A stretch of DNA of 32,000 bases, taken from positions 1,926,689-1,958,688 of the forward strand of contig NZ_JACHVQ010000001.1 in the NCBI RefSeq assembly GCF_014190805.1, in the 5' to 3' direction. Every line of letters begins with the position of its first letter. Position 1 is the stretch's first letter. This stretch comes from Flexivirga oryzae. GTDB lineage: Bacteria > Actinomycetota > Actinomycetes > Actinomycetales > Dermatophilaceae. This document shows positions 1 through 32,000 of this stretch, piece by piece. The notes under the pieces are model-generated. The model was not told the DNA's origin. It was given only the letters and a program-made list of their open reading frames with translations, and did no database searches. The position numbers and the translations under genes were made by a program.

Positions 1-37
1 CCTCGTGCATGTTTCGTCACTGCCATACGCTTTGGTT

Positions 38-904
38 ATGAATTGGACACTGCGTGAGCTGCAGGTGTTCGTCGCGGCGGTCGAGACAGGATCGTTCACC
101 GACGCCGCCATCGAGTTGCACATCTCGCAGGCCGCCGTCTCCCGGACGATCGCCTCACTCGAGCGCGGTGTCGGTTTCCAGCTGCTGCGCCGGATCCCGC
201 GCGGCTGCGAACCGACCAACGCCGGCCTGCAGGCCCTGCCGCACGTGCGCCGGGTGCTGGGCGAGGCGGAGCGTTTCGAGCGATTCCTGCACACCCGACA
301 CGCCCACCTCCGGCTCGGGTACGCCTGGGCGGCGCTGGGGCGCCATACCGCACCGTTGCAGCGCCAGTGGGCCCGGCAACACGAGGAGGTCGAACTCGAA
401 CTGGTCCGGCACAACTCTCCGACGGCGGGGTTGGCGGACGGTGCCTGCGATGTGGCGATCGTGCGCCGCGAGATCGACGGACGCCGGTTCGGCTCCGTCA
501 TCGTCGGGTTGGAGGACCGGCTCGTCGCGTTCGCCGCGGACGACCCGCAGTGGGCCGGCCGGCGACGACTGACCATGGCCGAGATCGCCGACCGCACGGT
601 CGTGATCGACCTGCGGTCCGGGACCACGAGCGAGGAGCTGTGGCAGCACGCAGCCAAGATGCCGCGGTTCACCGAGACCACCGACGTCGACGCCTGGCTC
701 GACGTCATCGCCGCGGGTCGCGGCGTCGGCACCACCGCAGAAGCGACCGCCCATCACCATCCTCGGCCCGGGGTGAGCTACCGCCGCATCACGGACGGCC
801 CGCGCATCCCGGTCCGGCTCGCGTGGTGGCGTGACGAACGCCCGCCGGGGCTCGCGGACCTCATCGACGCCGTCACCCGCCTCTATGCGGACTCCGGGAA
901 GTAG
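38..904 (+). CDS. LysR-family transcriptional regulator
   Basis: ORF 5..904. N-terminal wHTH signature LRELQVFVAAVETGSFTDAAIELHISQAAVSRTIASLE, then a LysR-type effector domain. ATG at 38 (MNWTLRELQ) fits family N-termini better than GTG at 5. Confidence 0.9.
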   Translation: MNWTLRELQVFVAAVETGSFTDAAIELHISQAAVSRTIASLERGVGFQLLRRIPRGCEPTNAGLQALPHVRRVLGEAERFERFLHTRHAHLRLGYAWAALGRHTAPLQRQWARQHEEVELELVRHNSPTAGLADGACDVAIVRREIDGRRFGSVIVGLEDRLVAFAADDPQWAGRRRLTMAEIADRTVVIDLRSGTTSEELWQHAAKMPRFTETTDVDAWLDVIAAGRGVGTTAEATAHHHPRPGVSYRRITDGPRIPVRLAWWRDERPPGLADLIDAVTRLYADSGK

Positions 905-937
905 CCCGGCCAAGGTTGCAGGCCGTCCTATGACGAA

Positions 938-966
938 GCAGGGCACGCCGATTCGGCGTGCCCTGC
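938..966. terminator. Bidirectional hairpin between convergent LysR and pdxS genes
   Basis: Perfect 13-bp stem gcagggcacgccg / cggcgtgccctgc with loop att, lying between the two stop codons (904 and 994). No clear U-tract. Confidence 0.6.
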
Positions 967-993
967 GGTCGAAGAGTTCGTCGTCTCAGCGGA

Positions 994-1887
994 TCACCAT
1001 CCGCGCTCGGCGAGTCGGTGCGGCTGCGCGATGTCCTCGACGTTGATGCCGACCATGGCCTCGCCCAGGCCACGCGAGACCTTCGCGATGACGTCGGGGT
1101 CGTCGTAGAAGGTCGTCGCCTTGACGATCGCCTCGGCGCGCTGCGCCGGGTTGCCCGACTTGAAGATGCCCGAGCCGACGAAGACGCCCTCGGCGCCCAG
1201 CTGCATCATCATCGCCGCGTCCGCGGGAGTGGCGATGCCACCGGCGGTGAAGAGCACGACCGGGAGTTTGCCGGCGGCCGCAACCTCCTTCACGAGCTCG
1301 TATGGCGCCTGCAGCTCCTTGGCTGCGACATACAACTCGTCCTCGGGGAGGTTCTGCAGGCGGCGGATCTCCTGGCGGATCTGCCGCATGTGGGTCGTGG
1401 CGTTCGAGACGTCACCGGTGCCGGCTTCGCCCTTCGAACGGATCATCGCTGCGCCCTCGGTGATGCGGCGCAGCGCCTCACCCAGGTTGGTCGCACCACA
1501 GACGAAGGGAACGGTGAACTCCCACTTGTCGATGTGGTTGGCGTAGTCGGCCGGGGTGAGCACCTCCGACTCGTCGATGTAGTCGACGCCGAGGCTCTGC
1601 AGCACCTGCGCCTCGACGAAGTGACCGATCCGCGCCTTGGCCATCACCGGGATCGAGACGGCCTCGATGATGCCGTCGATCATGTCCGGGTCGCTCATCC
1701 GCGAGACGCCACCCTGGGCGCGGATGTCGGCGGGGACCCGCTCAAGCGCCATGACCGCGACAGCACCGGCGTCCTCGGCGATCTTCGCCTGGTCCGGCGT
1801 GACGACGTCCATGATGACGCCGCCTTTCAGCATCTCCGCCATACCGCGCTTCACTCGGGCGGTGCCGGTCTCGGTCACGTTCGTCAC
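994..1887 (-). CDS. pdxS: Pyridoxal 5'-phosphate synthase lyase subunit PdxS
   Basis: C-terminal 297 aa of ORF 994..2358 is full-length PdxS-like ([14 protein letters not shown]...[10 protein letters not shown]...[30 protein letters not shown]). GTG at 1885-1887 follows AAGGAG by 8 nt. The upstream 157 aa of the ORF is Arg/Pro-rich extension. Confidence 0.95.
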
Positions 1888-2086
1888 TTCGGGGACTCCT
1901 TGCTGAGGTCTGGGGACACTCCCAGGATACGGCGCGCGAAAGGCAGCTTCATGCCAAGAGGGCCGACATGACACGATCCGGCCACGGCATACCCCGGCCA
2001 CCGAACGCCCGCACGCCCACGCGACAGGCCCAGAACGCACCGAGAGGCCCAGTAATACCCCTGATTTTCGGGGATTTCGAGCGCTA

Positions 2087-2124
2087 TTGGTGAGCCTGTC
2101 GGCGGTTGGTGAGCCTGTCGGCAG
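2087..2124. repeat. Tandem 19-nt direct repeat (2 full copies plus degenerate flanking copy)
   Basis: ttggtgagcctgtcggcgg (2087-2105) followed by ttggtgagcctgtcggcag (2106-2124). A degenerate third unit ttggtcagaggccgtcgg covers the stop codon of the 2132..2707 gene. Confidence 0.8.
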
Positions 2125-2131
2125 GGGTTGG

Positions 2132-2707
2132 TCAGAGGCCGTCGGGGAGGCGGTCGTCGAACTCCACCGTGATCGGCAGCGGGGTGTGACCGGCCAGGCC
2201 GAGGAACCGTACCTGCGGTCGCTGCCGCAGCCGGCGCACGTCCCGGACCGCCTCGTTGTGGAAGCGGCGGGCGATCTGCACCCTTTGACCGGCCGAGCGC
2301 AGGTGCTCGACGATCTCCGGCCAGCCGTCGTTCTCGTCCCGCAACTCGGCGACCACATCCGTGCTCAGTGTCGTGCACAGCACCTGGGTGAGGGTCGACT
2401 CGGTCTGCGCGCGGTCCGCCCCGATGCCGTCGGCCCGCACCCCGCCGCCCAGCGTCGCCACGTCCGCGGCCTCCAGCGAGGCGCTCGCCGCGTCGGCCAG
2501 CAGCGCGGCGCTCGCCGGGTCGAGCGCGCCGGACCCAGCGACCTCGCGCACCACCTCGGCCCGACGCACCAGTTGGGCGTCCAACGACGAGACCGAGCCC
2601 TCGACCTTGGTGTGCAAGCGGTCGAGACGGGCGGCGGTGTAGGAGAGATACCAGGCCAGCAACGCGATCACGGCGATGACGACCGAGGTCCAGGCGAGCA
2701 GCCCCAT
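2132..2707 (-). CDS. Conserved membrane-anchored protein, unknown function (LemA-like N-terminus)
   Basis: 191-aa ORF with one N-terminal TM helix ([19 protein letters not shown]), then [27 protein letters not shown]. Its ATG overlaps the pimA stop by 1 nt (TGATG), so it appears to be the last gene of the PIM operon. Confidence 0.7.
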
Positions 2708-3882
2708 CAGCTACGACCCCGCATCACGCGCCTGCCGCGACTGGCTGAAATCGTCTGCACCGCACCAGGATTCGCAGCCCGACACGTTTCGTAGACGTCC
2801 ATGACATCCGATGAGACCCGGGACCAGTCATAGTCCCTGGCCCGTATGGCGCCCGCGGCCGCCAGCGCGGACCGGCGTCCCGGTTCGGCCAGCAGACCGA
2901 GCACCGTCTGCGCCAGCGACGCCGGGTCGGCGGTCCGGAAGAGCGCCCCGGCCCGGCCCTGGTCCAGCACGTCCGCGAACGACGGCAGATCGCTGGCCAC
3001 CACCGGGACCCCGGCACTCATCGCTTCCACCAGGATGATGCCGAAACTCTCCGCGCCGGTGTTCGGCGCGACATACGCATCGACCGATCGCAGGAGTGAC
3101 GACTTGTCCTGCTCGCTGACCAGGCCGAGGAACTCGGTCGCGGCCCGCACCCGGTCGCTCATGCCGCGCAGGGCTTCGCGCGGGTCCCCGGGGCCCGCGA
3201 CGAACAGCCGCAACCCAGGGACGGCGTCCAACAGGTGCGGCATGGCGTCGAGCAGCACGGCGAGTCCCTTGCGCGGCTCCTCCAGCCGCCCGAGGAAGGC
3301 CAGCGTCGGCCGCTCCGGGCTCCCCTGCCAGTGCGGTGTCAGCGGCGCGGAGGCGAAGCGATCGACATACACGCCGTTGGGGATGATCACCGCATCGGCG
3401 GCGCCCTCGTGCCGGTGAATGGTGCGTAAAGCCTCGCGGGACACCGCAATTCGTCCGCTGAGCTTCTCCAGTTGCGGTTCCAGCAGCGGCATGATCGTGA
3501 GCAGCGCGCGCGACCGCATGGTGCTGGAGTGGAAGGTGCCGACGACGGCCCCGTCCGCGGCCATCATCGCCAGCATCGACAGGCTCGGGGAGAACGGTTC
3601 GTGCACGTGCAGCACGTCGAACCCGCCGCGGTCGATCCACCGGTTGACCCGGGCCGCGGTGACCGGACCGAAGAGCAGTCGCGCCACCGATCCGTTGTAG
3701 GGCACCGGAACCGCACGCCCGGCGGAGTCGACGTACGGCGGCAGGTCGTCGTTCTCGTCCGAGGGCGCGAGCACCCGCACGTCGTGCCCCCGCGACAGCA
3801 GGTGCTCGGCCAGGTCCCGCACGTGGAACTGGACTCCCCCGGGCACGTCGAACGCGTACGGGCTGACCATGCCGATCCTCAT
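2707..3882 (-). CDS. pimA: GDP-mannose-dependent phosphatidylinositol alpha-mannosyltransferase (GT4), PimA
   Basis: MRIGMVSPYAFDVPGGVQFHVRDLAEHL start, C-terminal GT4 motif ESFGIILVEAMSAGVPVV. It sits after pgsA1 and the acyltransferase as in the mycobacterial Rv2613c-Rv2610c cluster. ATG 3880-3882 overlaps the upstream stop (ATGA). Confidence 0.9.
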   Translation of the reverse strand: MRIGMVSPYAFDVPGGVQFHVRDLAEHLLSRGHDVRVLAPSDENDDLPPYVDSAGRAVPVPYNGSVARLLFGPVTAARVNRWIDRGGFDVLHVHEPFSPSLSMLAMMAADGAVVGTFHSSTMRSRALLTIMPLLEPQLEKLSGRIAVSREALRTIHRHEGAADAVIIPNGVYVDRFASAPLTPHWQGSPERPTLAFLGRLEEPRKGLAVLLDAMPHLLDAVPGLRLFVAGPGDPREALRGMSDRVRAATEFLGLVSEQDKSSLLRSVDAYVAPNTGAESFGIILVEAMSAGVPVVASDLPSFADVLDQGRAGALFRTADPASLAQTVLGLLAEPGRRSALAAAGAIRARDYDWSRVSSDVMDVYETCRAANPGAVQTISASRGRRVMRGRS

Positions 3883-4805
3883 TGAGCAACCCGCGAAGAA
3901 TCGGATCCGGTGAGAAAGACGCGTTGCATCATGTGCCAATCCTGCGTCCGCTCCCTGATGGTCTCCCCCAGCGAATCCATGCACTGCTGCGTCATCTCAC
4001 CGACCTGCGCCCGCACCGATCCGACACCCGACGCCGTCACCCGCGGCCCGAAACGGGCAACCACCCGGTGCGCAGCGCGCCCCGGGATCGGCTCGTACGT
4101 GACGGCCAGCGGGAAGAGCGCGGCGCCGGTCTGCATCGACAGCAGCGCCGGTCCGATCGCCGCCCGGCTGCGGTGCCCGCACAGGTCGACCTCGACACCG
4201 GTGCGGGACAGGTCGCGGTCGGCGAGCAACGGCACGAAACCACCGGCCGAAATCGCCTGCCGCAGCTGCGGATAGACGTTGTCGCCGCCCGTCAGCGGCA
4301 GGATGCGCATCCCGAGCGACTCGCGGAACTCGACGAACGCGTCGAAGACCGACTCCGGTTTGAGTCGCTCCGCGACCGTCGTCACCGGCGCGAAATGGTG
4401 CGTCGCCCACGCGCCGCAGTGGTCCCAGTTGCCCAGGTGTCCCAGGAAGAGGATCAGCGGCTCGCCCCGGTCCAGAACCGCTTGCGCCTCGGCGCTGTGC
4501 CCGGTCAACCGGATGCGTTCGACGAGCGTGTCGGGTGTTTCTCGCGGCAGCCGGAACGCGTCACACCAATAGCGCAGGTATGACGAAAGGCCTTCCAGCA
4601 CCAGCTGATCCAGCTCCGCTACGGACAGTTCGGGGCGGACCGTCGCGTAGTTGGTGCGCAGCTGTTCGACCGACCGGCCGCCACGCCGGTACATCAGGTG
4701 CGCCACCTGGTCGAAGGCGCCGTACGCGAGGCGTTCCGGCATACGACACACCAGGCGCCAGGCGGCTCGGTAGGCGAAGCCTTCCGCGCGCTCCCGCAGG
4801 GTCAC
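3879..4805 (-). CDS. patA: PIM acyltransferase (LPLAT/HtrB family, PatA-like)
   Basis: HX4D motif HLGNWD, about 308 aa, located between pgsA1 and pimA. GTG at 4803-4805 overlaps the pgsA1 stop (GTGA). The upstream 130 aa of ORF 3879..5195 overlaps pgsA1 and is rejected. Confidence 0.85.
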   Translation of the reverse strand: MTLRERAEGFAYRAAWRLVCRMPERLAYGAFDQVAHLMYRRGGRSVEQLRTNYATVRPELSVAELDQLVLEGLSSYLRYWCDAFRLPRETPDTLVERIRLTGHSAEAQAVLDRGEPLILFLGHLGNWDHCGAWATHHFAPVTTVAERLKPESVFDAFVEFRESLGMRILPLTGGDNVYPQLRQAISAGGFVPLLADRDLSRTGVEVDLCGHRSRAAIGPALLSMQTGAALFPLAVTYEPIPGRAAHRVVARFGPRVTASGVGSVRAQVGEMTQQCMDSLGETIRERTQDWHMMQRVFLTGSDSSRVAQ

Positions 4806-5437
4806 TTCGGCAGTTCCCCGGCCCCGCCCAGCGCCTGGGCACGCACGGTGAGCATCCGCTGCAGCACGGTCACGAAACTGGCGACCGCGAGCAGACCGAG
4901 CACCACCCCGAGCACCGCCGTCGGCAGGTGCAGCCACGGGATGCCGACCAGGCCGGTGAAGACCAGCACGGCGACCAGCCGCTCGGACCGCTCGGCGATG
5001 CCGACGTTGGCCGTCATACCCAGGCCCTCGGCGCGTGCCTTCGAATAGGACACGACCATCCCGAGGATCAGGCAGGCCAGTGCCAGCCCGGCCATGACGA
5101 GGTTGTCGCCGTCGCCGGCGTACCAGAGCACCAGCGCGCCGAAGATCGCCGCGTCGGCGACCCGGTCGAGGGTGGAGTCGAGGTAGGCGCCCCACACGCT
5201 GGAGCGGCCCGACATGCGCGCCATGTTGCCGTCGAGCGTGTCGGAGAAGATGAACACCGTGATGACGACGGTGCCCCAGAAGAACTCACCGCGCGGGTAG
5301 AACGCGAGCGCGCCGACGCAGACGCCGAGCGTGCCGACGATCGTGACGATGTCGGGCGAGATGCCCAGCCGCAACAGAAGTTTGGCCAGTGGCGCGAAGA
5401 ATTTGGTGATCGCCGCCCGGGCGTAACGGTTGAGCAT
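4802..5437 (-). CDS. pgsA1: CDP-alcohol phosphatidyltransferase, phosphatidylinositol-phosphate synthase
   Basis: CDP-alcohol phosphotransferase motif DTLDGNMARMSGRSSVWGAYLDSTLDRVAD, multiple TM segments, 211 aa, conserved synteny. Confidence 0.9.
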   Translation of the reverse strand: MLNRYARAAITKFFAPLAKLLLRLGISPDIVTIVGTLGVCVGALAFYPRGEFFWGTVVITVFIFSDTLDGNMARMSGRSSVWGAYLDSTLDRVADAAIFGALVLWYAGDGDNLVMAGLALACLILGMVVSYSKARAEGLGMTANVGIAERSERLVAVLVFTGLVGIPWLHLPTAVLGVVLGLLAVASFVTVLQRMLTVRAQALGGAGELPK

Positions 5438-5467
5438 GGTGCTGCCAAGGTTACCGGTGAGTCGTGT

Positions 5468-6052
5468 TCAGTCCTGCGGCCAGGCTTCGGCGAGCCGCGC
5501 TCTGGTGTCCTCCAGCAGCACCGGGAGCGCCTTGGTCTGGCCGACGATGGGCAGGAAGTTGGAGTCGCCCGCCCAGCGCGGCACGACGTGCTGGTGCAGG
5601 TGTGCGGCGACGCCGGCCCCGGCGACCTCCCCCTGGTTCATGCCGAGGTTGAAGCCGTGTGGCGCGGACGCCGCCTTGAGCGCCCGGATCGTCTGCTTGG
5701 TGAGTGCGGTGAACTCGGCCGTCTCCTCCTCGGTCAGGTCCAGGTAGGCCGGGATGTGCCGGTTGGGGCAGATCAGCAGGTGCCCGGGGTTGTACGGAAA
5801 GAGGTTGAGTATGACGAAACAGGTGCTCCCGCGGTGCACGATGAGCGCTTCCTCGTCGGTCTTGCCCTGCGCCGCGCAGAACGGGCACGCGCCGTTGTCG
5901 TCGTGCTCGGGCTTGTCGGCCTCGATGTAGGCCATCCGGTGCGGCGTCCACAGCCGCTCGAAACCGTCGGGCACCCGGGCGAAGTCGCTCTCCGGCTCGA
6001 CCCCACCCTCCGGGGTCCTTCGCGCGGCCCCGGGGTCCATCTGCTGCGGCAT
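5468..6052 (-). CDS. HIT-family nucleotide phosphorylase/hydrolase (Rv2613c-like Ap4A phosphorylase type)
   Basis: LNLFPYNPGHLLICP and histidine triad HLHQHVVPRW. Collinear with my recollection of Rv2613c (RLWTP.RM.Y ... PHGFN.G.N). First gene of the PIM operon. Start ATG 6052 (MPQQMD) or 6040. Confidence 0.85.
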   Translation of the reverse strand: MPQQMDPGAARRTPEGGVEPESDFARVPDGFERLWTPHRMAYIEADKPEHDDNGACPFCAAQGKTDEEALIVHRGSTCFVILNLFPYNPGHLLICPNRHIPAYLDLTEEETAEFTALTKQTIRALKAASAPHGFNLGMNQGEVAGAGVAAHLHQHVVPRWAGDSNFLPIVGQTKALPVLLEDTRARLAEAWPQD

Positions 6053-6141
6053 ACCGGCGATCGTATGCCGAACCGGCGCGGAACAAGCGCAGCCCACCCC
6101 TGGTTGTGCTGACCGAAGGATCGACACAGCAAGGAGAAACG

Positions 6142-6576
6142 ATGCCGCTGCAGGGTGAATACGCCGAGGAGAAGACCGGCTGGGTGAAGGACCAACTCGC
6201 CACCATCGACGAGACCGGCACAACCGAGTCGGTGGGCATCAAGGGTATGGCGGTGGTCGTCTTCACCATGCGGGGCGCCAAGTCCGGCAAACTGCGTCGG
6301 GTGCCGCTGATGCGGGTCGAGCACGACGGCGTCTACGCCGCGGTCGCATCCAAGGGCGGTGCGCCCGAACATCCCGCGTGGTACCACAACATCAAGACCA
6401 ACCCTCAAGTTGAGGTTCAGGACGGTACGTCCACCCACGACGGTGTCGCGCGCCAGATCAGCGGCGCCGAGCGCGAGGAGTGGTGGGAGCGCGCCGTGGC
6501 CGCGTACCCGCCGTACGCCGAGTACCAGACCAAGACCGACCGGCTCATCCCGGTCTTCCTGATCGAGCCTGCCTAG
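6142..6576 (+). CDS. Deazaflavin (F420)-dependent nitroreductase-family oxidoreductase (DDN-like)
   Basis: Family hallmarks SGKLRRVPLM, GGAPEHPAWYHNIKTNPQVEV, EREEWWERAVAAYPPYAEYQ.KTDR.IPVF. ATG 6142 lies 6 nt after AAGGAG. Confidence 0.85.
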   Translation: MPLQGEYAEEKTGWVKDQLATIDETGTTESVGIKGMAVVVFTMRGAKSGKLRRVPLMRVEHDGVYAAVASKGGAPEHPAWYHNIKTNPQVEVQDGTSTHDGVARQISGAEREEWWERAVAAYPPYAEYQTKTDRLIPVFLIEPA

Positions 6577-7061
6577 GACGTCGGCAGCCGGTCGGTCAGC
6601 ACCAGCTGCATCAGCGTGTCCTGCGGGCTGCCGAAGCCGGCCCGCCGGTAGAACGACCGCGCCTGGTCGGTCGCGTTGAGTTGCAGGCGGTAGAGCCCGC
6701 GCCCTTTGGCCCAGTCGACGACCTCGCGCATCAGCCGCTCACCGAGGCCGTGACCGCGCAGTTCGGGCACCACGTAGAAGCCGCTGATGTGCATCCACCC
6801 GCCGGTGGGCCGGCGCAGGCTCGGCAGGCTGGTCGCCAGGATGCCGAGCACGAAGCCGACCGGGTCGCCGGTGGAGCGGCGGGCGATCCAGGCCGGCCGG
6901 GCCTCACCTTGCTCGATCCACGCCGAGGCGAACTCGTCGAGGAAGCCTTTGCGGTTCGGCGCGCCGCCCTCCAGGTCCCAGCGCAGCGTCATACCGGCCA
7001 GCACCAGGGCGTCCTGCGCGGTGGCCCGCTCGATGCGGACGTCGTCCAGCTCGTCGCTCAC
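6573..7061 (-). CDS. GNAT-family N-acetyltransferase
   Basis: 162 aa. Acetyl-CoA-binding motif VVPELRGHGLGERLM and C-terminal ARSFYRRAGF. GTG start at 7059-7061. Confidence 0.85.
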   Translation of the reverse strand: MSDELDDVRIERATAQDALVLAGMTLRWDLEGGAPNRKGFLDEFASAWIEQGEARPAWIARRSTGDPVGFVLGILATSLPSLRRPTGGWMHISGFYVVPELRGHGLGERLMREVVDWAKGRGLYRLQLNATDQARSFYRRAGFGSPQDTLMQLVLTDRLPTS

Positions 7062-7172
7062 GTGTCGCAGTTTTCCATGCGGACGGGCACTCCGTGCACG
7101 ATCCGTCGTTCCGGCGCAGCCTTTCAGCCGCGCCGAGACGCGACGACGTGGGCTCGCGGTTCCCGCAGCACC

Positions 7173-7216
7173 GATACGGATGGATACGTTTGCGCTAAAC
7201 CGTATCCATCCGTATC
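7173..7216 (-). terminator. Long perfect hairpin at the 3' end of the ligJ-like operon
   Basis: gatacggatggatacg (7173-7188) and cgtatccatccgtatc (7201-7216) form a perfect 16-bp inverted repeat, extendable by TTT/AAA with one bulge. One arm encodes the last 6 codons of the hydratase (LIRMDT). Confidence 0.6.
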
Positions 7217-8202
7217 AGCCGCGGGTAGACGCGCGTCGCGTTCTCGGAGAACACCTGCTGCCGGACGGCGTCGGTGACGGGTGCCGCGTCGACGTACCGC
7301 TTGGTGTCGTCGAAGTAGTGACCTGTGCTCGGGTCGATCCCGCGTACCGCACCGATCATCTCCGAGCCGAACAGGATGTTGGCCGGGTCGAGCACGGTGA
7401 ACATCAGGTCGATCCCGGGCTGGTGATAGACGCACGTGTCGAAGAAGACGTTGCGCATCAGGTGCTCCTCCAGTGCCGGCTTGCCGAGCATGTCGGCCAG
7501 CCCGCGGTAGCGACCCCAGTGGAACGGTACGGCGCCGCCGCCGTGCGGGATGATCAGCCGCAGCGACGGGAAGTCGGCGAACAGGTCGCCCTGCAGCAGT
7601 TGCATGAAGACCGTCGTGTCGGCGGCCAGGTAGTAGCCACCGGTGGCGTGGAAGGCCGGGTTGCAGCTGGCCGAGACGTGCACCATCGCGGGCACGTCCA
7701 GCTCACACAGCCGCTCGAACAACGGATACCAGTAGCGATCGGTGAGCGGTGGCGCGGTGAACCTCCCGCCGCTGGGATCGGGGTTGAGGTTGCAGCCGAT
7801 GAAACCCTGCGCGACGCACCGGTCCAACTCGGCGATGGCCGCGTCGAGCGGTTGGCCGGGGCTCTGCGGCAGCTGACACGCTGCCGCGAAACTGCCCGGG
7901 AACAACCCGGCGACCCGAGCGATCAGGTCGTTGCATGCCCTGGCCCAGGCGATGTTCGCCGGGAGGTCGCCCTGGTGGTGCGCCATCGCGGACGCGCGCG
8001 GGGAGAAGATGGTCAGATCCGCACCCCGTTCCTGTGCCAGCCGCAGCTGGTTGTCCTCGACGGAGGCACGGATCTGGTCGTCACTGATGACCGGGTATGG
8101 CGGTGCGCTCGCGCCGGCCTGCAGGGCGCTGAGTTGGTCCAGACGCCACTGAGTGTGCGCGGCGGGGACGGTGGTGTAGTGGCCGTGGCAGTCGATGATC
8201 AT
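7195..8202 (-). CDS. ligJ: 4-oxalomesaconate hydratase-like amidohydrolase_2 protein (LigJ-like)
   Basis: MIIDCHGHYT start, GFIGCNLNPDP, PPLTDRYWYPLFERLCELDVPAMVHV, IIPHGGGAVP, FDTCVY, LFGSE. These are collinear with the LigJ sequence as I recall it. ATG 8200-8202 overlaps the upstream stop (ATGA). Confidence 0.8.
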   Translation of the reverse strand: MIIDCHGHYTTVPAAHTQWRLDQLSALQAGASAPPYPVISDDQIRASVEDNQLRLAQERGADLTIFSPRASAMAHHQGDLPANIAWARACNDLIARVAGLFPGSFAAACQLPQSPGQPLDAAIAELDRCVAQGFIGCNLNPDPSGGRFTAPPLTDRYWYPLFERLCELDVPAMVHVSASCNPAFHATGGYYLAADTTVFMQLLQGDLFADFPSLRLIIPHGGGAVPFHWGRYRGLADMLGKPALEEHLMRNVFFDTCVYHQPGIDLMFTVLDPANILFGSEMIGAVRGIDPSTGHYFDDTKRYVDAAPVTDAVRQQVFSENATRVYPRLIRMDTV

Positions 8203-9095
8203 CAGGCGATCTCCCGGTCGGCGGGTGCGAGCTGGAACGCGTCGATCAGGGCGACCAGGTCCGGTTCGCCCGGCAGCAGGTTCCCGTGCGCGGCGGCCCA
8301 TCGCTGCCGGTGCACCGTGGCGCCCGCCATCCACGGCTCGACGCCCACGTCCCGGACCGTCGTCGCGGCCTCCTCCATCTCCTCGGCCCGCCGGACCCCG
8401 TGCTGGACCGAGCGGGCGACGAAGTAGGCGGCGATCTGCTCCCAGTCGGCGTCCGGGAGGATGTTGGACAACGAGGCCAGGACGTCACGTTCGACGCCGT
8501 ACTGCCGGGCCGCCAGCAACGACTCGGTGAACAACGCCTCCAACCCCTTGACGACCACCGAGCGGCACAGCTTGGTGGCCGCCGCCCGACCGACTCGGTC
8601 GGACACCACGCGCACCCGGGAGAAACCCCAGCGGTCCGCGTCGGCCGCAAACTCCGCCGCGTGCGGGCCGCCCAGCAGGAACGACGACGCGATCCGGTGC
8701 GGCTCGATCGGTGACATCAGTCCGGCCTCGACATACCGGCCGCCCGCCCGATCGATCGACTCCGCAGACTGCTGCTTGTGCCCCGGCGAGGACGAGTTGA
8801 CGTCGACGAACCAGGCCCCGGGCGCGATGCCGACGGACGCCGCCCGAGCCGCCTCGACCGAGCGGGCCGCCGTGACGGCACAGATCACCAGGTCCGCACC
8901 GGCCACGGCCGCCGGGGCCGAGGACGCCGGCGGCAGGCCGAGGTCGCGCGCGTTTCGGGACGCGGTGCTCATCTCGTCGGCGAACGCCACGTCCCACGCA
9001 GCGCAGTCGACGTCGCCGGTGCCGCGCAGGTCCTCGACCATCACCCGGCCGACCTCGCCCAGACCGATCACGGCGACCCGCTGCGCATGCCCCAC
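8202..9095 (-). CDS. NAD(P)-dependent oxidoreductase, 6PGDH-type NAD-binding domain plus DUF1932-like C-terminus
   Basis: Rossmann motif VAVIGLGEVGRVM at the N-terminus. C-terminal helical domain (KLCRSVVVKGLEALFTESLLAARQYGV...) resembles DUF1932-containing dehydrogenases. GTG 9093-9095 lies 5 nt after GAGGAG. The upstream 249 aa of ORF 8202..9842 is antisense to gntR and rejected. Confidence 0.8.
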   Translation of the reverse strand: MGHAQRVAVIGLGEVGRVMVEDLRGTGDVDCAAWDVAFADEMSTASRNARDLGLPPASSAPAAVAGADLVICAVTAARSVEAARAASVGIAPGAWFVDVNSSSPGHKQQSAESIDRAGGRYVEAGLMSPIEPHRIASSFLLGGPHAAEFAADADRWGFSRVRVVSDRVGRAAATKLCRSVVVKGLEALFTESLLAARQYGVERDVLASLSNILPDADWEQIAAYFVARSVQHGVRRAEEMEEAATTVRDVGVEPWMAGATVHRQRWAAAHGNLLPGEPDLVALIDAFQLAPADREIA

Positions 9096-9122
9096 GACAA
9101 CTCCTCGCAAACTGGAAACACG

Positions 9123-9150
9123 ATTGTTGATAATACTAGCCGATAATTCT
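9123..9150 (+). promoter_or_regulatory. AT-rich operator-like motif in the divergent ligJ-operon/gntR promoter region (site 1)
   Basis: ATTGTTGATAATACTAGCCGATAATTCT. 22/28 positions match the reverse complement of 19279-19306. Imperfect dyad ATTGTT-N13-GATAAT. Overlaps -10-like hexamers on both strands (GATAAT, TATTAT). Confidence 0.45.
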
Positions 9151-9215
9151 GTTCGTCTAGACTGTGCCGACGATCGCACGAGAGTCGGACGCCGGCTCGG
9201 AGAGGGGACCCACCC

Positions 9216-9902
9216 ATGGCCGCTGCCACCAGGAAGCTTCGTTCCGGCCAGGAGGCCAAGCAGCTCGTGGTCCAGGGACTGCGGGACGCCATACTCGCCG
9301 GCGACATGGCCCCCGGCCAACGTCTGGTGGAGTCCGAGCTGATGGAGACGTTCGGGGCGACCCGCGGCAGCGTGCGCTCCGCGATCGACGACCTGGCCGC
9401 CGAAGGCCTGGTCGAGCGGATACCCAACCGCGGCGCGCGCGTCCGCCGGGTGTCCCTCGAGGAGGCGATCGCCATCCTGGAATGCCGCGCCGTCCTGGAG
9501 GGGCTGCTCGCCTCCCGCGCCGCGACCCGGGCCACCGACGCCCAGATCGCCCAGTTGGTGGAGCTGGGCGAGCGGATGACCGAGGCGGTGCGCGGCGGCG
9601 ATGTCGGCAGCTACTCGCGACTGAACTCCCAATTGCACGAGACCGTTTCCGAACTCGGCGAGCAACAGGTCGCCACCGGGCTGATCGGGCGGTTGCGCGC
9701 ACAGATCGTGCGCCACCAGTTCCGGCTGTCGATGCGACCAGGCCGCCCGCAGGTGTCCATCAAGGAGCACCTGGCGATCATCCGCGCCATCGAGAAGCGT
9801 GACCCGGAGGCCGCGGACCGCGCCGCCCGGGCCCATGTGCACAGCGTGATCGACGCCCTCGTGGAGATCGACCGCGAGGCGTCCTCCAACGTCTCCGCCT
9901 AG
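9216..9902 (+). CDS. GntR-family transcriptional regulator (FadR/FCD subfamily)
   Basis: N-terminal wHTH (GQRLVESELMETFGATRGSVRSAIDDLAAEGLVERIPNRGARV) and helical FCD-type C-terminal domain. ATG is preceded by GGAGAGGGG. Confidence 0.9.
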   Translation: MAAATRKLRSGQEAKQLVVQGLRDAILAGDMAPGQRLVESELMETFGATRGSVRSAIDDLAAEGLVERIPNRGARVRRVSLEEAIAILECRAVLEGLLASRAATRATDAQIAQLVELGERMTEAVRGGDVGSYSRLNSQLHETVSELGEQQVATGLIGRLRAQIVRHQFRLSMRPGRPQVSIKEHLAIIRAIEKRDPEAADRAARAHVHSVIDALVEIDREASSNVSA

Positions 9903-9903
9903 T

Positions 9904-9934
9904 AAGTGTCACACCGAGGTGCGGTGTCACACTT
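9904..9934. promoter_or_regulatory. Inverted repeat / hairpin between gntR stop and vapB start
   Basis: aagtgtcacaccg-aggtg-cggtgtcacactt gives a 13-bp stem with one central mismatch. It contains two copies of the near-palindrome GTGTCACAC. Starts 2 nt after the gntR stop and ends 6 nt before the antitoxin ATG. Confidence 0.5.
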
Positions 9935-9940
9935 GCTGGT

Positions 9941-10210
9941 ATGCCGACCACGAAGCCCCGCCACGCGGTGACCGAGACGCCCGAGGTCTCCGCGGCGCTG
10001 CACGCCGCCGCCCGGAGGTGGCCGCAGGATCGTGACAAGCCAGCTCGACTCTTGCGGCACCTGATCGACGAAGGCTTCAAGAGCATCGAGCCTGAAGCCG
10101 CCGATCGTGGGAACGACCGCCTCGCCGCCCTACATCGCATCAGCGGCTCCTACACCGGCCTGTACGAACCTGGGTACCTCGAAGACCTGCGGGCGGAGTG
10201 GCCTTCGTGA
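9941..10210 (+). CDS. vapB: Putative VapB-type antitoxin (TA pair 1)
   Basis: 89-aa ORF immediately upstream of, and overlapping, a PIN-domain gene. No family motif recognised beyond size and position. Confidence 0.6.
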   Translation: MPTTKPRHAVTETPEVSAALHAAARRWPQDRDKPARLLRHLIDEGFKSIEPEAADRGNDRLAALHRISGSYTGLYEPGYLEDLRAEWPS

Positions 10211-10587
10211 TCGCATTGGACGCAGGAGTGCTCATCGCCCTGTTCGATGCGAACGACGCTCATCACGCAGCCGCCGAAGAGATGTTCGCAATCAACCCGT
10301 CCGAGCCCATGACGATCGGCCCGATCAACCAAGCCGAGGTTCTCGCGCGCGCGGCTCGTGAGAACCGCGACCAGCAGATGCTGGCCGATCTGCGTGCGCT
10401 TGGCATCACGACCACGGCACTTCCTGACGACGCTGCGACCCGGCTGGCTCGCTTGCGGGCGAACACCCGGTCGAGGATGCCCCATTGCTGTGTCCTGCTG
10501 ACCGCCGAACAGATGTCTGCCCGAGTTGCAACGTTCGACGAGGGGCTCAAGGAGTCCGCTCGCTCAATCGGCTTGGCGCTGGCCTGA
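10198..10587 (+). CDS. vapC: PIN-domain ribonuclease toxin VapC (TA pair 1)
   Basis: VIALDAGVLIALFD N-terminal acidic motif, central NQAEV, C-terminal ATFDEGL. Start is GTG 10198 or GTG 10207 (GTGA overlap with the antitoxin stop). Confidence 0.8.
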   Translation: MAFVIALDAGVLIALFDANDAHHAAAEEMFAINPSEPMTIGPINQAEVLARAARENRDQQMLADLRALGITTTALPDDAATRLARLRANTRSRMPHCCVLLTAEQMSARVATFDEGLKESARSIGLALA

Positions 10588-10611
10588 GCGACCTGCGCAG
10601 ACGGGCCCGAC

Positions 10612-10642
10612 CCCGCGCCGTGACGCGGGTTCGTTCGTTTGT
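10612..10642 (+). terminator. Intrinsic terminator-like hairpin after vapC (pair 1)
   Basis: cccgcg-ccgtga-cgcggg stem-loop followed by the T-rich tail ttcgttcgtttgt. Confidence 0.55.
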
Positions 10643-10704
10643 GGAACGGTTATCGGGACTCTTTGCAGACGACACCGCTTCAGCTCTGTGCAAAGCTGCC
10701 TGGC

Positions 10705-11148
10705 ATGAGCGAGTCGTGCCTCGTGTGTGACGAAGTCAGCGGTGACATTCCGGTGCCAGGCGGCCAGCTGGAAGCCAGCGACCAGGTGGCCGTTTTCCAC
10801 TGTCCGATCGTCGCACCCGCCACCGATGTCTACGCCGGCTACCTCTTCGTCGTTCCACGACGGCATGTCCCAGGATTCAGCGGCTTGACCGAGGATGAGG
10901 CCGAAGCGGTCGGGGTCGCGATCGCGCGCTGGTCCAGGGTGCTGGAGGCCGTAGGAGCAGAGCACGTCTATGTGCTCCGCATCGGTCACGGCGTGGACCA
11001 TCTCCATGTCCATCTCGTTCCCAGGTGGCCGGGAACACCCAGCGAGGTCTCCTGGCTGCACGTCGACGACTGGGACGGCGCGCGTCGCGTGGACACGCCA
11101 GCCGCAGCAGACTTCGTGTCGACCCTTCGCACAGTCGGAGTCGCCTGA
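10705..11148 (+). CDS. HIT-family protein
   Basis: N-terminal CLVCDEV and histidine triad HLHVHLVPRW. ATG 10705 (MSESCLVC) chosen within ORF 10639..11148. Confidence 0.8.
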   Translation: MSESCLVCDEVSGDIPVPGGQLEASDQVAVFHCPIVAPATDVYAGYLFVVPRRHVPGFSGLTEDEAEAVGVAIARWSRVLEAVGAEHVYVLRIGHGVDHLHVHLVPRWPGTPSEVSWLHVDDWDGARRVDTPAAADFVSTLRTVGVA

Positions 11149-11192
11149 AAACTGTTTGTGGAAGGTCAGGCGTTTTGGGAGATTGATCGACC

Positions 11193-11831
11193 ATGACGGC
11201 CCTTCGCGACTACGTGCAGTGGCTCCGTCGCTACGACGATCCCGACTCTCCGCTGTCGTGGCGGCTCCGCACGGTCCAGCAGTCGTTGCGTGACGAGTTG
11301 GACGCACGCCCGGGACCGGTAGACATCGTGAGTGTCTGCGCTGGTGACGGGCGGGACATCATCGACGTGCTGCGTACCCGCCCGGATGCCGATCGTGTCA
11401 CCGTGGTTCTGCTTGAGGCGCATCCCGAGGTTGCCGACCTCGCCCGGCAGCGTGCCCGCCACGCCGGCCTCGACCAGATCGAGGTGCGCACTTGCGACGC
11501 GGCAGACACCGGCTCCTACGTGGGTGCTGTTCCGGCCGACATCGTGCTGCTGGTCGGCCTGCTGGGCAACATGTCCCACGACGACGTCTCGACGACCATT
11601 GCGGCCACCCCTCAGATGTGTGGTCCCGGGGCGAGCCTGATCTGGTCACGCGGCCGCGACCTGGACGACATCAACGACCGCGTCCGCCGCGAGTTCGCCG
11701 AGGCCGGCTTCACCGAGCGGGCCTACGTCGCGTCCGACCGACGTACCCGCCCGGCCGTCGGTGTGATGCGCTACGACGGCCCGGCCGTCCCGCTTGATCC
11801 GGACCGTCGGCTGTTCACCTTCTTCCGCTGA
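11193..11831 (+). CDS. Class I SAM-dependent methyltransferase (putative)
   Basis: 212 aa. Motif-I-like IVSVCAGDGRD, an acidic residue after beta-2 (VVLLEAHPE), and DIVLLVGLLGNM consistent with a Rossmann methyltransferase fold. Confidence 0.65.
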   Translation: MTALRDYVQWLRRYDDPDSPLSWRLRTVQQSLRDELDARPGPVDIVSVCAGDGRDIIDVLRTRPDADRVTVVLLEAHPEVADLARQRARHAGLDQIEVRTCDAADTGSYVGAVPADIVLLVGLLGNMSHDDVSTTIAATPQMCGPGASLIWSRGRDLDDINDRVRREFAEAGFTERAYVASDRRTRPAVGVMRYDGPAVPLDPDRRLFTFFR

Positions 11832-11985
11832 TGGCACGTCGGCCGGACTGCTCGGCCATGATTGCTTGAGCGCAGTCGTTCCCGCGCACAGCCGCCGTGG
11901 AGTCAATGTCGTCGCTGGCAATCGCGTTCAAGAACCTCGCACGTGGGCGCAGCGCGGCTCCGAGCGATGTCTCAGTAGGGATTCT

Positions 11986-12885
11986 CTACTTGATATTGCC
12001 CCGGATGCGCGTCGCGGCGATGTCGATGAGGGCGTTGAACCTATCGCGCACCTGTGCCGTGGTCAGGTTGGTCGGTCCGAGGAAGTTGGCACTGCTGGTC
12101 CACGTGTCGATGTCCGGCTCCAGTCGGCTTGCAGCCACAAGTTGCCACCAGGACAGGTCATCAACCGGCCAGCCTGTGGATGATCGATATCCCCGCAGCA
12201 GCTCCTCAGCGGCCGGCGGACCGAAGGACAGCGCTGTGCTGACGTAGGCATATCCCAGGTCGATTCCGGGGTTGCCGCAACCAGCTTCGGTCCAATCAAC
12301 GACCCCGGTGATCCGGTCACCATCGACGAGCACGTTACTGACGCTGAAGTCGTTGTGCACCAGTACCCGACGCCGTGTCTCCAGCTCGATTGGAACTGAT
12401 TGCATCACCAGCTTCAGCAGCGCTGATGGTGCACCGTGTCGTGGTGGTCGCCCGGCCCGGAGACTGCGCACGGTGGCCGTTGTCTCGTCAGCGAGTCCTC
12501 CGATCGGGGCAACAGAATGAATTCTGGCTAACACGCGGCCAAGCTCGGCGGCGACCTCAAGGGCGCTCCCGCTATGCCGGTGGCCGGGACACAGACTCGT
12601 CAATACGGCTGGGGCGAGGTCCTCGCGATCAGCAGTCGCACCGAGAAGGGTCGGTACAGGAACCTCGGTGCCGGCGAGCGCAGCGAGGACCAAGGCTTCA
12701 CCAATGGCCGCGCGACGAGCTCGCCGAGGCGACCAGGTGAGGCTCGGGTACTGCCGTAGTACTGCCCGCCGCCGAGATGCCGTCGTCACAACACTCAACG
12801 CGGTCGACATGCCGCCGGTGAGAGGTACTTCCTCGACAACGGCCGATTGAAGAACCTCCTCGGCCCACGGCCGGATCGACGACAT
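11986..12885 (-). CDS. Aminoglycoside/choline-kinase-type phosphotransferase (APH family)
   Basis: Catalytic loop VLVHNDFSVSNVLV and metal-binding GVVDWTEAGCGNPGIDLGYA. ATG 12885 (MSSIRPW) gives 299 aa. The upstream part of ORF 11986..13077 is rejected. Confidence 0.8.
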   Translation of the reverse strand: MSSIRPWAEEVLQSAVVEEVPLTGGMSTALSVVTTASRRRAVLRQYPSLTWSPRRARRAAIGEALVLAALAGTEVPVPTLLGATADREDLAPAVLTSLCPGHRHSGSALEVAAELGRVLARIHSVAPIGGLADETTATVRSLRAGRPPRHGAPSALLKLVMQSVPIELETRRRVLVHNDFSVSNVLVDGDRITGVVDWTEAGCGNPGIDLGYAYVSTALSFGPPAAEELLRGYRSSTGWPVDDLSWWQLVAASRLEPDIDTWTSSANFLGPTNLTTAQVRDRFNALIDIAATRIRGNIK

Positions 12886-12982
12886 CACTCGCGTACCGTG
12901 CCATACCCGATCGGCCGGATGCAGCCGGATTGATTCCGAGGCCTTCTGACGTGGTTGAGCCACCGTCCGCACGCCCATCGGC

Positions 12983-13375
12983 CTACGGGGCTGTCTGGAG
13001 ATCCACGCTGAACACGAGGGCATCGCCGCCGCTCTTGACGATCTGGCGGTCCAGCCGGAGGCCGATCTTTTCGGCAACTCGCTGAGATGAACGATTGCCT
13101 GGTCGGATGATTGCGACCAGGTGAGGTATGCCGGCTCCTGGCCGCATCTCGCACTGCGGCGGCCGCTTCGGTGGCGAGCCCACGTCCCTGCCAGGCCGTG
13201 CCCACGTGGTAGCCGACCTCAACCAGGCTCTCGCCTCGACGTCTTGGACCGTCAGACCGCAGTCCCCGACGAACGTGCCGTCGACGGCGAGCTCGACGAT
13301 CCACAGCCCGAAGCCGTGCTCGGCGTAGTTTCGCTCATTCCAGGCAATCCATTTCGCGGCTTCGTCACGGGACAT
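12983..13375 (-). pseudogene. GNAT (RimJ/RimL-like) acetyltransferase disrupted by two compensating frameshifts
   Basis: N-terminal (EAAKWIAWNERNYAEHGFGLWIVELAVDGTFVGDCGL) and C-terminal (IPHLVAIIRPGNRSSQRVAEKIGLRLD) GNAT segments lie in the 12983..13375 frame. The acetyl-CoA core GESLVEVGYHVGTAWQGRGLATEAAAAVRDAA lies only in the 12885..13304 frame. The usual N-terminal ~50 aa is also absent. Confidence 0.65.
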
Positions 13376-13517
13376 TGGAGCGGGGTATGCACTGTTGGGC
13401 GATCAAGCTCGTCCCGATAGCCGATCGCCTTACGGATCACCGGCACGACCTTAAGCGCGACGGAGACACCGCCACTCATCGCTGCGATTCCCGGTTCTGG
13501 CGCTTCATGACTGAGAG

Positions 13518-14111
13518 GTGCGGGATAGCTACGATTTGTCTGTGACTGACACGGAATCAGTGCTCGGGGACCTGTTAGATGCAGGTCGGCGGCGGCGTGA
13601 TCCGTGGACGTCGATGCGTGTTCTGCGCGAGGGCGTCGCTCGCCTCGACTACGACGACCCCGACCACACCTACCAAGTTACGGTCCCAACAGTGCCGCGT
13701 CGGCGCCTCGAGGTTCCCAACGACACCATCGCTGAGGTCGGCGGCATCGGAATCCGTCTCACATCGGTTGAGATCAGCAGCGACGTGACCGTGGTGATCG
13801 ACGCTCAGGACGGGTCCAGATACCAAGAGGTCCTGGAGGCGTTCCAGGCGACGTATCGACGCTGGGAGAGCACGACCGACAGGCCGATGTCTCGGCCACC
13901 TGCCTGGCCGGCGGACGAGTTCTTCGGTTGCATTCGCTTGCGCGACGATGTCGGCACAGATTACGCACTGCGCGCCGGCCGGGCCGGCGGATCTGGCACG
14001 GAGTTCGAATGCACCTACAACTTCGATCCCGTTCCGCCGGTAGACGCGCACAGTCTTCGAGTCGACGTCGTCGACCACGACGTCGTTGGGACCGTCATCC
14101 TGAACCTCTAA
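13518..14111 (+). CDS. Hypothetical protein, no recognisable family
   Basis: 197-aa ORF with protein-like composition and no competing ORF of better quality. Start uncertain (GTG 13518, GTG 13560 or ATG 13614). Confidence 0.5.
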   Translation: MRDSYDLSVTDTESVLGDLLDAGRRRRDPWTSMRVLREGVARLDYDDPDHTYQVTVPTVPRRRLEVPNDTIAEVGGIGIRLTSVEISSDVTVVIDAQDGSRYQEVLEAFQATYRRWESTTDRPMSRPPAWPADEFFGCIRLRDDVGTDYALRAGRAGGSGTEFECTYNFDPVPPVDAHSLRVDVVDHDVVGTVILNL

Positions 14112-14365
14112 CGTCTATCGCGCACTCGATCGGCAGCGCGTTGAGGCGCAGACCCAGATCGGTAATACCGCCTCATAGCCACGATCTCGCCCAGCGTCGG
14201 TGTCCCGCACGACACATCCTTGCGGGACGCGGACACTTGATAGGCGTCCCCACCCCGCGGCGACACACAATCGCCGGAGGTGTTCTGGGCACGGAACGTC
14301 TACCGGGACGAACGTCAGTGGTGGCACCTGGTGTCTGCCGTGTGGTCCGCGAAACAGTGAAGCTC

Positions 14366-14969
14366 CTACGTCGACTCGGAGTACGGGTGCGGTTGCGATT
14401 TCTTCAGCCGGGTCGTTGCTTCGGCCAGGCCGCTGTCGATGAGTTGGTCCTGCTGGGTGTCGAGGCCGAACAACACCTCGTGCCACGGGCTGAGCATGTG
14501 CCAGTCACGCGCACGAGCAAGCAGTTCGGGAGCAGGACGATAGGTTTCCAGCACGCCGCGGGCGAACATTGGACCGGCGGTGAGGGTGGTTGCGGACAGG
14601 TCGATCGCGGGATCGCCGATGCAGCTGTCGCCCCAGTCGATGATCCCGCTGACCTTCTCGCCGATCACGCGGATGTGGTCGAGTCCCAGGTCGGCGTGGA
14701 CCACGCAGGTGTACCAACGGTTCTTCGGCGACGACGACCGGGATCGGGACCGGCAGCGGGAGCTGCGGTGCCAGCCACGGGAGGAACTGCGTCTCGCGAC
14801 GCGCCTGTGGCTCGACTGCTGCGTTCCGGGGGCTCCGCTCCACCCAGCATCCGTCGACCAGCCTGGCCGTCATGTCCCAGCCGTCGTCGAAGTCGTCATC
14901 CACGTCCGGTAGCTCATCAGTGCGAGACACGGGGTCGCAACGCAGTTTCTCGCTCAGGCCGATCGCCAA
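14366..14969 (-). pseudogene. APH-family phosphotransferase remnant with internal deletion and frameshift
   Basis: N-lobe (DDGWDMTARLVDGCWVERSPRN...ETQFLPWLAPQLPLPVPIPVVVAEEP) is in the frame of ORF 14505..15029. The catalytic part (VVHADLGLDHIRV...GIIDWGDSCIGDPAIDL) is in the frame of ORF 14366..14704. The junction is near 14700-14715 and roughly 100 aa normally between these motifs is missing. 5' limit uncertain. Confidence 0.6.
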
Positions 14970-15005
14970 CCGCGACAGGACTCGGTCCTGCCGTAGCCTG
15001 CAAAC

Positions 15006-15611
15006 ATGGCGCGTATTCGGTGGACGCATTCATGTGTAACCGTCGACGACGGCTCGGGGGTCCTGGTGGTCGATCCGGGCATCTGGAGCGAGCCTGAGGC
15101 GCTGCTTCGTGCGGATGCTGTGCTGCTGACCCACGAACACAGCGATCACGCCGACCTGCTACGCATCGTCGGATCCGAACTTCCGGTGTGGGCGCCGTCC
15201 GGCGCGGACCTGCGCGGCATGCCCTTCCATCCCGTCGAACCGGGTGCCGAGGTCAGTGTCGCGGGGTTCACGGTGCGTGGCGTCGGCGGTCGGCACGCGC
15301 GGGTCCTACCCGAGCAGGACCCCTGCCCCAACCTCGGCTACGTCATCGACACCTCTGAGGGTGCCCTCTACCACCCCGGCGACGCGCTGGTCGTGCCCGA
15401 GGAAACGATCGAGACCCTGTTGGTGCCGCTCCAAGCGTCGTGGCTGAAGACGGCGGATGCTGTCGACTTCGCGCGCGCGATCGATCCCGAGCGTGCGTTC
15501 GGCATACACGACGGGCAGGTCAACCGGCGCGCGATCGCGAGTGTCGGGCGGTGGTTGGCCGAGTTCGGCTGCACGGCATACCGCTCGGTCGAGCCTGGAA
15601 GTCAGGTCTGA
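15006..15611 (+). CDS. MBL-fold metallo-hydrolase
   Basis: HxHxDH motif LLTHEHSDHAD, followed by conserved H/D positions (GGRHA, YHPGD). 201 aa. Confidence 0.8.
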   Translation: MARIRWTHSCVTVDDGSGVLVVDPGIWSEPEALLRADAVLLTHEHSDHADLLRIVGSELPVWAPSGADLRGMPFHPVEPGAEVSVAGFTVRGVGGRHARVLPEQDPCPNLGYVIDTSEGALYHPGDALVVPEETIETLLVPLQASWLKTADAVDFARAIDPERAFGIHDGQVNRRAIASVGRWLAEFGCTAYRSVEPGSQV

Positions 15612-15730
15612 GTCCCGGGTCGACGCGCCCGCCGCCATAGCCGATCCGCTTGTGGAACGTGTGCCGAGCAGGCATCGGTCGGCGGCGGGTCCGGACGCTG
15701 TTGAAAGTGCCACGATCTCGCCGGAGGCGG

Positions 15731-16213
15731 ATGGCTAAGCTCGTGTATGTGGTCCGCGCTCCGATCCAGGTCGTCGTGATTCCATTTCGCCGTCTCAGCG
15801 CGGGCTCGCACGAATTCGCGCTGTTCCAGCGGTCCGACAACAGCAAATGGCAACCCGTCGCCGGTGGCGCGGAGGATGACGAGTCGCCCGCTCAAGCTGC
15901 TCGACGTGAAGCTCATGAAGAGGCAGGAACGCCGATTGATGCGCCACTGCTGCCGTTGCAGACGATGGATACCGTTCCGGTCCATCTGTTCCGCGATCGG
16001 CAATACTGGCCCGCCGATCTGTACGTGGTGCCGCAGCACGTGTTCGCCATCGACGCGACCGAGCTGCGCCTGGCTATCTCGGCAGAGCACCTACGACTGG
16101 CATGGCGCCCCTACGCCGAGGCTCGCCGGCTGCTGGCCTACCAGAGCAACGAAACGGCACTCTGGGAACTCAACGAAAGACTGACCAACGACGACCTACC
16201 GTCGTCATGCTGA
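15731..16213 (+). CDS. NUDIX hydrolase
   Basis: Nudix box GGAEDDESPAQAARREAHEEAG (GX5EX7REUXEEXGU). ATG 15731 is preceded by GGAGG. Confidence 0.85.
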   Translation: MAKLVYVVRAPIQVVVIPFRRLSAGSHEFALFQRSDNSKWQPVAGGAEDDESPAQAARREAHEEAGTPIDAPLLPLQTMDTVPVHLFRDRQYWPADLYVVPQHVFAIDATELRLAISAEHLRLAWRPYAEARRLLAYQSNETALWELNERLTNDDLPSSC

Positions 16214-16341
16214 ACTGCGAGACATGTGTGCTGCACGACAGAGGATCGTGGTTCGGCAGGCTCCCGCGCGCCGTCGTCATACGGACTGGCCACACGGTTG
16301 ATCGGTTGTGTGGTTCGGTGTTCGGAGCTGATCAGGCGTGG

Positions 16342-16773
16342 TCAGTGGGTGGTCGTCGGTTCTGTGTCCCATGGATCGAGGCACGGCACGTCGAGCGGCT
16401 CGAAGTGCTTGATGTTCCGCGTCGCGACAGTCATCTCTGCGGATTGCGCGACGGCAGCGATGAGGGCGTCATTGAGTGGCGCATGTTCGGGAACTCGGTA
16501 CGCCGCGAGGATCCGCGCGGCTGCCAGGTCGAACGGCAAGACACGGTCGGCGAACGCGGGTAGCACATGGTCGTCGAACCAGCGGCGTACGACGATGCCC
16601 TGGTGGGTGTCGGATCGCTCCTTGGCGATGACTCCCCGCTCGATCTCGGCGACGGTGGTCGCCGAGACGTACTGGTCGGCCAGTGGCACGGACGCAGCCC
16701 AAGCCTCGACGGAACGGTTGCGCCCTCTGACGCGCAGAGCGGACACCACGTTGGCGTCCAGCAGATATCTCAC
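16342..16773 (-). CDS. vapC: PIN-domain toxin VapC (FitB-like; TA pair 2)
   Basis: [11 protein letters not shown]-terminus, VAEIERG, C-terminal [13 protein letters not shown] start overlaps the antitoxin stop (GTGA). Confidence 0.85.
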
Positions 16774-17000
16774 AGCTCCGCGGTGCGGGCGGCCGTGCCC
16801 AGTCGCTCGGGTTCGAACTCGATATCGGCACCCTCGTCCATGCTCAGGAGATCGATGATCGTCACGGGGTCACGCTCGAGCGCTTCGGTCAGTATGTCGC
16901 GAGCCTCTGCCTCGACCGACCGGTGGCGCTGCTCGGCGCGTGCGCGCAACGCGGCCTTGGTTCCCACGGGAAGGTTGCGAATCAAGATCTGCTCCACCAT
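16770..17000 (-). CDS. RHH-type antitoxin (FitA/plasmid-stability-like; TA pair 2)
   Basis: [44 protein letters not shown] 17000 is preceded by GAAGGTGG. The upstream 107 aa of ORF 16770..17321 is rejected. Confidence 0.8.
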
Positions 17001-17010
17001 AACCACCTTC

Positions 17011-17030
17011 GATATCGTGATGATGATATC
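17011..17030. promoter_or_regulatory. Paired GATATC palindromes upstream of antitoxin 2 (candidate operator/-10 region)
   Basis: gatatc-gtgatgat-gatatc, 11-30 nt upstream of the antitoxin ATG. Confidence 0.35.
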
Positions 17031-17136
17031 AGCTCGGGTGGATCTCTCAACCGAACCCATCGTGACATCAGCTGTGCCGAAGAACGATCCGATTGCGGCG
17101 CGTTGACCGTGGGGTCGTGTTGGTGGCGGGTGGCGC

Positions 17137-17547
17137 TCAGCTGATCCAGGGGTTGAGCAGGGCGACGCCGGTCGTTTCGAAGTCCGCGGTGTTGCGGGTC
17201 GCCAGTGTCGCCTGCCGTGATGCGCAGATCGCGGCGATCTGCGCATCGGCAGTGGCGATCGGTCGGCCCTCCCTTTCGCGGCCGGACACAACCCGACCGT
17301 ACCGGCGTGCTGCCCGCGCATCGAAAGGCAGAATCACGTCGTCGAAGTCGGCAAACACCAGCGCGGCGGTTGCCGCCAAGCGATCCCTGCGTGCGCCCTC
17401 GGGCAGCCGCGCTATGCCGTAGTCGATCTCGGCGAGGGTGACCGCCGTAGTGTGCAGTCGCCCAGCCTTTTGAATCCACGCCGCAACGTTGTCGTTCGGG
17501 TCCGGCCACATCATCTCCGAGACGATGCTGGTGTCGATGACGATCAC
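17137..17547 (-). CDS. vapC: PIN-domain toxin VapC (FitB-like; TA pair 3)
   Basis: IVIDTSIVSE N-terminus, LAEIDYG, C-terminal TLATRNTADF. GTG start lies 2 nt after the antitoxin stop. Confidence 0.85.
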   Translation of the reverse strand: MIVIDTSIVSEMMWPDPNDNVAAWIQKAGRLHTTAVTLAEIDYGIARLPEGARRDRLAATAALVFADFDDVILPFDARAARRYGRVVSGREREGRPIATADAQIAAICASRQATLATRNTADFETTGVALLNPWIS

Positions 17548-17549
17548 GA

Positions 17550-17798
17550 CTACTCCGGCAGGTCCGCCGCACGCGGCGTGTCCCGCCGGGCGGGGATGTC
17601 CAACTCGACTCCACCGAGCTTGGCGAAGCGCTCCCGGATCACCTGGCCCAGGTTGGGCTGGTCATCCTCGCTGTCGGCGAGGCTCTGTGTCAGGATCGCT
17701 CGCACCTCGGCCTCCATCGAACGTCCGTGGCGAGCGGCTTGAACCTTCAATCGGGCGGCCACCTCGTCGCTGAGGCCGCGCACGCTGATCGCTGCCAT
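17550..17798 (-). CDS. RHH-type antitoxin (FitA-like; TA pair 3)
   Basis: MAAISVRGLSDEVAARLKVQAARHGRSMEAEVRAILTQSL, paralogous to antitoxin 2. ATG 17798 is preceded by GAAGGTGG. Confidence 0.8.
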   Translation of the reverse strand: MAAISVRGLSDEVAARLKVQAARHGRSMEAEVRAILTQSLADSEDDQPNLGQVIRERFAKLGGVELDIPARRDTPRAADLPE

Positions 17799-17925
17799 GA
17801 GACCCACCTTCTGCTATCAATGCCAGCGGTCCGTGGTCGACGCGGTGCCGTAGAACAACTTGGCCAACACGGTCGCTCATCAGATCCCTGTGGCATGGAC
17901 TGATCAACTGTGCCACGATTTACCC

Positions 17926-18171
17926 ATGAATGCCACGGTGACGCTAGGACAGCAAGGGCGCTTGGTGATCCCCGCCGAGGTTCGCACCGCTTTGGGGCTG
18001 TCGCCTGGGGAGCAGTTGCATCTGCGGATCGTCGGCCACAGCCTGGTCCTCGAGCGCCCCCAAGACGCTGTCGCAGAGCTTCGAGGGCTGGCCACTCGGG
18101 TGCCGAGGACACGGTCACTTGTCGATGAGCTTCTCCAGGAACGCCGCCTCGCAGCTGCTGCCGGCGAATGA
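17926..18171 (+). CDS. AbrB/MazE/SpoVT-fold antitoxin (TA pair 4)
   Basis: [28 protein letters not shown] swapped-hairpin motif. Its stop overlaps the vapC start (ATGA). Confidence 0.8.
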
Positions 18172-18548
18172 CGGTTCTGGACGCGTCGGCGGTGTTGGCG
18201 CTCATCCATGACGAACCCGGTGCTCAGCTCGTGGCGCAGGCGCTACCGTCGGCGTCGTTGGGAGCGGCGAACTTTGCCGAGGTGATCGGCAAGCTGGTCG
18301 ATGCCGGGGTCGACGTCGGTGGTGTACGGGGACTGCTCGCCGCCGCGGGTGTGGTCATCGAACCGGTCACGGAAGCAGACGCGGAACTGGCGGGTGCGAT
18401 GCGGTCGCTCGACGGAGGAAAACTCCTGTCCCTGGGCGATCGCTGCTGCCTGGCACTGACTGCACGCAGTTCGCCTCCCGAGGTGCTGACCGCCCACCGT
18501 GCGTGGGCAGAGCTGGACCTGCCAGTGCGGGTGCGCCTGATCCGGTAG
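18168..18548 (+). CDS. vapC: PIN-domain toxin VapC (TA pair 4)
   Basis: [14 protein letters not shown]-terminus, [21 protein letters not shown]. 126 aa. Confidence 0.8.
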
Positions 18549-18578
18549 CCGATCGCCGTACGGGAGTCGCGGAGGCAT

Positions 18579-18962
18579 TCAGCGGCCGGGCGCGTTGTGA
18601 TAGTCGAGTTCGAGTTGCACCGCTGTTGCGTGGAGCCGCTTGTCGCGCGTCCACAAGCGAGCATCATTGGACAGCCTCGTCGAGGCCAGCAGGTGCGCGT
18701 CGACGTATCCGACACCGCGGCCGAACAGGCGCTCATGGTCGATGAGAGTCAGCACCTCGACGTCGGTGGCAACCGTGGCTTGCGGAAGGTTGTTGAGCAG
18801 CCGCACGACCTCGTTGCGGCCCGAGTGTGAGAGGTTGCCCAAGGCGAGCTCCCCCGTCACCCAGGGGTGACCCAGCACGTTCCCATCCTCAAGGAGGGCG
18901 ACGAGCTGGGCATCGCCACTGCGGAGATGGTCGATCCAGATCGACGTGTCGACGAGGATCAC
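18579..18962 (-). CDS. vapC: PIN-domain toxin VapC (TA pair 5)
   Basis: ILVDTSIWIDHLR N-terminus, VTGELALG, GVGYVDAHLLAS, LWTRDKRL. GTG start overlaps the antitoxin stop (GTGA). Confidence 0.85.
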   Translation of the reverse strand: MILVDTSIWIDHLRSGDAQLVALLEDGNVLGHPWVTGELALGNLSHSGRNEVVRLLNNLPQATVATDVEVLTLIDHERLFGRGVGYVDAHLLASTRLSNDARLWTRDKRLHATAVQLELDYHNAPGR

Positions 18963-19156
18963 GCGGTGGATGACCGCCGCCGCGGGACGGGCTTCGCGCC
19001 GGGCTCGCTCGCGGCGAGCTGGGCGAGCCGCCGAGCACTCTCCCGCTCGATCAGGGCACGTAGAGCCTGACGAACCAGAGCCGTCTTCTCAGTCGTCCCC
19101 GTCAAGCGCTGCGCCTCCTTGAGGAGCTCGTCGTCCAAGGCGAGTGTTGTTCTCAT
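18959..19156 (-). CDS. vapB: VapB-family antitoxin (TA pair 5)
   Basis: MRTTLALDDELLKEAQRLTGTTEKTALVRQALRALIE is typical of short VapB antitoxins. ATG lies 5 nt after GGAGG. Confidence 0.8.
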   Translation of the reverse strand: MRTTLALDDELLKEAQRLTGTTEKTALVRQALRALIERESARRLAQLAASEPGAKPVPRRRSSTA

Positions 19157-19169
19157 GGCCGCCTCCAGG

Positions 19170-19205
19170 CACGTATCAGAACATCGAATGATGTCATGTT
19201 ACGTG
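19170..19205. promoter_or_regulatory. Imperfect inverted repeat upstream of vapB (pair 5), candidate autoregulatory operator
   Basis: CACGTA-tcag-AACAT ... ATGTT-ACGTG (19170-19184 / 19196-19205), 14-49 nt upstream of the vapB ATG. Confidence 0.4.
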
Positions 19206-19278
19206 CAATTGGCGTCGGGTCAGGGATCGCCGATCGGCAACGTGGTCGAGCCAGTTCCGGATGGCGATCTCGCCTCCA

Positions 19279-19306
19279 AGAATTGTCGTCTTATATTATT
19301 GACAAT
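19279..19306 (-). promoter_or_regulatory. AT-rich operator-like dyad upstream of the ligK-like operon (site 2)
   Basis: Minus-strand reading ATTGTCAATAATATAAGACGACAATTCT. Perfect dyad AATTGTC-N13-GACAATT (19281-19287 / 19301-19307). 22/28 identical to site 1 at 9123-9150. The right arm overlaps the TTGACA -35 box. Confidence 0.45.
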
Positions 19307-19328
19307 TTTGTGACCATGTTTCTACGCT
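19299..19328 (+). promoter_or_regulatory. Predicted promoter of the ligK-like operon, probably giving a leaderless mRNA
   Basis: TTGACA (19299-19304), 18-nt spacer, TACGCT (19323-19328, fits TANNNT), then 6 nt to the ATG at 19335. No Shine-Dalgarno sequence. Confidence 0.45.
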
Positions 19329-19334
19329 CGACTC

Positions 19335-20027
19335 ATGAGCCGCACAATCGTCGTCACCGACCAGCCCCGTAGCGACCCGGAGGCCGCGGCCCGACTCGGA
19401 GCGTTCGGGACCGCCACCGTGCACGAGGCGATCGGCCGCTCCGGTTACCTCGGACCGACGCTGCGTCCGGCCTGGCCGGGTGCGCGGATCGGCGGGAACG
19501 TGGTCACCGCGCTGTGCTGGCCCGGAGACAACCTGATGATCCATGTGGCCGTGGAGCAGTGCCGTAAGGGCGACGTCCTCGTCGTCGCCACCAACTCCCC
19601 CAGCACCGACGGACTGTTCGGCGAGCTTTTCGCGACCGCCCTGCGGCACCGCGGCGTCCGCGGCGTCGTGCTCGGCTGCGGCGTGCGCGATGTCGCCGAA
19701 CTGCAGGCCATGGGCTTCCCGGTCTGGTCGGCCGCGGTCAGTGCACAGGGCACCGTCAAGGAGACTGCCGGCAGCGTGAACCTGCCGGTCGTGCTGGGCG
19801 GCCAGCTCATCCGCCCCGGTGACGTCGTGGTCGCCGACGACGACGGCGTGGTCTGCGTGCCACACGACCGGGTGGACAACGCCCTGGCCGCGTCGCAGGC
19901 CCGCGAGGACAAGGAGGCCGCTTCCCGAGCCGCCTTCCAGGACGGGCAGCTCGGACTGGACCGCTACGGACTGCGCGACCGGCTCGGCGAATTCGGCATC
20001 GAGTACGTCCGCTACCAGGACCTGTGA
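19335..20027 (+). CDS. ligK: 4-carboxy-4-hydroxy-2-oxoadipate / HMG aldolase-oxaloacetate decarboxylase (RraA fold, LigK/GalC-like)
   Basis: RraA-like core (GTATVHEA, GDNLMIHVA, KGDVLVV, GELFATALRHRGVRGVVLGCGVRD, FPVWS, PGDVVVADDDGVVCVP) plus the ~65-aa C-terminal extension typical of LigK-type aldolases. 230 aa. Confidence 0.8.
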   Translation: MSRTIVVTDQPRSDPEAAARLGAFGTATVHEAIGRSGYLGPTLRPAWPGARIGGNVVTALCWPGDNLMIHVAVEQCRKGDVLVVATNSPSTDGLFGELFATALRHRGVRGVVLGCGVRDVAELQAMGFPVWSAAVSAQGTVKETAGSVNLPVVLGGQLIRPGDVVVADDDGVVCVPHDRVDNALAASQAREDKEAASRAAFQDGQLGLDRYGLRDRLGEFGIEYVRYQDL

Positions 20028-21157
20028 TGCCCTCGGCCGAGGTCGACGGCGTGCGCTGCATGTGGATGCGGGGCGGCACCTCCAAGGGTGCCTTCTTCCT
20101 GGCCGAGGACCTGCCCGCCGACCCCACCGAGCGCGACCGGTTGCTGCTACGCATCATGGGCACGCCCGATCCGCAACAGATCGATGGCATCGGCGGAGCC
20201 ACCTCGGTCACCAGCAAGGTCGCCGTCGTCAGCGCCTCGACCGATCCGGACGCCGACGTCGACTACCTCTTCCTGCAGGTCGGTGTCGACCGGCCGACCG
20301 TCTCCGACCGGCAGAACTGCGGCAACATCCTGGCCGGCGTCGGACCGTTCGCGGTGGAACGCGGCCTGCTCGCCACAGCAGGCGACCGGACCACGGTGCG
20401 TATCCGGATGGTCAACTCCGACAGCATCGCGGTCGCGACCTTCCCCACCCCGAATGGACGACCGCAGTATGCCGGCGACGCCCGGATCTCCGGCGTGCCG
20501 GGATCGGCCGCGCCGATCAGCATCGCGTTCCGCGGCACCGAGGGCTCGGTCACCGGCGCGCTCTTCCCGACCGGCCGGGTCGTCGACGAGATCGACGGCG
20601 TCGCGGTCACGTGCATCGACAACGGGATGCCGGTCGTGGTGCTGACCGCCGCCGCGCTGGGGCGGACCGGCACGGAGACCCACGAGCAGTTGCAGGCGGA
20701 CACCGCCCTGCTGGAGCGGGTGGACCGGATCCGCTGCGCCGCAGGAGAGCTGATGGGTCTCGGCGACGTTGCCGCCTCGTCGGTCCCCAAGACGATGGCT
20801 GTCTCCCCCGCCGTCGACGGCGGTCACCTGCGCATCCAGTCCTTCATCCCCGTCACGCCGCATCAGGCGATCGGCGTCCTGGCCGCGATCAGTGCGGTGA
20901 CCGCCTGCCGCCACCCGGACAGCACCACGCACGACGTGGCGCGGTCCTGGCCGGTCGACAGCAGCACGATCGACGTCGAACACCCCAGTGGGCACATGCT
21001 TCTCGACGTCACGGCGGGCATGCAGGAGGGCATCTTCACCGTGCAGCGGTCCGCCGTGATCCGCACCGCGCGCAAGCTCTTCGACGGCACCGTCTTCCCG
21101 ACCTCCACCCAATCCCTACCCGTACCCGAGGAGACCACCCATGCCGCTGCGCCATGA
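20024..21157 (+). CDS. PrpF-family isomerase (4-oxalomesaconate tautomerase GalD / LigU-like)
   Basis: MWMRGGTSKGAFF, IMGTPDPQQIDGIGGATSVTSKVAVV, DVDYLFLQV, NCGNILAGVGPFA. Start is GTG 20024 or ATG 20027 (TGATG junction with ligK). Confidence 0.8.
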   Translation: MMPSAEVDGVRCMWMRGGTSKGAFFLAEDLPADPTERDRLLLRIMGTPDPQQIDGIGGATSVTSKVAVVSASTDPDADVDYLFLQVGVDRPTVSDRQNCGNILAGVGPFAVERGLLATAGDRTTVRIRMVNSDSIAVATFPTPNGRPQYAGDARISGVPGSAAPISIAFRGTEGSVTGALFPTGRVVDEIDGVAVTCIDNGMPVVVLTAAALGRTGTETHEQLQADTALLERVDRIRCAAGELMGLGDVAASSVPKTMAVSPAVDGGHLRIQSFIPVTPHQAIGVLAAISAVTACRHPDSTTHDVARSWPVDSSTIDVEHPSGHMLLDVTAGMQEGIFTVQRSAVIRTARKLFDGTVFPTSTQSLPVPEETTHAAAP

Positions 21158-22094
21158 AGTCGCGCACCTGTCCCATCTGCACCTGAACACACCCGTCCTC
21201 GACGAGAGCGTGGCGTTCTTCGTCGACTACCTCGGCCTGACCCCCAACGGTGAGGAGCCGGACGGCAGCGTCCACCTGCACGCGTTCGACGACTACGAAC
21301 ACCACACCATCACCCTGTCGGGACACCAGACCTCCGGGATCCGGCGCACCTACCTGCGGGCCAGCAGCCCGGAGGCACTGCAGCGGCGAGTCACGGCGCT
21401 CGAGGCAGCCGGCCAGGGCATCGGCTGGGCGGACGGACCCACCGGGTACGGGCCCACCTACCTCTTCCACGACCCCGACGGCCACGAGCTCGGGATCTAC
21501 TGGGAGACCGAGAGATTCACGCCGTCCGCGGACCAGGCGCCCGCTCTGAAGAACCAGGCAGCGGCGTACCCCGGCCGCGGGGTCTGCGTGCGCCGCCTGG
21601 ACCACATCAACTACCTCGGCGTCGACGTCGAGGCCAACCGCGACTTCTTCCGCGACCAGCTCGGTGCCCTGGTGACCGAGCAGATCGTCCTCGACACCGG
21701 CGATGTCGCGGGAAGCTGGACGACCTTCACCAACAAGGGGTATGACGCGGTCTACACCCGCGACAACACCGGCACGAGCGGCCGCCTGCACCACATCGCG
21801 TTCGCCGTCGACAGTCGTGCGGACATCCTGCGTGCCGCCGACATCGCGCTCGAACAAGGCGTGTTCATCGAGACCGGCCCGCACAAGCACGCGATCCAGC
21901 AGACCTTCTTCCTCTACGTGTACGAGCCCGGCGGCAACCGGATCGAGCTGTGCAACGCCGGCGCGCGGCTCGTCCTCGACCCCGACTGGCAGCCGATCAA
22001 CTGGACCGAGGCCGAGCGGGCCAAGGGCCAGGCATGGGGCCTGAAGACCATCGCCAGCTTCCACTCGCACGGCACGCCGCCGGTCGAGTCGTAG
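21141..22094 (+). CDS. Type I (vicinal oxygen chelate) two-domain extradiol ring-cleavage dioxygenase, catechol 2,3-dioxygenase-like
   Basis: 317 aa. XylE-like metal ligand contexts LDHINYLG, RLHHIAFAV, FFLYVYEPGGNRIEL, and tail WGLKTIASFHSHGTPP. ATG lies 7 nt after GAGGAG and overlaps the upstream gene by 17 nt. Confidence 0.85.
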   Translation: MPLRHEVAHLSHLHLNTPVLDESVAFFVDYLGLTPNGEEPDGSVHLHAFDDYEHHTITLSGHQTSGIRRTYLRASSPEALQRRVTALEAAGQGIGWADGPTGYGPTYLFHDPDGHELGIYWETERFTPSADQAPALKNQAAAYPGRGVCVRRLDHINYLGVDVEANRDFFRDQLGALVTEQIVLDTGDVAGSWTTFTNKGYDAVYTRDNTGTSGRLHHIAFAVDSRADILRAADIALEQGVFIETGPHKHAIQQTFFLYVYEPGGNRIELCNAGARLVLDPDWQPINWTEAERAKGQAWGLKTIASFHSHGTPPVES

Positions 22095-22110
22095 CGCGGC
22101 AGGAGACGGC

Positions 22111-22144
22111 GAAGGGGACGGAACCCGCAGGTTCCGTCCCCTTC
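22111..22144. terminator. Bidirectional terminator hairpin between the dioxygenase and MFS genes
   Basis: Perfect 15-bp stem gaaggggacggaacc / ggttccgtccccttc with loop cgca, between convergent stop codons (22094 and 22177). Confidence 0.7.
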
Positions 22145-22176
22145 ACCATGCCCGCCGTCGTGGCGGTCGCGGCCGG

Positions 22177-23859
22177 TCAGCTCTGCGCGACGTCCACCGG
22201 CTCGGGGTCGGTCGACACGAAGCGCTCCTCGTGCTCGCGGCCACCGATCAGGACGGCGGCCAGCACCGCGGCGAGCAGCGCGGCAATGCCACAGATCAGG
22301 TAGCCGAGTGCGTATCCGTTCGAAAGGGCATGGAACGCAACGTCTTTCAGTGGGTTGAGCGGTGCGGGCACGCCGTTGGCTCCGAGTGGACCCGAGTTGA
22401 CGGCGCCGACCGCGCCTTCGAGCTCTGCCTTCTTCGCACCCGTCGCGTGCGACGGCGCAGCGTTGAACGCCTTGAGGGCGTCCTGCAGCTGCGGCGAGGC
22501 GGCCACCTTGGCGGCGATCTCGTAGGCCGACTTGGTCAGCGCGACCGCACCGACGATCGCCGGGCCGAGACTCAGGCCGAAATCTCGCAGCATCGACGTC
22601 ATCGCGCTCGCCATACCGGCCCTGGACGTCGGGACACTGTTCACCGACACCGCGGTGATCGAGGTGACGGCGGTCTTGAAACCGGCGCCGACTGCGAGCA
22701 ACGGCACCGCGATCGCCCACAACGAGTCGTGCGTCGACGGGATCAGGCACAACGCGACGTCACCGACGCCGATCAGGGCGGCACCGAGCGCGAGCACCCA
22801 GCCCGGGTTGTACCGCTGCAGCAGGAACGGGCTGACCGGAAACAGCACGGCACCCATGATGTTCAGCAGGATGAACGCGACGGCCGTGAACAGCGGCGAA
22901 TGGCCCTGGATCGCCGACACCCGGATGCTGGTCGCGTACGCCGTGCCGAGGTAGGCGAACATCGCCAGGAGCGTGACGATCGAGGTGACCACGAACGCGC
23001 GGTTCGAGAAGAGCTCGAGTTGCACCAACGGCTTCTCGGTCCGGCGCTCGACGAACACGAAGGCGACCAGGAAGATCACCGCTGCGATGAAGCAGCCGAT
23101 GACGGTTCCCGAGGTCCAGTCTCCTTCGGCACCCTGGATCACGCCGTACACCAACGCGAACACGCCGATCGCCACCAGGATCTGACCGGGTATGTCGAGC
23201 GCGCGGCCCTCCTTCGCGCTCGAGTTCGTCGCACCGACAACGGTGATCACGGTGCTGATCAGCGCGAAGCAGGCCAGCCCGGCGAACGCCCAGCGCCAGC
23301 TGGCGTCCGCGCCGCCCGAGTGGTGGATGCGAGCCAGCAGGCCACCCATCACCGGGGAGCCGAAACCACCGACCGTCAACGCGACGGCCCACGCGGAGAA
23401 GACCTCCGACCGCGCCTTCACCGTGTGCGTGCCGGCGGCCAGCATGGCGATCGAGGTCGGGAACATCGCGGCCGCACCGACACCGGCCAAACCGTAACCA
23501 CCGAAGAGGTAGACGAACTTCATGCCGTGCGATCCACCGGTCGGCGTGAGGAACGCGATCACGGTGCCGATCACCATCAGCGACGAGCCCACGGTCAGCA
23601 ACCGTTTGCGGCCGAACATGTCGCCGAGCACGCCGAAGGTCAGCTCCAGCAAGGTCACCGGCAACAAGAAGGCGTCGGACACCCAGGTCAGCTGCGTCGA
23701 GGAGGGGTTCAGGTCCAGCTGGATGATGCCTTGCAGCACCGCGGGCATCGACAGCCCGAGCTGGGCGACCAACGCCGCGAACACGCACGCGACGAAGGTC
23801 CCCTTCGTCAGTTTTCGCCCGGCAGCCGACTCGGCGGGCACTTCCGTCATCGAACTCAT
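22177..23859 (-). CDS. MFS transporter, DHA2 (14-TMS, EmrB/QacA-like) family
   Basis: 560 aa, highly hydrophobic with many predicted TM segments. MFS motif A region GVLGDMFGRKRLLTVG. The length and large C-terminal half fit DHA2. Start is ATG 23859 or 23850. Confidence 0.9.
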   Translation of the reverse strand: MSSMTEVPAESAAGRKLTKGTFVACVFAALVAQLGLSMPAVLQGIIQLDLNPSSTQLTWVSDAFLLPVTLLELTFGVLGDMFGRKRLLTVGSSLMVIGTVIAFLTPTGGSHGMKFVYLFGGYGLAGVGAAAMFPTSIAMLAAGTHTVKARSEVFSAWAVALTVGGFGSPVMGGLLARIHHSGGADASWRWAFAGLACFALISTVITVVGATNSSAKEGRALDIPGQILVAIGVFALVYGVIQGAEGDWTSGTVIGCFIAAVIFLVAFVFVERRTEKPLVQLELFSNRAFVVTSIVTLLAMFAYLGTAYATSIRVSAIQGHSPLFTAVAFILLNIMGAVLFPVSPFLLQRYNPGWVLALGAALIGVGDVALCLIPSTHDSLWAIAVPLLAVGAGFKTAVTSITAVSVNSVPTSRAGMASAMTSMLRDFGLSLGPAIVGAVALTKSAYEIAAKVAASPQLQDALKAFNAAPSHATGAKKAELEGAVGAVNSGPLGANGVPAPLNPLKDVAFHALSNGYALGYLICGIAALLAAVLAAVLIGGREHEERFVSTDPEPVDVAQS

Positions 23860-23902
23860 GACGTGAAGTCAATCACAATATCGGCGTAATTGCCTACCTA
23901 TT

Positions 23903-23926
23903 TTGTTAATAATCTTGCCGACCGTG
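23903..23926 (+). promoter_or_regulatory. Partial (half-site) copy of the AT-rich motif upstream of the MFS gene (site 3)
   Basis: TTGTTAATAATCTTGCCGACCGTG. The first 11 nt match site 1 at 10/11 and GCCGA follows at 1-nt shorter spacing. The right half-site is absent. Confidence 0.3.
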
Positions 23927-23961
23927 TGCTGTGCCGCACCGATCCGGACGGCGACCGGAGC

Positions 23962-24873
23962 TCAGCGACACGGGCCGATCGGCTCGGCGACCAAGGTCTC
24001 GCTCGGCAGATCCACACGCAGCACCATGTCCCCGGGGTGCAGCCGGGCGTCGCGTCGGTAGAGCTCGAGCAGCCGTTCCTCTGCAGCCAGGTCGCCCGTG
24101 TCCGCGGCTTCGAGCAATTGCGCCACCTCGTCGATGAGGGTCGCGTCCTGACCCTCATCGCCCGGCGCGGTCATCGTCCCCCATCGGTCCCAGAGCAGCA
24201 GTTCGTCACCGAAGCGGTGCGCCACCTCCAGCAGCACGTAGTTGCGGACCATCCACGCACCGCGAGCCACCGGCACCGACGCGTCGACGCCGAACGTCTC
24301 GGCGTCGAGGGTGCCTGCGCGATGGCCGCGCCATACCTCGGCCGCGGTGTGGAATCCGTTGCCGGCCGGGATGTTCCGCGGGTTCGGCAGCGCCGCGCTC
24401 GGTTCGTCCACCTCCGGGTCGAAGCGGACCCACCGGTCCCCCAGCCACACCTCGGGGATGACGTGGTCGTGGTGCCAGTCGGGCGCGAAGTAGTCGACGA
24501 ACCCGACCCGGGACCTCGCGGGTATGCCGTGCTGGCGCAGTGTCGCGACGCTCAGCAGTGTGTGGTCACGGCAGCATCCCTGCACCTTCGTGGCGGGCTC
24601 CCGCCTTTCAGTGAGCGGCGCCGGGTGGCGTTGCTGGTCGATCCCGAGCGTGCGCTCGATCCAGCGGGAGTGGATGTCCGAGACGGTCTTCGCGGGCAAG
24701 TCGTGATCGGATGCCCGGTAGTGCACGATGACGTTCCGGACGACGGCCGACATCTCGTCGAGGTCGGTGGGGACTGCGTCCAGCAGGGCTGCGAAGCGCC
24801 CCGGGTCGCTGTATGCCGTGTGGGCGGCGTGGTCGATCACCGAAAATGGCATGGCGGTACTCATGATTGGCAT
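23962..24873 (-). CDS. Transglutaminase-like cysteine peptidase-fold protein
   Basis: Cys-His-Asp core in the expected order: GCCRDHTLLSVATLRQHGIPARSRVGF, HHDHVIPEVWLGDRWVRFDPE. ATG 24873 gives 303 aa (alternative 24864). The upstream 200 aa of ORF 23962..25476 overlaps merR and is rejected. Confidence 0.8.
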   Translation of the reverse strand: MPIMSTAMPFSVIDHAAHTAYSDPGRFAALLDAVPTDLDEMSAVVRNVIVHYRASDHDLPAKTVSDIHSRWIERTLGIDQQRHPAPLTERREPATKVQGCCRDHTLLSVATLRQHGIPARSRVGFVDYFAPDWHHDHVIPEVWLGDRWVRFDPEVDEPSAALPNPRNIPAGNGFHTAAEVWRGHRAGTLDAETFGVDASVPVARGAWMVRNYVLLEVAHRFGDELLLWDRWGTMTAPGDEGQDATLIDEVAQLLEAADTGDLAAEERLLELYRRDARLHPGDMVLRVDLPSETLVAEPIGPCR

Positions 24874-24905
24874 CCGTTCTGTTATCGGGCTTCTCGGGTA
24901 TTGGG

Positions 24906-25733
24906 TCAGTGTTCTTGAGCCGGCGCCAGCGGCTGCACGATGTCGGCGACGTGTTCGACGCCCGCGCTGCCGTCCCAGTCGGAGATGTAGCGCTCCCGGA
25001 CCGGGCCGGCCGACGGAAGATCGAGAGATGCACGCACGACCGCCGAATACGCCTGCAGGATCTGGGGATAGCCGCACAGGTCGGAGCCGATCTCGACATA
25101 CAGCTCCTCGCCTGCCGGCTCCACCCGCACGCTGATGTCGCTCGTCGGCGGCACCAGTCCGTCGAAGGGCACGCAGACCTCGATCGGGCCGTCGCTGTCC
25201 GGGCTGACGGTGCCGTGGTAGATCACCCAGGACTCCGCCGTCCGCGTCGCGTCGTGCGCTGCGAGGTGCTCGGAGATCGCCCGATCCGCCTCGGTGAAGC
25301 AGTCGACCAGCTCCGGTTGCAGCGCCCGTCGGGTGATCGAAGCAACCGTCCGCTCCGCCATGGTGCGTTGCCGCACGACAAGGTCCGCCGCGGCGACCTG
25401 CCGCGCGGTGAGCTCGGCGAGCAGGAAGTCGACGATGCCCTCCTGTTCCCGGTGCAGTCGCGCGTGGCCCTGCCACCAGGCGGTCAACCGGTCTGCCGCC
25501 TGGTGCTCGTCATCGGCGTCGACCACCTGCGCGACGAGGGCGAGCGGTGCGCCCGCCCGCCGCAGCATGGTGATCCGCTCGGCACGACCCAGTTGTTCTG
25601 GCCCGTAGTAGCGGTAGCCGTTGTGTTCATCGATCCGCTGTGGCAGCAGCAGGCCGGAATCGGCATACAACCGCAGTGCTTTGGGACTCAGCCCGGTGCT
25701 GCGGCCGAACTCGCCGGCGGTCATCTCCTTCAT
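24906..25733 (-). CDS. MerR-family transcriptional regulator with GyrI-like/effector-binding C-terminal domain
   Basis: N-terminal MerR wHTH (MTAGEFGRSTGLSPKALRLYADSGLLLPQRIDEHNGYRYYGPEQLGRAERITMLRRAG). The ~170-aa C-terminal domain is of BmrR/GyrI-like type. Confidence 0.9.
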   Translation of the reverse strand: MKEMTAGEFGRSTGLSPKALRLYADSGLLLPQRIDEHNGYRYYGPEQLGRAERITMLRRAGAPLALVAQVVDADDEHQAADRLTAWWQGHARLHREQEGIVDFLLAELTARQVAAADLVVRQRTMAERTVASITRRALQPELVDCFTEADRAISEHLAAHDATRTAESWVIYHGTVSPDSDGPIEVCVPFDGLVPPTSDISVRVEPAGEELYVEIGSDLCGYPQILQAYSAVVRASLDLPSAGPVRERYISDWDGSAGVEHVADIVQPLAPAQEH

Positions 25734-25740
25734 GGGGACG

Positions 25741-25771
25741 AGTCTGGGGCTCGCCCCTGGGGCGAGGTCAA
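25741..25771 (-). promoter_or_regulatory. MerR-type promoter: -35 and -10 with 19-bp spacer containing a 17-bp palindrome
   Basis: Minus strand: TTGACC (25771-25766), 19-nt spacer carrying CTCGCCCC-A-GGGGCGAG (25750-25766), CAGACT (25746-25741), then 7 nt to the merR ATG (25733). Confidence 0.5.
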
Positions 25772-25838
25772 GACCCCCTTGCCGCGTCGGGCCAGACTTG
25801 GTTTAATTATCAGGATTCCTGTTGATTAGGAGAACACG

Positions 25839-26633
25839 GTGTCCCTACCCACCACGGCCGACCTGCCCGATACGTTGACCGTCACCGAGTCCGGTGATGT
25901 CGCCGTCCTGACGCTGAACCGCCCGGAGAAGCGCAACGCCCTCAACGACGAGACGGTGCTCGGCATCGAGCACTTCTTCACCAACCTGCCCCGTGGCGTA
26001 CGGGCGGTCGTGCTGGCCGCCCAGGGCGACCACTTCTGCGCCGGTCTGGACCTGAGCGAGCTGTCCGAAGGCGACGCCGTCACCGGGCTGCAGCACTCAC
26101 GCATGTGGCACCGCGCCTTCGAGGCCATCGAATTCGGTCCCGTTCCGGTGGTCGCCGCGCTCAAGGGCGCCGTCGTCGGTGGCGGACTGGAGCTCGCGGC
26201 CGCGACGCACGTCCGCGTCGCGGAGTCGACGACCTTCTACGCACTGCCCGAGGGCATGCGGGGCCTGTTCGTCGGAGGCGGGGCCTCGGTCCGTGTTCCC
26301 CGGCTGATGGGGGTCGCCCGAATGACGGACCTGATGCTCACCGGACGTCGTTACGACGCTGCCGAGGGACTGGCGGCCGGCCTGTCGCAGTACGTGGTCG
26401 AGGAGGGAGCCGGGGTCGACCGGGCCATCGAGATCGCCCGACAGATCGCCGGCAACGCAACGCAGAGCAACTACGCGATCATCCAGGCGCTGCCCAGGAT
26501 CGCCGAGGCGAATCCGCGCGAGGGCTACTTCATGGAGGCGATGATGGCCGCGATCGCCCAGGGCAGCGACGACGCGAAGGATCGGATGCGCGCCTTCCTC
26601 GAGGGCCGCGCACCGAAGGTGACCGATCGATGA
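25839..26633 (+). CDS. Enoyl-CoA hydratase/isomerase (crotonase) family protein
   Basis: LNRPEKRNAL, FCAGLDL, oxyanion-hole region AALKGAVVGGGLELAAATH. GTG 25839 lies 6 nt after AGGAG. Confidence 0.9.
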   Translation: MSLPTTADLPDTLTVTESGDVAVLTLNRPEKRNALNDETVLGIEHFFTNLPRGVRAVVLAAQGDHFCAGLDLSELSEGDAVTGLQHSRMWHRAFEAIEFGPVPVVAALKGAVVGGGLELAAATHVRVAESTTFYALPEGMRGLFVGGGASVRVPRLMGVARMTDLMLTGRRYDAAEGLAAGLSQYVVEEGAGVDRAIEIARQIAGNATQSNYAIIQALPRIAEANPREGYFMEAMMAAIAQGSDDAKDRMRAFLEGRAPKVTDR

Positions 26634-28624
26634 GCACCTCCGAAACCACCTCCACCACAACGGGTCCCGACACCGGAGACGTCGTATGGCGACCGCCGGC
26701 GGACGTCCTCGACACCAGCCGGGTCGGCGCGTTCCTGCACTGGCTGCGGGATGAGCGAGGCATCGCGCTGGCCGGCCACGACGAGCTGTGGCAGTGGTCC
26801 GTGGACGAACTCGAGCAGTTCTGGGCCGCCGTCTGGGACTTCTTCGACGTCACCGATCACGGCACCCGTGGCGCCGTCCTCGAACAACGCGTCATGCCCG
26901 GGGCGAAGTGGTTCACCGGGTCCCTGGTCAACTACGCCGAGCAGGCCCTGAAGGGGTGCGGTGACGACCAGGCACCCGCGGTGCTTGGCCGGTCGCAGAC
27001 GCGCGAGGACGTCGACCTCAGCTGGGAGCAACTGCGTGATCAGGTCGGTCGCGCACGCCGCGTGCTGCGCGACCACGGCGTCGGGCCCGGCGACCGGGTC
27101 GCGGGCTACCTGCCCAACACCCCCGAAGCCGTCGTCGCCTTCCTGGCCGCCGCCGGCCTCGGCGCGATCTGGACCAGTTGCGCCATCGAGTTCGGGCCGC
27201 GCAGCGTCATCGACCGGTTCGGGCAGGTCGAGCCCACGATCCTGCTGGTGGCCGGTGGCTACAACTACGGCGACAAGCGCGTCGACCGCAGCGCACAGAT
27301 CACCGCGATCCGTGCTGAGCTTCCCAGCGTCACAACTGTTCTCGACATCGAGTACGGCGACTGGCGGGTCGGGGATGCGGCGTCGTGGCCGGACGAGCTG
27401 GCCGCGGTGACCGACCCGATCCACGCGGCGACGCCGGTGCCCTTCGACCATCCGCTCGTCGTGCTCTTCTCGTCCGGGACGACCGGCAAGCCCAAGGCGA
27501 TCGTGCACGGTCACGGCGGCATCGTCCTGGAACACCTGAAGAACCACGCCCTGTCCTGGGACCTCGGCAGCGGCGACGTGATGCTCTGGTACTCCACGAC
27601 GGCCTGGATGATGTGGAACGCCCTGGTCTCCGGGCTCCTCGTCGGCGCCACGGTCGTGACGCTGGACGGCAACCCGGCCCACCCGGACCTGACCTGGCAG
27701 TGGGACCTGGCCGAGCGGACCGGCGCGACCCTGATGGGTGCCAGCCCCGGTTTCATCATGGCCTGCCGCAGCGCCGGGATCGACCTGTCCGGGCGCGACC
27801 TGCGGGTCCGCGTCGTCGGGTCGGCCGGGTCGCCGCTGCCGCCCGAGGGCTACGGCTGGATCCGCGACCAGCTGGGTGACCACGTCCAGCTGAACGTCGG
27901 CAGCGGCGGCACGGATGTCTGCAGCGGCCTGGTGCAGAACAACCCGCTGCTGCCGGTGCGTGCCGGCATGATCTCGGGTCGCGGGCTCGGTGTCGACGTG
28001 CACGCATTCGACTCCGAAGGTCGCGAAATCATCGGCGAACCGGGCGAACTCGTCATCCTCTCGCCGATGCCGTCGATGCCGGTCGGTTTCTGGGGCGACG
28101 ACGGGAGCCGGTTGAGGGCGACCTACTTCGACACCTACCCAGGTGTATGGCGACACGGTGACTGGATCGTCTTCGAGCCCGACGGGAGCTGCGTGGTCAC
28201 CGGCCGCAGCGACTCGACGCTCAACCGCGGCGGGGTCCGGCTCGGGACCGCCGAGTTCTACCGGGTCGTCGAGGAACTGCCGGACATCAGCGACAGCCTC
28301 GTGGTGCACCTGGAGGACCCGGCCGGTGGCAACGGAGAGCTCATCCTCTTCGTCACGACGGCACAGCCCCTGCCCGCGGACGAGCTCCGGGCCCGCGTGT
28401 CAGGAGCGCTGCGTTCGGCGTTGAGCCCTCGGCACGTGCCCGACGCCGTCGTCGAGGTCGCCTCGATCCCGCGGAACCTGACCGGCAAGAAGCTCGAGGT
28501 CCCGGTGAAGCGCATCCTGCAGGGTGCCGCCGCCTCCGACGTCGTCAGCCCCGACGCACTGGCCGACCCGGCTTCGATCGATGCCTTCGTCGCGTATGCC
28601 GCGGCACGAACGCAGGAGAGCTGA
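26630..28624 (+). CDS. Acetoacetate-CoA ligase-like acyl-CoA synthetase (AMP-forming)
   Basis: 664 aa. AACS-type N-terminus (FLHWLRDERGIALAGHDELWQWSVDELEQFWAAVWDFF), AMP-binding motif FSSGTTGKPKAIVH, and a late TGRSDSTLNRGGVRLGTAE motif. ATG overlaps the crotonase stop (ATGA). The upstream part of ORF 26105..28624 is rejected. Confidence 0.9.
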   Translation: MSTSETTSTTTGPDTGDVVWRPPADVLDTSRVGAFLHWLRDERGIALAGHDELWQWSVDELEQFWAAVWDFFDVTDHGTRGAVLEQRVMPGAKWFTGSLVNYAEQALKGCGDDQAPAVLGRSQTREDVDLSWEQLRDQVGRARRVLRDHGVGPGDRVAGYLPNTPEAVVAFLAAAGLGAIWTSCAIEFGPRSVIDRFGQVEPTILLVAGGYNYGDKRVDRSAQITAIRAELPSVTTVLDIEYGDWRVGDAASWPDELAAVTDPIHAATPVPFDHPLVVLFSSGTTGKPKAIVHGHGGIVLEHLKNHALSWDLGSGDVMLWYSTTAWMMWNALVSGLLVGATVVTLDGNPAHPDLTWQWDLAERTGATLMGASPGFIMACRSAGIDLSGRDLRVRVVGSAGSPLPPEGYGWIRDQLGDHVQLNVGSGGTDVCSGLVQNNPLLPVRAGMISGRGLGVDVHAFDSEGREIIGEPGELVILSPMPSMPVGFWGDDGSRLRATYFDTYPGVWRHGDWIVFEPDGSCVVTGRSDSTLNRGGVRLGTAEFYRVVEELPDISDSLVVHLEDPAGGNGELILFVTTAQPLPADELRARVSGALRSALSPRHVPDAVVEVASIPRNLTGKKLEVPVKRILQGAAASDVVSPDALADPASIDAFVAYAAARTQES

Positions 28625-29568
28625 TGCGCACCGAGCTCACCGAGATCGCCGTCGTCGGCGCCGGATCCATCGGGTGCAGCTGGGCGGCACTCGCGCTCTC
28701 CCGCGGCCTCACGGTCCACCTGGCCGACCCGTCCGAGACGGCACGAGAGGCCGCCGCCGACGCGGTGACCGTGCGACTCGCCGATCTGCGCGCTCCCCGC
28801 GACGCGGCAGCGAAACTCGTCCTGCACGACGATGCGGCCGAGGCGGCAGCAGCAGCGGACCTGGTGATCGAGGCCGGCCCCGAACGACTCGACCTGAAGC
28901 GCGAGATGTTCGCCGCCCTCGACGCCGCTGCGGCACCCGATGTCCTGTTGGCAAGCAGCAGTTCGGGTTTCGGCCCCAGCAGCTTCCAGGACGGGTGCGC
29001 GCATCCCGAGCGGGTGCTGGTCGCTCACCCGTTCAACCCGCCGCACCTGATCCCGCTCGTCGAGGTCGTCGGCGGCGAAGCCACCGCAGAGACGGCGGTG
29101 GAGGCTGCGTTCAATGTCCTGGAGCAACTGGGTCGGCGACCCATCCGGGTCCGCGCCGAGTTGCCCGGGCACGTCGTCAACCGGCTGCAGGCCGCCTTGT
29201 GGCGCGAGGCCTACGACCTCATCGGCCGCGGCGCGATCAGTGTCGCCGACCTCGACCTGGCCGTCTCCAACGGTCCCGGCCTGCGGTGGGCGCTACTCGG
29301 GCCCATCGCCACCCAGCACCTGTCCGGCGGACCGGGCGGGATGGCGCATGTGCTGGAGCATCTCGGCCCGCCGATGGTCGACTGGTGGGCCGACCTGCGG
29401 GAGCCGGAGCTCACCCCGGAGCTCACCGCGCAGCTCGTGTCGGGTGTCCGGTCCGAGCTCGCCGGCGAGGACGAAGCGGTCCGGCAGCGCCGGGACGCGG
29501 CACTGCAGGAGTTGCTGGCCCTCAAGGCTCGGCTCGGACTGGACGCCGAGAGCAGAGGTGGCCGATGA
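28624..29568 (+). CDS. 3-hydroxyacyl-CoA dehydrogenase family protein (L-carnitine dehydrogenase / lambda-crystallin-like subgroup)
   Basis: Rossmann IAVVGAGSIGCSWA, HPFNPPHLIPLVEVV, GHVVNRLQAALWREA, GPGLRWALLGP. TGATG junction with the upstream gene. Confidence 0.85.
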   Translation: MRTELTEIAVVGAGSIGCSWAALALSRGLTVHLADPSETAREAAADAVTVRLADLRAPRDAAAKLVLHDDAAEAAAAADLVIEAGPERLDLKREMFAALDAAAAPDVLLASSSSGFGPSSFQDGCAHPERVLVAHPFNPPHLIPLVEVVGGEATAETAVEAAFNVLEQLGRRPIRVRAELPGHVVNRLQAALWREAYDLIGRGAISVADLDLAVSNGPGLRWALLGPIATQHLSGGPGGMAHVLEHLGPPMVDWWADLREPELTPELTAQLVSGVRSELAGEDEAVRQRRDAALQELLALKARLGLDAESRGGR

Positions 29569-31067
29569 ACGATCAGGGGCTCGGTTCCTGGCCGCGTCGC
29601 CGCGCGCGGATGACACCCTACAAGGCCGCCCTGGTGCAGGACGGGCGCCGGATGAGCTACCGGCAACTCGACCTGACCAGCACCCGCCTGGCACACGGTC
29701 TGCGTGCCCGCGGGGTCGGCCCTGGTGACCGGGTCGCCTTCCTCGGGCTGAACTCGATCGAGCTGGTGACCGCGATGTTCGCCACCGCGTCGCTGGGCGC
29801 AGTCTTCGTGCCGCTCAACACGCGGTTGGCGGCGCCGGAGCTGCGGTACGTGCTGGACAACAGCGAGCCGGCGACGGTGATCTGCGAGGACACCCTCGCC
29901 ACCTCGGACGTCGCCGCGATGCTCGACGAGATCGGCGTGTCGACATACATTTTCAGCCGGAACGCAGGCGACGGGCTGCGCGCCCTCGAGGCCGACGACG
30001 AATCGCCGCTCGACGACTCCGTCGGTCACGACGACCTGTTCATGATCCAGTACACCTCGGGCACCAGCGGACGACCCAAGGGTGTCCAGCTCACCCACGG
30101 GAACGTCATCTGGAACGTCATGAACCTCATGGTCGACGTCGATCTGGGCAGTGAGGAGGTTGCCCTGGTCACCGCTCCCCTGTTTCACACGGCGGCCCTG
30201 AACCAGGTCCTTTTCCCGACCATTCTCAAGGGCGGGACGGCCCTGCTCGAGGCCCGCTTCGACCCGGACCGGGCTCTTGATCTGATCGAGTCCGAAGGCG
30301 TGACACTGCTTTTCGGCGTTACCTCGATGTACCTCGCCCTGTCCGACGCGCAACGTTTCGGTGGCGCCGATCTGACGACGTTGCGCTCCGCGCTCAGCGG
30401 CGGCGCGCCGATCCCCGAAGCACTGCTGCGCGTCTGGCTCGACCGCGGTCTGATGATCGTGCAGGGCTACGGCCTCACCGAGGCGTCGCCGGGCAGCACC
30501 ATGCTGCGTGCGGCCGACGGCATCCGCAAGCTCGGATCCGCAGGAACCGCATGCTTCTTCACCGATGTCCGCGTCGTCGACGGCGCCGGCGACCCAGTCA
30601 CCGGCGAGCCGGGCGAGGTCCAGGTCAGCGGCCCGAACGTCACGCCCGGGTACTGGCGCGACCCGGCCACCACCGACCGTGCCTTCTCCGACTCCTGGTT
30701 GCACACCGGCGACCTCGCGACGGTCGACGAGGAGGGTTACCTGCGCATCGTCGGACGGCTCAAGGACATGTACATCTCCGGCGGCGAGAACGTCTACCCC
30801 GCCGAGGTCGAGAGTGCGTTGTACGAGCACCCAGACGTGATCGAGGCAGCGGTGATCGGCATACCGGACCCCACCTGGGGGGAGGTCGGGCGGGCATTCG
30901 TGGTCGCAGCGCCCGGCTCGTCCCTCGATCAGGACGGGCTCATCGCGCACCTGGACGGACGGCTGGCGCGCTACAAGCTGCCCAAGTCCGTGGTGTTCCT
31001 TGACGACCTGCCACACAACGCGTCTGGAAAATTGATGAAATCCCAGCTCCGAGAGGTAAATCCGTGA
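29565..31067 (+). CDS. Acyl-CoA synthetase / fatty-acid-CoA ligase (AMP-binding family)
   Basis: 500 aa. YTSGTSGRPKGVQLTH, QGYGLTE, TGDLATVDEEGYLRIVGRLKD, and C-terminal LPHNASGKLMK. ATG overlaps the upstream stop (ATGA). The upstream 347 aa of ORF 28524..31067 is rejected. Confidence 0.9.
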   Translation: MNDQGLGSWPRRRARMTPYKAALVQDGRRMSYRQLDLTSTRLAHGLRARGVGPGDRVAFLGLNSIELVTAMFATASLGAVFVPLNTRLAAPELRYVLDNSEPATVICEDTLATSDVAAMLDEIGVSTYIFSRNAGDGLRALEADDESPLDDSVGHDDLFMIQYTSGTSGRPKGVQLTHGNVIWNVMNLMVDVDLGSEEVALVTAPLFHTAALNQVLFPTILKGGTALLEARFDPDRALDLIESEGVTLLFGVTSMYLALSDAQRFGGADLTTLRSALSGGAPIPEALLRVWLDRGLMIVQGYGLTEASPGSTMLRAADGIRKLGSAGTACFFTDVRVVDGAGDPVTGEPGEVQVSGPNVTPGYWRDPATTDRAFSDSWLHTGDLATVDEEGYLRIVGRLKDMYISGGENVYPAEVESALYEHPDVIEAAVIGIPDPTWGEVGRAFVVAAPGSSLDQDGLIAHLDGRLARYKLPKSVVFLDDLPHNASGKLMKSQLREVNP

Positions 31068-31951
31068 CCATCTACCGGCCAGCGATCGATCTCGGGGCGA
31101 TCACCGCCCTCGACGTCCACGTGCATGTCGAGGCCGACGACCACGGGCACTTCTCCCTGGACCAGGAGTTGCTCGACGCCTCCGCGGCATACTTCAAGGG
31201 CGACGCACCGCGCACCCCGACCGTCGCGGACCTCGCCGAGCGCTATCGGCGAGCGGGTATGGCGGCAGTCGTCTTCACCGTCGACGCGACGACCGCGACG
31301 GGGCATCCCGCGCTGTCCAGTGAGGACATCGCACAGCAGGCGGCGCAGCACGCGGATGTGCTGATCCCGTTCGGTTCCGTCGATCCGCTGCAGGGTGACG
31401 CGGCCGTCCAGCGAGCTCGCCGCCTGGTGGAGGAGCACGGGGTGCGGGGGTTCAAGTTCCACCCGTCGCTGCAGGGCTTCTCCCCCGACGACGAGGCGTA
31501 CCGGCCGCTCTGGGCGACGTTGGAGGAGCTGGGTGTCCCGGCGCTGTTCCACACCGGACAGAACGGCATCGGCGCCGGCCTGCCGGGCGGGCGTGGCCTG
31601 AAGCTGCGCTACTCCAACCCGTTGCTGCTCGACGATGTCGCAGCCGACTTCCCGCAGCTGACGGTCATCCTCGCGCACCCGTCGGTGCCGTGGCAGGCCG
31701 AGGCCATCTCGATGGCGACCCACAAGGCGAACATCTTCATCGACCTGTCCGGCTGGCGGCCGAAGTACTTTCCCAAGGAGCTGGTCCACGCGGCGGGGCG
31801 GATGCTGCGCCACAAGGTGCTCTTCGGCAGCGACTACCCGTTGCTGACGCCGGAACGCTGGATCGAGGACTTCGAGCAGCTCGGGCTCGACCCGGCGGTC
31901 CTGCCGGGGATCCTCAAGGGCAACGCCGGTAGGGTTCTCGGACTGACCTGA
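31064..31951 (+). CDS. Amidohydrolase_2 (PF04909-like) family metal-dependent hydrolase/decarboxylase
   Basis: LDVHVHV (HxH), GVRGFKFHP, ALFHTG, ILAHPSVPW, LFGSDYP. GTG overlaps the upstream stop (GTGA) and GAGAGG lies 7 nt upstream. Confidence 0.85.
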   Translation: MTIYRPAIDLGAITALDVHVHVEADDHGHFSLDQELLDASAAYFKGDAPRTPTVADLAERYRRAGMAAVVFTVDATTATGHPALSSEDIAQQAAQHADVLIPFGSVDPLQGDAAVQRARRLVEEHGVRGFKFHPSLQGFSPDDEAYRPLWATLEELGVPALFHTGQNGIGAGLPGGRGLKLRYSNPLLLDDVAADFPQLTVILAHPSVPWQAEAISMATHKANIFIDLSGWRPKYFPKELVHAAGRMLRHKVLFGSDYPLLTPERWIEDFEQLGLDPAVLPGILKGNAGRVLGLT

Positions 31952-31964
31952 GGGAGGAGTGCCG

Positions 31965-32000
31965 ATGACCGAGAACCGGCCGGAACCTCCCACGCTGCTC
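31965..32000 (+). CDS. 5' end of a further operon gene (truncated by the window edge)
   Basis: ATG 31965 lies 5 nt after GGGAGGAG and 13 nt after the previous stop. Only 12 codons (MTENRPEPPTLL) are visible. Confidence 0.3.
   Translation, partial: MTENRPEPPTLL

Follow-up and report, generated by a model that had tools for sequence, protein, structure and literature searches.

The stretch analysed here, called the window below, comprises 32,000 nucleotides of Flexivirga oryzae DNA with a G+C content of 68%, and it carries two separated groups of catabolic genes together with a gene for a GntR-type regulator (Table 1). The regulator is 100% identical to a Flexivirga oryzae protein and contains a GntR winged helix-turn-helix domain (PF00392, residues 18–76, 60.1 bits against a cut-off of 27) followed by an FCD domain (PF07729, residues 87–209, 93.8 bits against a cut-off of 24.3). 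The divergent operon begins with a dehydrogenase gene, the stop codon of which overlaps the start ATG of the Amidohydro_2 gene by 1 nt. No match was obtained for the Amidohydro_2 protein in the NCBIfam equivalog search. The dehydrogenase orthologues adjoin an Amidohydro_2 gene in six related loci (L002, L049, L064, L065, L082 and L085). Downstream, ligK, prpF and the VOC dioxygenase gene (19335–22094) are linked by overlapping stops and starts and thus form one operon. The accessory block between gntR and ligK has a G+C content of 64–67% against 68–72% in its flanks, and its genes encode HIT, methyltransferase, MBL and NUDIX proteins, two APH-domain ORFs and at least three toxin-antitoxin pairs; it is outside the regulon discussed here. 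An Rfam scan of the whole window found no RNA family, and a riboswitch or small RNA explanation was therefore dropped.

Table 1. Genes, putative operator elements and promoter-like boxes in the window, with scores from the symmetrised palindrome matrix.
Feature	Position	Strand	Matrix score (bits)	Remarks
LysR protein	5–904			8 kb from the regulator, unrelated genes in between
Amidohydro_2 protein, LigJ-like candidate OMA hydratase	7195–8202	-		Pfam, 170 bits
NAD_binding_2/DUF1932 dehydrogenase	8202–9095	-		First gene of the divergent operon
Site 1 outer box, AACA	9117–9120			Beyond the 28-mer; invariant in the three-genome alignment
Site 1 core, ATTGTTGATAAT	9123–9134		20.9	1 mismatch; between the dehydrogenase operon and gntR
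Dehydrogenase-operon promoter-like site	9130–9159	-		-35 TAGACG (9159–9154), 18-nt spacer, -10 TATTAT (9135–9130)
Site 1 distal part	9135–9150			Contains GATAAT (9142–9147)
TAGACT, -10-like hexamer	9158–9163	+		Putative role for gntR
gntR, GntR/FCD regulator, 228 aa	9216–9902	+		Pfam; divergent from the dehydrogenase and Amidohydro_2 genes
Accessory block, ~9.3 kb	9903–19250			Between gntR and ligK; right edge approximate
Site 2 distal arm, AATTGTC	19281–19287			Not conserved in L002
Site 2 core, ATTATTGACAAT	19295–19306		26.1	1 mismatch; contains TTGACA (19299–19304)
Site 2 outer box, TGTG	19309–19312			Beyond the 28-mer; L002 keeps TTGT
TACGCT, -10-like hexamer (TANNNT)	19323–19328	+		18 nt after TTGACA
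ligK/galC, CHA aldolase	19335–20027	+		NCBIfam NF006731, 313.6 bits against a cut-off of 179
prpF/galD (LigU), OMA tautomerase, PrpF family	20024–21157	+		NCBIfam NF033377, 489.3 against 440
Two-domain VOC extradiol dioxygenase (type I)	21141–22094	+		Pfam
MFS transporter, DHA2-like	22177–23859	-		Third regulated unit in the proposal
Site 3 with flanks	23888–23919			AATTGCC (23888–23894) and outer box TGCC (23916–23919)
Site 3 core pseudo-palindrome, TTTGTTAATAAT	23902–23913		19.2	2 mismatches; 43 nt ahead of the MFS start
MerR protein	24906–25733

The initial annotation had drawn attention to a 28-nt motif shared by the two catabolic operons, and a recount reproduced its ungapped match of 22 of 28 positions between site 1 (ATTGTTGATAATACTAGCCGATAATTCT, 9123–9150) and the reverse complement of site 2 (ATTGTCAATAATATAAGACGACAATTCT, 19279–19306). 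The dyad described within site 2, AATTGTC-N13-GACAATT, likewise exists as sequence, with its right arm (19301–19307) overlapping the TTGACA -35 box of the ligK operon. The further argument that such AT-rich identity is unlikely by chance held only in part. Raw matches at this level are common, with 114 inverted 28-mer pairs of at least 22/28 in the window, because GC-rich coding DNA readily matches itself, whereas the pair is the best in the window once base composition is taken into account. Since raw counts were uninformative, each matched base was scored as -log2 of its frequency and the results were compared with block shuffles. The site 1/site 2 pair then ranked first among the 28-mer pairs of the window with 52.7 bits (runner-up, 47.3 bits), and the third rank was taken by the direct pair 19282/23889, which matches site 2 with site 3. 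The best pairs in 32 shuffles, with composition kept in each 40-bp block, scored 41.9–47.5 bits, and none reached 52.7 bits.

Comparison with other genomes located the conserved part of the motif. A profile of 23 orthologues retrieved 80 loci with 57–78% GntR identity to the query, designated here by L numbers; they come mostly from Streptomyces, with Amycolatopsis and other Pseudonocardiaceae, Micromonospora, Planosporangium, Streptosporangiaceae, Actinomadura, Modestobacter, Tersicoccus and an Intrasporangiaceae MAG, so that locus counts overstate the number of independent observations because of the Streptomyces majority. The regions upstream of gntR share a recurrent 12-mer, ATTGTTGACAAT or ATTGTCAACAAT, which is the inverted repeat ATTGT-NN-ACAAT. 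With at most one mismatch, it lies 45–110 bp upstream of the start of the gntR orthologue in 78 of the 80 loci, and conservation upstream of orthologous genes, on which the proposed motif had been staked, was thus borne out in silico across several actinobacterial groups. The palindrome precedes gntR also where the gene context differs (L025, L063 and L088), and it accompanies the paralogous gntR copies beside ligK in L026 and L047. Across the 1.546 Mb of these loci, 141 hits with at most one mismatch were counted (57 of them exact), compared with 0–9 in 20 block shuffles. Furthermore, around 50 Streptomyces loci hold a second copy (ATTGTTGACAAA) directly after the dioxygenase gene and before an MFS gene. 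Both halves of the palindrome are equally conserved, and it is found in both orientations (centre TG or CA), a pattern that fits a dimeric factor rather than a sigma -35 box.

The same palindrome marks three places in the window. Allowing one mismatch, the template ATTGTNNACAAT has two hits where 0.08 are expected, and none of 100 shuffles reached two; allowing two mismatches it has three hits, at 9123, 19295 and 23902, against 1.98 expected, so that this count alone is not significant. The template was recognised partly from the window, which makes these counts somewhat circular, but the positional finding in 78 of 80 loci does not depend on the window. A symmetrised matrix was trained on the gntR-upstream sites of other genomes only. 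It ranked site 2 first, followed by sites 1 and 3 (Table 1), and the next best place in the whole 32-kb window scored 2.6 bits; across 2000 block-shuffled windows, hits of at least 19 bits averaged 0.003 per window. With three sites and nothing else above 2.6 bits, the motif is not generic promoter sequence, the outcome that had been named as counting against it. At a threshold of 16 bits, the hits in the 80 loci comprised 80 upstream of gntR, 27 after the dioxygenase gene, 3 directly after gntR (before ligK, the O-demethylase operon or the dioxygenase gene) and 13 elsewhere. Several of these last share common flanks, and one that was examined (L009) adjoins a BD-FAE esterase gene. Second and third sites in other genomes also precede ligK (L002 and its near-twin L085), an operon for a LigM-like O-demethylase, MTHFR and PurU (L004 and L089), the VOC dioxygenase gene (L020) and MFS transporter genes (Streptomyces, L088 and L002).

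The regulator itself has features that fit such a site. The operator signature of FCD proteins is (N)yGT(N)xAC(N)y (PMC7797058), and ATTGT-NN-ACAAT conforms to it as an inverted repeat in the 78 loci out of 80 and at the three window sites. A useful reference is Atu1419 of Agrobacterium fabrum (PDB 6Z74), a VanR-group FCD/GntR repressor of aromatic catabolism, which is a tetramer, binds ATGT-AT-ACAT palindromes (ATGTATACAT) overlapping the -10/-35 boxes of neighbouring promoters, and responds to methylene-tetrahydrofolate as effector and not to a pathway substrate (PMC7797058). In an HMMER alignment, E39, R50 and R54 of the window protein, invariant in 23 orthologues, align with the Atu1419 DNA-contact residues Glu34, Arg45 and Arg49 of helices alpha2 and alpha3, whereas Thr46 and Gly66 of Atu1419 are not conserved (G51 and N71 in the window protein). 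In the FCD domain, H141, H185 and H207 are invariant in the orthologues and align, by sequence alignment only, with histidines of Atu1419. In the VanR group of FCD proteins, as opposed to the FadR group, the effector domain has six helices and lacks an additional one; the closest solved structure by sequence, 3IHU (E = 1.9e-24, residues 14–217), is listed in the VanR group (PMC7797058). The site upstream of the regulator's own gene is kept across orthologues, along with sites at neighbouring candidate target genes. These observations suggest that the palindrome is very probably the DNA-binding site of the adjacent GntR regulator.

The internal structure of the sites departs from the one first proposed. 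The 28-nt stretch is not a conserved unit; its core is the 12-bp palindrome at one end, namely the left 12 nt of the site 1 28-mer and, on the plus strand, the right 12 nt of site 2. The site 1 core is identical in L082 (ATTGTTGATAAT) and reads ATTGTTCATAAT in L002, and the site 2 12-mer is identical and in the same place in L002 and L085. What had been described as a half-site at 23903–23920 proved to be a full pseudo-palindrome, and its orthologue TTTGTTGATAAT precedes an 86%-identical MFS gene in L002/L085. Family-wide, conservation extends outward from the palindrome as RACA-nn-[palindrome]-nn-TGTY: among 60 flanks pooled from sites outside Streptomyces, the four outer-box positions show T in 37, G in 42, T in 38 and C/T in 49, and the Streptomyces sites have the consensus ACAAAATTGTTGACAATCTTGT. 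Every site in the window is flanked by one outer box, and two of these, AACA and TGTG, fall outside the 28-mers first compared. The layout of site 3 equals that of site 2 in direct orientation. A MITE or repeat-element origin of the sites was rejected, as the three copies are the only ones and each occupies an orthologous promoter position.

A functional unit of the full 28 bp, or the dyad AATTGTC-N13-GACAATT, bound for example by a tetramer on two distant half-sites, would account for the agreement between the distal 16 nt of the two 28-mers (ACTAGCCGATAATTCT and ATAAGACGACAATTCT; 12/16 by eye), a similarity that is probably not accidental as judged from the sequences. Consistent with such a unit, an AATTGTC-like element recurs 13–14 nt before the palindrome at site 3 (AATTGCC), a gAATTGTcg-like element stands 13 nt before it at Streptomyces transporter-promoter sites, and the Atu1419 tetramer can hold two palindromes (PMC7797058). 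However, L002 keeps the palindrome and the downstream TTGT of site 2 and does not conserve the distal arm; read as a palindrome, the distal part of site 1 reaches just 0.8 bits; the family-wide conservation lies on the opposite sides, in the outer RACA/TGTY boxes; and the 12-mer by itself suffices to define the gene-upstream sites in 78 of 80 loci. We consequently give the longer unit a small, though appreciable, chance. From the missing arm in L002 and the 0.8 bits, the distal elements are better regarded as possible auxiliary half-sites than as the operator. The AATTGTC arm of site 2 could be a lineage-specific half-site of this kind. The distal part of site 1, whose TAG..GATAAT is kept in L082 and L002 in the three-genome alignment, may be either an auxiliary half-site or a piece of the spacer in the gntR promoter.

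Sites 1 and 2 coincide with promoter-like boxes, which were assigned as consensus guesses. At site 1, the -10-like TATTAT of the dehydrogenase operon overlaps the palindrome, and the site adjoins the presumed -35 region of gntR. The hexamer proposed as the gntR -10 box reads TAGACT in L002, TACACT in L082 and TAGATT in the Streptomyces consensus. At site 2, TTGACA lies 30 nt before the ligK ATG, and L002 keeps the layout as TTGACA-18-TACTCT. The short distance between TACGCT and the ATG points to a leaderless or near-leaderless ligK mRNA. A sigma-70 scan found a single weak hit on the minus strand at site 1; at site 2 it again gave just a weak minus-strand hit, with no plus-strand ligK promoter above its thresholds; and at site 3 it called no promoter. 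The promoter assignments are therefore tentative.

On this basis, we estimate at about 80% the probability that the three sites are operators of the GntR/FCD regulator encoded at 9216–9902, most likely acting as a repressor that a carboxylate would release. The regulon first proposed is strongly supported by the comparative sequence evidence in its membership, linking gntR and the dehydrogenase operon, the ligK operon and the MFS gene, and was revised in the anatomy of its operator, from the 28-nt and N13 forms towards a 12-bp palindrome plus outer boxes. Each 12-bp inverted repeat, of the GT-Nx-AC type, would be bound by a winged helix-turn-helix dimer, and in many genomes the outer boxes would extend the operator to RACA-nn-ATTGT-nn-ACAAT-nn-TGTY. 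Site 1 would serve the divergent dehydrogenase/amidohydrolase operon and gntR itself through autoregulation, site 2, over the -35 box TTGACA, would control ligK-prpF-dioxygenase, and site 3 would control the MFS transporter. Without inducer, a dimer or higher oligomer may occupy the sites and block RNA polymerase; because sites 1 and 2 overlap or adjoin promoter boxes, occupancy should block all four transcription units. A carboxylate effector binding at the putative FCD metal site would then release the regulator, the likeliest candidates being gallate, a close relative such as 3-O-methylgallate, syringate or protocatechuate, or a ring-cleavage product.

The sign of regulation could also be different, with the GntR protein binding but activating, or acting dually, at some promoters. 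The centre of site 2 lies at about -34.5 from the presumed start, near the position of a class II activator, and an operator over the -35 box can also serve such an activator. FadR-type proteins can be dual regulators. Nevertheless, the perfect TTGACA of site 2 needs no activator, a site for autoregulation ahead of the regulator gene, as here, is typical of repressors, and the characterised VanR-group relatives Atu1419, VanR and VanR2 are repressors (PMC7797058, PMC12314914), which makes activation improbable here.

Among the nearest known systems, the likeness to Atu1419 covers the combination of GntR winged helix-turn-helix and FCD domains, a three-His metal site that is putative in the window protein, GT-N2-AC palindromes in several copies over the -10/-35 boxes of divergent or neighbouring promoters, and control of aromatic-acid catabolism including a THF-dependent O-demethylase; in contrast, the two proteins are only distant sequence relatives (E = 2e-11), and the half-site is ATGT in Atu1419 and ATTGT in the window. 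VanR and VanR2 of Acinetobacter, Caulobacter and Pseudomonas sp. NGC7 are GntR repressors of vanillate/syringate genes that the aromatic acid releases, which for VanR2 means syringate and 3-O-methylgallate (PMC12314914). By description they resemble the present case as local GntR repressors of methoxy-aromatic or gallate-related operons with inverted repeats near the promoter; they differ in being proteobacterial and in regulating operons for Rieske VanAB-type demethylases, galBCD there being under the LysR protein GalR. The structural-genomics protein 3IHU (Cupriavidus/Ralstonia JMP134) is likewise an FCD regulator and the nearest structure by sequence, but is itself without known function, operator or effector.

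A different protein of the window, namely the LysR or MerR protein or VapB, might in principle recognise the motif. LysR homologues of 51–56% identity are found less than 10 kb away from gntR in some 11 Streptomyces loci, and the LysR regulators GalR and LigR control gallate/protocatechuate 4,5-cleavage genes in proteobacteria (PMC12314914). Those systems in Pseudomonas and Sphingobium resemble the window in placing an OMA tautomerase, a hydratase (a candidate one in the window), a CHA aldolase and a dedicated transporter under a single local regulator, but that regulator is an activator with a T-N11-A box, whereas the genes here adjoin a GntR/FCD regulator and the palindrome shows the GT-N2-AC geometry of GntR sites. 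Moreover, the motif accompanies gntR at practically all loci, the majority of which lack a LysR or MerR neighbour, and vapB has its own inverted repeat with 17-nt arms at 19169–19206; a search for inverted repeats near the sites turned up nothing but this one, which is evidence against site 2 as the vapBC operator. Another binder is thus highly improbable. The weakest reading, plain promoter sequence made of a -35 TTGACA and an AT-rich UP or -10-like stretch with no dedicated regulator, draws on the TTGACA inside the motif, its AT-richness in a 68% GC genome and the frequency of raw 22/28 matches, but is largely refuted in silico, as ATTGT, the non-promoter half, and ACAAT are conserved to the same degree, the orientation to the downstream gene flips in four loci (L004, L023, L037 and L044), the 32 kb contain three hits despite many other promoters, and the hits in 1.55 Mb cluster at gntR and pathway genes.

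The genes linked to the motif indicate what the regulator may respond to. The cluster contains no LigB-superfamily (type II) gallate/protocatechuate 4,5-dioxygenase, PDC hydrolase equivalog or LigC-type dehydrogenase. The VOC dioxygenase is always among the motif-linked genes, sometimes alone with gntR (L020 and L076); it comes nearest to the catechol 2,3-dioxygenase model, with 289 bits and thus short of the cut-off of 320, and its closest PDB entry is 9wgj. Streptomyces clusters have a PIG-L (GalB-like) protein in place of Amidohydro_2, and motif-linked genes elsewhere include a PF07519 tannase neighbour, a BD-FAE esterase, MFS transporters and a LigM-like THF-dependent O-demethylase with MTHFR and PurU. 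Together with the OMA tautomerase, candidate hydratase and CHA aldolase, they point to gallate or a close analogue, with tannins or syringate as the source. That gallate or a close relative is also the effector is a guess with about even odds; methylene-THF, as for Atu1419, or a ring-fission product is a possible alternative. A literature search on VOC-type gallate dioxygenases, with most subscription journals outside its range, returned no account of this regulator or site, and a study of a Bacillus catechol 2,3-dioxygenase (PMC8671467) was set aside as irrelevant.

A broader reading, which we hold tentatively and at somewhat less than even odds, is that many actinobacterial lineages possess a regulon for gallate/methoxy-aromatic compounds from tannins and syringate under a VanR-like FCD repressor, possibly a higher oligomer, on a four-box array of at most 26 bp, with ring cleavage by a type I VOC dioxygenase non-homologous to the LigB-type enzymes GalA and DesB. 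A literature search on the operator sequence and on GntR with gallate, syringate or OMA genes in actinobacteria, with most subscription journals outside its range, returned no description of the pair. The regulator and operator of this cluster have thus apparently not been described before; in kind, they would form an ordinary local repressor-operator system. ATTGT-NN-ACAAT and its candidate repressor provide a precise candidate operator for an aromatic-acid breakdown cluster shared by Streptomyces, Amycolatopsis, Micromonospora, Micrococcales and others. The pair may be usable as a biosensor part for gallate or syringate-type lignin/tannin products, and the putative regulon members (tannase/esterase, THF-dependent O-demethylase, transporters and VOC dioxygenase) point to an actinobacterial version of the gallate pathway whose ring-cleavage enzyme is non-orthologous.

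Related loci show how the two operons came to be separated in Flexivirga. About 70 of the 80 loci share the gene order gntR - (hydratase) - ligK - prpF - VOC dioxygenase. L002 and L085 are the closest with a contiguous cluster, arranged as tannase, MFS, Amidohydro_2 and dehydrogenase divergent from gntR, ligK, prpF and dioxygenase. As gntR and ligK are only about 100 bp apart there, the separation in Flexivirga comes from an insertion. The regulatory link would thus have outlasted the 9-kb island that split the cluster. In L082/L083 (89% GntR identity), the first inserted genes are already common with Flexivirga.

The gntR and ligK genes are separated in the window by a block of lower GC content (64-67%, versus 68-72% in the flanks), whereas a gap of only ~100 bp lies between them in the contiguous clusters L002 and its near-twin L085. 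The ~9.3-kb accessory block is thus an insertion that separates gntR from ligK. It encodes a HIT protein, a methyltransferase, two APH-domain ORFs, and MBL and NUDIX proteins. Its toxin-antitoxin modules (PIN/VapB and PIN/FitA-like RHH) number at least three. The first genes of the block are shared with L082/L083, a relative with 89% GntR identity, where they are followed by a Mu-type transposase and a lanthipeptide synthetase. The inverted repeat directly upstream of the vapB start (19156) is separate from operator site 2 before ligK and is probably the autoregulatory operator of VapB(C). Directly after the gntR stop and ahead of a small ORF, where the island begins on its left side, lies a direct repeat that may serve as a further operator of the antitoxin type.

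Features in the window and in other actinobacterial loci with a gntR orthologue (L handles).
Feature	Locus	Position	Details
LysR regulator	window	5-904	left end of window
LysR homologues	L005, L010, L031, L035, L046, L050, L058, L069, L074, L079
Amidohydro_2 gene	window	7195-8202
Dehydrogenase	window	8202-9095	NAD_binding_2 + DUF1932
Accessory block	window	9903-~19250	between gntR and ligK
Direct repeat	window	9905-9935	GTGTCACAC ... GTGTCACAC
Small ORF	window	start 9942	begins MPTTKPRHAVTETPEV...
Inverted repeat	window	19169-19206	17-nt arms GCACGTATCAGAACATC / GATGTCATGTTACGTGC, 82% complementary, 4-nt loop
VOC extradiol dioxygenase	window	21141-22094	two-domain, type I; counterparts in L002-L089
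Transglutaminase-core ORF	window	23962-24900 (-)	PF01841, E = 5e-11
MerR gene	window	24906-25733	adjoins transglutaminase-core ORF
PF07519 tannase	L085	1114-2943	Intrasporangiaceae-like locus; adjoins MFS gene
BD-FAE esterase	L009	5398-7167	589 aa; Streptomyces rochei
C1 genes	L089	10747-15050
C1 genes	L004	10713-13995
Second, paralogous gntR	L026	14357-14965	51-55% identity (L026, L047)
Second, paralogous gntR	L047	13391-13927	L026 and L047: Micromonospora and Planosporangium

In these actinobacterial clusters, LigK, PrpF and the hydratase are always accompanied by the two-domain VOC (type I) extradiol dioxygenase as the ring-cleavage enzyme, and not by one of the LigB type (GalA, DesB or LigAB). 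The VOC protein scores 289 bits, below the catechol 2,3-dioxygenase cut-off of 320 bits, and its nearest PDB entry is 9wgj (E = 1e-100), labelled 'catechol 1,2-dioxygenase'. We regard it as a candidate non-homologous gallate dioxygenase. The dehydrogenase and Amidohydro_2 genes are translationally coupled in the window by a stop/start overlap, and they also adjoin each other in Amycolatopsis, Pseudonocardiaceae and Intrasporangiaceae loci. The Streptomyces clusters have neither, and a PIG-L (GalB-like) protein replaces the pair.

An additional high-scoring site at ~7238 in L009 (CAAGATTGTTAACAATATG), which shares its flanks with sites in L014, L015, L018 and L034, adjoins the esterase gene. 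Because this esterase lies beside an extra site and the L085 tannase beside the MFS gene, the arrangement suggests that the regulon includes tannin or ester hydrolysis. Genes for a LigM-like GCV_T O-demethylase, MTHFR and a PurU-like formyl-THF deformylase lie downstream of the operator in L089 and L004; these loci are from Sinomonas and Amycolatopsis, and the Sphingobium syringate/vanillate pathway has the same C1-handling genes.

Further regulators are found near the cluster. In L026 and L047, a paralogous gntR directly upstream of ligK-prpF(-VOC) has its own similar site (AAATGTTGACAATCCTGTCG), placing two related GntR regulators within one cluster. In about 11 Streptomyces loci, a homologue of the LysR regulator (51-56% identity) lies no more than 10 kb from the gntR cluster, and in L005 it adjoins an EamA transporter; this proximity may reflect a functional link or mere conserved neighborhood. 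The transglutaminase-core ORF, which ends 49 nt from operator site 3, is probably unrelated to the regulon.

Follow-up and report, generated by a model that had tools for sequence, protein, structure and literature searches.

The window, that is, the whole stretch of 32,000 nucleotides of Flexivirga oryzae DNA that was analysed, carries genes for an aldolase, a tautomerase and a two-domain extradiol dioxygenase on the forward strand and genes for a hydratase and a dehydrogenase on the reverse strand (Table 1). In a profile search, the ligK/galC product scored 313.6 bits with NF006731 (cutoff 179) and was RraA-like in Pfam; with the narrower model TIGR02798 (ligK_PcmE) it reached 289.8 bits, slightly under the cutoff of 304.5. 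The galD/ligU product scored 489.3 bits with NF033377 (cutoff 440) and matched Pfam PrpF with an E-value of 2e-103. The ligJ product matched the solved LigJ structure 6dwv (E 3e-164), as well as 6dxq and 2gwg, and Pfam Amidohydro_2. Exact F. oryzae database matches were WP_183320055.1 (LigK/GalC) and WP_183320035.1 (LigJ), and the dioxygenase was identical to WP_183320056.1, which is named 'VOC family protein'. The LigK, PrpF and LigJ assignments that the first-pass annotation had made from the letters thus held in homology searches.

Table 1. Features of the F. oryzae window (positions count from the first nucleotide of the window)
Feature	Coordinates	Strand	Basis
NAD_binding_2 + DUF1932 dehydrogenase, 297 aa	8202..9095	-	PF03446 + PF09130
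ligJ, OMA (KCH) hydratase, amidohydrolase_2 family, 335 aa	7195..8202	-	solved LigJ match
Operator box 1, ATTGTTGATAAT	9123..9134		divergent gntR/DUF1932 intergenic region, palindrome match
GntR/FCD (FadR-type) transcriptional regulator	9216..9902	+	Pfam GntR + FCD
Operator box 2, ATTATTGACAAT	19295..19306		29 nt upstream of ligK start
[quoted passage not shown]
galD/ligU, 4-oxalomesaconate (OMA) tautomerase, PrpF family, 377 aa	20024..21157	+	NF033377, Pfam PrpF
Two-domain type I (VOC) extradiol dioxygenase, Tyr201 clade	21141..22094	+	PF00903 x2
MFS transporter, 560 aa, DHA2-like	22177..23859	-	Pfam MFS_1

The GTG start of galD overlaps the TGA stop of ligK by 4 nt (GTGA), and the ATG of the dioxygenase gene, preceded by GGAGA, lies 17 nt within galD. 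These overlaps bear out the coupled ligK-galD-VOC operon that had been proposed. On the other strand, the stop of the DUF1932 gene and the ATG of ligJ share 1 nt (TGATG). The DUF1932 gene starts with the GTG at 9095, preceded by GAGGAG, and equals in length its ortholog at the most closely related locus (L087). This two-gene operon is divergent from the GntR/FCD gene. The DUF1932 dehydrogenase, the GntR/FCD regulator, the MFS transporter and a set of shared operator boxes are members of the system beyond those listed at first. The MFS protein is probably the substrate transporter.

Both promoters in the window carry the palindrome ATTGTTGACAAT (ATTGT-N2-ACAAT). Allowing at most one mismatch, these two boxes were the only matches in the window, with 0.01 expected, and box 2 sits within a larger AT-rich palindrome (19283-19305). 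At the L087 locus, a box identical to box 2 occupies the same place. Across 80 actinomycete loci that carry a dioxygenase of the same clade, we counted 142 boxes in 71 loci (~2 expected); they lay upstream of ligK, galB, ligJ, DUF1932, MFS and DesA genes. A GntR/FCD homolog was located no more than 10 kb from the dioxygenase gene in 66 of the 80 loci. A regulator with GntR and FCD domains and a palindrome conserved at its putative target promoters suggest a regulon, and we predict that ATTGTTGACAAT is the operator of the GntR/FCD protein.

The dioxygenase matched PF00903 in two stretches, which is the tandem VOC module arrangement of type I extradiol enzymes. Its best solved relative was 9wgj (E 1e-100, ~57% identity). 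AphC came next (3lm4/7q2a; E 1e-55, 34% identity), and LapB and HPCD were more distant (E 3e-25). The top NCBIfam model was TIGR03211, but the score of 289.4 was below the equivalog cutoff of 320.2, as was that for TIGR02295 (HpaD; 170.6, cutoff 321.4). Among characterised homologs the closest is AphC, which shares the fold and serves as alkylcatechol 2,3-dioxygenase in Rhodococcus jostii RHA1 (PDB 7q2a/3lm4; Navas et al. 2022, PMC9062432). The metal triad H155/H218/E269 aligns with H155/H217/E268 of AphC and H155/H214/E267 of HPCD and was invariant in 275 of 275 clade proteins. The catechol-deprotonating pair is also kept (H250/Y259; His249/Tyr258 in AphC).

The XylE pattern claimed in the first-pass annotation applies to the metal ligands and does not extend to the conserved second-sphere histidine. 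In an ungapped, anchored stretch of the alignment, Tyr201 stands at the position of the acid/base His200 of AphC, HPCD and LapB, so that the active site is not fully of the XylE pattern; Tyr was found there in 274 of the 275 clade members. Unlike AphC, which combines His200 with a hydrophobic pocket (W192, M205, I251, L296, L303, F309), the clade is marked by Tyr201 together with K295, Q297 and H308. The alkyl-pocket residues M205/L296/F309 have become T206/Q297/H308, making the pocket polar or basic, and K/R295 aligns with the Arg292/293 region of HPCD. By comparison with AphC, Tyr201 and Gln253 occupy positions that a C3 substituent would face if the catechol were flipped. Tyr201 and Gln253 may thus contact a third hydroxyl, and Lys295, Gln297 and His308 may contact a carboxylate.

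The structure 9wgj, from Geobacillus zalihae, was deposited as 'catechol 1,2-dioxygenase' (P0156) and belongs to the same clade (Tyr201, Q297, H308). Its gene is divergent from a GntR-DUF6282-GalB-LigK-DUF1932-MFS-esterase array, a context at odds with the deposited name; no PrpF tautomerase gene is adjacent, and DUF6282 is present instead. We found no publication for this structure and no enzymology in the literature for any member of the Tyr201 clade, whose proteins are named 'catechol 2,3-dioxygenase' or 'pheB' in databases.

In this soil actinobacterium, the window carries the standard lower gallate pathway: a GalD/LigU tautomerase, a LigJ-type hydratase and a GalC/LigK aldolase. Homologs of LigA, LigB, LigI, GalB and tannase were not detected in it by tblastn at E<10 (LigAB query from Roseomonas), and its annotated genes include no Gfo/Idh/MocA domain of the LigC type. 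A second Amidohydro_2 gene (31064-31951) matched 3irs only, and not LigI. The protocatechuate 4,5-cleavage set LigAB, LigC and LigI is thus absent from the window, as had been noted from the sequence.

We counted neighbours within 10 kb of the dioxygenase gene in the 80 actinomycete loci. The gene for LigK was present in 69-70 and that for GalD in 72-73 of them. A hydratase gene was found in 63 of the 80 loci; it encoded GalB (match to 5cgz, E 1e-81) in 40 and LigJ in 23, and never both. Since GalB and LigJ are unrelated and alternate in one slot, we conclude that OMA is the shared intermediate. Genes for LigB-type dioxygenases occurred in only three loci. At L087 the order is Tannase-MFS-LigJ-DUF1932, divergent from GntR-LigK-GalD-VOC, with the GntR gene 81 nt upstream of ligK. 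The L087 genes are contiguous, and the 9.4-kb gap in the window is therefore an insertion. The MFS protein of the window is 86% identical to the one encoded between tannase and ligJ at L087. Tannase genes were present in five further loci and genes for DesA/LigM-like O-demethylases in ten. Similar modules occur across phyla, in Thermus and Geobacillus, and on an Agrobacterium pAt plasmid the order is PIG-L - VOC - ligK - OMA tautomerase - tannase.

From these sequence comparisons, the window probably holds a GntR-controlled regulon for breaking down gallate-type trihydroxy- or dihydroxybenzoates aerobically, in which the VOC enzyme opens the ring to OMA. The first-pass annotation had suggested such a non-orthologous entry step, and the idea gains strong support from the synteny, the alternation of GalB and LigJ, the operator, the tannase linkage, the rarity of LigB-type genes and the polar pocket. 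The substrate would enter through the MFS transporter and be held by the dioxygenase on Fe(II) or Mn(II) at the H155/H218/E269 triad, and the ring would be cut next to the bound diol. In gallate the bond cut would lie between two hydroxylated carbons, so that OMA would form directly and without an aldehyde intermediate. GalD/LigU would then tautomerise OMA, LigJ would hydrate it to 4-carboxy-4-hydroxy-2-oxoadipate, and LigK/GalC would split this into pyruvate and oxaloacetate. The boxes at both promoters would be occupied by the GntR/FCD protein, which presumably leaves them on binding a pathway metabolite. Type I enzymes usually cut 4-substituted catechols proximally (2,3-type), and OMA formation would for this reason need a flipped binding mode.

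The strongest alternative, which we nevertheless consider unlikely, is that the VOC enzyme acts mainly on protocatechuate, as a type I 4,5-dioxygenase forming CHMS. The DUF1932 protein would then be a LigC analog yielding PDC, and a LigI encoded elsewhere in F. oryzae would supply OMA to GalD, LigJ and LigK; or the enzyme would be bifunctional for protocatechuate and gallate, as is LigAB. A dehydrogenase is not needed on the gallate route, yet the DUF1932 gene belongs to the regulon, with its own operator boxes and coupled to ligJ. Of the 80 actinomycete loci, 42 have it, and so do all the contexts examined outside the phylum, namely those in Geobacillus, Thermus, Roseomonas and Agrobacterium. 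This conservation hints that protocatechuate may be a further substrate, or even the chief one. Nine of the 80 loci encoded a genuine LigI (4d8l, E 5e-77), always with DUF1932 and LigJ. PobA and VanAB are protocatechuate-forming enzymes; the former adjoins the Thermus cluster and the latter the Roseomonas cluster, and the window itself holds no tannase. DUF6282, which occurs in the Bacillota and Thermus contexts, could be an unrecognised lactonase.

Other observations speak against protocatechuate. LigI was missing within reach of 33 of the 42 DUF1932 loci, as in the window, and the only solved relatives of the DUF1932 protein are the uncharacterised 3qsg and 4ezb, which resemble beta-hydroxyacid dehydrogenases. 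Among the 40 GalB loci, DUF1932 was absent from 23 and LigI from all (within 10 kb). With neither dehydrogenase nor lactonase, these 23 loci thus have exactly the galB/C/D enzyme set of Pseudomonas putida plus the VOC dioxygenase. The LigAB genes next to the VOC gene in Roseomonas suggest a role for the VOC enzyme other than that of LigAB, and the tannase linkage favours gallate. Gallate is most likely the substrate, as judged from the gene contexts, and protocatechuate, via the DUF1932 dehydrogenase, is its main rival.

Cleavage of gallate at the 2,3 bond is far less probable. This proximal regiochemistry is the usual one for AphC and HPCD, and was proposed for Rhodococcus opacus PD630 by Cai et al. 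(PMC8442903). The product, a carboxy-dihydroxymuconate semialdehyde, would be oxidised by the DUF1932 protein, which would give the dehydrogenase a job, and the OMA genes would work with another upstream enzyme. However, that product would not be a substrate for the OMA tautomerase, the hydratase or the CHA aldolase. Across four phyla, the genes for these three enzymes are the ones kept with the dioxygenase gene, in shared operons and under shared regulation, and most loci lack another ring-cleavage enzyme as a feeder. It is hardly credible that the enzyme is an ordinary catechol or alkylcatechol 2,3-dioxygenase lying by chance near lower-pathway genes: the database names, the top NCBIfam model and the relatedness to AphC fit this, but the scores are below the TIGR03211 and HpaD cutoffs, AphC is only 34% identical, the alkyl pocket has turned polar or basic with His200 replaced by Tyr, genes for HMS dehydrogenase/hydrolase, 4-OT, OEH and HOA aldolase were absent from all contexts examined, and synteny with ligK and galD in ~70 of 80 loci together with a shared operator cannot be coincidence.

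The proposed gallate route resembles two described systems. Sphingobium sp. SYK-6 has both a protocatechuate 4,5-cleavage and a gallate pathway, with LigAB, DesB, LigC, LigI, LigU, LigJ and LigK. The window shares orthologs of LigU, LigJ and LigK with this strain (the LigJ match given above is to the SYK-6 structure), and in both cases a gallate-specific dioxygenase, DesB in SYK-6, would feed OMA into a shared lower pathway. Unlike SYK-6, the window is without LigAB/DesB, Gfo/Idh/MocA-type LigC and LigI, and its dioxygenase has an unrelated fold. For P. putida KT2440, the gal genes named in PMC9942251, which cites Nogales et al. (2005, 2011), are galA, galB, galC, galD, galT, galP and galR. 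The proposed sequence from gallate via OMA, tautomerase, hydratase and CHA aldolase to pyruvate and oxaloacetate is the same, the window has GalD and GalC orthologs and a dedicated MFS transporter, and the GalB-type hydratase recurs in half of the related loci (40/80). The two differ in the dioxygenase (two-domain type I VOC versus LigB-superfamily GalA), the hydratase (LigJ versus GalB), the additional DUF1932 dehydrogenase of the window and the regulator (GntR/FCD with ATTGTTGACAAT versus LysR-type GalR).

The first-pass annotation did not recognise this enzyme combination from characterised clusters, a view that holds only in part. A type I enzyme for gallate had in fact been described: R. 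opacus PD630, a strain without LigAB/DesB, needs the 'catechol 2,3-dioxygenase' AHK27425.1 to remove gallate, and this enzyme suffices for the removal (Cai et al. 2021, PMC8442903). That study assumed 2,3-cleavage, assigned no product or pathway and made no link to OMA genes. The PD630 enzyme also cuts 4-methylcatechol (PMC8442903), which is AphC-like behaviour, and homologs on Rhodococcus plasmids are AphC-like (34-36% identity). By its reported ligand positions (H158/H221/E272), however, it has the spacing of the window enzyme (63 and 51) rather than that of AphC (62 and 51). The AphC gene lies in an alkylphenol meta-cleavage cluster, whereas the clade genes accompany OMA genes.

A wider reading is possible, though we hold it only tentatively. 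The Tyr201 clade would be a cross-phylum group of type I dioxygenases, distinct in mechanism, in which the acid/base His200 has become Tyr and gallate is bound flipped, so that OMA is formed directly. These enzymes, instead of GalA, DesB or LigAB, would be the main gallate and tannin ring openers of Actinomycetota, Bacillota and Thermus, mis-annotated as catechol 2,3-dioxygenases in hundreds of genomes. The co-regulated DUF1932 protein would represent a new CHMS dehydrogenase family, through which the module could take protocatechuate as well.

Among the major forms in which plant carbon reaches the soil are gallate and gallotannins. In lignin valorisation, gallate is a central intermediate, as are syringate and 3-O-methylgallate. 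To our knowledge, the ring is opened by LigB-superfamily enzymes in every textbook gallate route. If our proposal is true, hundreds of genomes with a 'catechol 2,3-dioxygenase' or 'VOC family protein' would need re-annotation, Actinomycetota, Bacillota and Thermus would gain a gallate pathway in metabolic reconstructions, and the gallate route of R. opacus PD630 would be explained. The clade would also be a case in which nature has replaced His200 by Tyr in a paradigm non-heme iron enzyme, and one of its structures (9wgj) is solved yet unexplained. It would bear directly on the long-studied function of His200 in O2 activation and on the determinants of extradiol regiochemistry. The conserved DUF1932 dehydrogenase offers a concrete starting point for tracing a missing step or an alternative one, and the dioxygenase, the GntR regulator and its operator would be parts for lignin-to-product engineering and biosensors.

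Genes in the high-GC DNA of the window were chosen by third-position GC bias and annotated with Pfam and NCBIfam. Exact sequence matches place the DNA in Flexivirga oryzae (Micrococcales), whose dioxygenase entry is WP_183320056.1. The first-pass annotation had proposed an operon encoding a LigK-like aldolase, a GalD-like isomerase and a two-domain VOC extradiol dioxygenase, and this was borne out by family scores and by the overlap of the genes: the galD start overlaps the ligK stop (GTGA), and the dioxygenase ATG, preceded by GGAGA, lies 17 nt inside galD. The gene previously called LigJ-like encodes an unambiguous LigJ; its ATG shares 1 nt with the TGA of a DUF1932 dehydrogenase gene. This dehydrogenase, a GntR/FCD regulator, an MFS transporter and two operator boxes had been omitted from the earlier description.

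Features of the window with positions and supporting matches
Feature	Position	Strand	Evidence
Housekeeping flank	1-6576		
ligJ	7195-8202	-	E 3e-164 to solved 6dwv
NAD_binding_2/DUF1932 dehydrogenase, 297 aa	8202-9095	-	Pfam
Operator box, gntR/DUF1932 divergent promoter region	9123		
GntR/FCD regulator, divergent from DUF1932	9216-9902	+	Pfam
Insertion of ~9.4 kb between gntR and ligK	9903-19292		DNA alignment with L087
Operator box, just upstream of ligK	19295		
ligK, CHA aldolase/oxaloacetate decarboxylase	19335-20027	+	NF006731, 313.6 bits, cutoff 179
galD, 4-oxalomesaconate tautomerase	20024-21157	+	NF033377, 489.3 bits, cutoff 440
VOC extradiol dioxygenase, two-domain	21141-22094	+	PF00903, two stretches; WP_183320056.1, annotated "VOC family protein"
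MFS transporter	22177-23859	-	Pfam
MerR-family regulator, then transglutaminase-core protein	23962-25733	-	
Apparent operon, enoyl-CoA hydratase to Amidohydro_2	25839-31951	+	
Second Amidohydro_2	31064-31951		

The claimed lack of LigA, LigB, LigI and LigC in the window also held: tblastn at E<10 detected none of the first three, and no Gfo/Idh/MocA protein was found. GalB and tannase homologs were likewise absent from the window at this threshold. The second Amidohydro_2 protein (295 aa) was considered as the missing LigI and rejected, as its sole PDB relative is BB4693/3irs and the genuine LigI proteins of other loci form a different family. Its apparent operon also encodes an acyl-CoA synthetase-like protein, a 3-hydroxyacyl-CoA dehydrogenase and an AMP-binding ligase; homologs of the ligase and of Amidohydro_2 both lie near the dioxygenase cluster in one surveyed locus (L029), and another locus (L046) has one of them. 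The flank at the other end is a conserved actinobacterial housekeeping block (LysR regulator, pdxS [SOR_SNZ], pimA-like GT4 glycosyltransferase, lipid A-type acyltransferase, a CDP-alcohol phosphatidyltransferase annotated as PIP synthase, and a HIT protein) with an F420H2-dependent quinone reductase, and is unrelated to the gallate-type cluster.

Profile and homology searches placed the dioxygenase in a distinct clade. It fell below the equivalog cutoffs for catechol 2,3-dioxygenase (289 versus 320) and HpaD (171 versus 321). Its best solved relative was 9wgj (~57% identity, E 1e-100), followed by the alkylcatechol 2,3-dioxygenase AphC of Rhodococcus jostii (3lm4/7q2a; 34% identity), and LapB, HPCD and XylE matched at E ~1e-24 to 1e-25 only. 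The clade is large, with at least 572 genome matches and metagenomic proteins in the thousands; databases give nearly all of them the name "catechol 2,3-dioxygenase" or "VOC family protein". The solved protein 9wgj (Geobacillus zalihae P0156; L084 10001-10972) was deposited as 'catechol 1,2-dioxygenase', a name also given to several clade members in UniRef. Its fold is of the VOC extradiol type and its gene context is GalB/LigK; the deposited name is probably wrong. A literature search for 9wgj or the G. zalihae dioxygenase retrieved no publication.

We surveyed ±10 kb around the dioxygenase gene in 80 actinomycete loci, using family-specific tblastn counts. The gene lay beside ligK in 69-70 and beside galD in 72-73 loci, nearly always with both directly upstream on the same strand, and a GntR/FCD regulator was present in 66. 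A GalB-type hydratase, which is a PIG-L protein (E 1e-81 to the solved P. putida GalB, 5cgz), occurred in 40 loci and a LigJ-type hydratase in 23; one or the other was found in 63 loci, and both together in none. This alternation in one conserved slot is a non-orthologous displacement. Since two unrelated 4-oxalomesaconate (OMA) hydratases alternate there, OMA is fixed as the pathway intermediate. Less frequent neighbours were the DUF1932 dehydrogenase (42/80), an aromatic-acid MFS symporter (18/80), a DesA/LigM-like O-demethylase (10/80), LigI (9/80), tannase (5/80) and a LigB-like protein (3/80).

Related arrangements were found outside the phylum. The Agrobacterium pAt plasmid carries PIG-L, VOC, ligK, OMA tautomerase and tannase genes in this order, and in Roseomonas the VOC gene adjoins LigAB, LigI, DUF1932 and LigK. 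Thermus oshimai has the order VOC-GntR-DUF6282-PIG-L-LigK-oxidoreductase, adjoining PobA, and in Geobacillus the VOC gene (9wgj) is divergent from GntR-DUF6282-GalB-LigK-DUF1932-MFS-esterase (GalB E 2e-46 to 5cgz). None of these four contexts contained catechol meta-pathway genes. The Thermus and Geobacillus operons lack the PrpF tautomerase and encode DUF6282, a protein of ~300 aa without a solved homolog (L083 10588-11508 and L084 7640-8545, respectively), which could be an alternative tautomerase or PDC lactonase.

A palindrome, ATTGTTGACAAT, with the core ATTGT-N2-ACAAT, was found 30-180 nt upstream of pathway genes, namely ligK, galB, ligJ, DUF1932, the MFS gene, the DesA-like gene or gntR. 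We counted 142 boxes in 71 of the 80 loci, where block shuffles predict ~2; exact palindromes numbered 86, compared with 0.03 expected. The window contains exactly two boxes (0.01 expected), one at each of the two promoters of the cluster. Because the predicted operator is present at both, the split cluster would still form one regulon. Some Amycolatopsis and Nocardia loci (L008, L009 and L011, about 6100-10950; L017) have the dioxygenase gene and gntR without ligK and galD; the neighbours there are a DesA/LigM-like tetrahydrofolate (THF)-dependent O-demethylase and a PurU-like formyl-THF deformylase, and the operator box is located between these genes. This suggests funnelling of syringate or 3-O-methylgallate under the same GntR regulator.

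The origin of the split was apparent from the closest relative, the MAG contig L087, which encodes a dioxygenase 90% identical to that of the window. Its gene order is Tannase-MFS-LigJ-DUF1932, divergent from GntR-LigK-GalD-VOC, with a gap of 81 nt between gntR and ligK where the window carries the insertion. The inserted DNA has lower GC and weaker codon bias; it encodes a methyltransferase-like protein, an APH-family kinase, a metallo-beta-lactamase-fold protein, a NUDIX hydrolase and two PIN-domain (VapC-like) proteins, and holds several ORFs matching no family. No tRNA, integrase or transposase domain was found at the insertion, and no convincing flanking repeats, the best pair (20 nt, 95%; 9801 and 19374) lying inside coding regions. 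The DNA alignment with L087 shows that the MFS gene is also relocated: in the window it lies directly downstream of the dioxygenase gene, and its L087 ortholog (3638-5320; proteins 86% identical) lies downstream of ligJ and is followed by the tannase gene that is absent from the window. Directly upstream of the window MFS gene, on the same strand, are the genes of the MerR-family regulator and the transglutaminase-core protein, and the relocated gene may now be expressed from this unrelated unit.

Active-site residues were mapped by HMMER alignments to AphC and HPCD and by a 277-sequence alignment. The clade has an invariant triad, H155/H218/E269, and an invariant His250/Tyr259 pair. At the position of the second-sphere acid/base His200 of HPCD, AphC and LapB, 274 of 275 clade proteins have Tyr201, in the Actinomycetota and Bacillota branches alike. 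Lys/Arg 295 of the clade aligns with the Arg292/293 region of HPCD, which contacts the substrate carboxylate. The alkyl-pocket residues of AphC, M205, L296 and F309 (Navas et al. 2022, PMC9062432), are replaced by T/S206, Q297 and H308. In AphC, the C3 substituent of a flipped catechol would face His200 and Thr252 (Navas et al., PMC9062432), positions that here hold Tyr201 and Gln253. Gallate may accordingly bind with its third hydroxyl facing Tyr201/Gln253 and its carboxylate facing the Lys/Gln/His patch; in this pose the bond between two hydroxylated carbons would be cleaved, giving OMA.

A type I dioxygenase of Rhodococcus opacus PD630 (AHK27425.1) has been tied to gallate removal; its product from gallate was not determined and 2,3-cleavage was assumed (Cai et al. 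2021, PMC8442903). In Kutraite & Malys 2023 (PMC9942251), a "gallic acid catabolic cluster" is drawn for PD630 with colours keyed to GalA-D. The metal ligands reported for AHK27425.1 have the same spacing (63 and 51) as those of the window enzyme, unlike those of AphC (62 and 51), and this is the one feature in favour of placing AHK27425.1 in the clade. Rhodococcus was absent from the best 120 matches to a Nocardia clade member, and Rhodococcus plasmid homologs were AphC-like (34-36% identity). Our literature search found no paper on this clade, the Tyr201 signature, the operator or the link to OMA genes. Earlier work covers the enzyme activity in part; the pathway linkage, cross-phylum module, operator and His-to-Tyr signature appear undescribed.

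The DUF1932/NAD_binding_2 dehydrogenase is kept in the regulon across four phyla (42/80 loci and L081-L087, the further contexts), often with its own operator box; its only solved relatives, 3qsg and 4ezb, are both uncharacterised. Conversion of gallate to OMA needs no redox step, so the gallate scheme leaves its role unaccounted for. DUF1932 may be a non-orthologous CHMS dehydrogenase, and protocatechuate 4,5-cleavage with such an enzyme is the main rival, or complement, to a gallate pathway. The conservation of DUF1932 favours it, as does LigI, which in its nine loci always accompanies DUF1932 and LigJ. However, the window and most loci lack LigI, 23 GalB loci show no dehydrogenase, and LigI occurs in none of the 40 GalB loci; we consider this explanation unlikely. 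In a Pseudarthrobacter protocatechuate 4,5-cleavage paper, the CHMS dehydrogenase is of the classical PcaB/LigC type, not DUF1932. Gallate 2,3-cleavage and an ordinary catechol 2,3-dioxygenase both fit the gene context poorly.

Synteny, the operator and hydratase alternation, all genomic evidence, support the earlier proposal that the VOC enzyme would be a non-orthologous ring-opening entry to the OMA pathway. The genes likely constitute a regulon for gallate-type catabolism under GntR control, where OMA for GalD, LigJ and LigK would come from the Tyr201 VOC dioxygenase in place of GalA/DesB.
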